Source: Torpedo marmorata
Taxonomy: Eukaryota
NCBI GenBank assembly: GCA_977017645.1
Contig: OZ360223.1
Location: 1,922,001 to 1,986,000, forward strand
DNA: 64,000 nucleotides
Direction of reading: 5' to 3'
In this document: one piece after another, positions 1 to 64,000 of the stretch
Numbering within the stretch: the first letter of the stretch is position 1
How the letters are laid out: every line of letters begins with the position of its first letter
The notes under the pieces: model-generated
Told to the model about the DNA's origin: nothing
Seen by the model: the letters and a program-made list of their open reading frames with translations, nothing else
The model's database searches: none
Made by a program: the position numbers and the translations under genes

Positions 1-3000
1 TTCAGGGCCAGTAGTGTCGCTGTCCATACTGTGGCGTTCTCCCTCTCCACCTGTCCGTTCCCCCGTGGGTTGTACCCCATGGTCCTGCTGGTAGCGATGC
101 CTCGGGTCTGCAAGTGCTGTCGCAGCTCCCCGCTCATGAACGCAGACCCCCGGTCGCTGTGGACATAGCTGGGGAACCCGAACACGGTGAAAACCTGGTG
201 GAGAGCCTTGATAGCCGACGCCGCCGAGGTGTCTGGGCAGGGGATGGCAAAGGGGAACCGCGAGTACTCATCGATGATGTTGAGGAAGTACACATTGCGG
301 TTCGTGGAGGGGAGGGGGCCCTTGAAGTCTATACTGAGACGTTCGAACGGGCGGGTGGCTTTGACCAGCTGTGCTCTGTCGGGGCGGTAGTACTGCGGTT
401 TGCATTCCGCACAGACTCGGCAGCTGCTGGTCATGGTCTTGACCTCATCCAGGGAGAAAGGCAGGTTCCGTGCTTTAATGAAGTGGAACAGCCTGGTAAC
501 TCCTGGGTGGCAGAGGTCATTATGTAGGGAGTATAACCGGTCGATCTGCGCGCTGGCGCACGATCCCCGGGATAGAGCGTCAGGGGGCTCGTTGAGCTTC
601 CCGGGCCGGTAAAGGATGTCGTAATTGTAGGTGGAGAGTTCTATTCTCCACCTCATGATTTTATCATTTTTAATTTTACCCCGCTGCTGGCTGTTAAACA
701 TGAAAGCGACGGAGCGCTGGTCCGTCAGCAGGGTAAAATGTTTTCCGGCGAGATAGTGCCTCCAGTGCCGGACAGCCTCGACAATGGCCTGGGCCTCTTT
801 CTCTACCGCGGAGTGCCGAATTTCGGGGCCTTGAAGGGTGCGGGAGAAAAACGCTACCGGTCTTCCCGCCTGGTTGAGGGTAGCAGCCAGTGCGAAGTCC
901 GAGGCGTCACTCTCTACCTGAAAAGGTTCCGACTCGTCCACCGCGTGCATCGCTGCTCGGGCGATGTCCCCCTTTATGAGGTCGAAAGCCTCACGTGCCT
1001 CCGCTGCCAGGGGAAACTTGGTGGACTTGACGAGGGGTCGGGCTTTGTCCGAGTAGTTTGGGACCCACTGCGCATAATAGGAGAAAAACCCGAGGCATTG
1101 TTTAAGTGATTTGGGGTAACGGGGATCGGAAGTTCCAACAGGGGGCGCATGCGGTCGGGGTCGGGTCCAATCACCCCGTTTTCCACGACGCACCCCAGGA
1201 TAGCGAGTCGGGTAGTCCCGAACACGCATTTCTCCTTGTTATATGTGAGGTTCAGCGTCTCGGCCGCCTGTAAGAACTTCCGAAGGTTCCTGTCGTGATC
1301 CTGGCGATCATGACCACAGACGGTGATGTCGTCCAGGTACGGGAAGGTGGCAGTGAGCTTGAACTGGTCAATGATCCTGTCCATCTCCCTTTGGAACACG
1401 GATACCCCATTTGTTACCCCGAAGGGAACGCGCAGAAAATGGAATAATCTGCCGTCCGCCTCGAAAGCGGTGTATACTCGGTCCTCCCGGCGGATTGGGA
1501 GCTGGTGGTAAGCCGACTTAAGGTCGATGGTGGAGAAGACTTTGTATTGAGCAATCTGGTTGACCATATCCGCGATCTTCGGCAGCGGATAGGCGTCCAG
1601 TTGCGTGAACCGGTTGATGGTCTGGCTATAGTCCACCACCATCCGGCTCTTAGCCCCGTTCTTCACCACGACTACCTGTGCTCTCCAGGGGCTGTTACTG
1701 GGTGCAATGATCCCTTCCCCCAGTAAACGCTGCACCTCCGCCTTAATGAATGCCCTGTCCCCTGCACTGTATCGCCTACTTTTAGTTGCGATGGGCTTAC
1801 AGTCAGGGGTCAGGTTGGCGAAGAGTGGCGGGGGTTGGGTCCTTAGTGTGGAGAGACCACAGGTAGTCTGGGGCGTATTAATTAAATATTGGGGGTTAGT
1901 CACAACGATTGGGGGGTGGGGCCCATCATAGTGCATGGTGACGCTACGCAGGTGGCTTTGGAAGTCCAATCCCAGCAATACAGGAGCACACAAACGGGGC
2001 ATGATTAACAACGAAAACTCCCGATATTCCGTGCCCTGTACCACTATATTCGCCACACAACCCCCCCGGATGTCTGTTGTGTGCGTTCCAGACGCCATGG
2101 CCACCCTCTGGCTTACCGGTACAATGGTGAGGCCACAGCGCTGGGCAGTGTCAGGATGGATAAAACTTTCTGTACTGCCTGTGTCGAACAGGCAGGTGGT
2201 CTTATGCCCCTCAACGAGGATGTCCATCATGGATCTGGACAGTTGATGGGGCGCGCTCTGGTCCAGCGTCACGGATGCCAGGGTCGAGACGAAGTCTTGA
2301 TCTTGATCCGGTGGCAGCTCCCGTAGCTCGTACGTGTCGCTACGAGGGGGTGGAGCCGGGAGTGCTGGAAGTGCAGCGGTGAGATTATAAAATGGCCGCG
2401 CCGGAAATGTAGAGATCGGATGTGTGGACCAAGATGGCCGCCTCCAGTCCTCGCACGAGGTCTCCTCAGGAAGTGACGTCGGGTAAGATGGCCGCCCCCT
2501 CCCGTCGCACGTGGCGCTGCTGGAAAACGGAAGTGCTGCGCGCTGTGATGGCTGCCTCCAGACCTCACACGAGGTCTCCGCCGGAAGTGGAGTCGAGTAA
2601 GATGGCCGCTCCCGTACCTCGCACGCGGCGCTGCTCGGACCCGTGCGCGACTTGGAGCGGCAGACCTTAGCATAGTGGCCTTTCTTACCACAGCTAGAAC
2701 AAGTCGCGTCTCGGGCCGGGCAGCGCTTGCGCGGGTGTTTGTCGAGCCCGCAGATGTAGCACTTCTCGGGCTCCCGGGTGATAGCGGCAGCGGTTAACTC
2801 ACGGGTAGCGGCGGGCTCACGGGCAGCGGGTGCAGCGGCCAACTCACGGATAGCGTCGGATATCGAGTTTCTGCTCGTCGGTAGCCGCTCCGGACGACCT
2901 CACGTAGGCTGTGAAGCAGCGTTGCCACAGTTCAAAATCGCTTGCAGCGTCTTGGGCCAGGGGGTCGATGTCTAGCTTGTCTGGCTTTAACAAATTCTCC

Positions 3001-3285
3001 ATTGATTCGTATTTTGTTGAAACTGTTAATAAAATTGATATGCCTATCAATAACCGACACGAGTCTAGAAGTGCAGGAATTAACAAGGCTTTTATTAACA
3101 GAATCAAAGCCAGGGCTGACTATGCCTTGACCTGATGATCCCTGCTGGATTGTCCCGGAACTGGGGGAGGAGTTGCTGGCTCAAGGCCTTTATTCCAGGT
3201 AAAGGGGGAGGGGTCACCGGGACAGACAGACAGGTCATGGTCATACCTGCCTCAGGCCATAATACATACAAAGTGGTTTACCACA
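1..3285 (-). mobile_element. Ty3/Gypsy LTR retrotransposon A (5' LTR, deleted gag, protease, RT, RNase H, integrase running off the window start)
   Basis: ORF 974-2842 has a CCHC knuckle (CYICGLDKHPRKRC), protease LFDTGS and RT DLKSAYHQ/YLDD. RNase H and integrase (CHPGVTR, VDFKGP) continue after a frameshift. Gag starts near 3002 (MENLLKPDKLDIDP), and about 125 codons of capsid are missing near 2858 relative to element C. Confidence 0.95.
3036..3285 (-). repeat. 5' LTR of Gypsy element A
   Basis: On the minus strand it begins TGTGGTAAACCAC and ends TTATTGATAGGCATATCA, matching the termini of the element C LTRs. Confidence 0.85.
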
Positions 3286-3905
3286 CACAGGCTGACAGGA
3301 ATGTGAAGAATGCCGTCCAGCTCAACTGGAATAAATATCTGAAACACAAGGAAAGCAGAGGCTGGAACCCTGAGTGAATTAAAAACAAAATGCTGGAGGG
3401 ACGGAGCCGGTCATGCCGCATTCACGGAGAGAAGTGGTCAGTCAATGTTTTGGGTCGGAACCCTTTAATCAGACGAAAGTGGAAAGGGGAGATAGCGAGC
3501 ATAAAAAGGGAAAGAAAGTGGAGTGGCTGGGGTTGGGCCGAGGTGAGAGCATACTGGACAAAAGAATGTAGGAGATGTGGAGCAGGAAATCACTCGGGGT
3601 GGGGGGTGTGGTTGAAGGAACGGAAATGTTTGAGAAAGAAGTGAGAAAGATGGAAATAGTGGAGTAAAAACACATCTCATAGCTTGATGAAGGGCTCAAG
3701 CCTGAAACGTCAGTTATGTGTTTTTATCTTTGCTCTATAAATTACACAGTTTGACCTTCTGAGTTTCTCCAGCATTGTGTTTTTACTTCAATCACGGTGT
3801 CTGCAGACTTTTGTGTTTTACTTCCCATGGAAATAGTGGAACTGGATAAAGGTGCAGTTTCCCAAAATTGAAAAAAAACAATGTTCATGCTATTGGGTTT
3901 ATTAA

Positions 3906-5514
3906 CCCTTTGGATTCTGGCCATTTTTAACCTTTCATAATGTATGCTCCAGACTGGGTCCATGGGTAAACTACAGTACGAACCAGCTGGTGGTTGGGTA
4001 TAAAACCAGTCCTGGAAAACGGGGACATGGAGTATATGCACTTGTTGGTGGTCCCTAAAAACTGGGACACGGAGTATATGCACTTGTTGGTGGTCACTGA
4101 AAACCGGGGCACGGAGTATATGCACTTGTTGGTAGGCCCTGAAAACTGGGACACGGAGTATATGCGCTTGTTGGTGGTCCCTGAAAACTGGGACACGGAG
4201 TATATGCGTTTGTTGGTGGTCCCTGAAAACTGGGACATGGAGTATATGCGTTTGTTGGTGGTCCCTGAAAACGGGGACACAGAGTATATGCGCTTGTTGG
4301 TAGTCCCTGAAAACGGGGACACGGAGTATATGCACTTGTTGGTGGTCCCTGAAAACTGGGACACAGAGTATATGCGTTTGTTGGTGGTCCCTGAAAACCG
4401 GGACACGGAGTATATGCACTTGTTGGTGGTCACTGAAAACCGGGGCACGGAGTATACGCGCTTGTTGGTGGTCACTGAAAACCGGGACACGGAGTATATG
4501 CACTTGTTGGTAGGCCCTGAAAACTGGGACACAGAGTATATGCGCTTGTTGGTGGTCCCTGAAAACTGGGACACGGAGTATATGCGTTTGTTGGTGGTCC
4601 CTGAAAACGGGGACACAGAGTATATGCGCTTGTTGGTAGTCCCTGAAAACGGGGACACGGAGTATATGCACTTGTTGGTGGTCCCTGAAAACTGGGACAC
4701 GGAGTATATGCGCTTGTTGGTGGTCCCTGAAAACTGGGACACGGAGTATATGCGCTTGTTGGTAGTCCCTGAAAACCAGGACACGGAGTATATGTGCTTG
4801 TTGGTAGTCCCTGAAAACGGGGACACGGAGTATATGCACTTGTTGGTAGTCACTGAAAACCAGGACACGGAGTATATGAGCTTGTTGGTAGTCCCTGAAA
4901 ACTGGGACACGGAGGATATGCACTTGTTGGTAGTCCCTGAAAACTGGGACACGGAGGATATGCACTTGTTGGTGGTCCCTGAAAACTGGGACACGGAGTA
5001 TATGAGCTTGTTGGTAGTCCCTGAAAACTGGGACACGGAGTATATGCACTTGTTGGTAGTCACTGAAAACCGGGACACTGAGTATATGCGCTTGTTGGTA
5101 GGCCCTGAAAACTGGGACACGGAGTATATGCGCTTGTTGGTGGTCCCTGAAAACTGGGACATGGAGTATATGCGTTTGTTGGTGGTCCCTGAAAACTGGG
5201 ACACGGAGTATATGCACTTGTTGGTAGTTCCTGAAAACTGGGACACGGAGTATATGTGCTTGTTGGTGGTCCCTGAAAACTGGGACACGGAGTATATGCG
5301 CTTGTTGGTGGTCCCTGAAAACGGGGACACAGAGTATATGTGCTTGTTGGTGGTCCCTGAAAACCGGGGACACCGAGTATATGCGCTTGTTGGTGGTCCC
5401 TGAAAACCGGGGACACCGAGTATATGCGCTTGTTGGTGGTCCCTGAAAACCGGGGACACCGAGTATATGCACTTGTTGGTAGTCCCTGAAAACGGGGTCA
5501 CAGAGTCCAAAGGG
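3906..5514. mobile_element. Non-autonomous piggyBac-like element (MITE) filled with a minisatellite
   Basis: TIRs CCCTTTGGATTCTG (3906) and CAGAGTCCAAAGGG (5501-5514) are flanked on both sides by TTAA. Confidence 0.85.
4012..5497. repeat. 42-bp minisatellite, about 35 copies
   Basis: Unit ctgaaaactgggacacggagtatatgcacttgttggtggtcc. The last units are 43-bp variants. Confidence 0.97.
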
Positions 5515-6688
5515 TTAAGGCTATCCAGGAGGAATATATGCTGTTTCTCAAGTTTATGATTGGCCTTGTCTTGGTAATGGATGATGCTGAGGGGAGACGA
5601 GTCTGTGTCCCGACCCAAAACACTGAATGACCATTTTTCCCCCTGGATGCTGCCTGACCCATTGAGACTCTCCAGTTTCCCTTTGTTCACTCAGAATAAA
5701 TTACAACTTGATTTTTTTTGTTTGCCAACTGCAAGTGGTTGCGCACAGATAATAGCATCATGCTTCGTAAACTATTGGCTTTGTAGCTGTGACATGCCAT
5801 TGCAGTGGTTTCGATTTTCTTTTTCTCTATTTATCCAAAGTACATTTTACCGATTGTATACATTAAAAAATCCTAAGCAATTTCAAGACAATCCTCACTC
5901 ATCCTAATATGTTGTCACTGTTTAAAATGCCCAATAGGAAAAACTCGTCCAGTATTTACTCTGTCCTTTGAAAAGTCAGTCTCTGCTAAAATTACACTGG
6001 ACAACAAATATTTTTCAAAATGTTTGCTTCTTCAAATAAAATTGGGGATTATGATAGACAACTTCAAGCTGAACACAAAGATAATTTCAGATTTGCTGTA
6101 TCACGTAGGAAGTTGGAGAAACATTAAATTAACTTTTATTGAATTTAGCATGTTTAATCGCATAATGATGCTGACACATTGCATTAGTTCAACTGATCTA
6201 AAAATGTTTTGCCGCTGATTTTCGTTTGTACTCAGCACCTGATGCCTCTTGTGTTAGTGTCGAACAATAGTCGGCCAGCACTGATGGATTCCAGTTGCCC
6301 TGATACCACTTTTCCATGGTCGCAATGTCCCGGTGAAACCTTTCTCCGTGTTCGTCACTGACTGCACCAAGATCAGCAGGGAAGAAGTCCAAGTGCGAAC
6401 GCAGAAAATGAATTTTCAATGACATGTTGCACTTCATGGTTTTGTATGCTTGAAGCAGGTTTTCAATCAACTGGATGTTGTTTGGTGCTCTATATTTGCC
6501 AAGAAAATCCTCAACAACATCTTTAAATGCCTTCCATGCCTAAGACAACATTTATATAGCACCTGGACTGACCAAAACAGCTTGCTTTGTGGGTAATATA
6601 CTAGTAGACCTCAAATATGACAGGAAATCACAAAAATAGGTTATATCTAAAAAAACGGTGCGTGATAGAAAAATTATAAGATGATTTT

Positions 6689-9600
6689 CATCGTATATAT
6701 TGTTATGGACCATGACTGACCATTTGGACTGCGGACGGTCAACAGGAAGGATGAATTCTTTTGGAGTATACACTGGGGCCAGGTACTGAAAGAGTTAATT
6801 TCCCCAGCTGCTTGGTGTACCCAGACAAGATACATTGTTGCACTCTTGGTGTACCCAGACAGAGAGAGAGACCAGAGAGAGAGAGAGACAGACTGGACAA
6901 GATACATTTGTTTCACTTTTGCAAAAAGCAGGTGCAGATTTCTGCAGGAAAAGCAGACAGTTGTAAGTTGCAAAGGCTACAGGACACAGCCAAATCCAGG
7001 CTTGTGAAAGCCAGAGAAAATCACTGGCAGAAGAGCACATGGCCTCTTGTCTCAGAGAGAAATTCTGAGAAAAAGCAACTTCAGTGGAGAACAGGCGTGA
7101 GATCAGCGAGACTAGCTGTGAGATTCAAGCACACGCCTAAATCAGTGGTATACTGATCTGGAACTTGCAATCCTTATGAACCTACAAGAAGGGGACGTCA
7201 TCAGAGAAGAAAACAAGTATTTGTAAGCATAACAGTCATTGTCTCTCTCCAACGTTCATTCAGAAGTACTTCTACCAGACACAGAGCTGAAGTTGAAGCC
7301 TGAACTGAGAGAGTGGATTTTGTAGACTATATTATCCTTTTTTTTTTGACTGACTTGTTTTTTATGACTGACCTGGGGTTTTTGGGGAAAGTTTTTCCAT
7401 TTTTACATAAGGGTTGGGCAAAGACTGTAATGGTCTGGGCTTTATACACACACACACACACCTTTTAGATAAGAATAGTGTTTATAGACGTTTATAGTGG
7501 GGTTAATTGTTGTGAAATTATATGTTTAATTGTGTTTAATAAATAGTAATTTCAATTTTACCCCTTTTGCATTGCGTCTTCTGTCGTTGCTGGTTTGATT
7601 TTGTAACAATATCAATACATCATCTGCAAATAAACTAATTTTATGTTCTTCCGCTCCAACTTTAATACCTACAATTTTAACATCTTTTCTAACTAATTCT
7701 GCCAAAGGTTCTATCGCTAAAGTAAATAATGCTGGTGACAAAGGACATCCTTGTCTAGTAGATCTAGTCAGGGGAAATCTATTACATCTTTAGTACAATT
7801 GTCTGCTTTATTGAGAGAATATGGGGAAATATCTGGATATAAAATTAATTCTGTTAAAAGTGAAATTATGGCATTAACACAAGGGGATTATAGTAAACGT
7901 AAAGAAATTACACAATTTAAATGGGCAAAAGAAGGAATTAAATATTTGGGAATAAAGATTGATACAAAATTGGCTAATTTATATAAATTAAATTATCTAC
8001 CATTGTTTATGAAAATTAAAAAAGATTTAGAAAATTGGAAAGATTTACCTATAACTTTAATGGGAAGGGTAAATTGTATTAAAATGAATGTTTTTCCAAG
8101 AATTCAATATCTTTTTCAATCAATTCCTTATGAAATTCCTCCATTTTTTAAAGATTTAAATTCAATTATTAGGAAGTTTTTATGGAAAGGAAAGTTGGCA
8201 AGGGTAGGTATAGAAAAATTAACTTGGAATTACGAAATGGGTGGTTTACAACTTCTTAATTTTCAAAATTATTATAAAGCAGCTCAATTAAAATTTGTTA
8301 ATGAATTTTTTGATTTAACTCAATCTTCTGCTTGGATCAGAATAGAATTAAATAATATAGGAGAAGATTCTAAAGAAGTAGTTATTTATAAATGGGATTC
8401 TAAATTAATATCAACAAGAAGGAAAATTTCTCCTATTCTTAAACATTTGTTAGAAATATGGAACAAGACGGATAAGGAAATAGGAGGAAAAGGAACGATT
8501 TCTCCAAAGATGCCTTTATATCAAAATGAACTTATTCCATTTACTATTAATAATCAATTATTTAAAATTTGGTTTCAAAAAGGAATTAAGAAAATAAATG
8601 ACTGTTTTGAAGCTGGGAAATTTATTACTTTTCAAAGAATGAAAGATAAATTCAATATATTGGATAATACACTTTTTGCTTATTATCAAATTAGAGCATT
8701 TTTGGTTGGGAAATTAGGTTATAGTTTGATCTTACCAAGACAGAATGAATTAGAATTATTAGTTACTAAAGGAGATGTAAATAAATTTATTTCTCAAATG
8801 TATAGATTGTTTCAGAGAAAAATTCCTAAAGTAGGAATTCATAAATCAAGATTAAAATGGGAATTAGATTTGAATGTAACAATAGATGAAAATCATTGGA
8901 AAGAATTATGTAAATTAAGTATGACGAAGATTATTAATGTTAGATATAGATTAGTACAATACAAATTTTTTCATCAATTATATTTAACACCTAAAAAATT
9001 AAAGAAATTTAATCCGACGTTATCACGTTTATGTTTGAGATGTAATAAAGAGGAAGGTTCTTTTGTACATTCTACATGGTTTTGTCCAAAAGTTTATGAT
9101 TTTTGGTTGAAAGTTAAAAATTTTTAGATAAAGTATTTAAAATTACATTCCCAATGGATCCTATGATATTTTTTTTTGGAGATATTAAAAAATTTAGTAT
9201 TAAGATGAAATTAAACATGTATCAAATAGAATTTCTGCAAATTGCTTTAGCTGTTTCAAAGAAATGTATTGCTATTACTTGGAAATCTGATGTAGATTTA
9301 GGATTAGAAAGATGGCATGCAGAACTTCGTTCTTGTATACCACTTGAAAAAATTACTTATAATCTACGTAATAAATTCATTTCTTTTTAAAAATTTGGAG
9401 CCCATATATGAAAGTTGTCGGTTTAAGGATCTGAAGATCTCTGGACATCGGATCTACTGGCATACCTGACCTCCATAATAAAATTAGTTTATAGATGTTT
9501 TTTTAGATTGACATTCTCCTTACTCTATCTTTTTTTTCTTTTCCTTTTTATTTTTATTTTATTAGATTAGTAGGGATGGGAGGGTTAGGGAGGGGAGGGG

Positions 9601-9692
9601 GGTGAAAATGTATCACAAGTATTTTGATAACTTTATATTTTACCTTATGTATTTTGTGATTTAAAATTTTAAATAAAATATTTTTTTAAAAA
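6689..9692 (+). mobile_element. 5'-truncated L1-clade LINE with 5' inversion (inverted RT piece 6689-7771, forward ORF2 3' half about 7775-9433, 3' UTR and A-tail)
   Basis: The inverted part encodes RQGCPLSP...SLFADDVLIY. The forward part continues KSITSLVQL...YLGI...CLRC..H..W.C. There is an approximate TSD a(a/g)gatgattt at 6678 and 9693. Confidence 0.9.
6701..7608 (+). mobile_element. Solo LTR (about 908 bp), copy 1
   Basis: TGTTA...TAACA termini, 4-bp TSD ATAT, AATAAA near 7538. An inverted near-identical copy lies at 27101-28009. Confidence 0.88.
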
Positions 9693-9738
9693 AAGGATGA
9701 TTTATGTGATCAGCAGCCCAAAATCCATAAAATACACC

Positions 9739-12700
9739 CTGGCTGTTTGGCACTGTGTGCATGCCTTGGCCCACCCGCTGACTTGTTTCCGCAATCCATG
9801 CCACGCGTACTTGCTGGCCACCAACCGGACCGTGGTCCTGATTGATGGATGTGCCAGTCCGTGGATGGAGTAGAAAACTCGTTGTCTCCATGCCGTTGGG
9901 ACGATAGGTCGAACCTGCCCGGTGGCCACGTCGCTCAGGAGGGTAGAGTTATCTGTGCCGACTGGGATGTCCTGAAGCTGCAGCCCCGTGACGGCGGTCC
10001 TGTACTGAGGCATCTCGTTGTCCTGCTGCTGTGCCTCCGTCAGTGCCACAAAATCCAGTCCGTTAGCCAGAGAATGGATGCTCTGTCTCGACAAGGCGTC
10101 CGCGACCAAGTTGTCTTTTCCCGAGATGTGCCTTACGGCGGTGGTGTAATCCGAGACGTAAGACAAGTGTCTCTGCTGGCGGGCTGACCAGGGATGGGAG
10201 ATCTTGGCCAGGGCGAACGTCAGTGGCTTGTGGTCCGTGAAAGCCCTTCCCTCTAGGAAGTACTACAAAGTGGCGGGTGGCTAAGTACAGCACCAGTAGC
10301 TCTCTGTCAAAAGCACTGTACTTTAGCTCAGGGGGCCGCAGATGTTTGCTGAACAAAGCTAGTGGCCGCCAACTTCCTTCTATCTGCTGCTCCAGAAGTC
10401 CACCAATCGCCGTTCCTGAGGCATCGACCGTGAGGGCTGTGGGTGCGTCTGACCTGGGGTGGGCCAGGAGTGTAGCATTAGCCAGGGCTTCCTTCGCTTC
10501 CACGAACGCTCGTGCGGAGTCATCATCCCAGGTCAAGTCCTTCGCCTTGCCGGTCATCAGGGTGAAGTGTGGGCGCATGTTCGAGCAGCTGCGGGGATGA
10601 ATCTGCAATAAAAGTTGACCATCCCCACGAACTCCTGCAGTCCTTTGGCCGTACTGGGCCTCGGGAAGTTGCAGATAGCCTCCACCTTGCTGGGTTGTGG
10701 CGTGGCCCTGCATTTGGTAATCCTGTGGCCCAGGAAGTCAATCGTGCTCAGCCCGAACTGGCATTTAGACAGGTTGATAGTAAGGCCGAACTCACGTAGG
10801 CGACTGTAGAGGCTTCGGAGGTGTTGTAGATGTTCCTGCCGGGTTCTGCTCACCACCAGGATATCGTCTAAGTAGACGAAGGTGCCGTCCAGGTCTCAGC
10901 CCACCGCACCCATCAGTCGCTGGAAGGTCTGTGCCGCATTCTTGAGCCCGAATGGCATTGTCAGGAACTCGAACAGCCCGAATGGAGTGATGATGGCCGT
11001 CTTGGGGATGTCATCAGGGTGCACCGCGATTTGGTGGTACCCTCGCACCAAGTCCACTTTGGAGAAGATCGTCGCTCCGTGCAGGTTTTCCGCAAAGTCC
11101 TGGATATGTGGCACGGGGTAACGATCTGGAGTAGTGGCCTCGTTAAGCTGGTGGTAGTCGCCGCACGGTCTCCAGCCCCCAGATGCTTTGGGCACCATGT
11201 GCAGGGGAGAAGCCCATGGACTGTCCGACCGCCGAGTGATGCCTAACTCCTCGAGCTTGTGGAACTCCTCCTTGGCCAGTTGAAGCTTCTCTGGGGGAAG
11301 TCGTCTCGCCCTTGCGTGAGAGGTGGACCCTTGGTAAGGATGTGATGCCGTGTCGGGGCACCTCCACCATGAACTGAGGGGAAAGGATTGCCGTGAACTC
11401 GCCCAGCGCTTTGGAGAACTCATCATCCAAGCTGTGGACGGAGTCCAAGTGCAGTGCCGGGAGCCCGGCGCCCCTCAGTGCGAAGGTTTGGAACGTTTCC
11501 GTGTGCACGAGTCTCTTGCCCTTGAGGTCCACAAAAAAGTCCGCTCCGAGGAGTGGCTGTTCCACTGCGGCCAGCGTGAACTCCCACGAGAAGTGACTGC
11601 CTCTGAACTGCAGCTCGGCCCTACGCTTGCCAAAGGTCTGTATGCTGCTGTTGTTGGCAGCCCTCAACGTGGGGCCCACTTGCCTGCATCTTGTGTCCAA
11701 ACCTGTCAGGGCATCACGCTGACCTCCGCTCCTGTATCCACCAAGAATCGTCTACCGGAAAAGCAATCCCATACGTACAGGAGGCTCTCTCGATGGCCAG
11801 CCATCGTGGCCATCAGCGACGGCTGGCCTTGTCGTTTCCCTGGAACTCGCAGGGCGACCGGCATCGGCGGGCCTCGGAGCCCCATCTTTGGTGGTAGAAG
11901 CACCATCTCTCCTTGGACTCGTCCCTGCCTCTTGCCTGCCGCTCCTTTCCAGGGCCTGCCTTGGACTGGTTGTGAGACTTCGTGACAAGCCCCACGGTAG
12001 CCGAGCACTTCTGTTTCTGCTTCCACAGAATATCTGCCCATGCTGCGACTTTCCGGGGGTCGCTGAAATCCGTGTCAGCCAGGAGCAGTTGGATGTCCTC
12101 GGGCAGCTGCTCCAAGAACGCCTGCTCGAACATGACGCAGGGCTCGTGGTCTCCCAGGAGGGCTAGCATCTCGTTCATGTGCGCTGACGGGGATCTGTCC
12201 CCTAGCCCATCCAGGTGGAGCAGCCGTGCCCCTCTCTCTCGCCGCGAGAGCCCGAAGGTCTCAGTCAATAGCTCTTTGAAGGCAGTGTAAGTGCCTTCCG
12301 ATGGTGGCCTCTGGATGAAGTTGGCCACCCTGTCTGCAGTCTCTGGATCCAGGGCGCTGACCACATGGTAGTACCGTGTGGTCTCAGCTGTGATGCCCCG
12401 AATCTGGAACTGAACCTCAGCCTGGTCGAACCACACGCCGGATCGAACTGTCCAGAAGGTCGGGAGCTTGAGGCCGACTGCGCTGATCGCTGCTTCGCTA
12501 TCCATCGCTGGGTTTAGATGCCGTCTAAACCATCGGGGTCACCAATTATAGCCGCCTGCTACGAACAAGCACACACACGCAGTGTGGAAGGTTAAGCACT
12601 CTCCTTTATTGAGGCTGGAAATGCTTCTTTTATACGGTTGGAGTTCCTGCCGTTTGGTTGATTGGTTGACATCAGACGCATGAATAACAATAGCAGGCGG

Positions 12701-12926
12701 GAACGTTCTTGCATATGAATACACATCTTCCCCAGCCTGGTATTGATCTGTTAGCTGGGCAGCTTGGCCAGCGCCATTTTAGGGCTGCTGGTCTTGTACT
12801 GTTCCAGCTTTCAACCGCGCCGGTTCGTTATGCTGAGGGTCGCGTTACAGTGTGTTATGCCGCTGTTTACTACAGCGCGCGCTGCGCGATGTGCCGGCTC
12901 CATCTCCGCGGTGACGGGCCGCCACA
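9739..12926 (-). mobile_element. Ty3/Gypsy element B (CsRn1-like), 3'-truncated in integrase
   Basis: Gag KLPTFW...WFDQAEVQF (11813-12505), protease [34 protein letters not shown], RNase H TVDAS, integrase H-H-C-C. Many frameshifts. 5' LTR at 12547-12926. Confidence 0.93.
12533..12544 (-). promoter_or_regulatory. Primer-binding site (tRNA-Trp type) of element B
   Basis: TGGTGACCCCGA lies 2 nt inside the LTR end, as typical of CsRn1-clade elements. Confidence 0.8.
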
Positions 12927-13600
12927 CTGTCAACATTTCAGGCTGAAACCCTTCATCAAGTAGTTCTGGTCTGAAATATCAACCGTTCTTTTCCTCCCAC
13001 AGCATCTCCTCAATCTGCTGAGTTCCTCCAGCAGATAGTTGATTGCATGAGCTAATTGGCTGGACTGATCACTGCAACCTTTTTGGCGCAACCCCAACAG
13101 GAATTCATTTAATTAACTCTTGCCCAATCTCAAAATGGAACCTTTTCCTTTACAATGGCCTGTTTCTGATTGCATTCCAGTTGCCAATTAATTGGAGTTC
13201 TGTGACAAAGGAGCAGGCAGTATCTTAAGAGGTCTGGATTTTGCCGGTTTGCTCCAGATGCTCTGCAAGGATATGTCAATAGTCACCCTTATTAGTGAAA
13301 GTAACCTCATGATATCCATGGAACTATGGGCGATCGGAATGGACCGGCTGAGCTCCGCCTGCGGTTCCCTGGCTGTGCTTCGCTGTCTGACTCTGCAGGG
13401 AGTCCCACAGTGAGGAACCGGGGGGAGGGGGGGTGGTGGGGGATGGAGGGGTGTGGAATTAATGTTTCAAAGTTTAGTTGTTTGCCTTTCAGTTAAGAGT
13501 CTATGCAAAATATATTTGATTGTATGTTTAGTTTAGACACGTATTAGTACATTACATGAACACGAGTGATGTTGCAGCCTATTCAAGAGAGGTTCCCTGT

Positions 13601-13854
13601 GGTACAATACAATGTAGCGTAGAAATATTTAACGGTGTGGCTCCTCCAAAAAGATTGAAAAATCAATGTAAGCACTGACGGTACGTTTAGTTTTTCATTT
13701 TCTTTCTTTTCTTTTGGATGTTTTTTCTTTTTTCAGTTGGGGGGAGGGAGGGAGAGTTTAATGATCATGTTGTATATAGTTGTAAATTGTATATTTTCTG
13801 TTTATATTGTGGATTTCAAAAATATAAAAATAAAAAAATAAAATATTCAAAAAA
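13601..13854 (+). mobile_element. Short LINE 3'-end insertion
   Basis: A-rich tail and a 13-bp TSD agaggttccctgt at 13588-13600 and 13855-13867. Confidence 0.8.
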
Positions 13855-14302
13855 AGAGGTTCCCTGTTATCAGATGCGCTTCTGACATCGTGGTGCTGAT
13901 AACAAACTTTCTCTCATTGAAATTATGGAAGGTGGAAGCCCTTTTATTCTTTTCCCAGAGTGACTCAGTCCTTGTTCCTGGATGTTTGCTCAGGTATGGG
14001 TGCAGGGCATTTTCATTGCCTGGTTTTCCCATGAACTAAGCTTCAAGTTCCATTCATTATGAAATCTGTGTCATCACATTCTCGACACTTACCTTCAAGG
14101 CATGAAAATTAAATTCAAACTTCTTACTATTCTGTATTAATTCCCATTCAAGGGTAACCCCATCCTGTCAAATTTTCATTTGCTCTTGCAATAAATTCTA
14201 ACCTTGACCTATGTGAACCCTTTTTTTCCTCATCCCACCCTACACCCTAACTTTACAACCTCTGCCACTGCTTTGCCTCCTGTGTGAAATCTATATATAG
14301 AG

Positions 14303-14945
14303 TGAAACACGATAGGCTGCAGACGCTGTGATTGTAGTAAAAACACCGAAATGCTGGAGGAACTCAGCCGGTATTTTCAGCATCTATAGGAGACAAAGAT
14401 ATATTGCCGTCGTTTCGAGCCTGAGCCCTTCTTCAAGGAAAAATCAGAAAAGGCAGAAGCAGGAAATATCAGAAAGTCTCAGAATTCAAACAATGGGGGA
14501 GGAATCCAGACCAACAACAGGTGTTAATTGGATATGATAAGGGACTAGGTAGAATTTATCATGTCTGTGCGCAACGAGACATGGAATGGAGAAATGATGG
14601 GGGAAGCAAGGGGGTGTGGGAAGGGGGTTTTAACGAAAGCCAGAGAAAACGATGTTAATGCCACCCGGTTGGAGGGTGCCCAGTCGGAAGATGAGGCGTT
14701 GTTCCTCCAATTTCCGGGTGGTCTCAGTCTGGACAGACATGTCGGCAAGGGAATGGGATGGAGAATTGAAATGGGTGGCCACTGGGAGATCACGCTATTG
14801 CGGCGGTCAGAGCAGAGGTGCTCAACAAAGCGATCTCCCAGTCTGCGTCCAGTCTCTCCGATGTAGAGGAGACCACAACGGGAGCACCAGATGCAGTAGG
14901 TGACCCCTGCAGATTCACAAGTGAAATGTTGCTTCACTTGGAAGA
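14303..14945 (-). mobile_element. Penelope-like retroelement fragment (GIY-YIG endonuclease)
   Basis: FTCESAGVTYCIWCSRCGLLYIGETGRRLGDRFVEH. Confidence 0.88.
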
Positions 14946-15078
14946 GCTATATATCTATATATACCCTGTTTCAAACACTGATCAGCTCTCCCTTCCTAAA
15001 TAGCTATTGAGAAATCTCTTCCTGCCACTGTATTGGCTTTTCCTCCTCCTACTGTTCAATATCTGCCTTTTCTCCAAA

Positions 15079-18000
15079 CAGTGGCGGATTAACCATTAGG
15101 CTAGCTGAAAAGAGAATGGGTTGGTCAAGTGGTCGCGTCTTCATTTAATTCTAAAGCAAAAGGAGTTGCTATATTAATTAATAAAAAGTTACCTTTCAAA
15201 ATACAATCTGTGGTTTTAGATGTGTCAGGAAGATATGTTTTAATAAATTGTCAGATATATTCAGAAATGTGGACACTTATGAATATATATGTGCCAAATA
15301 CGGAAGATGAACAATTTATTCAAGATTCTTTTATGCACTTATCAGAAGCAAATGATAAATATTTTAATCGGTGGGGATTTTAATTGTTATTTAGATCCAA
15401 TAATAGATAAAACATCAAAATCAACTATTAGAACTAAAACTGCGAAAAGAATTCTTACTTTGATGAAAGATTTGAATTTAATAGATATTTGGAGGAAGTT
15501 GAATCCAAGAGAAAAAGATTATTCCTTTTATTCTTTTAGACATGATTCTTATTCTAGAATAGACATGTTTTTATTGTCATCACAATTAGAAGATAGTGAT
15601 TCAAGCACAATATAAAGCAAGAATAATTTCTAATCACTCGCCTCTATTAATGTCATGTATAATTTCAGAAAAAGAAAAAATTATATATAGATGGAGATTA
15701 AATTCTTCTTTATTGAAAAGAACGGATTTCTGTAATTATATAAGAAGTGAAATTCAAGAATTTTTACAGATTAATTCTCATTCGATTGACAATAAATTTA
15801 TTATTTGGGAAGCTCTAAAGGCTTATTTAAGAGGTCAAATAATAAGTTATTCAGCAAAAGTTAAGAAGGAATATGTTCAGGAATTGGATAATTTGGAGAA
15901 GGAGATCGAGTTTCTGGAGAAGGATTTGCAAAAGAAGAGATCAGAAGAAAAGAGGAGAAATTTAATCGAAAAAAAATTGTATTATAATACATTACAAACA
16001 TAAAATGGAAAAATTAATTGAAAGAACTAAGCAAAGATATTATGAATTGGGAGAAAGAGCTCATAAAGTGTTGGCGTGGCAATTAAAGAAAGAACAAACC
16101 TCTCGAACTATAAATGCCATAAAAAAAGAATTCAAAGATAATAACATATAAACCTCGAGAAATAAATGATTCCTTTAGGGAATTTTATTTAAATTTATAT
16201 AAATCCCAAACTGATAAAGATGATTCTAAAATTAATGCATTTTTATCTAAAATTAAGTTACCTAGATTGAATATTCAAAATAAATAACTTTTAGATTCAT
16301 CATTTACGATAAGAGAAGTTAATGGCATTCTCAGTTCTTTAACAAGTGGAAAATCTCCGGGGGAGGTTTTCCCACCAGAATTTTATAAGGAATTTAAGGA
16401 TTTATTGATACCTCCATATGTTGTTAAAACAAATAACGGAACTCATTCTCTACCGGAAACATTTTCAAATGCAATAATAACAGTTATACCAAAAAAAGAT
16501 AGAGATTTGTTGAAAACAGAATCATATAGACCAATTTCATTGTTAAATGTGGATTATAAGATAATGGCAAAAATTTTAGCAAAAATAGTGGCTAAATATT
16601 TACCGGATTTAATTCATGTAGATCAAGCAGGTTTTATTAAGAATAGATATTCAAAAGATAATATAGCCAGGTTAATCAGTTTAATAAATGTGGCACAAAA
16701 GAAAGAGGAATTAGCATTAGTATTAACATTAGATGCTGAAAATGCTTTTGATAGATTAGAGTGGAATTATTTATTTAAAGCATTGGAAAAATTTGGTTTT
16801 GGAACTACATTTATTAATTGGATTAAAACAATATATAAAGAACCTTCTGCCAGAGTGGTGACAAATGGACAAATTTCTTCAAAATTTTTGTTGACTAGGT
16901 CGACTAGACAAGGATGTCCTTTGTCGCCAGCATTGTTTAGGTATTAAAGTTGGAAGAGAAGAGCATAAAATTAGTTTTTTTGCAGATGATGTATTGATTT
17001 ATATGACAAAACCTATTACTACTTTAATACAATTGAATGTTTTATTGAAAGAATACGGGGAGATATCTGGTTACAAGATTAATTCTGATAAAAGTGAAAT
17101 TATGGCATTGACACAAGGGGATTATAGTAAATGTAAAGAAATTACACAATTTAAATGGTCAAAGGAAGGAATTAAATATCTGGGAATAAAGACTGATACA
17201 AAATTAGCTAATTTATATAAATTAAATTATTTACCATTATTTATGAAAATTAAAAAAGATTTAGAAAGTTGGAAGGATTTACCTATAACTTTAATAGGAA
17301 GGGTAAATTGTATTAAAATGAATGCCTTTCCAAGAATTCAATATTTTTTTCAATCAATTCCTTATGAAATTCCTCAGAAATTCTTTAAAGATTTAAATTT
17401 AATTATTAGGAAGTTTTTGTGGAAAGGAAAGTTGGCTAGAGTAGGTATGGAGAAATTAACTTGGAATTATGAAATGGGTGGTTTACAACTTCCTAATTTT
17501 CAAAATTATTATAAAGCAGCTCAATTAAAGTTTATTAATGAAATGTTTGATTTAGGAAAATCTTCTGCTTGGATTAGAATAGAATTAAATAATATAGGAG
17601 AAGATTTGAAAGAAGAAGTTATTTATAAATGGAATTCTAAATTATTATTCACAAGAGGGAAAATTTCCTATTTTTAAACATTTGTTAGAAATATGGAATA
17701 GAGTGGATAGAGAGATAGGAGCGAAAGGGTATTTTCTCGAAAAATGCCTTTATATCAAAATAAACATTCCATTTACTGTTGATAATCAATTATTTAAAAT
17801 TCGGTTCCAAAAGGGAATTAAGAAAATAAATGATTGTTTTGAAGCTAGTAAATTTATTACTTTTCAAAGAATGAAAGAAAAGTTTAATGTATTAAATAAT
17901 ACACTTTTTGCTTATTATCAAATTAGAGCATTTTTAGTTGAAAGTTTAGGTTATAGTTTGACTTTACCAAGACAAAGTGAACTGGAATTATTAGTTACTA

Positions 18001-20513
18001 ATGGAGGTGTAAATAAATTTATTTCTCAAATGTATAGATTGTTACAGAGAAAAATGCCTAAATTAGAAATTCATAGATCAAGATTAAAATGGGAATCAGA
18101 TCTGAATGTAACAATAGATGAAGAACATTGGAAAGAATTATGTAAACTAAGTATGACGAACATTATTAATGTTAGATATAGACTAGTGCAATATAATTTT
18201 TTTCATCAATTATATTTAACACCTAAAAAATTAAAGAAATTTATTCCGACATTATCTGGTTTATGTTTTAGATGTAATAGAGAGGAAGGTTCTTTTGTAC
18301 ATTCTACATGGCTTTGTCCAAAGATATATGATTTTTGTTTGAAACTTAAAAAGTTTTTAGATAAAGTATTAAGAATGACACTCCCAATGGACCCTATGAT
18401 ATTTTTGTTTGGAGATATTAAAAGAATTAGTATTAAGATGAAATTAAATATGTATCAAATAGAATTTTTACGTATTGCTTTAGCTGTTTCTAAGAAATGC
18501 ATTGCTATTACATGGAAATCTGATGTAGATTTAGGGTTAGAAACATGGCATGCAGAACTCCGTTCATGTATACCACTTGAAATAATTACTTATAATTTAC
18601 GTAATAAATATCATTTCTTTTTGAAAATATGGAGCCCATATGTAAAAACTGTTGGTTTAAGGATTTGAAGATCTCTGGATATAAGATCTGACGGCGAACC
18701 TGTGTTCCACAATAAAATCAGTTTATAGTTGTTCTTTTTTAATTGACATTCTCCTTACTTTATCTTTTTCTTTCTTTCTTTTCTATTTTAGTAGATTAGT
18801 AGGGGTGGGAGGGTTAGGGAGGGGTGGGGGGGGTGAAAATGTATCACATGTATTTTGATAATTTTGCATTTAAAAAAAAAACCATTAGGCCGAGTAGACT
18901 GAAGCCTCGGGGCCCGGAAGGTAAGGGGGCCCGTCAAACAACAATAGAAATAAGAGATACAACAATAGAAATGTTACTTTAACGATGCCAAAGGGAACTA
19001 AGCCACAATATTAAAAGTATTTTAAAATTGCAACAACTTGTAGCTTTCAACGCTCCTGTCAATTGGCTTTCACCTATTCACTGAAATCAAAAAACAACGG
19101 GCCCGCTCAGGGCAGCGGCGAAGGCTCAATGCGGGATCAATGGCCGTCTTCGTTACCCATAATCCAGCGCCAGGGAAACGCACATGCCTGTCGTCGCCTG
19201 TCTTGGTACAACAATATGTACCCAATTGTTGTTATAGCGTTAATTCCAACAATTGTAATCATAATGCAGGTAAGTATAAATAACCCATACACTTTAGGAA
19301 ATTTTATTTTCTATTCAAATACAGTTGCACGGAGGTGGGAGTAGTGGAAAACTAATGTTAATATTGTTTGATCTGATTTGACCTTCATGTATCGTGCTTC
19401 TTTGAAATAAATATAAGATACAATCCACTCTTAATACACGGGACAAGGACTTGAACATGTCCCGGCTCCTCTCTGCGCATGCAAACGAAAGCGCCATGCG
19501 AATGTATACTCTGAAATGGGCAGTGGATTATCGATGTGGTGTTCCCTGTCGTCCTCCTCAGAAATTAAATTAAGGGCAATGTGTTACAGGCTGAAAAACA
19601 AAGCAATCTTTGACAGTCACAAAGCAACCACTGATCGAATTCAATGTCGAGACCAAAAAAATCTAAATTGGTAATATTCATACAAATTAGCGTGGACTTT
19701 AGTGAAGTTTATATCCAACGGACTTTTAATAAAACATGTACCGTAATTTTCATCTGATTATTTGCACTTTTTAATTTGAAGTTCAATAATGGGGTGGAGA
19801 GTGCCAATTTTTGCTAGATACTTTCATAATTGTTGAGTGAACATTTAATCTAACCATAGGTGATAACCTCCAAGGAGATATGCATTATTTTGTTGGAATA
19901 AAAACACCTATTGTTCAAGTTGTAATTGCCAATTCTGGAAAAAAACTATTTCCTGTCATTAGATGAAGGTAGCAAAATCGTCTGCTAAAATTAACGTTGA
20001 GCTGCATTATCAGATTGAACAGAGGCCGCACGTTATATGAGGCCAAACTAAATGTCTCGATTCTAATCAGTGTGTGAACAGAAGAACCTGTGTTTTTGAC
20101 CAGATGTGACTTGACAGTGTGCTGTCGCTGCTGACCAGCATGATCAGTTACTTTGCGACCCTGTGGTACAGGTTATAATATTGTGTAACTACAAAGTTTA
20201 AAAAAAAAAAAAAAAAAACAATGCCGCAAAGCAAACACATGATGTTTCTAAATTTTAATCTGGTATTGCAAAACGCTTTGTGGTTGAATAATGATGAAGT
20301 AATTTGAACTTCAAACATCATTTGCATTGATGGAAACATTAAATTTGAGACAGGAATCGAAAACATAATAAAATGTGTAGTTGCTTCGGTGACGCTAGTG
20401 CTGAGGGTGGGTGGGAGGGCATGGCCCGCGAGTGCCCCCCCCCCATGACGCCGACCCTGGGGGGCCTTACTAAAGCTCAGCCTAGGGCCCGGGTGGTAGT
20501 TAATCTGCCACTG
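15079..20513. mobile_element. Non-autonomous hAT-like DNA transposon interrupted by an L1
   Basis: TIRs CAGTGGCGGATTAAC and GTTAATCTGCCACTG. Degenerate 8-bp TSD tctccaaa/cctgcaaa. GC-rich subterminal gggccc motifs at both ends. Confidence 0.75.
15102..18879 (+). mobile_element. 5'-truncated L1-clade LINE (endonuclease, RT, C-terminal domain; frameshifted)
   Basis: EN motifs GVAILI, GGDFN and SRID; RT motifs YRPISLLN, RQGCPLSP and FADD; A-tail; 11-bp TSD aaccattaggc at 15091 and 18880. Same family as the copy at 6689-9692. Confidence 0.95.
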
Positions 20514-20847
20514 CCTGCAAAGCAGCATACATTCATGAACACATTAAAGGAAATATTATACGTTGAAATAAATGTCATAACCTATTAAAGTTAGAAAAGA
20601 AATGTTTTCTAATCAAAGTTCAAGGTTCAGATTTATTGTCAGAGTATTACATAATATTACATACAACCCTGAGATACTTCTTCCTGTGGGCACGGCAGAA
20701 TTACCACTTTATTTTTTACTATTATTACCTATTGTGAGAAAGTTATGCACTAAGATTTGTAATGTTTGCTCAGGGATAAGTGGAATGTGGAATAAAATAA
20801 TATAATGATTATAATAACTAAAAACATGTTTTCTTCTTTCTTTGAAG

Positions 20848-20869
20848 GCTGTCTCATGTGAAGCAATGA
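20848..20869 (+). CDS. IL17RC: IL17RC-like coding micro-exon (AVSCEAM), phase 0/1
   Basis: Polypyrimidine-AG acceptor and GTAAGT donor. 22 nt long, like the GLSCRLW micro-exon recalled for human IL17RC. In phase with the next exon. Confidence 0.75.
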
Positions 20870-21710
20870 GTAAGTATCCTTTCAATAACAGTTTGTTTGA
20901 TAGTAAGAGGCAAACTCTGTGATTTCCTTGTTGAGATTTCATATTTTACTTCATTATTTGTCAGCAAAGAAAAACATTTTAAAGTTTCCAAGAGTGGGTG
21001 ATGTTCAGGTTTCTAGGTAAATTTGACAATGGAACCCCATACTCCTGAACCTCAAGCACCTCGATAATGGTCAACTGGGTAATGGAGTGAAATTTATCCT
21101 GTGGATTGGAGGGTTTCAGGAATTCCAGGAACTGCTCAAAGATAGAAAAAGAACAAGGTTATCCTCTCAGGGCATCATATAGACATAGAGCGAGGCAGAC
21201 AGATACAAATCTCTCCTGCCTCCCTTGCACTCCTATTTCTGCAGCCCTTTTTCCACCCCATCCTAATACCTGCCCCGTACGTGTGAATATCAGGACCTTG
21301 ATGGTGTATAAAATGGGGAACTTGAATGCACTTACGGACTTTGATGCTATATTCTCCAACCGAGCAAAGTCACCAGCAGAAAGTACAATGAAACATTTCA
21401 ATCATCACTGCCAGTACTATGCTCAATTGGCTACTTTTCAACATACACCATTTTGGAACCTTCCCAAGACTGATTCCATGCTTGGATTAGATATGATGGA
21501 ATGTATTTTTGAAACCCCTGTGATTCAAACCTAGGTACGGTTCATTATGGACCAGCCATCCTGCTGATGAATAGGTACCGCTGATGGTTTAATGGTTTCA
21601 CTTTGATCCTGCCTCACCATTATTTCAACTTTACAGTCCTCGCAGTTTCTATTTATTTGACTTGACGTGCAATTACCATGTTGTCCTTTTTCGTGACCTC
21701 TGTCCAACAG

Positions 21711-21848
21711 ACTGTGGGCCTGGAAAAATCAATGAAGACATTGCACCACTGCTTCTGACAAATTTAACAAGCTCCACAATACTCTACTGTGAGCAGAATA
21801 AGTCATGCAATCCCTGCATTCGTGTCCAATTAACAGCATCATTGGCAG
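21711..21848 (+). CDS. IL17RC: IL17RC-like exon (NCGPGKINEDIAPLLLTNLTSSTILYCEQNKSCNPCIRVQLTASLA)
   Basis: AG/GTAAG boundaries. The C-x5-C-x2-C-x-RV pattern matches IL17RC LRCQKETDCDLCLRV. Confidence 0.88.
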
Positions 21849-21974
21849 GTAAGACTTAAATATTAAAGAAGTCAAACTTTCCAAAATTTCAGAAACTATG
21901 ACTGCAGGTAATTATGGTAAAATTACAACTAATAAACATTTTTCCAACATTCACAGGTTTGTTTGAAAATTTTT

Positions 21975-22337
21975 TAGAACCATAGAACACTACAGCACAG
22001 AAAACAGGCCATTCGGCCCTTCTATTCTGTGCCAAAAACATCATACCGCTAGTCCCACTGACCTGCACCCATTCCATAACCCTCCAGACCTCTCCCATCC
22101 ATGTATCTATTCAGTTTATTTTTAAAACTTAAGAGTGAGACTGCATTTACCACGTCAGATGGCAACTCGTTCCACACTCCCACCACTCTGAGTGAAGAAG
22201 TTCCCCCTAAACCTTTCCCCTTTCACCCTAAAGCCATGTCCTCTTGTATTTACCTCTCTTAATCTAAGTGGAAAGAGCCTACTAACATTTACTCTGTCTA
22301 TGCCTCTCATAATTTTGTAAACCTCTATCAAATTCAT
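21975..22337 (-). mobile_element. CR1 LINE 3' fragment
   Basis: LIEVYKIMRGIDRV...TRGH...NFFTQ followed by 3' UTR. Confidence 0.85.
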
Positions 22338-22637
22338 TCTTCTGCATTATATATTTCTGCAATTTGTCCTCGGCTGCTTTTTCCATCAGTGCATACCTGG
22401 CAGAGGCTGTGTATTGTATTCTGCTTCCAAAATTCACCTCCATTGAAGCAGAGTTCAATATGCTGGCAGTAGCAAATATGTACCTTTAACAGGGGCAGCT
22501 GATCATGAATTCATTTTGTTTACCTGTTGCTTCAGTATGTATTTAATTATATTTTGATGTTGGCCACATTTTAAGCATTAAGTACAATTCTGGTCAGTCA
22601 GCCTGGCAGCTTTAACCGACCAATAGAAATTCCAATA

Positions 22638-23123
22638 CAGGTATGTGCCGCTTAACGTCCGTTCGGGCAACGTCCGACCACATATATGTCCGCGGTCCCA
22701 TAATTATTCAGTTACCACGAGCAAGTCCACAGCAATTTACAAGAAGAGATCGCTAGCTATAGGAAATTGTATGTATACTGTATACCCAAATTGATCCCAC
22801 TGCCCCGCTCTCTCCCCACAGCCCCGTGTCAGTCCCCACACTGATCCCACTACCCCGTGTCAGTCCCCACACTGATCCCACTGCCCCACTCTCTCCCCAC
22901 AGCCCCGTGTCGGCCCCTACACTGATTCCACTGCCCCGCTCTCTCCCCACAGCCCCGTGTCGATCCCCACACTGATCCCTACTTACAAATAAAAAGTTTA
23001 CCGGTACACTACAGTATCCCATATAGCTTTGCTAAGAATATAATATGGTGTTTGCATAACATCCACATCGCATAATGCCCAATTTCACAGAACGTATCAT
23101 GGACATTAAGCGGCGCATACCTG
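22638..23123. mobile_element. Tigger/pogo-like MITE (resembles Tigger3/MER7 ends) with an internal ~50-bp tandem repeat
   Basis: TIRs CAGGTATGTGCCGCTTAACGTCC and GGACATTAAGCGGCGCATACCTG, TA TSD. Repeats at 22790-22980. Confidence 0.85.
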
Positions 23124-23424
23124 TACCTTGAAGACTTGTAGGAAAACTATGGGATTGGGGCTGACTGGATTGTTATACAGCAAGCTGGTATGAATTTAAT
23201 GGGCAGTGTTGACACCTTCTTCTGTGGCACAATAATTCTGTGATTTTAGTATACAATTTAACAGGTCATTCACAAGTCTAAGTAGCAAGACAGTAGTCTT
23301 ACTACTTAGACTCACAAAATAATTAATTGGCAGTGAGGGGCTTTAGGTTGCCCTGAGGTATGGTTTATTTCTTTAGAAGTATTATTAGGGATGAATAAAT
23401 TGTATCTGCGACTGTTTTGGCCAG

Positions 23425-23526
23425 CATCGGAGAATATAAGGAGCTTGGGTGGAAACAGAAGTGGATCCACAAAAAATAAAGACCTTGACATAGATGAAGG
23501 AAGTAGCGATGAAGACGATAATGAAG
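23425..23526 (+). CDS. IL17RC: IL17RC-like acidic exon (ASENIRSLGGNRSGSTKNKDLDIDEGSSDEDDNE)
   Basis: CAG/GTAAG boundaries, phase 1/1. Corresponds in position to the acidic HWEEPEDEEK exon of IL17RC. Confidence 0.78.
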
Positions 23527-23814
23527 GTAAGAGTGAAAAATATCCATGGAACTGACATAAACAAGGGATAAAGACACTCCAATGATCAGGAATATAGATT
23601 TGTATGAACTGGGCTCCTAAAACATTAAATTTATTCAATAGTTTATTTTCTAATTCAGGAAAATAATGTCCTTCATGTACTCCAATCCCAAGTTGTTGCG
23701 GAATAATCCAACTGAAAGGAATATTTTGAGGCACCCTGGCCTGATCCACGATTTGCACCACCAGTTAAACAGGGTAGGGTAGTTAACAAATAAAAATCTA
23801 TCATTCTCTTACAG

Positions 23815-23924
23815 TCATTGGGTTGATATATATTTCCACGCATCAACCTGAAGGGGGGATAAACTTGTGTGCACAGGTGAAGATTCAGTTCACAGACTAC
23901 AATACATCAAGATCCACCACAATA
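23815..23924 (+). CDS. IL17RC: IL17RC-like exon (VIGLIYISTHQPEGGINLCAQVKIQFTDYNTSRSTTI)
   Basis: TTACAG/GTAAGT boundaries, phase 1/0. Aligns with VVLSFQAYPTARCVLLEVQV. Confidence 0.82.
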
Positions 23925-25194
23925 GTAAGTAACATAACCAGAATTGGAACTCAGTGCAGTGTTTTTTTGCTGTAATATCCCTTAGACTCTCTTTTGGCTT
24001 TGGTAATCTACATTCCTTATAAAAGTGGAAACGAACACCACTTTTTTCACTCAAAACATCTTGTTCCAAATTTTACATACATGAGGAATTTTTGGGGGGA
24101 TTTTCTTCATCAGGACTTGGAATGCTCTGTCTAATAGTGTGGCAGATATAGATTCAATGACAACCTTCAAAAGTGAACCAGTTAAATAGTGAAGTAAGAA
24201 AGATAACTGCAGGAATGTAGAAAATGTCAGACTAATTCGATTGCTCAATGAAAGAGTTGTTGCAGATTGAAGGAGTCTCCTGTTCTCAGCCATTCTGTGA
24301 TTCTAGGCACCAGAAGCAAGCTATGTTCCTAAAAAATTGAGTTGTGAATCTTAGGTTGGATTGAGGATCCGGGGCTGGTCCTGAGGTGTGCACACGGTTG
24401 TCAGAAGGAGAAAGAAGCAGCAACTAAATGTCATAGCAAGCGATGAGAGCACTGTAAAATGGGTTGTGCTGGAATAAAAGCATCCTTGATGCCAGAGGTG
24501 AGAATCACATGAATGTGGATCCAAAATATGGAAAATAACTGCCTGTAGTAGAGCCACAAATTCCAATATTTACTGAGTGGGTGCAGGGAATGTTTGAATG
24601 TTATTTCTCAGGTTCCATGCCCATTCTCTCTCCATCACTTGATTGATAGGATTGGTTGGTGGTTGGGGATAGGAAAGCACAGCCCAAAGCCTCGGCACAG
24701 ATAGAAGATGTTCAGTGGTGGTAGTGAAGGTGAAGGAAGGCTGGGGGAGAAGAAGGGAAGACTCTGGAGAGGTGAGGGTGGACAGGGCAGGTCTCTAATG
24801 ATAGGAATATCTTCTTGAGTGTGGATTAAAGAGCCCTAGACCACAAAGAGTGTTCTAAACACACATGCTCGAAAGATCCAACATTTCCCACTTTTTCTTA
24901 ACCTACCAGATTTCTAGAAATACTAATCCAACGCAGTAAAAAAAAAAAAAAAAAGATGGGTTTTTTTTTTCAAAAAAAAGGCACACTAGCTCCGTGAGAT
25001 GCTTTGATAATGGAACCATTCTCTAAAAACTGATTGGTCAGCAGCTTTTCACTTTACCTCTATGAAATGATCAGTTGTGGGCAGATGAGATGTGGGTTTG
25101 GATTGAATGGTTTCAGCATTTAAATTTCCCAATCCACCCAAACCTTAACTATTTGTGAGGTGGAAGTGGCTCCCATGTTTCAGAAAGGAATGCT

Positions 25195-28110
25195 CGAATG
25201 GAACAATGTCAAACTGTGGCTGACAAAGGAAGTCAAAGCCAACGAAAAGCAAAACCATGGACATACAAGGAAGCAAACATTAGTGGGAAGATAGAGGATT
25301 GGGAAGTTTTTTTAAAAACGAAGAAGCTAACTAAAAACTCATAAGGAGGGAAAAGATTAATTATGATAGTAGGCTAGCAAATAATATCAAAGAGCATACA
25401 AAAAGCTTCTTCAAGTATATAAAGAGTAAAGGAGAGGTGAGAGTCGATATGGGGCCACTAGAAAATGACTCTGGAGAAATAATAATGGGAGACAAGGAGA
25501 TGGCAGAGGAAATAAATGAGTATTTTGCATCAGTCTTCACTGTGGAAAACACTAGCAGTGTGCCAGATGTCGAAGGGTATCAGGGAAGGGAAGTAAGTGC
25601 AGTTACTATTTCAAGGGAAAAGGTGCTCGGCTGAATGGTCTAAGAGTGGATAAGTCTACTGGACCAGATGGATTGCACCCTTGGGTCCTGAAAGAAGTAG
25701 CGGTAGAGATTGTGGAGGCATTGGTAATGATCTTTCAGGAATCAATAGATTCTGGTATGGTCCTGTAGGACTGGAAAATCGCAAATGTCACCCCACTATT
25801 CAAGAAGGGAAGGAAGCAACAGAAAGGAAATTATGGACCAGTTAGCTTGACGTCAATGATTGAGAAGATATTGGAGTCGATTGTCAAAGATGAGATTATG
25901 GAGTACTTGGAGGCACATGACAGAAAAGCCCAAAGCCAGCCAGATTTAAGGGAAAATCTTGCTTGACAAACCTATTGGAATTATTTGAAGAAGTGACAAG
26001 CAGGTTGGGTAAAGGAGATGCAGTGGATGTTGTGTATTTGGATTTTCAGAAGGCCTTTGACAAGGTTCCACACATGAGGCTACTTAACAAGAGCCCATGG
26101 TATAACAGGATACATACTAGCGTGGGTAGTGCATTGGCTGATTGGCAGGAAGCAGAGAGTCAGAATGTAGGGATCATATTCTGGTTGGCTGCCAGTTGTT
26201 AGTGGCATCCCACAGGGTTCGGTTTAGGGGCCACTTCTTTTTATGTGTATATTAGTGATTTGGATTATGGATTGAATGGCTTTGTGGCCAAGTTTGCTGA
26301 CGATAAAAAGGTAGGTGGAGGAGCAGTTAAGTGTGGAGGAAACACGGAGGCTGCAGATGGACTTAGACAGATTAGGAGAACGGGCAGAGAAGTGACAAAT
26401 GAAATATAATGTTGGAGAGTCTACAGTCATGCACTTTGATAGAAAAAATAAACGGGCAGACTATTTTCTCAATCGTGAGAAAATTGAAAATATCCAGACA
26501 CAAAGGGGCCTGGAGTTATTGTGCAGGATAGCCTGAAGGCAAACTTGCATGTTGAGTCGGTGGTGAAGAAGGCAAATGCAATGCTGGCATTCTTTTCAAG
26601 AGGAATCGAATATAGGAACAGGGATGTGATGTTGAGGCTTTATAAGGCAATGGTGAGACCTCGCTTGGCGTATTGTGAGCAGTTTTGGGCTCCTCATTTA
26701 AGAAAGTATGTGCTGACATTGGAGAGGGTTCAGAGGAGGTTCACTGGGATGATTCTGGGAATGAAGGGGTTATCATGTGAGGAGCATTTGACATCTCTCA
26801 GCCTGTACTCGTTGGAATTTAGGAGAATACATTGAAACATTTTGAATGTTGAAAGGCATGAACAGAGTAGATGTAGAAAGGTTGTTTCCCATGGCAGGAG
26901 AGTCCAGGACAAGAGGGCACAACTTTAGGATTGAAGCGCGTCCATTTAGAACAGAGATGCGGAGGAATTTCTTCAGCCAGAGGGTGGTAAATCTGTGGAA
27001 TTTGTTGCCACCGGCGGTTGTGGAGGCCAGGTCATTGGGTGTATTTAAGGGAGAGATTGATAGGTTCTTGATTAGCCAGGGCATCAAAGTTTATGGGGAG
27101 TGTTACAAATTCAAACCAGCAACGACAGAAGACACAATGCAAAAGGGGTAAAATTGAAATTACTATTTATTAAAGACAAGTAAACATATAATTTCACAAC
27201 AATTAACCCCACTATAAACATCTATAAACTCTATTCTTATCTAAAAGGTGTGTGTGTGTGTAAAGCCCAGACCATTACAGTCTGTGCCCAACCCTTATGT
27301 AAAAATGGAAAAACTTTCCCCAAAAACCCCAGGTCAGTCATAAAAAACAAGTCAGTAAAAAAAAAAAAGGATAATACAGTCTACAAAATTCACTCTCTAA
27401 GTTCAGTCTTCAACTTCAGCTCTGTGTCTGGTAGAAGTACTTCTGAATGAACGTTGGAGAGAGACAATGACTGTTTATGCTTACAAATACTAGTTTTCTT
27501 CTCTGATGACGTCCCCTTCTTGGGTGTTCATAAGGATTGTCTGTTCAGATCAGTATACCACTGATTTAGGCGTATGCTTGAATCTCACAGCTAGTCTCGC
27601 TGATCTCACGCCTGTTCTCCACAGAAGTTGCTTTTTCTCAGAATTTCTCTCTGAGACAAGAGGCCATGTGCTCTTCTTCCAGTGATTTTCTCTGGCTTTC
27701 ACAAGCCTGGATTTGGCTGTGTCCTGTAGCCTTTGCAACTTACAACTGTCTGCTTTTCCTGCAGAAATCTGCACCTGCTTTTTGCAAAAGTGAAACAAAT
27801 GTATCTTGTCCAGTCTGCCTCTCTCTCTCTCTCTCTCTGGTTTCTCTCTGTCTGGGTACACCAAGAGTGCAACAATGTATCTTGTCTGGGTACACCAAGT
27901 AGCTGGGGAAGTTAACTCTTTCAGTACCTGGCCCCAGTGTATACTCCAAAAGACTTCATCCTTCCTGCTGACCGTCCGCAGTCCAAATGGTCAATCATGG
28001 TCCATAACAGGAGAAGGCCGGGCAGTGGTGCTGAGTGGGAGAATGGATCAGCTCATGATTGAGTGGCAGGACAGACTCGATGGGCTGAATGGCCTATGTC
28101 TTATGCATCT
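25195..28110 (+). mobile_element. CR1 LINE (degenerate RT to 3' UTR), interrupted by a solo LTR
   Basis: LTNLLELFEEVT...VVYLDFQKAFDKVPH, KFADD, LYKAMVRP, TRGH. Confidence 0.92.
27101..28009 (-). mobile_element. Solo LTR (about 908 bp), copy 2
   Basis: Reverse complement of 6701-7608. TG...CA termini and 4-bp TSD GGAG. Confidence 0.88.
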
Positions 28111-28629
28111 TAAAAATGGAGCAGAAATCTATAAAACAAATAGCTTCACAAAATAAAACAACAACTTTGCTTCTAAAGTGAAAGAAACTGTGTTGAAAGG
28201 AGGACTGTGTCTCCGTTATCCTCCAAATGAATGATCATTGGGGAAATAAACTACAAGTGACTAAAGGGGAAACAAATCTCAGCAATGTGCAAGACTTCTG
28301 GGGTAGGGAGAGGGTGATGGAGGTGGAAAGGGAGGGAGACAGACACGGCCTTTCTTGTAAACCAAACCATGAAGGAAATGGTCTTCTGGTTAAAGGAAGG
28401 CCATCAAAGGTTATGGGGAGAATGCAGGAGAAAAGGGTTTAAAGGAGAAATACATCAGCAATGATTTGAATGGAGGAGCGACTCAAAGGGCAAATGGCCT
28501 AATTCTGCTCCTAAATTGTATGGTCTTCTGGTCTAAAGAAGGTTGAGTAAGGAGATCTTAATTTAGGCAAGAGTGCTGTCATGGGCTCCACTGACTGAAT
28601 TAAAGAATTATCCTTATTTTTCTCACTAG

Positions 28630-28738
28630 GCTTCTGTGGAGTTGAGCTGCTTTCCAGCAGCCATGAAGAGTGAAGTTCGAATCAAGGCTTTCACGACACC
28701 TGAAAACATGGAATTGGGTCACGTACATAAAATGGAAG
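28630..28738 (+). CDS. IL17RC: IL17RC-like exon (ASVELSCFPAAMKSEVRIKAFTTPENMELGHVHKME)
   Basis: TAG/GTGAGT boundaries, phase 0/1. Strong match to GSVVYDCFEAALGSEVRIWSYTQP. Confidence 0.92.
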
Positions 28739-28817
28739 GTGAGTCCATTGACAGAAGGCAGTGTTATGATTCTTTCTTCCAAGGCTGTGAACCACCAATA
28801 CAAGTGTGTTCATTATG

Positions 28818-30706
28818 ATGTGGGAAGGGAGGTGGATGGAATGTGCCTGCCGCACACCCAGTGGAGACAGACGTACATGTGGGAAGGGAGGTGGATGGAA
28901 TGTGCCTGCTGCACACCCAGTGGAGACAGACGTACATGTGGGAAGGGAGGTGGATGGAATGTGCCTGCCGCACACCCAGTGGAGACAGACGTACACGTGG
29001 GAAGGGACGTGGATGGAATGTGCCTGCCGCACACCCAGTGGAGACAGACGTACACGTGGGAAGGGAGGTGGATGGAATGTGCCTGCCGCACACCCAGTGG
29101 AGACAGACGTACATGTGGGAAGGGAGGTGGATGGAATGTGCCTGCCACACACCCAGTGGAGACAGACGTACACGTGGGAAGGGAGGTGGATGGAATGTGC
29201 CTGCCGCACACCCAGTGGAGACAGACGTACACGTGGGAAGGGAGGTGGATGGAATGTGCCTGCCGCACACCCAGTGGAGACAGACGTACACGTGGGAAGG
29301 GAGGTGGATGGAATGTGCCTGCCGCACACCCAGTGGAGACAGACGTACATGTGGGAAGGGAGGTGGATGGAATGTGCCTGCCGCACACCCAGTGGAGACA
29401 GACGTACATGTGGGAAGGGAGGTGGATGGAATGTGCCTGCCGCACACCCAGTGGAGACAGACGTACATGTGGGAAGGGAGGTGGATGGAATGTGCCTGCC
29501 GCACACCCAGTGGAGACAGACGTACATGTGGGAAGGGAGGTGGATGGAATGTGCCTGCCGCACACCCAGTGGAGACAGACGTACATGTGGGAAGGGAGGT
29601 GGATGGAATGTGCCTGCCACACACCCAGTGGAGACAGACGTACATGTGGGAAGGGAGGTGGATGGAATGTGCCTGCCGCACACCCAGTGGAGACAGACGT
29701 ACATGTGGGAAGGGAGGTGGATGGAATGTGCCTGCCACACACCCAGTGGAGACAGACGTACATGTGGGAAGGGACGTGGATGGAATGTGCCTGCCGCACA
29801 CCCAGTGGAGACAGACGTACATGTGGGAAGGGAGGTGGATGGAATGTGCCTGCCGCACACCCAGTGGAGACAGACGTACATGTGGGAAGGGAGGTGGATG
29901 GAATGTGCCTGCCACACACCCAGTGGAGACAGACGTACATGTGGGAAGGGACGTGGATGGAATGTGCCTGCCGCACACCCAGTGGAGACAGACGTACATG
30001 TGGGAAGGGAGGTGGATGGAATGTGCCTGCCGCACACCCAGTGGAGACAGACGTACATGTGGGAAGGGAGGTGGATGGAATGTGCCTGCAGCACACCCAG
30101 TGGAGACAGACGTACATGTGGGAAGGGAGGTGGATGGAATGTGCCTGCCGCACATCCAGTGGAGACAGACGTACATGTGGGAAGGGAGGTGGATGGAATG
30201 TGCCTGCCGCACATCCAGTGGAGACAGACGTACATGTGGGAAGGGAGGTGGATGGAATGTGCCTGCCGCACACCCAGTGGAGACAGACGTACATGTGGGA
30301 AGGGAGGTGGATGGAATGTGCCTGCCACACATCCAGTGGAGACAGACGTACATGTGGGAAGGGAGGTGGATGGAATGTGCCTGCCGCACACCCAGTGGAG
30401 ACAGACGTACATGTGGGAAGGGAGGTGGATGGAATGTGCCTGCCACACACCCAGTGGAGACAGACGTACATGTGGGAAGGGAGGTGGATGGAATGTGCCT
30501 GCCACACATCCAGTGGAGACAGACGTACATGTGGGAAGGGAGGTGGATGGAATGTGCCTGCCGCACACCCAGTGGAGACAGACGTACATGTGGGAAGGGA
30601 GGTGGATGGAATGTGCCTGCCACACATCCAGTGGAGACAGACGTACATGTGGGAAGGGAGGTGGATGGAATGTGCCTGCCGCACACCCAGTGGAGACAGA
30701 CGTACA
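28818..30706. repeat. 59-bp minisatellite, about 32 copies
   Basis: Unit atgtgggaagggaggtggatggaatgtgcctgccgcacacccagtggagacagacgtac, nearly homogeneous. Confidence 0.98.
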
Positions 30707-33700
30707 AACCATTGTCATGACTGTGCCCGAATAGAGTTCTGTTAGTAAGGGGCTCATTAATTGAGGATGGGTGGGGTGGCAGGGTTTCTGATGTTCCTCC
30801 ATAAGGCTTGACAGACCAAAGAAGGAATGGGAAGGGCCAAGCATTTGAATGGTGGGAGAAGGGCATGTTTATTTTTGTTTGTCCCTGGGAAAGTTCTCCT
30901 GATCTTTGGAACAGAGGAGGTTGAGGGGAAATGGTTGAGAAGTATAACATCATGAGGAGGTCTGGACAGAGGAAAAGAGAAGGACCTATTTCTCTCAAAA
31001 GACGGGTCCAAAATCAGGGGACATAGATTTAAAGAAATAGATGAACTGATTAGAGGGGAGTTGAGGGAAAACATTTTTACCCAGAGGGTGACAAACTCTC
31101 ACCTGATTAGAGCAGAACCTACATGTGCACTTCTAGAACCATGACTGCAGCTCTAGGAGGTGGGATTGGCTTGTGTTTCTTTTTTGGGCTGTTGTAGCCC
31201 TCTTTTTTCCATGTGTTGTGTATTCTAGGCTAAGATATACACGAGCACACACAGACGTGGTGCTTCATTCATTCTTTATTACTAATCTAAAGATGGTTTC
31301 CAACGCCACACTATATATGTACGTATGACGTCATGCGCGGCATACCAAGCCTGCGTGTATCCACAACACTCTTTTCCCCCCCCCCCACAGAATATATGCG
31401 ATTAAACATGCCCATAGTAACAAGTATGTTGAACTACAGTGACTAAGGATTATGATGGAACTACAACTACAGAGTATATATAATTCGTAATGTAATAACA
31501 TGTCAATTGGCCCAGTCATGGTACATAGTCCCTCAGACGTTCCGGAGGACATCGTTGCCTTTGTGATCTTCTTGGCGGGGCTGCAGAGTCCATCGGGACA
31601 CCTGACGGCTTGTCTGGACTCTTTGCCTTGTCGGGGAAGACCTCCTCCTCCTCCTCCTCGGGGAAGACCTCCTCCTCCTCCTCCTCCTCGGGGAAGACCT
31701 CCTCCTCCTCCTCCTCGGGGAAGACGACCTCCTCCTCCTCGGATAGCTTGGACTGGGAGCTTGGTTTTCGATGAGCACTATTCCAACCTTGGGCTGGACT
31801 GCTTCCCCGGCTCTCTCGATCAGCTGATGTTGATCGTGTTTTATCAATTGTTGTTATAGCAGGGATGTCGTCGTTGACCCAAACTGGAAAATATTGGGAA
31901 TCGTCTGTTGGTAATATCATCATTGGATCATCTACTGCTCTCAATTGGTCGATGTGTTGCTTCCATATGTTATGGAATACGAACAGGGGCTTAGTTTCTT
32001 AATGAAGACGCCTCTTACCCAAGTTTCTTTATTGTCTCTGTAATCTCGTACCAACACTCTTTCTCCCACTTCTCATGATCTGGTCTGCTTAGTTGGAGAA
32101 GTGGATTGTTCGATACGAAGGCCGATATCTGGGTGTACCGCAGAGAGTCGTGTCCTTAAATTGTGTCCAAACATCAATTCTGCCGGTGTTCTTTTTGTTG
32201 TTGAGTGAGGTGTATTTCTGCATCCTGCAAAAAAATTTGTGATTTTGTGATTCCAAGAAATGTTTTGCGATTTTCTAGCTTTCATGGCTTTTTTAAATGT
32301 CTGTACAAAACATTCAGCTTCTCCATTAGTGCTTGGGTGGTAAGGTGCTGAGAGCAAGTGTTGTATACCATTGTTACGCAGAAACACCTTAAAAGCAACT
32401 GATACAAGCTGAGGTCCATTATCTGAGACCAGTTCCATTGGTAATCCATATGACGCAAACATATTTCGTTGTCTTTCAATTGTTTGAATTGTTGTTGTTG
32501 TACGCATGTGTGATACCACTGGCCATTTGGAGTGTGCGTCGACAACAATAAAGAAATTTTCCCCCATGAATGGACCTGCGAAGTCCACATGAATTCTGTG
32601 CCATGGTCGTGACGGCCATTTCCATGGGTTAGCTTTGGCTTGTGATGCCTTGTGTTGCATTTCTTGATAAGTGCCACATCTTCGCACGGTTTGTTCGATA
32701 TCGATATCCATTGATGGCCACCAAACATGCATTCGTGCTAAAGCTTTCATTCGGACCATTCCTGGATGATTGTCGTGTAGTTCTGCAAGCATGTTCATTT
32801 GCCATTTTTTTTGGAATAATCGTCCTGGCACCCCACAATAAACAACCTTCTTCGATAGTTATTTCATTACGTCGTGTATAGTAAGGCTTAAGGTCTGGAG
32901 AAACAGCGTCCCCTTCGGGCCATCCATTCAATGTGAAATAAAGGACTTTTGCCAGTGTCGGTTCGTTTCTTCTTTGCTGATTATTTTCGCTGTAATGGGT
33001 AGGTGGCAAAGTTGTTCTTGGTTAACAGCTGTTGCCTCTGCTGTCCAGTGGATTATCTCTTCCTTCTGTTCAGTTTCAGGTAGGGGTAAACGTGATAAAG
33101 CATCGGCATGTTCGTTTTGTTTTGCTGGTTTATGTTTCAAATCATAATCATAAGCAGCGAGCATCATGGCCCATCTCTGGATTCTTGTCGCCGCTAGGAC
33201 AAAAATGCCCTTTTTAGGACTTAAGATCAAACTCAGTGGCTTGTTGTCAGTCACTAAGGTAAACCTCCTACCATACAAGTACTGGTGAAATCTTTTGATT
33301 CCGAATATTATGGCCAGTCCCTCTTTTTCGAGTTGTGCATAATTGCGTTCACAAGCTGTCAATGAGAGGGATGCATAAGCCACTAGTTGTTCTTCTTTTT
33401 CCGTGATTTGTGACAATACTGTCCTAAACCCACTGGTGAGGCATCCACTGCTAGAGTCACCTCTTTGTTTGGGCCGTAGTGGACGAGCACATTATTGCTT
33501 GAGGTTAATAGTTTCTTTAAACGGTTGAACGCGTCACTTGTTTTTGTATTCCAGTACCACTTCTGGTCTTTTTTTAGCAACTGGTTCAGTGGGTTGCACA
33601 GTGTGGACATGTTTGGAATGTGTTTCCGATAATGGTTGACTAAACCTAAGAATGATTGTAGTTCTGTTCGCTGGGCAGGGTGCTCTGCGGACGGCTTCGG

Positions 33701-34587
33701 TACCTGCCGTATTCATTTGTACGCCTTCACTGTTAATTGTAAATCCCAAATACGTTACAGAGGGTACCATAAATACACATTTGTCTTGGCGTAGCCGGAC
33801 GTCCGCTTGTTGTAGTCGGGTTAAGACTCTTTCCAGGTTCGATAGGTGCTCTGCGTCGTCCCTCCCTGTAATAATAATATCATCCAGGTAGCACCCTACA
33901 TTTATACCGTGCAGTAATTTGTCCATAACTGCTTGAAATATTGCAGGAGCTGCTGATATCCCATATGGCATTCTCGTATATGTGAATAACCCCAAGTGGG
34001 TATTGATTGCCACATATTTTTTTGATGCTTCATCCAATTTAACTTGTTGATACGCTTGAGATAAGTCCAACTTCGTGAACTTTTTCCTGCCATTTAGGAA
34101 TTGGAATAACTCCTCCGCTCTTGGCATGGGATGTTCAGGTATTTGCAGAGCTTGATTAACGGTGACTTTATAATTCAAATTTCTCCATTAGGTTTTCGGA
34201 CTGGCACAATGGAAGCTGCCCAGTCACTATATTGAAGCTTTTCAATGATTCCTTCATTTTCTAATCTGTTGAGTTCCGCTTCATTCTTTCCTTTTATTGC
34301 GAAAGGTACTGTCCTTGGCTTATAGAACTTGGGTTCAGCTCCAGGTTTCAATTGTAACTTTGCCTGGACTCCTTTGATTTTCCCGAGGCCTTTTCCGAAT
34401 ATGGTTTGATACTTTTTAAGCAGGTGTGTCAGCTTTGATTTTGGTTCATTCTCAGTCTGCATTTCAGTACTGACGCGATTTCCATCCAATCCAATTGGAT
34501 GTGTGATAACAAGTTTCTTCCGAACAATGCATGTCCCTTTGTGTCAACGATGACGAGGGATAAATCTTTTGCCATCTTTCCCTTATA

Positions 34588-35444
34588 TTCAAGATTCAAT
34601 TTATTGTCATAGTAATAAGACAGTGTCATATTCCATGAAATTTCTTTTTGCCTGCTGCAAGGCAGACAGATTCGCCACCGGCAGAAATTGCCTAAGCGCC
34701 TCTAACATTCCTTACAGTCAGAGAAAGAGAAGCAAAAGAGAGTCCCCCACAGAGTCACCGAGTGTCCGTAGATTCGCCTCCAGCGCTTCCGCAGCCTCCT
34801 CAGCCACACAGAGTCCAGTCCAAACCATCGGGAACACGAGCTCCAGATCCGAATCTCCGACACGGTCAGGAACCCTTCGGCGCCCTCGGCACCCCCTCGC
34901 ATCCCGGTTCCGATACCTGGTACTCCTCAAGCTGGTTCGAGCCAGTCTACAGCAGTCCGCCGCCCGGCGTGAGTCCCCCGACAGCAGTCTCCAGCAGCCC
35001 AAAGCCTCTGCGGGTTCCTCGCCTCGAGTCGCCAGCAGCCCGCCGCATGCACTGGTCCTTCAGCCTCAGAGCCCCTCACTGGTCCGCCGCCGTGGTCACC
35101 GTCCCGTGGGTCGTCTCCTCCGCTTCTCCTTCTCAGACGGGGGGTGATCTTCCTGTCCTCTGGTGCCCTGCTCCAGTCCTCCGCTTCCCCGGAGTCTGCA
35201 GCCCCTCATGGCTGCTGTCGGTTAATAGGCGCTGCCATCTTGGGCGCAGATCCCGCGGTCACGGGATCTCAAATAAAACCACCTTCAGCTCCCTCAATGG
35301 GCCGTTCAAAGCCCGTGCAGAACAGATGGCAGTCGACTGGGCGGCTGGACCCCATGGGAGCGCTGCATCTCCGCTCCCTAGCTCCCCGCAGGTCCACACT
35401 AGTGGCAGCGCTGCCGCTACAGCGGCTCTGGCAGCGCCACCATT
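34588..35444 (-). mobile_element. About 860-bp non-coding retroposon inserted in the protease of element D
   Basis: Removing it restores CKVNVE|YKGK. It has a GC-rich 5' body, a 3' end AATAAATTGAATCTTGAA and a short GAA duplication. Confidence 0.75.
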
Positions 35445-36605
35445 TTCGACATTTACTTTGCATTTACTAATCACTTTGACTTTCTCCCCTGAGACTGTTT
35501 TCAACACCATGTTGGACTCTTTTATGGTAAGGTCGGGCAATAGTTGTGCTTTTACATGTTTTGGCATTAGAGTCACCGATGCTCCCGGTGTCCACCTCCA
35601 TCTGAAGAGGTTCGTTGTTGATTTTAACCTCTACATAAATTTCAGATTTCTTGTCCCCACACAGCGGACATGCATTATATGCACTGCCTTTTCCTCCTCG
35701 GAGTCATTAGATTCACCGCTAGGGGTTTTGTCCTCTTCTACATTTTTTACTTTGGACGGCTGTTTGTTGTATTTTGGCTTTTGTTTATTTCTTTTTTGGC
35801 ATATTAGTTTTTTGTTTGGACATCTGGATTTGATGTGTCCTTCCTTGTCACAGAAAAGGCATTTGGCTTTTTTAAAATAACAGTTGTCAGGGCTGTGGTT
35901 GCTTTTCCCGCAACGGAAACATTCTTGTCGGTTAGATTTTGTAATTAACCCCACGGTCGAGGGTTCTCCTTGTATGATATCAATATTTTGGCTGGCCATT
36001 TCGAAACTCAATGCTGTAGCATACGCAGACTTAATGTCTAAATCTGGTTTACTTAGTAATCATTGTTGGTTGTTACGGTCAGCCAAACCCCTTCGTTCAA
36101 GAATTCCCCGAACTCACAACGTTCTGAAAGCCTGCGCAATTCAGCTAAATATTCGCTTACGGGTTCGCCTGCCATTTGCTTTCTGGAATAAAACTTATAA
36201 CGTTCTGCAATTATTACTGGTCTGGGGAATAGGTGTTCCCCTATTACCGTGCACAGTTCATCATAAGTCTTAGCACTTGGTCTTTCAGGTGCCAAAAGGG
36301 ACTTCATAAGTTTAAACATCTTGCTTCCCACTTCACTTAGAAACAGCGCCTGTTTCCTCTTTGCTACAGGTATATCAACTACATTGTGGGCAATACAGTA
36401 CATATTGAATCTTTCAATGTAGTCATACCAGTCTTCTGAGTCTTTGTACTCTCCGAAACGGCCGTCTACCATTTTGAGTCGTTTCCTGCGTTTTCCTTTC
36501 TTTATTCTCTGTGTTTGAGCCTGTGGGGCTCACTGATGTGGTAGGTTTGCGTTTTCCTTTCTTCTTCTCTTCCCTTTCCTTTCCTTCTCAAGGAAGTTCG
36601 TTTTG

Positions 36606-36618
36606 ATCCTCGTCGCCA
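36606..36618 (-). promoter_or_regulatory. Primer-binding site (tRNA-Ser type) of element D
   Basis: TGGCGACGAGGAT is complementary to the 3' end of tRNA-Ser(GCT) and lies 3 nt inside the 5' LTR. Confidence 0.85.
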
Positions 36619-36866
36619 ATCTGTTGTGTATTCTAGGCTAAGATATACACGAGCACACAGAGACGTGGTGGTTTATTCATTCTTTATTACTAAACTAAAG
36701 ATGGTTTCCCGCGTCACACTATATATGTACGTATGACGCGGCGTAGCAAACCTGCGTGTATCCACAACACCATGACTTTATGAATTAGTGACCGACAAAA
36801 ATGTTTCAAATCCTTTTATTCTCTCCATTTTTTTAAGTGTTCTGGTAAGACTGCCTTTAAGGACTG

Positions 36867-39800
36867 TGTGGTAAACCACTGTAAATACATGTATATATGC
36901 TTATGGTCATCTGGACACGCCCCTTACTGACTGTACCTGCGGCTCCTCCCACAGACCCCTGAATAAAGGCTATTGTGCCACAGCTCCCTCCCCAGTCCAG
37001 CACAGACGACCACCAGGAATGTACATTCATTCCAATGTGAATAAGAGCCTATCAGTTCCTGCTTAATTTCTAGTCTTTGGAGTTATTGATGGTGCATCAA
37101 TTTTATTCACATTGTTTTCAATAATGGATCAGTACCTGAAACCGGAAAAGTTGGAGCTAGATCCTCGATCACCTGAGGCATCCAACTGTTTCGAACACTG
37201 GCTGCGTTGTTTTGAGGCATTCTTGAGGGCCTCCGCTGCTGTTGTCCAATCGGAAGACGACAGACTACAACTACTACATTCCCGGGTCGGGCCCCGGGTG
37301 TACTTGATGATCAGGGACGCTGAATCCTACCAGGAGGCTATGGACACGCTAAAAGGCCAGTACCTGAAGAAGGTAAACCAAGTCTACACAAGACATCTCC
37401 TAGCTACCCGAAAACAGCGACCTGGGGAATCGAGTGATGAATACCTACTTGCCCTGCGAACCCTCGGTTGGGCCTGCAACTGCAAAGCCGTTACGGCCGC
37501 AACGTACACTGAGGACCTCATAAGGGATGCCTATGTTGCCGGTATCCGATCTATCTACATAAGGCAGAAACTTTTGGAACAAGGTGAGCTCGATTTGCGG
37601 AAGGCTGTACACCTAGCGGACACATTAGAAGTGGCCCTCCAAACCATGGACGCGTACTCGGCCAATAGCACAACCACACCGTGGTTGCAGCGGGCGCCGC
37701 CGTCTTGGGACGTGGGAGGGTCACAAGCCTGTGGAACACCGCCATGTTCCGTTATCAACTCGACCACGGCTGCTGTGACCCGCAGCCAGCCGAAGTGCTA
37801 CTTCTGCGGATCGGATAAGCACCCATGGAAACGCTGCACGGCGAAAGACGCGGTCTGCGCTAACTGCAGGAAGAAAGGACACTAGGCGAATGTCTGTAAA
37901 TCCCAACCGCCCGCTAGACCCAGCAGCGCCGCGTGTGAGCAGAGGGCGCCGCCATCTTGGATGATGTCATCTTCCCAACCCAGCAGTGCCACGTGCGAGC
38001 CATGGGGGCCACCATCTTGGACGACGCCATCTTCCCCACCCAGCAGCGCCGCGTGCGAACCATGGGGGCCGCCATCTTGGACGACGCCATCTTCCCGACC
38101 CAGCAGCGCCGCGTGCGAATCCGACAGCGACTCCGTACTGGCCTCCATCACTCTTGATCAAGGGAGTCCCCATCAACTGGCCAGATCGATGATGGACATT
38201 GAGGTGGATGGCCACAGGACGAGCTGCCTTTTCGACAGTGGGAGCACGGAGAGATTTATTCACCCCGACATGGTACAGCGTTACCGACTCGCGGTAACGC
38301 CAGTACGCCACAATGTCTCCATGGCTTCCAAGTCCCACACAGCAGAGATCCGCGGGTACTGTGTTGTGACCCTGACTGTACTGGGCATAGAATATAAACA
38401 CTTTAAGTTATTAGTCATGACACAGCTCTGCGCGGATGTGCTGCTGGGGCTAGACTTCCAATGTCAACTTAAAAGCGTGACATTGGAGTACGATGAGCCC
38501 CACTCCCCTCTTACCGTCTATAATCCGCAGTTTGTGAACCGCCCATTGCAAGTCACCCACAGAAGCTCCCTGGGTCCCCCTCCCATTGCGTCCAACCAGC
38601 GACTCGCCGACCGCGCACGACCTGCGGCCATTCTACCCTCCGGATCACCTCCCCACCATTGTTCGCTAGTCGTACACCCGACTGCAAACCCGTGGCCACC
38701 AAAAGTAGGCGATACAGTGCCGGGGACAGGGCCTTTATCAGGTCGGAGGTGCAGCGGCTTTTGAAGGAGGGGATCATCGAAGCCAGCACCAGCCCCTGGA
38801 GAGCCCAAGTGGTGGTGGTAAAGAATGGGGAGAAGAACAGGATGGTCATCGATTATAGTCAGACCATCAACCGATATACGCAGCTGGACACGTACCCACT
38901 CCCCCGCATAGCCGACATGGTGAACCAGATCGCCCAATACCGGGTATTCTCCACCATCGACTTAAAGTCGGCATACCACCAACTCTTCATCCGACCGGAG
39001 GACCGCCAATACACTGCCTTCAAGGCAGATGGACGCCTCTATCATTTCCTGAGGGTTCCCTTTGGTGTCACCAACAGGGTCTCGGTCTTCCAGTGGGAGA
39101 TGGACCGCATGGTCGACCAGGACGGGCTGCAGGCCACATTCCCATATCTGGATAATATCATCATTTGCGGCCATGACCTACAGGATCATGAAGCCAACCT
39201 CCAAAAATTCCTTCACACCGCCAAGCTCCTCAACCTTACTTATAATAGGGATAAATGCATCTTTGGCACAACACGCCTGGCCATCCTTGGCAGTGTCATA
39301 CAAGATGGAGTGATTGGTCCAGATCCAGACTGCATGCACCCCCTGTTGGAACTCCCACTTCCCCACAGCCTCAAATCCCTGAAAAGGTGCCTGGGCTTCT
39401 TTTCCTATTATGCCCAGTGGGTCCCCAATTATGCGGACAAGGCCCGCCCCTTCGTCAAATCCACCTCTTTTCCCCTAATGTCAGAGGCCCGTGCAGCCTT
39501 CAGCCGCATCAAGGCGGACATCGCCAAGGCCGTGATGCACGCTGTGAACGAATCCACCCCGTTCCAGGTGGAGAGCGATGCGTCCGACTTCGCCCTGGCC
39601 ACCACCCTCAACCAAGCGGGCAGACCCGTAGCTTTCTTTTCCCGCACCCTCCAGGGCCCAGAAATCCAACACTCCTCTGTCGAGAAGGAGGCCCAAGCCA
39701 TTGTCGAGGCGGTGCGGCACTGGAGGCACTACCTCGCCGGCAAACGATTTACCTTGCTAACTGACCAACGTTCAGTTGCTTTTATGTTTAACAACCAACA

Positions 39801-41346
39801 GCGAGGCAAAATAAAAAATGACAAGATACTGAGGTGGAGAATCGAACTTTCCACCTACAATTACGATATCTTGTACCGGCCCGGAAAATTCAATGAGTCC
39901 CCAGATGCCCTATCCCGCGGAACATGTGCTAGCGCACAAATAGACCGCCTACAAGCCCTCCACAGTGACCTCTGCCACCCCGGGGTCACCAGGTTCTTCC
40001 ATTTCATAAAAGCCCGCAACCTACCTTACTCCATCGAGGAGGTCAGGACCATGACCAGGAACTGCCAGATCTGTGCAGAGTGCAAACCGCACTTCTACCG
40101 ACCAGACAGAGCGCACCTGATAAAAGTCACCCGCCCCTTTGAACGCCTGAGCGTTGACTTCAAGGGACCCCTCCCCTCCTCTGACCGCAACGTGTACTTC
40201 TTCAACATTATTGACGAGTACTCACGTTTCCAGTTCGCCATCCCCTGCCCGGACACGACCACAGCCACAGTCATCAAGGTCCTACGCAACCTTTTCACCC
40301 TCTTCGGATACCCCTGCTATATCCATAGCGACCAGGGGGTCCTCTTTTATGAGTGATGAGCTGCGTCAGTACCTGCTGGCCAGAGGTATCGCGACGAGTA
40401 GGACCACCAGTTATAATCCCTGAGGGAACGGGCAGTTGGAGAGGGAGAACGCCACCGTTTGGAAGGCCACCCTCCTAGCCCTAAGGTCGAGAGGTCTTCC
40501 AGTCTCCCACTGGCAAGAGGTACTCCCCGAGGCACTCCATTCAATCAGATCACTCTTGTGCACAGCCACCAATGCCACTCCACATGAGAGAATGTTTTCC
40601 TTCCCTAAGAAGTCCGCTTCAAGGATCACGCTGCCATCCTGGCTGATGTCCCCAGGACCGGTCCTACTCCAGAGGCACGCGAGGAGCCAAAAGCAGGACT
40701 CACTGGTCGAAAGGGTCCATCTCCTCCACGCCAACCCCCAATACGCCTACGTGACGTATCCTGATGGGCGGGAGGACATGGTCTCCGTTCGGGACCTGGC
40801 ACCTTCAGGAGTCCCTGATACCACTGATGACCGCCCTGCCCCCTCCCCACCCACCGCCACCCACGATGCACCCTTACCACGGCAAGTGACACCAGCTCCG
40901 GGGGATGGCTTGCCAGATACTTCGCCGCCACGCATCCACCAAGACAGAGCCGACAACAACACACAGGTGGTACAATCAGGACTGGATGCAACAGCTGCGC
41001 CGTAGCCGGTACTACGACGGTCGCAGCGGCAGACCGGACCACCTGAAAGACTGAACCTGTGATAACTTTAATTCACTTCACCCCACAAGACTTTTTTTAA
41101 AAGGAGGGGTGAATGTTGTAAACCACTGTAAATACATGTATATATGTTTATGGTCGTCTGGACACGCCCCTTACTGGCTGTACCTGTGGCTCCTCCCACA
41201 GACCCCTGAATAAAGGCTATTGTGCCACAGCTCCCTCCCCAGTCCAGCACAGACGACCACCAGGAATGTGCATCCATTCCAATGTAAATAAAAGCCTATC
41301 AGTTCCCTCATAACTTCTAGTATTTGGAGTTATTGATGGTGCATCA
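36867..41346 (+). mobile_element. Full-length Ty3/Gypsy element C (same lineage as element A)
   Basis: 233-bp LTRs at 36867-37099 and 41114-41346 (about 14 mismatches by eye), TSD gactg/gacag, PPT 41101-41113. Gag starts at 37124, followed by protease LFDSGS, RT, RNase H and integrase with a few stops and frameshifts. Confidence 0.97.
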
Positions 41347-41499
41347 GACAGCCATTAAAAAATGATGTGTGGAGTTTTGTACAATCGATACTTCATCCAT
41401 TTGGTACCCACATTAGAATGCAACCACATCAGAGGATCTTTACTAACGTGAACTAATGAGACTTCAAGATGCTAGAAATGCTGTCTCTTTCAAGAAGAC

Positions 41500-43065
41500 A
41501 ATAATCAGAATCAGAATTTATTGTCATGAACAAGTCACGAAATTCGGTGTTTTGCGGCAGCATCATAGTGCAAACATTCATATTATAACCATCTTACAAC
41601 ATTACTATAAAAAAAATTTAAATAATAGTGCACGAAAAGTTCATTGATTATTCAGGAATCTGATGGCAGTGGGGAAGAAGCTGTTCTTGTGCCGTTGAGT
41701 GCTCGTCTTTAGGCTCCTGTACCTTTTTCCCGATGGTAGCAGAGTGAAGAGGGCATGGCCTGGGTGGTGGGGGTCCTTGAGGATAGAGGCTGCTTTTTTA
41801 AGACACCGCCTCATGTAGATGTCCTCGATGGAGTGATGTTTGGTGTCTGTGATGTCACAGGCCGAGTTAACAACCCTCTGGAGTTTATTTTTGTCCTGAG
41901 AGTTGGCGCCTCCATACCAGGCAGTGATGCAACCTGCCAGAATGCTCTCCACGGTACAACTGTAGAAGTTTACGAGAGTCTTTGGTGACATACCGAATCT
42001 CCGCAGACACCTCATAAAGTATAGCTGCTGACGAGCCTTCTTTGTGATTGCATCAACGTGGATGCTCCAGGACAGATCCTCGGAGATGTTGACACCCAGG
42101 AATTTGAAGTTCTTGACCCTCTCCATGACTGAGCCCTCGATGAGGACTGGGTCGTGTTCCCCTCACTTCCTCCTGAAGTCCACAATCATCTCCTTGGTTT
42201 TGCTGACGTTGAGCTCAAGGTTGTTGTCGTTACACCATTCAATGAGCTGATCTATCTCCCTCCTGTACACTTCATCATTGCCGTTTGTGATTCTGCCGAC
42301 AACTATGGTGTCATCAGTAAACTTGTAGATGGCATTGGAATTGTGCCTGGCCACACAGTCATGGGTGTATAACGAGTAGAGCAGTGGACTAAGCACGCAT
42401 CTGGGGTGCGCCTGTGTTGATAATCAGTGAGGAGGAGATATTGTTTCCAATTCGTACTGACTGTGGTCTTCCGATGAGAAAGTCAAGGATCCAGTTGCAG
42501 AATGGGGTACAGAGGCCTAGAGTTTGTAGCTTCTTGACCAGCACTGAGGGAGTAATGGTATTGAAGGCCGAGCTGTAGTCGATGAAGAACAGCTGTATGT
42601 ATGATTGCTGTTTTCGAGGTGATCCAGAGCTGTGTAGAGAGCCAGCGATATTGCATCTGCTGTGGAGCGATTGTGACGATAGGCAAATTGCAGTGGGTCC
42701 AGATCTTTGCTTAGGTATGTGTTAATTCTGGCCATGACCAGCCTCTCAAAGCATTTCATCACAGTAGAAGTTAGTGCTACTGGGCGGTAGTCGTTGAGGC
42801 AGCCCAGACTACTCTTCTTGGGTACCGGGATGATTGATGCCCTTTTGAAGCAGGTGGGAACCTCTGACTGCCGCAATGAGAGGTTGAAAATGTCTGTGAA
42901 CACTCCGGCTAGTTGGTTGGTGCAGATTTTCAATACCCTGCCAGGTACGCCGTCAAGGCCTGACGCCTTGCGAGGGTTCACCCTCTTGAATGATGTTCTG
43001 ACGTCGCCCTCAGAGACAGATATCACAGGGTCCTCAGCCTTTTCAGGGATTCTAGTAGGCACTGT
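41500..43065 (-). mobile_element. Rex1/Babar-type LINE, 5'-truncated
   Basis: [45 protein letters not shown] and a (TCTGAT)n tail. Confidence 0.9.
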
Positions 43066-43424
43066 GTAAACACCTGAAATTGCTGTTCATTCTCGAGAGA
43101 AGTAGAGACCAAAGCTTCTAAAATGCTGTGAGTTTCCATTAGAAAACCTCCCACATGTACTGGTTGCCAACAGAGCAAATATTGAGCAAACTTCCATTTT
43201 TCTCACGGGTGCCTCTGGCTACAGTGCAATTTAGTTGAAAGAGTTATAAATTAAAACAGGGCATAGTGGAAATACTCAGCATGTCTGTCAGCATCTATGG
43301 GGAGAGAAAGATTCAAGTAACAGATTGAATACACTTTTGCAGATCGTTCCCTTTATTGTTTCAAGACCGTACAAAATAAATCTGTTGGCATAAAGTGACC
43401 TAATGATTCTGGTTTTTTTTGCAG

Positions 43425-43469
43425 ACTGTACCTTGAAAGACTTTCTGGAGAACATTGAATGGTGCAATG
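43425..43469 (+). CDS. IL17RC: IL17RC-like 45-nt exon (DCTLKDFLENIEWCN)
   Basis: T-tract-GCAG/GTGAG boundaries, phase 1/1. Same length and Cys spacing as DCRGLEVWNSIPSCW. Confidence 0.85.
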
Positions 43470-44730
43470 GTGAGGATATATCGAGTTATCAGTGACATGA
43501 AAGTGATAAAGGAAATTACATTGGAAATTAGACAATTTAATTTTGTAAATTATAACGTCATTTCTTAAGCTATATGGACACACATAAAAAGTGAACAAAA
43601 AATGCAAAATAAAGAATAATATATCCTCATACTTAATCCCTTCTGGGAACTACTCAAGGCTGTAAAGACAATAGCTTCAGTTCTATTATAGCTTTAACGT
43701 ATAAAACGACAGAATTCACAAAATTTTATTGGACAAAATCGAATACATTTGGATATAAAAAATCTAAAATAAAATAAGAAAATTGATATTTTGGACAGTT
43801 TCAGTGAAGAGAGAGAAACAGAATGTTTCAAGTCAATAATGTCTTCAATTTGAATCATTAACTGTGTCACTCTCCATAGAAGCTGCTGACCTCCAGAGAT
43901 TTTCCTGCAATTTTTGCTTTTATTTCAGACTTCTGACATCCAGGATGCTTTTGCAAAGAGCTATTAAGGTGATCAAAGTTTGGGAAAGGTGATGTGATAA
44001 GAAAGTGTACCTTAAGGAGCCAAGGAGTGAGCACTGAGAGAGTTTAGGAGAAAAAGATCCAGGTTGTTGGGAAATTAAGGCATGAGCACTGGGGGAACGA
44101 CATTGGAAATCAGTGATGGATGTTGCCAGAATTGGAGGATGTCACCTCAACAGAGAAATGGAATTAATGTGGATTTTAATGCATGAAAGTGTCTAAGGTG
44201 TATACCATCATCTATCGTTTTATCCCTTTAAAACCTTTCATATGATGGATGGATGTATGTATTGAAATAGAACAGGAAAGTTAGTTGCTGATATTGGATG
44301 GAATATTGGAATCTCTTTCTGCTAATCATTTATTTAATTGATTCCTGCTTAAAGTGATCTTAAATGATGGCACAGTTGGGGAAGGCATTGAAGCTGCAAC
44401 TATGTTACACTGTGTTACAATTATTGAAGGGAGGTTTACACCAATTGGGCAAATACATAATTTAGCTTTTCCAGTTTGGAGAGGAAGGAACATAAGAAGT
44501 TGGAGCAGGAGTATGCCATCTGGCATAATATAGAAAGCATCCTGGTCTCTAATCCGTTTCATATTGCTTAGCCCATGAACAACATAAGCAAAGGTTTGTG
44601 TCACCAACTTTCCCTGCTTATAGTAAGATGTAAATAAAAATTACAGGAATCCAGATATCGTGTAAATTTAAATCATTAATAGCGCAGATGGGATTTTCTC
44701 ATCCCAAACTTCTCATTGTTTGCATTACAG

Positions 44731-44867
44731 TCCCAAAATTAAATATCACATTGGAAAAAGAGGTACAAATGGCTGCTGTTAATGTACCACAGAATTACTA
44801 CACAAGGTTCAAGTATGAAGTGATGCCCTCCTTTGAGAGCAAAAATCCATTGGATTTTGACAAATTG
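44731..44867 (+). CDS. IL17RC: IL17RC-like exon (VPKLNITLEKEVQMAAVNVPQNYYTRFKYEVMPSFESKNPLDFDKL)
   Basis: TTACAG/GTAAGT boundaries, phase 1/0. Begins like LPWLNVS. Confidence 0.85.
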
Positions 44868-45164
44868 GTAAGTAGCATTAGGTAAACCTCTAAATGTTAA
44901 TCTTCCATCAGATTCCATGCTAGTTTTGTATAGAATTGATAGATAGCCCCTCATTCTCCATGAAGCATTTCCTCTCAATGGTGGCTTTTCAAACAAAGAT
45001 GACGAAACAAGGTAAGTTTGATCTGAACAGCATCTAATGTTGCTCCTGGTTGTCTCTATTCAAAGTATACTTCCAGGTTTAATCTCAGGGCAGCCATGAT
45101 GGCAATAAAGAAATCAATGTGCCAAGATGCTTCACAACTCTGAGGAGTTTTAAATTGCTTATTA

Positions 45165-45860
45165 TGTGATAGACGGCCCGCGCTGTAACAACAGAACACA
45201 CACAACAGAACCATGGAGCATACAACCAAGTTTATTATATTACGCTAGCGGGAGTAAGGGATGCAAAGAGGGGTAGACGGTGCACTGAACCTCACTCAAA
45301 GTACACAGTATTTTGGTACACCTGATATGGTTCTTTTTGGCGGTACATTTTTCACAAGTTGTTAAACAGGTTGTTTTGAAGTTGATTGATCCTGTTTCTT
45401 ATTAGCATCTGTCTTTGTGGTTTTCTTAGGAATGTAAATTACTGACATCAAACAGTTAATCACGTTATCAGTTAATCCCGTTTAAGTCTCGAGGGTTTGT
45501 TTCTAATATATATCAAACACCTTTGTTTCTGTGTAGCTTTGGTTTCGATCTAATTATCCAATGCTAATTATTTATCTGCAGCGTCAATCAAATCTTTAAC
45601 ACACACAAAGCAAAGGACGTTTCTCTTAGCGTTTGACATTCCTGTGTGATATTTATGCATTCGTTTATATGAATGGTAATTGTCTATCTGTAAGGCTACA
45701 GATCTCATCAGTTTGCATAAGGCAGTGGCTTCCTTTCCATTTATATGAATGGTAATTGTCTATCTGTAAGGCTAACAAATCTTGTATCAGACAACATAAA
45801 GTAGTGGCTCCTTTCCTTAATGTTTGTCGTTTCTGTGTGACTTTTATAAATTCTTTTACA
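45165..45860 (-). mobile_element. Solo LTR (ERV- or Gypsy-like, 696 bp)
   Basis: TG...CA termini, 4-bp TSD ATTA, AATAAA on the minus strand near 45231, and an internal direct repeat ttatatgaatggtaattgtctatctgtaaggcta. Confidence 0.7.
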
Positions 45861-46550
45861 ATTATCTATTAAACTAATTCATCTGTTCTGTTTGCAAGTT
45901 TGAGATATGGGGTTTGACAGTCAGCGTTGAATTTTAAAAGTTTCAGGCTAAACTTTTAAGATCTTTCCAACATTTCACTTAAGATAACTGACACTGCAGT
46001 TAAAGGCCTGCTTTTTGCTCTGATTTTATTAGTTTTCAATGGGTAATAGTATTTCATTTTCAAAGCAACCCAAGCTTTCAACGTGATTGTACATATAAAT
46101 TACAAGCAATTGTGACCTACAATCAGTTTATAGTTCAGAAGTCCAAAGTTCTAATTATAGGCCCACCCTATAGTGAAACCATGAGATTTAGTTACTTAGA
46201 TAATCAACTAGGGGGAAAAAAACATTGCAACAAGATTTTTATACCTTTGGGAAGCAAATTTGAGTGAGGAATATCTGGTGGCCATACGAGCTGAGGACCT
46301 GAAATTGAAAAATGATTGCTACAGAATTTCATTGAGGATGAAATTAGTTTTGGGCATTCCCACAAAACTGGAGAGCAAATCGGATGTCCATTTTATATTT
46401 GGTATTTCAACTGGAAAAGGAAAACATGTAGATTTTAAATGATAATCAAGGAATCATTCCTCATTGAGTTTGTTGCTTTTTGCAAATGATGAAATGTTTT
46501 TTTTTAATATAACTACATTATGTAATCGTTCTTTCTTCCTTTTTTACTAG

Positions 46551-46607
46551 AAAATGACCAAAGTGTATCGCAACTTCTCAGACATTGTCCCGTGTTTGTG
46601 TATAGAG
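46551..46607 (+). CDS. IL17RC: IL17RC-like exon (KMTKVYRNFSDIVPCLCIE)
   Basis: TAG/GTATGT boundaries, phase 0/0. Carries the PCLCI motif of the IL17RC/RE family. Confidence 0.93.
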
Positions 46608-46619
46608 GTATGTGTCAAC

Positions 46620-47137
46620 TGTAAGAGCCATAGGCTTGATTACTTACCTTCATCGCGGCGTTCCGATGTATCCAGCGGGTTACGGAGGAGTTACAGAGAT
46701 TAGTAGGCGATGCGAGGCCTATTGAGTACTCTGCGCATGCACGGGAGTGCCGACTGGAGCATGCGCAGTGGGGAAGTGGGTGGAGCATGCGCGGTGGAGT
46801 ATGCGTGTTAATCAGGGAAGAAGTATTATAAGAATATGGCAACCTAGAGGAGGGTGAGTGAGATCGCCATAGCTTTCATTGCCCATTTAAAGGAATTTAT
46901 AAAGAATTATTTTAAAAGAAGTTTAAAGACATTTTAAAGAATCGTTATTAAACATCGTTATCAAGAATTGTTTATATTTTGTTAAAAGAAGATATTTAAG
47001 TCATTGAAGATTGCTACAAGTCATCATGTGTAAATAAAGTTTTGAATCTATTGGACTTGTTAATAAATTAATTGAAATGCGTCAAGAACAGATATCTCAC
47101 CTAGCCTCCAAGTGACTATTGGATTGAAGTCACTATA
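46620..47137 (+). mobile_element. Solo LTR related to the BEL element LTRs
   Basis: Similar to 56437-56977, with a 5-bp TSD TCAAC. Confidence 0.9.
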
Positions 47138-47367
47138 TCAACCATATGGATCTACTTAATTGTTTACGACATGGATTATGAAGTTCCTATTAAATATAAT
47201 TTCCTGGGTGTCAGCATCACTTGCTAGACCTGCATTTATTTCCCATTCCTAATTGTCCTTGAGAATGTGTTGGTGAGCCACCTTCTTGAACTGATGGGGT
47301 CCTTCTGGTATGTGACAACTGTGGTTCATTATTGAATTTGCTTACATATTCCCCTTGGTTTTAACAG

Positions 47368-47425
47368 TTGTGGTCTGCAACAATAGAAGATGCCAGAAGA
47401 CGTAAAGAGTGCCCCTTCTCAGAGA
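47368..47425 (+). CDS. IL17RC: IL17RC-like exon (LWSATIEDARRRKECPFSE)
   Basis: CAG/GTGAGT boundaries, phase 0/1. W...D..R...CPF motif. Confidence 0.92.
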
Positions 47426-48616
47426 GTGAGTTTAATCAAGTCACTTTGTCTTTTTGTGTCTTCAAGTCATTGCAACATTATAAGATCTATATTTCCAACA
47501 CTATTGCTCCTATTGCAATTTGTTATAATGTAAATAATCCAAAATATTAGTTAAGTGAAACAGAAGGACAGGATGTTTATAACTTTTTCAGCAACCAAAA
47601 AGCATTAATTCCATTAACAACCCCAATTCTCTGATTTGCTCTTCACAGTGAGCAGCACAGAATGAGATGACTGGAACAGCCCAATGACATCATCTCTCTA
47701 AAATTAAGATTCATAGATTAGATTCATTACTGGGGGCCACAGGTTGGATGGTAGTGGTTTGGTTGCCTATTATACATCCTTTCTATCAGTGGAAGTACCT
47801 CTAAGTCTCACTGTATACCTAACCAAGGCTGTTATTTCTCCAGCTTCCTGCATTCAGTGCATACCTGTGAAGGAATTGTGACACAGTAGTCAGTAATATC
47901 AGTTCAGTGACAGGTATCACTAAAAAACTGATCTCGGGCTGGGAATATCACTATTTCCTTGTCAGCTTGGAATTTTGTCCTTGTCAGCCTGGAATTTCAG
48001 CCCCACTGTTGAAGCAATGTTGTCTATCCAATTTCACTACCCAGTCCATTTTACCGTGGCGAATCTGTGCAAGAATGGGGGAGCTATTCCAGTTTCCCAA
48101 CAAATCATTCTCTCTCTCATCATCTCTCAATAAAATGAAGTTATTTGGCCATTATCACGTTGCTCTTTGTTGGAACTTCTTGTTTTCAGAGTGACATCAT
48201 TGAATCTGACCCCTTCCACCCCCCTCACTCTTTTGTTCGGACGCCTGCCGGCATTTTCTCATACTTTGATGAAGGGCTCAAGCCCGAAACGTCGGTTATG
48301 TATTTCTATCTTTGCTACATAAAGGACACTGTTTGACCTGCTGAGTTCTCCAGCATTTTCTGTTTTTATTATAACCATGACTGTACTTTACAACACACAT
48401 TCCATGGCCTGTGAAGCAGTTAAGGTGTCCCAAGGCAAAGGACACTACCTTACTGTAAATGCACCTTTTTTTGTTCAAGCACTGCCAGTTGATATCTTTT
48501 AGAGTTGCTTTTAATGTCTGAAAATACCGTATGTTTTTTTTTTGCTTTAATTAACATTATCAGATGATGGATGCAAAGCTTATTTGTCTTTTGCTAACTT
48601 TGTTAAATTCTTCTAG

Positions 48617-48801
48617 TTGAAGAATTTCAGGAAAACGTTTGGAGACTGAGCAGCTTGGCCGTGGAATACAGGGGCAAAGCACTTCAATGGACACTTGCAT
48701 CCCCATGCAATATGTCTGGGGAGATCTTGCTATGTTCCAAATCAGGAGACGATGAATTTTGTCAGGAGATCCCACACTCCAGACAAAATTTTCAAGTTAA
48801 T
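48617..48801 (+). CDS. IL17RC: IL17RC-like exon (IEEFQENVWRLSSLAVEYRGKALQWTLASPCNMSGEILLCSKSGDDEFCQEIPHSRQNFQVN)
   Basis: TAG/GTAAGT boundaries, phase 1/0. Matches HQNLWQAARL...WLLDAPCSLPAEAALCW...CQ. Confidence 0.92.
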
Positions 48802-48900
48802 GTAAGTCCTTTATTTCATCATTAAGTATTTTTTGGCAGTCCCTCAGGATTATGGATGACTTGCTTCCACTTTGGTTTTTATGGGCTTTGACGTTGTGTG

Positions 48901-49203
48901 ATCAGAATCAGAATTTATTGTCATGAACAAGTCATGAAATTCGGTGTTTTGCGGCAGAATCATAGTGCAATTAACATTCATATTATAACCATCTTACAAC
49001 ATTACTATAAAAATATATAAATAATAGTGCACGAAAAGTCAGTGTCTTTGGTTCATTGATTATTCAGGAATCTGATGGCAGCGGGGGAGAAGCTGTCCTT
49101 GTGCCGTTGAGTGCTCGCCTTTAGGCTCCTGTACCTTTTTCCCGATGGTAGCAGAGTGAAGAGGGCATGGCCTGGGTGGTGGGGGTCTTTGAGGATAGAG
49201 GCC
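48901..49203 (-). mobile_element. Rex1/Babar LINE 3' fragment
   Basis: Near-identical to 41503-41790. Confidence 0.88.
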
Positions 49204-50009
49204 AATTAAGAAATGACAGACTCTGTTCATATCAGTTATTCCTCTTGTATATCTTCCCGTTTAGAAGCGTGCTCAGGAATGAACAAGTGACACAATTTAG
49301 TCCCATCCTCGGGCAACTGGGAAAAATATACAATCAGAGAGTCAATAAACCATAGATAGGGTAGACCATGTCTGGTGGGGTTACGGGTGGGGAGTTGTGA
49401 GGTGGTGCACTCATTCTGCTTCAGGCAGGACTTCACTTTATTCCAAAGTATGGACCTGATATTTGTGTCATTTGTAAGTGCACCCTAAATACTTCTTTAC
49501 AGTTTGAAATGGAGCTTGTAGCTAGTCAGTAGAAGTAAGGATCATTGAAGTGATTTTCCACAGGGTAAGTTAAATGAAAATCTGGGAGGTGAATCATCAA
49601 CACAAGATTCTCAAACCATTGCAAAATATTGATGAAATGTCCCACTCATAATGTTAACCCTTTGCCCTGCTGTGTACTCTTCCAGTTTTTCTCTTCGTGC
49701 CCAATTTCCTTTCATTGTAGTGTATATATTTTTTTGCTCACATGTACTGTTAATTGGGATTTGTTTTCTTTGTCCCTTCCTTCCCTGTCAGCTATTTTCC
49801 TGAGGAATTTTAATTTACATCACAGTTTTGAAAATGATTGCTCACAGCGGGGTATTGCAGATGTGTGTTTGACTGGTACTAGATTTTGATTTCTAGTAGT
49901 TGTTTAATTTCTTTATATATTCCACCCACAATGGCAAGGATAGAATTCAGAGACTTTCCCCAGTTGCCCTGAAAGCAATTAAACATACCTGAGTGCTCAC
50001 AAACGCCTG

Positions 50010-50220
50010 AGAAGCCAAATGTCCCAAACATTATGGTGCCCTGAGATGGGGGAACTATGTATAAAAAGTGCTGTAATTTCTACATGGTCAAACCAAAATG
50101 TATACAAATAACCTAGAATAAAATCTGGAATGTGCACTTTAATTACATGTGAATTGTTTGATTATAAATTTAAAACTGTGGAGCACAGGGGCAAATAAAG
50201 GAAACAAAAAGTGTCTTTGT
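50010..50220. mobile_element. Possible Tc1-like terminal remnant
   Basis: Resembles recalled Tc1-type subterminal sequence (tgtcccaaacattatggtgccctg...aaaactgtggagcacagggg). No paired TIR found. Confidence 0.35.
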
Positions 50221-51291
50221 AAGTGATCCACAAGCAACTTTTTCCCAACGTCCTCACAGATATTAGATACTTCAAGGTTCAAACATTGTGGGATCTCTGT
50301 CACCAACAGAACTAAGTGTCTAGAAAATGGATGCATGTTAGAAGCAATGGACTGGATCTTGCTGGTTAATGTCCATAATTCCAAACATAAATGCTGATAT
50401 TTACCTATATAATTAAGTCCAGGACTTCCATGTGGAGTCCACCAGCAGGGCCTAATCTTGCTGAGATTCCCCTGCATTTATTATAGAGGATCGCCTCTTG
50501 GACACTGTGACTGGTCAGATCTGCTATTGGATCTGTAACCTGAGGATTGTAGGGTTTCGTCTTGGGAGGTGAAGGGTTAGTTATACTTTGAAAATTATTT
50601 AGTGTTTTCAATTATATATGTGTTTAGGCATTTTTGTTTACTATTTAAATGTTTCATAAATTTCCAGGTTAAGCAGGATTAGCAGGGGGGAATGCAGGCA
50701 TGTGTTTCCTCTTGGGGCTACTGGGTCAGCAAGGTATGACCCAGTACAACTGATTGTGGTAAACTGATAAAACTGGTATATTCACTGTTCTATTGGGGGT
50801 GGAAGAGCTAAAGGCTCGTTTCTTACCTTCATTGCGCCGTTCTGATGGTCCCAGCGGGTGTCGGAGTGTAGTAGGCCATGTTAGGCACAGGAGTACCGAC
50901 GGGCGCATGCGCAGTGGGTAGCTGGCTGGAGCATGCGCGATGAAAGGGTGGCTGGAGCATGTGCGGTGGAGCATGCACGATGGAATATGCGCGCAAATCG
51001 GAAAGGAAGTATTATAAAAACATGGCGACGTAGAGGAGGGTGAGTGAGATCGTCATAGTTTTCATTGACCGTTGTAAAGGAACTTTATAAAGAATCGCTA
51101 TTAAGAATCGTTATTAAAGAAAGTTATCGTGGATTGTTCATATTTCGTTAAAGAAGATATTTAAGTTATTGAAGATTGCTACAAGTCATCGTGTGTTAAT
51201 AAACATTTTGAACATATTGGACTTTGTTAATAAATTAATTGAAACGCGTCAAGAACAAGTGTCTCACCTAGCCTCCAAGTGACTATTTATT

Positions 51292-51971
51292 GGTACATAA
51301 TTCCCTGAAAGTTGAGTCACACGTAGATAGGGTGGTGAAGAAGGCATTTGGTGTGTTGGCCTTCATAAATCAGAGTATTGAATATAGGAGTTGGGATGTC
51401 ATGTTGAAGTTGTATAAGGTATTGGTGAGGCCAAATTTGGAATATTGTGTGCAGTTTTGGTCGCCGAATTATAGGAAGGATATAAGCAGAATAGAGAGAG
51501 TGCAGAGGAGATTTACAAGAATGTTGCCTGGGTTTCTGGGTTTGAGTTACAGGGAAAGGTTGAGCAGGCTGGGACTTTATTCCCTGGAACGTAGAAGGTT
51601 GAGGGGTTTTTAAAATTATGAAGGGGACAGATAGAGTCAATGTGGACAGGCTTTTTCCATTGAGAGTGGGGAAGAATCAAACAAGAGGGCATGGATTGAG
51701 ATTGAAGGGGGAAAAGTTTGGAGGAAACATGAGGGGGAATTTCTTCACTCAGAGGGTGGTGGGAGGGTGGAACGAGCTTCCGGCCGAAGTGGTAGATGCA
51801 GGTTCAATTTTAATGTTTAAGGAAAAGTTGGATAGGTATATGGACGAGAGAGGTGTGGAGGGTTATGGGCCGGGTGCGGGTCAGTGGGACTAGGTGGGAG
51901 AAGGTGTTCGGCATGGACTAGAAGGGCCGAACTGGCCTGTTTCTGTGCTGTAATTGTTATATGGTTATATA
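51292..51971 (+). mobile_element. CR1 3' fragment inserted in the BEL 5' LTR
   Basis: LYKVLVRPNLEYCVQFWSP...TRGH and a (gttatatg)-type tail. Absent from the 3' LTR. Confidence 0.92.
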
Positions 51972-52443
51972 TGAAGTCACTACATTTTAGTCAATGAAAA
52001 CTTTATTGTTTGGAACGGAAAATTGAAGAATAGAAGATAGAATAACCTCTCTGTTCTTTGGATTGATATTTAAAATAAGATGGTGGCCATCTTGGAAATG
52101 CCTCGAGTTAGGGGCAGTTTGTAATCCACATCCATCTGCCATGAGTAACAGCCAGAGAGGGATTCAGAGATTCTAATCTTATAGTAAAGTATCCTATAAA
52201 CACGTTGGTGAAACCATTTCTTGAAAATCAGCGATATTATTGACGGATGCTGTGGTGGAAACTCGTTTGTGAATAGCAGCACATTACAGCCATCTGAAGT
52301 GGTAGGCATAAGTCTGTGGACTCCTTCTGTGTATCTTTGGCAAATTTGAACACAGTTTGGATTTGCCGCCGCTAGTCCATTGGGGACTGTTGATTTGGCT
52401 AGTGTTGTGTATGCTCGAAGGACGGTGGAACAAAACGAGTAAA

Positions 52444-55400
52444 ATGGCCGCAGCAGCCGCTGATGTTGCTGTTGAGGAACAACGTATTGAAGACATGAAG
52501 GTTGTGGATCTCAAAGAAGAATTGAGGCAAAAGAAACTAGATACAAGTGGAAATAAAAATGTTCTCATTGCAAGACTGAAGCTGGCAAAAGTAGAAGAGG
52601 CGGTGGCTTCGATTGATGGGAATGAAGACATTTTGCAAACTCATTGCAGAAGACAACGACTGAACATGAAGACAGCAACGTGGAAATGGTTGATGATGTG
52701 TCACCAAATGGTGATGAAGATGAAGAAAACGAAGAGGATGAAGATGTAAAGGATGTACAATTCGAATTGGTGAAAGAGTTAAGTAAGAAAAATACAAGCA
52801 TGTGACAGTGTCTCAAATGTTGAAAGCAGGAGAAGCAATCAAAGTTCTTCTGGTTCAAGCTCCAGAGTTTCTCGTACTTCAAGTTCTGCATCGTCACGTA
52901 CAAAGATTGAAGCTGAATTGGCCGCTCTTCTTGTACGACAAAAATCGCTTAAGGATAAACATGTTTTAGAAGAACAGGAGGAGCAGCTAAGAGGACAGGA
53001 GGAACAGCTAAGGCAGAAACAGGAGCAGCTAAGGCAGAGCCAGAAGCAGCTAAGAGAACAGGAGGAGCAGCTAAGGCAGAGCCAGCAGCTAAGGAACAGC
53101 CAGGAGCAGCTAAGACAGAGAAAGGAGCAGCAGGAGCTGGAAGCAAACATTGCTATTGCTAGGGCCAGAATGAAGGTACTAGAAGGCTCAATGGTATCTG
53201 GTGCTCGGAGTAAATTATCTGAAGTGTGTGATGATAAGAAGTCATATTTTAAAAAAGAGCCACAGGAAAATAAACCAACCAAAAAGGGAGTAGATATTTT
53301 AGTACCACGGGTACAAGACTTGCAAATACAAGGACAAAGCCTCCCAGAGCATGGTGTTATCAAGTCACATGTACCAGTGGTAACATCCGAAAACAAAGAT
53401 GCGGCTTGGGTTCAGTCAAACGATGCAGCTTCCTTGACATTCGAGTCAAGCATCAGAAATATGGGAGAAACTACACCAGTGAAGGTTTCCAGATACATTA
53501 CATGTAACAAGAGGCGGTGAACAGAGCAATGTATTATCATCCATGGAAAGACAAAATGAAATCGCTGCATCATTGATTCAGTTACAGTCTCTCTCTTCTT
53601 TTCCCAAGAAAGAGAGACAAACTTTTTATGGTGATCCACTTCAGTACCAAGCGTTCATGAGATCTTTTAGACGCAATATTGAAAATAAATGCCAAGACCC
53701 TGATGAATGTTTTTATTATTTGGAAATGTTTACAAAAGGATAGCCAAGGGAACTTGTAAAGAGTTGTCAACATATGTCCTCGGATAGAGGATTAGAAAGA
53801 GCTAAGGCTTTACTAGAACAACATTTTGGCAACAAGCATCGAATTGCTTTAGCTTATATGGATAAAGCTCTTAAATGGACATCAATAAAACCGAATGATG
53901 TAAAAGCTCTACAAGCATACACGCTCTTTTTAAGAGGATGTTGTAATGCCATGGAAGGTATCGATAATATTCGTGAGCTTGACGTGCCTGGAAATATGCG
54001 AATCATCTTAGATAAATTACCTTACCGGATGTGGGATAGATGGAGAAATTTGGCTTGTGATTTCCAGGAAAAATACAATCAAAGAGCTACCTTAAAGGAT
54101 TTGGTAGATTTCCTTGAACGACAGGTGTACATTGAAACAGATCCAATATATGGAAATACCAGAGACACTTCAATGGGGAACAAAGATGTAAGGAGGTCTA
54201 ACTCACAGTCTAGTCCGAAATTTAAAAGGAGTAATTTTGCTACTACTGTGTCAGTTATAAATAAAGAAAAAGATAAAGTAAATAAGGAAAAGGAAAGTTT
54301 GCCTGATGAGAAGAGTTGTTTGTTCTGTAAAGGTGGACATGCTTTGGAAATGTGTTTAAGGTTAGAAAAGAAGGAACATAATGAGAAGATCGCTTTCTTA
54401 AAGGAAAAAGGAGTATGTTTTAGCTATCTGTGTCAAGGGCACATCAGTAAAAACTGCGAGAAGCGAATTAACTGTAACAAATGCAATTTGAAGCATCCTA
54501 GAATGTTGCATATCCATCAAAGAAACAAGGAATTGGAAAAGGAGCAAACAGAAACAAAGGAAACATCAGAAAACAATGTTACAACCTCGGTTAAGACAAG
54601 TGGTCTTACCGGGGCCGGTGTGGATAACTGCAAACTTTCAATAGTGCCTGTACAAGTCAAGACCAAGAAAGGGGCTGCAACAGTACATACATGTGCATTT
54701 TTCAATCCAGGCAGCACTGCATCTATTTGCACGGTGGGACTAATGAACAAACTTAATCTTCGGGGAAGAAGGTCGAGGATTATGTTGAAAACCATGGGAC
54801 AAGAAAAGGTAATTGAAACCAGCATTGATTCAGGCTTAGAGGTTTCTGGATTGCATGACAAAGAATTTTATGATCTTCCAAGTTTATACACTCAGAAGAC
54901 TATGCCTGTGCACGAAGGAAACATTCCACATAATAATGATATCCATCATTTGTCTTATCTGTGGAAGGTTTATAAACCTGAAGTTAATTGTGAGGTAGAG
55001 ATGCTGATTGGTTCAGATGTACCAAAGGTTTTGGAACCACTAGAAGTAATACGGAGTAGGGTAAATGGACATTATGGTATTAAAACCAAGCTTGGTTGGA
55101 CGATTAATGGACCATTAGAAAGAAATAATGATATTGCTCAGGAACAGTTAGCGATAAATGTAAACAGGATTTTGGTTGTGAAATTTGATGAGTTAAGGGA
55201 AGAGCAAAAGATTGTAAATAAGAAAGTCACTTTTGAAGAAAAGAAAACAAATCAATGTGAAAATAAATCAAAGGTATTTAAAACAACATTGAAGGAATTA
55301 TTTTCATCAGAAATGGATGAAAATGAAGTATTAGAAGATGTTACAAATAATACTAGTGATTATTCCTGTGTAATTGAATCTGAAGCAGGACTAAAACAAA

Positions 55401-56233
55401 TGACTGAGAACAAATTTGAAAGTAGCTTTTGTAGCTCAGAGGTTACAGCAGACAAAGTCAATGAAGAAATGTTGCAACATGATGCAAAACAGGCAAAAGA
55501 AGAAAATTGCACTGATGGAATAAGGAAGCATGTGACTGACAATTTAATGCAACTGTATTCAGAGAACAAAATATTGAAAAGGGAATTGGAAATATTGGAT
55601 AATCATGAAAAAAGTAAACAGAAAGATTTAATTGTAAATAAAATTCACAAAGCCAGAAAGCGGAAGAAAATAATAACTGCTGAAGAAATAAATACAGTTA
55701 TTGAGGAAAGAGATTCAGCATTATCAAGATGTAAAAGGTTGGAGGAAGAGATTCATCTTTTGAAAGAGAACAAGTTATTGGTTAATTACACAAAACAGCT
55801 GACTGTAGAAAACAATCAAGAATGTAAATTGAAGGTTCAGCTACTAACAATGCAGAAAGAAAGTGATATTTCATTGCAGCAATGTAACAAGCAAGATGAA
55901 GAAATTCAAACATTTCAAGTTTACCACAGCAGGGTTGACAATAGAAATATCAATGTATCACATGATCTTTTCACTTCAGATCAAGTTGTTAATTTCTCAG
56001 AAGAAAATGAGACTGAATTGAAAGTTGCAAAATTGGATTTGGAATTGCAGGAAAAGGCAATAGAAACCAGAGTGGTTGAAAAGACTGCAGTTTTAGTTAA
56101 AGTGAAACGACATGCTGAAGAAGTACCTCATGTTAAATTCAAAAGGAAAACTGTATCTATTTTGTCTGAGGATGATTTGAGGTTTACTGGTGGACGTTTT
56201 AACTCAAAGATTCTGGAGATAGAGGAACTTTGA
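52444..56233 (+). pseudogene. Chimeric SAP-gag-protease-MIPOL1-like reading frame of the BEL element (frameshifts and stops in the 5' third; 53774-56233 open)
   Basis: SAP motif at 52483-52590, BEL gag from about 52800 and MIPOL1-like segment at 55625-55930. Confidence 0.8.
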
Positions 56234-57321
56234 TAAGTACAAACTGACTGCATTTTGTTATTTTTGTATACTACACAGGTTACAGACTTTATTGATCCAG
56301 AGTGATGGTAAACTCTGGTCTTATGAAGAAAGAAGATTTGTATATTGTTTGAATGTTATATGTTTATTTTTATTTGTAATTGATTGTGCAATTATTATTT
56401 AAGACATTGCGTCTCATTATAATAATTAGGGACCGGTGTAAGAGCCAAAGGCTCATTTTTTACTTTCATTGCACAGTTCTGATGGTCCCAGTGGGTGTCG
56501 GAGGAGTACCGGAGTTTAGTAGGTCATGCTAGGCCTATTGACTACTCTGCGCATGCATGGGAGTGCCGACGGGCACATGCACAGTGGGTAGGTGGCTGGA
56601 GCATGCGCGATGAAAGGGTGGCTGGAGCATGTGCGGTGGAGCATGCGCGGTGGAGTATGCGCGCGTATTGGAAGGGAAGTATTATAAAAACATGGCGACG
56701 TAGAGGAGGGTGAGTGAGATCGTCATAGTTTTCATTGACTGTTATAAAGGAAATTTATAAAGAATCGCTATTAAGAATCGTTATTAAAGAAAGTTATCGT
56801 GGATTGTTCATATTTCGTTAAAGAAGATATTTAAGTTATTGAAGTTACTACAAGTCATCATGTGTTAATAAACATTTTGAACATATTGGACTTTGTTAGT
56901 AAATTAATTGAAACGCGTCAAGAACAAGTGTCTCACCTCGCCTCCAAGTGACTATTTGTTGGATTGAAGTCACTACAGGGGGTATCATGGAGGCAACACA
57001 CTCACTGATTGTACAATTTTTGATCAGGTTGTCTTCTAATTGGTAGATATAACTAAGGAATAATTGATATCAAGTCATTTTAAAATCAAAATGGAAGAAA
57101 TATTGTAGTGAAGATGATGAGATAGAGGTTGTATTGCTTATGATTGCACTGATGCACATGGTCGATAGGTTCTGGTAAATAATCAGTACATATTAATATT
57201 GGTCTGGATATTTATTGCTAGAATGATTACAAACAGCTGCATTCAATTGTAACAAAATGCAATATATTTTTTAAATGTTTGTCACTGTCAAAAGTTTTAC
57301 TTTGTTTTCTCTTTGATCCAG

Positions 57322-57372
57322 AAAATGAGTGAATTCAAAAGCGTGGATCCACACCCCTCCCTCTGCATGAAG
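57322..57372 (+). CDS. IL17RC: IL17RC-like 51-nt exon (KMSEFKSVDPHPSLCMK)
   Basis: CAG/GTAAAG boundaries, phase 0/0. Same length as KVLEFPLLKGHPNLCVQ, with the HP.LC motif. Confidence 0.9.
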
Positions 57373-57619
57373 GTAAAGTTTCTATCAGCATCACATAATG
57401 AAGGAACTGCAAATAGAGATGCATTTCAAACAGTATATTTGCCATTATTGGACTGGATTTTTTTTTCTTCAAAGTTCAAGTTCAAGTTTATTATCATATG
57501 ATTGTACATACTGTATGCAACCAGACGAAATAGTGTTTCTCTGGACCACGGTACACTTACATACACACACAATACACAGCACATAAAAGTCACATATATG
57601 CAGTACATACAGATATAAT

Positions 57620-58562
57620 GTCTTTCTTTTTCAATCTTTTTATTGGTTTTTGAGAAAAAAAATTCAAATACGTAGATACGTATGATATAAAGTTCAGATA
57701 AAAGTAAAATAAAATTACAGATAGTAAACAACAGTAAACAAGATACATATGATCCATGTTATTGATTAAAAAAAGAAAAGAAAAAAAATCTACAACTAAT
57801 CTAATTTCTAATCCCAACCTATTATATGAGCGGTTCCTATTTAAGCCAGGCATCAACTACTAATTTCAATACTAATAGTTCAGGAATTGAAGAAAAAGAG
57901 AAAAAAAATAAAAAAGATTTTTAATAACAAACAAAAATAATTGATCTATAATTTTGAAAATAATTGAAAAAAGAACCCCAAAGAGAAAAAAAATTAATAC
58001 TCCTTTTAGTAGTTGAGCACCTAATTTTCTCTAAAGAAAGGGATGCCATCAAATCCAATAACCATTGTGTATGTGTGGGAGGGACAACATCTTTCCACCG
58101 CAGCAAAATGAGCTTCTAGCAATCAGGGAAGCAAAAACAACTACATGGGATTGAGATGGAGTCAAAATTAAGTCCATTGGTCCACTCATTCCAAAAATAG
58201 CAATGAAAGGGCTCGGGGACAGATTTATATCAAGAATTAAAGATAGTTTACTAAATATCTCTTTCCAGTAGTTACAAAGGGAGGGACATAACCAAAACAT
58301 GTGATATAAAGTACCTTCCTGAGTTGTACATTTATCACATTTAGAGGATATATTAGGGTAAAATTTAGCTAATTGAACTTTGGAATAGTGGGCCCTATGG
58401 ACAACTTTAAATTGTAATAAGGAATGTCTAGCACAGAGAGAGGATGAATGTACATTTTTCAAAATAGACTCCCATGTATCTTCAGCAAACAGTTGTTGAA
58501 AGTCATGTTCCCAAACTTTCTTAATGTTAGATAAAGAACTATCGCTGAATCTTAAAAGTAGT
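57620..58562 (-). mobile_element. L1-clade LINE 3' fragment
   Basis: LLQFKVVHRAHY...KCDKC...GTLYHMFWLC, then 3' UTR with AATAAA and A-tail. Confidence 0.85.
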
Positions 58563-58809
58563 TATTGGACTGGATTTTAATGTGAGGAAGTAATATTGAC
58601 GTGTTTTGATGGAAATGCTCAGACAGTTCTCCAAAACCTGCCTGTCTGTGTACCCTCATTCACAAGTCATTTGATGGGAGCCGCGCTCTGTCCTTTCCTG
58701 CTCCTCCTACTCTCTGTCCTCTTTTATTGAGCTAAAATAAATGTGTGATCTCTCCTGATACTTTGCTAGGATGAAGCAGAATAAAACTGTAAATAATTGT
58801 GGTGATGTA

Positions 58810-59075
58810 GGGGCAGCACGGTTGGCGTAGCAGTTAGCGCAACTCTGTTACAGCGCCAGCGATCAGGACCGTGGTTCGAATCCCACGCTGTCTGTAAGGA
58901 GTTTGTACGTTCTCCCCGAGTCTGCGTGGGTTTTCCCCGGGGACTCCGGTTTCCTCCCACCATCCAAAACGTACCGGGGTTGTAGGTTAATTGGCTGTAA
59001 ATTGGGCGACACAGACTCGTGGGCTGAAATGGTCTGTTACCATGCTGTATGTTTAAAATTAAAAATTCTAAATTT
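58810..59075 (+). mobile_element. tRNA-derived V-SINE (HE1-like)
   Basis: A box tggcgtagcagttag, B box ggttcgaatcc and V-domain ggagtttgtacgttctcccc...tccggtttcctcccac. Confidence 0.85.
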
Positions 59076-59606
59076 AAATGGTAGTGAGGATGTCTACTGA
59101 GATCAAATAGGTGGGGATGTAATGATCACACTGAAATACTGTTTGGACTTTATATAGAGGATGGATGGAGATAGCTTGGGAGTCAGCTGCTCATCAGTTG
59201 TGGGTTTGTCTTCCCCATTAGTCAGAGGTTCTGCTCTTGCAAAAGGTCCAATTTCAGTACCTACTTCTGCATGTGAACCATTATAACGCTGTTTAAAATA
59301 TCTCTAGTTAATTTAACAATATTGTTTTGATTTGTTTCCTCCATTGTAAGGACATTGTCGGCAAATGCCAGCATTCATTATTCACCCCTAATTTCCACTG
59401 AACTGAGAAGGCAGTTAAGGATCAATCAGAATGGTGGGTCTGGATTCACACGTCAGGTAGACGGTGCAGAAGGTAGATTTCTTTCTACCATATAACAAGA
59501 TTAAAGAACAAGATGGATTTTTTAAAACAATCCAGCAGTTTCATGGTTAATGTAACATGGACTAGCTTTTTTTAAATTCCAGATTTAATTAATTATCTGA
59601 ATATAC

Positions 59607-61552
59607 TTTTTTTTAACCAAAAATAGACTTTATTCACAATAAATTATTTACAAAAGGAAAACCAAAGTCTCTTCCCCACCTTAGTTTCGTCTCCATACAT
59701 TTTCATCACTGTACATTCTTACATTCATTTCTATTTACAACATTACCATCACTGTGGCATTTTGCATTACTCCCCGCTCTGTTGTTTCAGGGGCTTCCCC
59801 TTGGTCTCAGCCTCTCAATGCCCGGTAATGCAAGGACTCCCCACAGCGGCCTCGCGTTGGCTGCACCAAGCCTCAGTGTGTCCCTCAGCACGTATTCCTG
59901 CAGCCTGGAATGTGCCAGTCGGCAGCATTCCTCCACCGACATCTCCGTGTGCTGAAAGACCAGCAGGTTTCGGGCAGACCAAGGTGTGTCTTTCACCGAG
60001 TTGATGGTCTTCCAGTCATTCTGGATGTCTGACTCTGTGTGTCCCCGGTACAGCCCGTAAATCAGAGAGTCCTCTGTCACGCTGCCGCTGGGGATGAACC
60101 GTGACATTGACCCTTGCATCCTTCTCCACACACTCTTAACAAATTGCATTCTGCAAAGAGGTGGGCGACTGTCTCCACTCCACTGTAGTCATCTCGAGGA
60201 GAACATGCGTTGTGAGTGATATTCCGATTGTACAGGAAGGATCTGACCGGGAGGGCTCCTCTCACCGCCAGCCAGGCCAAGTCCTGGTGCTTGTTCGTAA
60301 GGTCTGGTGATGAGTCATTCCGCCAGATGAGCTGGATGGTCTGCTCCGTGAACCACCCCACAATGTTCCATCGAGTCCTCATCCCTCAGTGTCTGCAGGA
60401 CATTCTGTGCTGACCATTGCCTGATGGCCTTCTGGTCAAAGGTATTTGTTTCCCCCACCACCTATCCTTCGTGGAAAAGTTTTTCCAAAGTCCAGCTGAC
60501 TGGGACATTGCACTCACCGGGGCAACACCTGGGACAGGTAGAACCTCAGCACATAGTGGCACTTGGTGCCCTCGTACTTTGGTTCCACGCACAGCCTGAA
60601 GCAGCCACACATGAAGGTGGTCATCAGGATGAGGGCCATGTTGGGTACGCCCTTGCCTCCATTGTCAGGCGACTTGTACGTGGCAACCCTTCAGACACTT
60701 TCCATCTTGGATCCCCATATGAACTGGAAATCAGCTCTGGTGGCCAGCAGGGTGGAGGTGCGGTAGATGGGCCACACCTGCAGCACGTACAGCAGTACTG
60801 AGAGCACCTTGCATCTGATGACCAGGTTCTACCACGTTATTGAGACAGAGCGCCGTGCCCACATACCTAATGTCTGGTTGTCTTTTGCGATCCACTCTGA
60901 CTAATTCTTGTTGCACGCCTCAGCCCCTCCAAAGCAGATCCCCAACACCTTTGGGTGGTCAGGTCTGACTGTGAAGGGGAAGGTGGACCAGTTACCGAAG
61001 AGCATTGCTTCACTGTTCTTCCGGTTTACCCTGGCACCCGATGCTGACTCAAAATGGCTGCAGATGCTGATCAATGTGCAGACTGATCGTGTGCTCGAAC
61101 AGAAGATGGAAATGCACAGGGAGGCCTTGACCCGAGCGCCTCCACTGCCTGGCAACGTCACTCCTCTTATGCCCTTGTTCTTCCTGATGGATTCAGCAAA
61201 GGGCTCTATGCAACACCCAAATAAGACTGGAGAGAATGAGCAGCCCTGCCTGACTCCAGACCTGATGGGGAAGCTATGTTTCCCACCCATTGATTTGGAT
61301 TATGCTATGAATGTCTGTGTAGAGCAGTTTAATCCAATTCCGGATTCCCTCCCCAAAGCCCATTTTGGAGAGCATGTCCATCATGTACATGTGTGATATC
61401 CAGTTGAAAGCCTTCTCCTGGCCTAAGCTGACCAGACAGGTGTCCACCCCGCCTGTCCTGCACGTTGGCAATGGTATCTCTGAGCAGCGCGAGGCTCTCT
61501 GAGATTTTCCTGCCCAGAACTGTGCAGGTTTGATCTGGGTGGATCACCTGTG
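59607..61552 (-). mobile_element. Tx1-like LINE ORF2 (RT and zinc-binding C-terminus), decayed
   Basis: VIHPDQTC, GVRQGC.FSP.LF..IEP, LTNKHQDLAWLAVRGALPVR, ETVAHLFAEC and an A-tail at about 59610. Confidence 0.88.
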
Positions 61553-62308
61553 ACATTCAAGACCCCGGCGGGATGGAAGCGGATGCTCCGGGAATTCCAG
61601 GAGAAGGGGAACGTGGCTCCACTCTCACTATTCAAGCCACTCTTCACCCTTCCAACGCAGAAGGAACAAGTGATAATGGTCACATGTTAAACCCACATGT
61701 ACCAGTCCGTGGACGTGCTCACCTTCCTGGGCCATCGAGGGGGCAGGGACCTGCGTGGACGTCAAAGACACGTTTGGGATCTGGACCAGCAAATGCCAAG
61801 TGAAGGTGAAGCTGAGAGAGGACAGTAAAGGGGCCATCATCCACCCCCCCCCCCCTCGGTGCTTGCCATTGGAGGGAACCGTGGGTACCTGGTCTACGCT
61901 GGACAGCCCAGGGTGTACAACTGCAACAAACCTGGACATGTGGCAGCCCAATACAGTGCAGTCATCTGTGAGAACTGCAGGCAGGAGGACACCAGACCAG
62001 GGGCTGTGCAGAGAGCAAATGCTGCAACCTGTGTGGGGAAGCAGACCACCACTAAAATGTCCAAAATGTGCAGCCACTTTTGCACAGGCGAGAAGGGGGC
62101 AAATGGCCAACATCACCACCTCCCAACGAGCTCAACACCCCCTCAATATCAACTGCCACAGAGACCCCGGCAGACACCGAGACCAGGGGGAGAGAGGAGA
62201 GCCCAAGCACGGCCACCTCAAACTCCAGCCACAAGGCTGGAGGCCCCGACGGAGGAGGAGGGAGCTGCAGAGGAAAAATGGCAGACTGTAAGGAAAAGAA
62301 AGAAAGTT
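61553..62308 (+). mobile_element. Tx1-like ORF1 fragment, inverted relative to the adjacent ORF2
   Basis: DTFGIWTSK.QV, GYLVYAGQPR, degenerate CCHC knuckles and WQTVRKRKK. Confidence 0.75.
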
Positions 62309-62761
62309 TTAGGAGGCTGAGGAGGGACCTTATAAAATTTATAACATTATGTGGGGCATAGAGAGGATCTCCATGGTCATTTTTCAAGGGCAGTGAAATT
62401 AAGAATTAGAAGATACTGGTTTAAGGTGAGAGAGGAGAAATTTAAAGGAGACTTGTTTTTTTTTTCATATGGTTACCTGAACCAAGCTTTGGGATGAACT
62501 TTTGGCATTTGGGCAGGTACTTGGGTAGGAAAAGCATAGAAGTACATGGGTGTAAAACTACTCTGGACCTCCTCAACATCGGGAACATTCTTCCTGCATC
62601 TCACGTCTACTCCTGTCAGGATTTTATATGTCTCAATGAGATCCCCAAGTAAACGAACATGTAGACTCTCCCCCTGCTTCAGCTTACTTGCTCCTGAAAC
62701 CTTCAAACATGACTTTGTTATTCCTAGTTTTGACTTTTCCAACATTCTCATCAGGCTCCCA

Positions 62762-63390
62762 ATGATTCAGTGATTATTGGGGGATCAGAGGTGGAGAGGG
62801 TGAGCAAATTTAAGTTCTTGCGAGTCACTATCTCGGAGGATCTTTCCTGGACCCAACACACTAATGGCATCATGAATAAATCACGTCAGCGCCTCTACTT
62901 CCTCAGGAGTTTGTGGAGGTTTGGTATGATATCGGAAACTCTGGCAAATTTCTACAGATGTGTGGTGGAAAGTGTGCTGATCGACTGCATCACAGTCTGG
63001 TATGGGGACACCAATACCTCCGAGCGTAAAGCCCTGCAAAAGGTAGTGGACACAGCCCAGGACATCATAGGCAAAACCCTCCCCACCATCGAGAACAACT
63101 ACAGGGAATGCTGCCGTTGCAATCATCAAGGATCCACACCACCCAGGACATGCTCTGTTCTCGCTGCTGCCATCAGGAAAGAGGTAAAGGTGCCACAAGA
63201 CTCGCACCACCAGGTTCAGGAACAGCTGCTACCCCTCCACCATCAGTCTCCTCAACAACAAACTCAATCAGAGACTCATTTAAGGACTCTTACTTGTGCA
63301 CTTTATTGATTTTTTTCCTCTCTGCATTGCACAATCAGTTTGTTTACATTTCTTTATTTCTTTACATGTATACGTATCTTCTTCTATTTC
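62762..63390 (+). mobile_element. Rex1/Babar LINE 3' fragment
   Basis: VERVSKFKFL.VTISEDLSW...RQRLYFLRSL. Confidence 0.88.
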
Positions 63391-63394
63391 AATA

Positions 63395-64000
63395 TTTTTA
63401 TTGATATTTTATCAAATAAATGGTACATGACAATAAAATAAAGTATTAACAAATCTTGTATAACAATACAAATACAAATAATGTTGAAACCTATGTTACA
63501 TTAAAAGGAAAAATAAAAAGAAAACCACTATACTAATTTCTAAATATCGATCCCCTACCTTCGGAGGCTACTGGCTTAACACAAACAATCCACTACTAAT
63601 AATAAAAAAAGGGGAAGGTAAATATTGGGTTCAAAAACCAGAAACTAATTGATCTTACAAATTTTGAAAGTAATTAAGAAAAGAAGTGCATGGAGTAACA
63701 CGTTTTGGTAGCTGCTCCTAACATTTTCAGCTCCCACGCCTTACTTTTTTAAGTTACTTTTTCCTTAATGTAGAGTTCTTTCTTAGTTTTAGTTCTTCTC
63801 CTTTCCCAGTTTAGTTTACACTTATTCAATACGACCTCTACTCGTGGAGCTAAAGTTGGGAGAAAGGAAGAAGATGCTTCTACTTCAGAAGATTTTGCCT
63901 CTTTGACGAAATACATCAAGGCCTTGAGTAAAGATGTTAAAGAGTTTAAAAAGGACTCCAAAGAACATGACTCCAAAATTAAGGAACTGGAAAGAACAGT
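63395..64000. mobile_element. L1-like 3' end (minus, to about 63690) abutting a probable L1 5' UTR/ORF1 start (plus)
   Basis: 63395-63690 resembles the 3' UTR at 57620-57990. 63830-64000 reads as an open, charged coiled-coil on the + strand. Confidence 0.45.

Follow-up and report, generated by a model that had tools for sequence, protein, structure and literature searches.

Strong covariation in an RNA duplex at the primer position of a large Gypsy lineage of animals: a probable self-primer

A large lineage of animal Ty3/Gypsy retrotransposons carries at its primer site a strongly covarying RNA duplex between the leader and the element's own long terminal repeat (LTR), which most likely serves as a self-primer. 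Two members of this lineage, elements C and A, occur in the 64,000-nucleotide stretch of the Torpedo marmorata genome that we analysed (hereafter, the window). LTR elements all require a primer at this leader position and, by analogy with Tf1, these compact, single-ORF, chromodomain-less elements probably use a segment of their own LTR as the primer for reverse transcription.

Both strands of the duplex can be followed in element C (Table 1), which is flanked by GACTG/GACAG, a 5-nt target duplication with one mismatch. Its LTR ends in CA and is followed by a single A (37100) and then by TTTTATTCACATTG at 37101-37114. The complement of TTTTATTCACATTG occurs in the 5' LTR at 37033-37046 with one change, which gives a G-U pair in RNA, and again in the 3' LTR at 41280-41293 with a different change, a true mismatch. 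In element A, which is encoded on the minus strand and whose 3' LTR falls beyond the window, the 12 nt of leader 3034-3023 match the complement of LTR segment 3101-3090 without a mismatch. The paired LTR segment (the arm) ends 53 nt (C) or 54 nt (A) before the LTR end, and the pairing spans leader positions +2 to +15 in C and +2 to +13 in A. A sequence-only reading of the window had described this arrangement as a lack of the TGG primer site, with an own-LTR complement in its place, compensatory changes between the two elements and a pairing strand whose 3' end faces U5. Its coordinates hold, the arm sits where a primer must sit, and the two paired positions that differ between A and C do so on both sides. 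The contrast it drew with elements B and D of the same window is likewise sound, as their leaders begin with TGG and have self-LTR complements of just 6 and 4 nt, respectively.

Element D (LTRs at 31211-31369 and 36619-36770) has the opposite orientation to element C, and approximately 100 nt separate its 5' LTR from the start of C. The window also contains another LTR element, E, at 50798-56975 (+), and a solo LTR at ~46618-47135. The 5' LTR end and primer site of E are deleted, its gag, without Pfam match, is presumably BEL/Pao-like, and all three LTR copies bear a splice-donor-like GTGAGT soon after a TATA-like box (46847, 51033, and 56703). Two long tandem arrays are present as well, with 59-nt units ~98% alike (28700-30750) and 42-nt units ~90% alike (3880-5400).

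Table 1. Features of elements C and A in the window (a slash in AAA/RCC marks the arm end).
Feature	Position	Strand	Basis
Element C 5' LTR, 233 nt, TG...CA	36867..37099	+	Self-BLAST, 94% identical to 41114-41346
Element C candidate promoter 1: upstream AATAAA (TATA-like) and, 32 nt later, CCAGTCC (initiator-like)	36962..36998	+	Kept in own-genome family representatives
Element C candidate start site 2: initiator-like TCATTCC immediately 5' of the arm	37027..37033	+	Sequence; CATT/GATT/TGTT alike in other own-genome families
Element C LTR arm, predicted self-primer, with poly(A)-type hexamer and one G-U position in this copy	37033..37046	+	Complement of 37101-37114; covariation in 150 copies
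GCCT directly 3' of the arm: predicted cut site AAA/RCC and 5' strand of second helix	37047..37050	+	RCC in 27/28 family representatives; folds
U5 inverted repeat ATTGATG/CATCAAT across the LTR end	37085..37101	+	Sequence; motif 33,649 times genome-wide vs 1 control match
Element C primer-binding position, no TGG, complementary to LTR arm from +2	37101..37114	+	Sequence comparison, covariation
Element C gag-PR-RT-RH-IN, split over four frames	37124..41005	+	ORFs, Pfam
Polypurine tract plus TGAA preceding element C 3' LTR	41099..41113	+	Sequence
Element C 3' LTR, including its copy of the arm (41280-41293)	41114..41346	+	LTR pair
Element A gag-pol with a partial deletion in gag, cut off by the window start	3..3002	-	ORFs, Pfam
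Element A primer-binding position, perfect complement of arm	3023..3034	-	Sequence comparison
Element A 5' LTR, 250 nt	3036..3285	-	LTR comparison
Element A LTR arm, 12 nt	3090..3101	-	Complement of leader

The family is abundant in its host. A pattern limited to the end of U5 and the nine initial bases of the leader identifies ~33,650 junctions in the 6.2-Gb genome (6,642 + 27,007 matches, versus 0 and 1 control matches). We sampled 100 of these pattern loci and 60 loci selected through gag, that is, 158 distinct loci after removal of two duplicates. The motif AAAA/GCCT, independent of the leader, served to anchor 150 of them (including one false anchor, L335, retained in the counts), and the eight loci devoid of it were dropped. 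Duplex positions 1-7 hardly vary, and on the leader side the sampling pattern had in part fixed them, whereas positions 8-14 vary freely. Over the latter, 967 of the 1050 cells are Watson-Crick pairs, 17 are G-U, and 66 are mismatched, with a mean pairing of 6.45 out of 7 versus 3.39 (maximum 3.85) across 1000 permutations. All four pair types are found at position 8, transversion swaps are frequent in the arms, and pairing ends sharply, position 15 being at chance level (14/150 copies versus 14.8 expected). Eighty-five copies are perfect over 14 nt, as 19 distinct 14-mers. Of the 55 anchored copies selected by their gag protein, 54 keep 12-14 pairs of 14 (5 of the 60 have no anchor). Relatedness alone does not explain the covariation: when the tree is inferred from sequence outside the arms, both arms have 41 parsimony steps in common over the seven positions (12, 8, 1, 4, 5, 7, and 4 per in-register position), versus an off-register mean of ~1.9 per position. 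This covariation proves pairing, not priming.

A second LTR was found in 15 of 20 longer stretches; most of these elements are flanked by 5-nt duplications and have the purine tract seen in C. In four copies (L231, L279, L119, and L272), the 5' LTR arm fits one subfamily and the leader another; the leader of L272 is matched by its 3' LTR arm and not by the 5' one. These copies are possibly recombinants or unresolved heteroduplexes.

The lack of a TGG site in A and C is shared by the other leaders compared: TGG is absent from the first five nucleotides of all 56 distinct leaders, and the best tRNA complement is 4 nt long in a partial set of 28 tRNA genes. That set spans only nine isoacceptors, and priming by half-tRNAs has been described in Copia lineages (PMC6317226), so one might consider that a half-tRNA, or some other small RNA of the host, is the primer and that the LTR match is incidental. 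Such a host primer is nevertheless extremely improbable: at least 19 perfect leader 14-mers coexist in one genome, each tracking its own LTR, a diversity that no single host RNA can match, and Rfam yields no match in the region.

Relatives of these elements are widespread. At E<=1e-100, a search with the polyprotein of one relative retrieved 786 proteins. They are encoded as single ORFs of ~1200 aa, and their names include Trichuris, Armadillidium, and Actinostola. The nearest named gag relatives, with 48-60% identity, come from the shark Mustelus asterias, a Protein Atlas search with a relative's gag retrieved only unnamed arthropod clusters, and the viral and phage collections searched contained no relatives. 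The named relatives (Mustelus, Nesidiocoris, and the three genera above) are known here from proteins, and the distant duplexes from metagenome and bin contigs. Metagenomes and the contaminant contigs of prokaryote genome bins yielded 93 loci, of which 61 lacked a gag start and one lacked upstream DNA. The 31 remaining loci, with ~44-60% protein identity, represent ~15 families, and the duplex is present in 25 of the 31 loci. In 19 it is perfect over 10-16 nt from +2 (0/1000 shuffles each), and six more have 12-13 of 13 pairs with anchors placed by hand; it is absent in the other six (L161, L164, L166, L192, L199, and L202). Cross-pairing of arms and leaders between different distant families mostly reaches 2-8 nt, and the near-identical L128 and L131 are separated by one two-sided swap. 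These surveys also provided nine sister compact polyproteins with 36-44% identity (P0167, P0170, P0175, P0187, P0191, P0193, P0200, P0205, and P0275) and 13 bacterial-bin contigs (L201-L213) with eukaryote-type Gypsy retrotransposons, probably host contamination, L212 having a 1510-aa open frame with a chromodomain.

Adding 13 own-genome families of our choice to these 15 distant ones, we observe that the arm ends with AAA in 28/28 families, immediately followed by RCC in 27/28, and that position -10 is a G in 15/15 distant and 12/13 own-genome families. What stays constant is thus the junction motif and the register in which the duplex meets the primer position, and not the poly(A) signal. 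The overlap of the pairing strand with AATAAA, also pointed out in the sequence-only reading, stands for the host genome, where the arm ends with AATAAAA in 13/13 family representatives, but not for the lineage as a whole, as A(A/T)TAAA is missing from the arm in 7/15 distant families; in L121, L123, and L204 a separate hexamer lies downstream of the arm.

RNA folding agrees with a structure specific to the 5' end of the element, with z-scores of -4.95 for C and -5.0 for A (0/200 shuffles equally stable) and of only -1.25 for the same stretch at the 3' LTR of C, where the leader is absent. A second helix after the arm has a mean stem of 4.5 versus ~3 in shuffled sequences, with few families individually significant; the U5 inverted repeat competes with it in the folds, and both are weak in single families. 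A fold restricted to the 5' LTR, together with the hexamer present in the arm of all own-genome representatives, could also mean that the duplex is merely a regulatory RNA structure, hiding the 5' LTR poly(A) signal or acting in packaging or translation, and that another primer is used. Hairpins that mask the 5' poly(A) signal are known in retroviruses. However, given the distant families without hexamer in the arm, the function conserved across the lineage is not poly(A) signal masking. In addition, the duplex always occupies the primer position from +2, which leaves no free site for another primer, and the rarity of G-U pairs and frequency of transversion swaps also speak against a purely regulatory role, which we deem unlikely.

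The complementarity, its fixed register from +2, the covariation, the G at -10, and the AAA/RCC junction are established properties of this lineage. Under self-priming, folding of the 5' end of the genomic RNA would bring arm and leader together in a duplex, which would stack on the second helix starting at RCC(U). The element's RT/RNase H (an RNase H domain is detected in its pol by Pfam) would cut after AAA at the helix junction and produce a 3'-OH pointing into U5. Minus-strand DNA would then copy U5 and the short remainder of R before jumping to the 3' LTR, and the primer would itself be copied during plus-strand synthesis and so restored to the primer site, coupling both arms. The copying of the primer into the plus strand belongs to the general biology of LTR elements. 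The concerted change of the arms, the few G-U intermediates, and the sharp stop at ~14 nt would follow from such copy-back, and the subfamily swaps also fit it. In own-genome families, folding and cutting would, as a secondary benefit, disable the 5' LTR poly(A) signal. The earlier proposal of self-priming analogous to that of Tf1/sushi is thus supported by the covariation, its persistence in distant relatives, and the absence of TGG and chromodomain, from which we infer the priming itself. Several observations count against it: the duplex of only 12 nt in A, the weak second helix, the six distant loci without duplex, and the record of LTR-LTR junctions. Among 66 such junctions in the own genome, three retain leader pieces (10, 12, and 26 nt) and none retains a piece of 15 nt ending exactly at the duplex end; the ten junction contexts that we viewed resemble nested or tandem insertions. 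Thirteen of the 66 (e.g., L404, L405, L420, and L429) join the 3' LTR end and the last 7 or 9 nt of the polypurine tract to another LTR start, reflecting either recurrent insertion into the polypurine tract of sister copies or a cDNA by-product.

Where transcription starts matters for the origin of the primer. In own-genome families, candidate start motifs lie ~4 and ~38 nt upstream of the arm; the upstream AATAAA/CCAGTCC pair was not seen in distant relatives, and the start-site motif profile of the 15 distant families shows a T-rich edge but lacks a TATA at constant spacing. The primer could also derive from the element but act in trans or come from the 3' R, for example as a short transcript of the LTR, or as a second copy of the genome whose processed 3' end lies at AAA. 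Were the RNA to start far upstream of the arm, such a primer would make an internal cut unnecessary. It would also explain the same covariation, since the arm occurs in both LTRs. Yet intramolecular pairing across 23-69 nt is strongly favoured, nothing points to a transcript end at AAA/RCC and, with the hexamer inside the arm in own-genome families, poly(A) cleavage is expected downstream of the arm. We consider this origin of the primer very unlikely.

The lineage has the characteristics of Ty3/Gypsy elements, namely an LTR pair, a target duplication, a polypurine tract, and the gag-PR-RT-RH-IN order; its best solved relative is the Ty3 RT/Pol, and Pfam detects protease, RT, RNase H, and integrase in full-length relatives. 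The absence of chromodomain suspected from the window is borne out: PF00385 was found in 0/7 full polyproteins at E<=0.1 (the control L212 scores) and not among the precomputed domains of 120 listed relatives. The GPY/F or Tf2-type SH3 domain (PF24626) was likewise found in 0/7 full-length relatives (control P0235, 5.7e-40), and Pfam matched neither domain in the frames of element C, including the C-terminal one. The lineage thus lacks both of these domains that define Tf1/sushi. RT-RNase H trees recover the duplex-bearing elements as one clade (support 100), which is nested in a larger clade of compact elements (99) and lies apart from CsRn1-like, Mag-like, and Gmr1-like elements and from P0235 (SH-aLRT 99-100). 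These trees include two RTs of P0235, the sole reference with chromodomain and SH3, itself unnamed, and no named Tf1 or sushi sequences; the AU test does not reject a topology that forces the clade and P0235 together as sisters (p=0.387). The grounds for placing the lineage outside Tf1/sushi are its domain content and a single chromodomain reference, the unnamed P0235. RT-RNase H identity to B, D, and integrase-first elements, which from their motifs we take to be CsRn1-like, Mag-like, and Gmr1-like, respectively, is 26-34%.

In the own genome, we detected 15 chromodomain matches, and none of the 12 fetched adjoins a pol gene; a DUF4939 search gave no match, its positive control being also silent. 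Those Tf2-type SH3 matches whose domains could be ordered are integrase-first elements. An abundant family with integrase before RT occurs in this genome (L346-L370), and a first look gave 41,875 Tf2-type SH3 candidates. The lineage may correspond to an already named metazoan clade, for example MolGy; the separation shown here is from B, D, and Gmr1-like elements. Its peptide motifs matched no clade name in the literature text available or in five supplementary files of PMC6238403. The named metazoan clades Mag A/B/C, CsRn1, Gmr1, Cigr-1, Tor2, MolGy1-16, and Saci2 share superfamily and host range with our lineage (PMC6238403).

Gypsy self-priming is regarded, in the sources available, as a hallmark of Tf1/sushi chromoviruses, with experiments in fission yeast. 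The Tf1 duplex is 11 nt long. Unlike it, the duplex of our lineage spans 12-16 nt, with conserved G at -10 and AAA/RCC and a leader of ~15-45 nt. Other differences from Tf1/sushi concern, besides the two missing domains and the separate RT clade, the arm, which often bears a poly(A) hexamer and may be internal instead of being the RNA 5' end, and the folds, with a strong central duplex and no evident third (U5-leader) one, unlike the three-duplex pretzel structure of Tf1-type priming. As to the similarities, the Tf1/sushi elements Tf1/Tf2 (Schizosaccharomyces pombe), Tj1, and Tosmo1-3 also have no tRNA site and a primer position complementary to the 5' LTR, and self-priming has been described in Tf1/Tf2 (PMC10085805, PMC4600332), where the RT performs the cut (PMC5341516). 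The leader-LTR duplex with flanking helices described for Tf1-type priming (PMC10085805) recalls the predicted adjacent helices of our lineage, U5 inverted repeat included, and the Ty3/Gypsy domain order is shared. In plants, self-priming has been predicted from leader-LTR complementarity of at least 10 bp in Tcn1, a Gypsy chromovirus, and in TAR, a Copia element that takes the trait outside chromoviruses too (PMC6317226); both differ from our lineage in their hosts and in resting on complementarity. Skipper of Dictyostelium and the fungal GalEa also have no TGG site, and unconventional priming has been proposed for them (PMC5006619, PMC6934838), but Skipper has a polypyrimidine stretch without LTR complement and GalEa a hairpin in the internal region. 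In the open full-text literature searched, self-priming is not described for any animal Gypsy clade other than chromoviruses, although Repbase, GyDB, or subscription papers may contain an earlier description.

Tentatively, we propose that a widespread animal Gypsy clade might have evolved tRNA-free priming independently of Tf1/sushi, cutting its primer from inside R at G -10/AAA/RCC, here through the poly(A) signal. A single cut would then provide a primer and avoid premature 5' polyadenylation, and each round would rewrite the site from the LTR, so that site and primer would drift in concert, free of any host RNA. The lineage thereby bears on the question of whether hairpin priming is ancestral or has arisen repeatedly. 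The many natural compensated variants and the invariant positions indicate where the cut probably falls and open the mechanism to direct tests. If self-priming is true, annotation tools that require a tRNA site would overlook such elements, which would also escape silencing by tRNA fragments directed at primer sites, and tRNA-free priming would be common in animals, to judge from the names of the relatives (sharks, insects, isopods, nematodes, and cnidarians).

Follow-up and report, generated by a model that had tools for sequence, protein, structure and literature searches.

In acutely transforming retroviruses, host coding sequence is fused to gag, the replication genes are replaced, and spread depends on a helper. 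LTR-mediated retroposition of host genes, including the maize element Bs1 and a mosquito case involving BEL18_AG, is described in PMC5131818. A further kind of retrocopy derives from circular RNA (circRNA). For mouse circRFWD2, the passages of PMC4897178 drawn on here report 33 high-confidence and 9 low-confidence derived pseudogenes, take a non-colinear exon join at splice sites as the criterion for circRNA derivation, tie the LTR element MMERVK10C-int to these pseudogenes (supplement legend) and call the mechanism of circRNA write-back mysterious. Mouse Mipol1 gives an exonic circRNA according to PMC9888537, in passages that do not state the exons.

The window investigated here is the whole stretch of 64,000 nucleotides from the electric ray Torpedo marmorata. 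Judged by eye, it resembles a dense transposon field, with several decayed LTR-type or LINE-type frames (974-2899, 10063-12538, 32073-34187, 37067-40356, 7739-9127, and 16288-18668). Tandem arrays at 4015-5506 and 28818-30706, built from units of 42 bases (x 35.5) and 59 bases (x 32) with 98% matches, produce long open frames on both strands. The element under study, with its parts listed in Table 1, reads in the order gag, protease, BRCA1, MIPOL1 arc, 20-base linker, ELOA, and BEL 3′ end.

Table 1. Parts of the chimeric element and their positions in the window.
Feature	Position	Strand	Remark
Target-site duplication GGGGG, left	50795..50799	.	
5′ LTR, TG...CA	50800..51984	+	Split by later LINE-like insertion at ~51294-51971
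BEL gag, N-terminal SAP domain	52444..54625	+	Frame shifts/stops upstream of 53744 in the window copy
BEL aspartic protease region	54626..55206	+	Active-site motif FNPGS in the window copy only
Captured spliced BRCA1 piece	55203..55631	+	Two host exons; up to four in longer relatives
Captured MIPOL1 exons E (part), F, G	55624..55929	+	85-92% to host exons
Back-splice junction, MIPOL1 exon G donor to upstream exon B acceptor	55929..55930	+	
Captured MIPOL1 exons B (part), C (part), D start	55930..56102	+	
Captured spliced Elongin A (ELOA) remnant	56099..56211	+	
BEL resumes: last integrase codons, native stop 56231-56233, 3′ UTR, purine-rich tract	56211..56437	+	
3′ LTR, TG...CA	56438..56977	+	
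Target-site duplication GGGGG, right	56978..56982	.	

The carrier is a BEL/Pao LTR retrotransposon, based on its LTR ends, target-site duplication (TSD), and gag-protease similarity. The window copy combines paired TG...CA LTRs (31 mismatches in 507 aligned bases) with the 5-base TSD GGGGG on both sides, and exact 5-base TSDs of differing sequence were also found at the copies L095, L103, and L112. Its gag-protease shares 60% identity with full BEL/Pao polyproteins of fishes (e.g., P0019), and PF05380, tested together with PF03564 and PF18701 as the Pao domain set, is present in 65 of 66 long homologs. Pfam assigned no family to the 829-aa open reading frame (ORF) or to its last 344 aa, and gave a weak DUF1758 match in another family copy. 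A SAP domain (PF02037, E 1.8e-11) at 52486-52581, within the ORF 52312-52749, marks the start of the BEL gag; this region also aligns with the pol-bearing BEL family, while Pfam did not find the domain in P0019, the nearest database polyprotein. Further inside gag, a 21-base repeat (52958-53131) encodes a Q/E/R-rich coiled-coil stretch. The insertion in the 5′ LTR is the 3′ end of a LINE-like element that entered after the retrotransposon had landed.

The ORF in question runs stop-to-stop from 53744 to 56233 (829 aa, ATG at 53774) and leads from gag through the protease into non-pol sequence, terminating on the BEL element's own stop 205 bases upstream of the 3′ LTR. Of gag, which is broken in this copy, it holds the tail only, with frame breaks near 52749, 53520, and 53741. 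An earlier note, made from the letters of the window, had recognized this open frame, the two LTRs with their TSD, the BEL origin, and the capture of a host segment without introns where RT, RNase H, and integrase would lie; the first two were confirmed, and the BEL origin and the capture are supported. For comparison, 40 cassette copies were taken at 10 kb, comprising 20 host-close copies from earlier matches and 20 of the first 24 pattern matches on contig C1. Neither the window copy nor any of the 40 carries an RT, RNase H, or integrase core between protease and cassette, the window element thus being a non-autonomous BEL/Pao derivative. Among these 40, the polyprotein match stops near residue 896-899 in most and near 950 in three, the last 50 integrase residues are retained in six, and the recovered LTR pairs are 84-94% identical.

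A protein search with the last 344 aa of the ORF returned 18 database matches, all of them MIPOL1 by name (17) or by Pfam pair (one unnamed), with a best E of 4.9e-41; electric ray MIPOL1 was the top match in a later protein search. Sawfish (Pristis) MIPOL1 aa 364-469 are identical to the window segment 55625-55930 at 76 of 106 positions (72%). The earlier note had named MIPOL1 for exactly this segment, which holds, yet its picture of a single host segment was too narrow: the match runs on past 55930 with residues of a more N-terminal stretch (aa 210-292 following aa 364-469), and the neighboring BRCA1 and Elongin A pieces had been missed. The same permuted order appears at dozens of other sites of the genome.

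Searching the 6.2 Gb host genome placed the MIPOL1 gene on the minus strand of contig C40, where 320 kb were tiled from the large 5′ exon to the 3′ exon. Nine exons were mapped (A, B, C, D, E0, E, F, G, and H), each being present once in these tiles. Exons B to G, seven in number, are all AG/GT-bounded, and their spliced frame is stop-free; they sum to 780 bases or 260 codons, without a stop even on reading round twice. Against this map, the window piece reads E(part)-F-G followed by B(part)-C(part)-D(start). It crosses the host joins E/F and F/G without intron, as the exon-junction check proposed in the earlier note anticipated for a captured transcript, whereas the B/C join has been taken out in the window sub-lineage by an 81-base in-frame deletion. 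The least deleted copy retains a continuous 587-base arc from inside exon E to inside exon D; exon D beyond base 18, a 34-base exon, and exon E up to base 48 lie outside the captured part. Four chimera copies reside within introns of the parental MIPOL1 gene itself (G000:C40, tile positions ~147k, 155k, 234k, and 302k).

The junction 55929|55930 unites the last base of exon G with the first base of exon B and thus falls exactly on the splice donor of G and the splice acceptor of B. We aligned 53 copies to the MIPOL1 exons (49 genome loci plus the four in MIPOL1's own introns), and every one crosses this G|B join, while exons A or H were matched in none. Genome-wide, a 20-base pattern over the join gave 4,876 exact matches and its reversed control none. 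The corresponding pattern for the linear join A|B was absent from the genome, and that for G|H occurred once, by chance, without MIPOL1 sequence around it. Of the features by which Dong 2016 recognizes circRNA retrocopies, which include detection of the parent circle in RNA, those of the sequence are found here: a non-colinear exon join at exact splice sites, nothing from exons outside the circle, and no poly(A) where the piece stops, inside exon D. With its exons out of order around an exact back-splice join, the MIPOL1 piece did not come from a normal linear mRNA; of the host mRNA capture postulated in the earlier note, the capture stands and the linear template does not. Joined backwards exactly at splice sites, the piece was, with high probability, copied from a candidate circular RNA.

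This reading has to be weighed against two others. A backward jump of the reverse transcriptase on ordinary MIPOL1 mRNA, or inside the element, could have hit the splice sites by chance. The family does make homology-guided jumps and duplications, and the G|B join offers 3 bases of homology (G and A both end in AG, B and H both start with C). However, enumeration of all backward joins on the spliced host RNA showed 27 of 804,354 to land on a donor plus an acceptor, or 9 of 17,563 when at least 3 bases of homology were demanded, corresponding to a chance of 3e-5 to 6e-4 per random jump. Moreover, none of the six outer capture ends (BRCA1 long-form 5′ and 3′, both of MIPOL1, both of ELOA) lies on a splice site, all being within exons. 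We therefore regard a chance jump as highly improbable.

Alternatively, the template could have been a linear MIPOL1 RNA with repeated exons, arising from trans-splicing or from a past tandem duplication of B-G. Such an RNA would yield the identical splice-site join, and the captured sequence, 587 of the 780 circle bases, stays below one full turn, so that no copy exceeds a single round of the candidate circle. Against it, each exon is found once in the present host locus, no aligned copy reaches exon A or H, and the A|B and G|H joins are missing from the genome apart from the one chance match. The introns flanking B and G, 50 kb and 62 kb long, show near their ends one weak inverted match (188 bases, 69%). 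Back-splicing is a commoner source of donor-to-upstream-acceptor joins than exon repetition. Taken together, a repeated-exon linear template appears improbable, though less so than a chance jump, and the circular template is preferred. Two apparent signs of longer circle coverage were discarded: three back-splice joins in a row at L184/L185 (G000:C42:9563800-9564950) turned out to be a 405-base tandem duplication, and protein-level hints were alignment run-on.

The piece preceding MIPOL1 was traced to BRCA1. In a representative search of 1.84 billion proteins it obtained two matches, both named BRCA1; an atlas search gave no usable match, and the best 40 matches of a DNA search in the own genome were all element copies. 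A shortened BRCA1 query located the host gene on contig C61. The piece comprises two to four spliced host exons in order, matching them at 89-98% in host-close and at 72-86% in window-type copies. Behind the MIPOL1 piece, the Elongin A domain PF06881 scored above cut-off in all three less-deleted stretches tested. Host ELOA on contig C41 matches exon by exon and in order, mostly at 91-98%, and longer family members retain about 600-700 bases of it over four or five host exons. One ELOA exon of 115 bases is kept in some copies and was lost from others through a 111-base deletion at a short repeat. An intron-containing Elongin-A-domain gene on contig C25 (L153-L157, G000:C25:175318134-175337563) was considered as donor and rejected at about 68-78% identity versus 91-98% for C41; it is probably a paralogue.

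Together, the BRCA1, MIPOL1, and ELOA pieces replace RT, RNase H, and integrase with about 1.0-1.6 kb of host sequence; as in the retrocopies of Tan 2016, parts of host genes stripped of introns lie within a discontinuous LTR element. By inspection, a few shared bases are visible at the BRCA1|MIPOL1 join, at secondary deletions, and in the recombinant L158. The MIPOL1|ELOA join has the 20-base linker instead, which found no match with up to 3 mismatches in three host tiles or in 12 pol-bearing stretches.

In terms of abundance, the 4,876 copies of the join represent a floor. Within 620 kb of tiles chosen for host genes, five copies span the join and two match the strict pattern; scaling by recall leads to about 12,000 copies and scaling by density to about 50,000, each figure derived from tiny counts. 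That the chimera was mobilised as a unit, as the earlier note had proposed, is supported by the same junction in 4,876 copies and by TSDs that differ. A search for a fused gag-host protein found none among the best 120 of 372 database matches (lengths 306-975 aa). No description of the family came up in the literature searched, and a repeat-library entry may exist. In four other public runs, from four organisms and four studies, the family covers 29-30 of 30 bins, and listed contigs of the runs X3 and X4 bridge the back-splice join. The occurrence of family and join in the runs of other organisms shows that they are not an assembly artefact, and the family is likely older than some of the species splits.

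A tree was built from 75 copies and the host MIPOL1 arc; most of its inner forks were unresolved and the bootstrap had not settled. It places the host arc among 30 host-close copies (92-97% identical). Beyond two intermediates lie 43 window-type copies (82-89%) on well-supported branches. Of 270 codon columns in gag, just 1 separates window-type from pol-bearing copies by a single base and none by several bases; for host-close gag, 84 columns with single-base differences were counted. With window-type gag this close to pol-bearing gag and host-close gag distant, the sequences suggest that the cassette shifted onto the front half of a helper lineage.

A first look yielded 3,917 candidates for this pol-bearing family, of which 12 sequences were examined. 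Their DNA is 85-91% identical to the window over two stretches, gag/protease as far as about 55206 and the part from 56211 onward. Each of the 12 is decayed, the longest stop-free runs being 398-605 aa, and mobilisation in trans is consequently inferred from sequence. One copy, L158 (2132-8579, both LTRs), contains gag, protease, BRCA1, and MIPOL1 to just past the G|B join, followed by RNase H and integrase without RT, the switch from cassette to RNase H lying at about 8 shared bases. Such a structure would be expected to arise when cassette and helper RNAs are packaged together. The whole chimera was likely spread by pol-bearing helper elements.

To evaluate selection, nonsynonymous (N) and synonymous (S) changes were counted column by column, both between sub-lineages and as private changes. 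Between sub-lineages, the MIPOL1 piece shows 27 N/12 S (ratio about 1.07, neutral share 0.68) and the BRCA1 piece 29 N/5 S, whereas the protease as control, compared between host-close and pol-bearing lineages, shows 15 N/29 S (ratio 0.22, p 8.5e-7). Private changes were neutral in all region-by-group tests but one. MIPOL1 and BRCA1 residues have thus drifted neutrally. For the ELOA piece, the two exons counted gave 9 N/13 S (uncorrected p 0.04 and 0.009), which hints at constraint.

The reading frame behaves differently. All four joins (BEL|BRCA1, BRCA1|MIPOL1, G|B, and MIPOL1|ELOA) are read through in frame, the large shared deletions come in multiples of three (8 of 8 distinct ones), and length variants are in frame in 27 of 33 shared versus 17 of 93 rare cases. 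Stop codons are absent from the yardstick codon columns, which is weak alone, with about 2-3 expected outside MIPOL1. Exceptions exist: some small indels that break the frame are each found in 3-5 copies, mainly within the final 35 codons but in two cases inside the MIPOL1 piece, and in the host-close lineage the last join does not lead into the BEL stop in frame. Host-close copies had been chosen by protein search, with a bias to open frames over part of MIPOL1. Spreading lineages retained one open frame, the retention not being absolute. A comparison of N and S changes across copies had been suggested in the earlier note; the frame is kept, and the MIPOL1 and BRCA1 residues drift. We interpret this combination as selection for translation that reaches the RNA's end.

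A different cause of frame retention would be a function of the fusion protein for element or host, e.g., as coiled-coil scaffold or Elongin BC-binding decoy. The in-frame joins and deletions, the very high copy number, and the synonymous lean of the ELOA piece fit this proposal, which is also compatible with a circular template. It is opposed by the neutral drift of the MIPOL1 and BRCA1 residues, by the neutrality of the window copy, and by the commonest lineage, from which most of ELOA, its Pfam domain with it, and parts of the BRCA1 and MIPOL1 pieces have been lost through deletion. We consider a retained peptide function unlikely and selection on translation the better account.

The window copy itself belongs to a high-copy BEL/Pao LTR element without pol and is dead, in view of its broken gag start, its neutral private changes (33, of which 26 N/7 S; neutral share 0.81, p 0.45), and the predominance of the protease motif LDPGS among its relatives. 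With about 2 stops expected, its frame would be open by chance at roughly 13%. The motif FNPGS, from which the earlier note had derived a possibly inactive protease alongside a preserved fusion frame, was seen once, in this copy; it does not indicate a family-wide dead protease, since LDPGS is read in 25 of the 34 window-type copies scored and in all 9 of the pol-bearing ones scored. A domesticated gag-host fusion gene, i.e., a single intact locus under purifying selection, was rejected in the face of thousands of copies, the broken gag start, and the neutral private changes.

Altogether, we hold it very probable that a BEL element lacking pol carries pieces of BRCA1, MIPOL1, and ELOA in one frame, the MIPOL1 piece likely stemming from a circle and the whole likely being spread by helpers. 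This explanation builds on what is observed directly: the anatomy, the exact donor-to-upstream-acceptor join, the copy number, the helper-like family, and the cassette/pol recombinant. In the proposed course of events, host RNAs including a 780-nt MIPOL1 circle of exons B to G would have been co-packaged in germ-line particles, and the reverse transcriptase would have switched template onto them at short homologies. It may have entered the circle in exon D and left it in exon E, so that the back-splice point was read through. The chimera would then have replicated in trans, later acquired LTR and gag from a helper lineage, and become shorter through deletions. Selection may have favored uninterrupted translation up to the distal end of the RNA rather than preserved a host-peptide function, with escape from nonsense-mediated decay or translation-coupled packaging as candidate causes, and a phase-symmetric, stop-free circle could pass such an open-frame filter. 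Avoidance of nonsense-mediated decay and translation-coupled packaging are known mechanisms.

With modest confidence, we lean toward a broader view, in which a germ-line circRNA was template-switched into a BEL element and became a three-gene in-frame passenger of roughly ten thousand or more copies in several ray species, selected only for its unbroken frame. In that case, LTR elements might quite generally preserve ancient circRNAs as fossils, after a filter for circles that are in phase and free of stops, and the copies could supply small RNAs against BRCA1, MIPOL1, and ELOA on a mass scale. Independent of this view, the family makes steps of the probable circRNA write-back legible: the template is entered and left within exons, the back-splice join lies in between, and both a helper-like family and a recombinant are present. 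The family provides genomic evidence for a specific back-splice event in the germ line of a cartilaginous fish, and its thousands of natural replicates separate selection on an open frame from selection on a protein. In practice, read mapping, circRNA calling, and annotation of the BRCA1, MIPOL1, and ELOA genes will be confounded by the copies throughout this group.

Gene capture by LTR elements and the circRFWD2 pseudogenes of mouse were known before; what is new is the scale, the in-frame arrangement of pieces from three genes, and a helper that can be seen. Compared with autonomous fish BEL/Pao elements such as P0019, the ray element shares LTR ends, 5-base TSD, gag, and protease, and its helper-like copies the order of pol; it differs in the exchange of pol for host sequence and in the SAP domain at its gag start. 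Like acutely transforming retroviruses, it bears host coding sequence on gag instead of replication genes and was likely spread by a helper, but its carrier is an env-less germ-line retrotransposon, and its residues drift while the host protein of the transforming viruses is selected cargo. With the retrocopies of Tan 2016 (PMC5131818) it has in common partial intronless host pieces from several parents in a discontinuous LTR element, switch points shared among copies after secondary spread, and in-frame products; short homology at switch points, described there, may have a counterpart in the few shared bases seen at some joins. The term "circ" was not found in the main text of that source, and Bs1, given there with 1-5 copies, contrasts with thousands for the ray chimera, in which frame retention and neutral residues become measurable. 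The circRFWD2 pseudogenes, as far as presented in the passages of PMC4897178 considered, are likewise marked by a back-splice exon join, circle exons only, no poly(A), and an LTR association. Their 33 + 9 copies stand against at least 4,876, about a hundredfold difference, and the ray chimera is set apart by its BEL/Pao carrier in a cartilaginous fish, its in-frame position within gag-protease, two other host RNAs, and visible switch points, helper-like family, and recombinant. The chimera thereby joins two known kinds of retrocopy at a far larger scale and with a readable mechanism.
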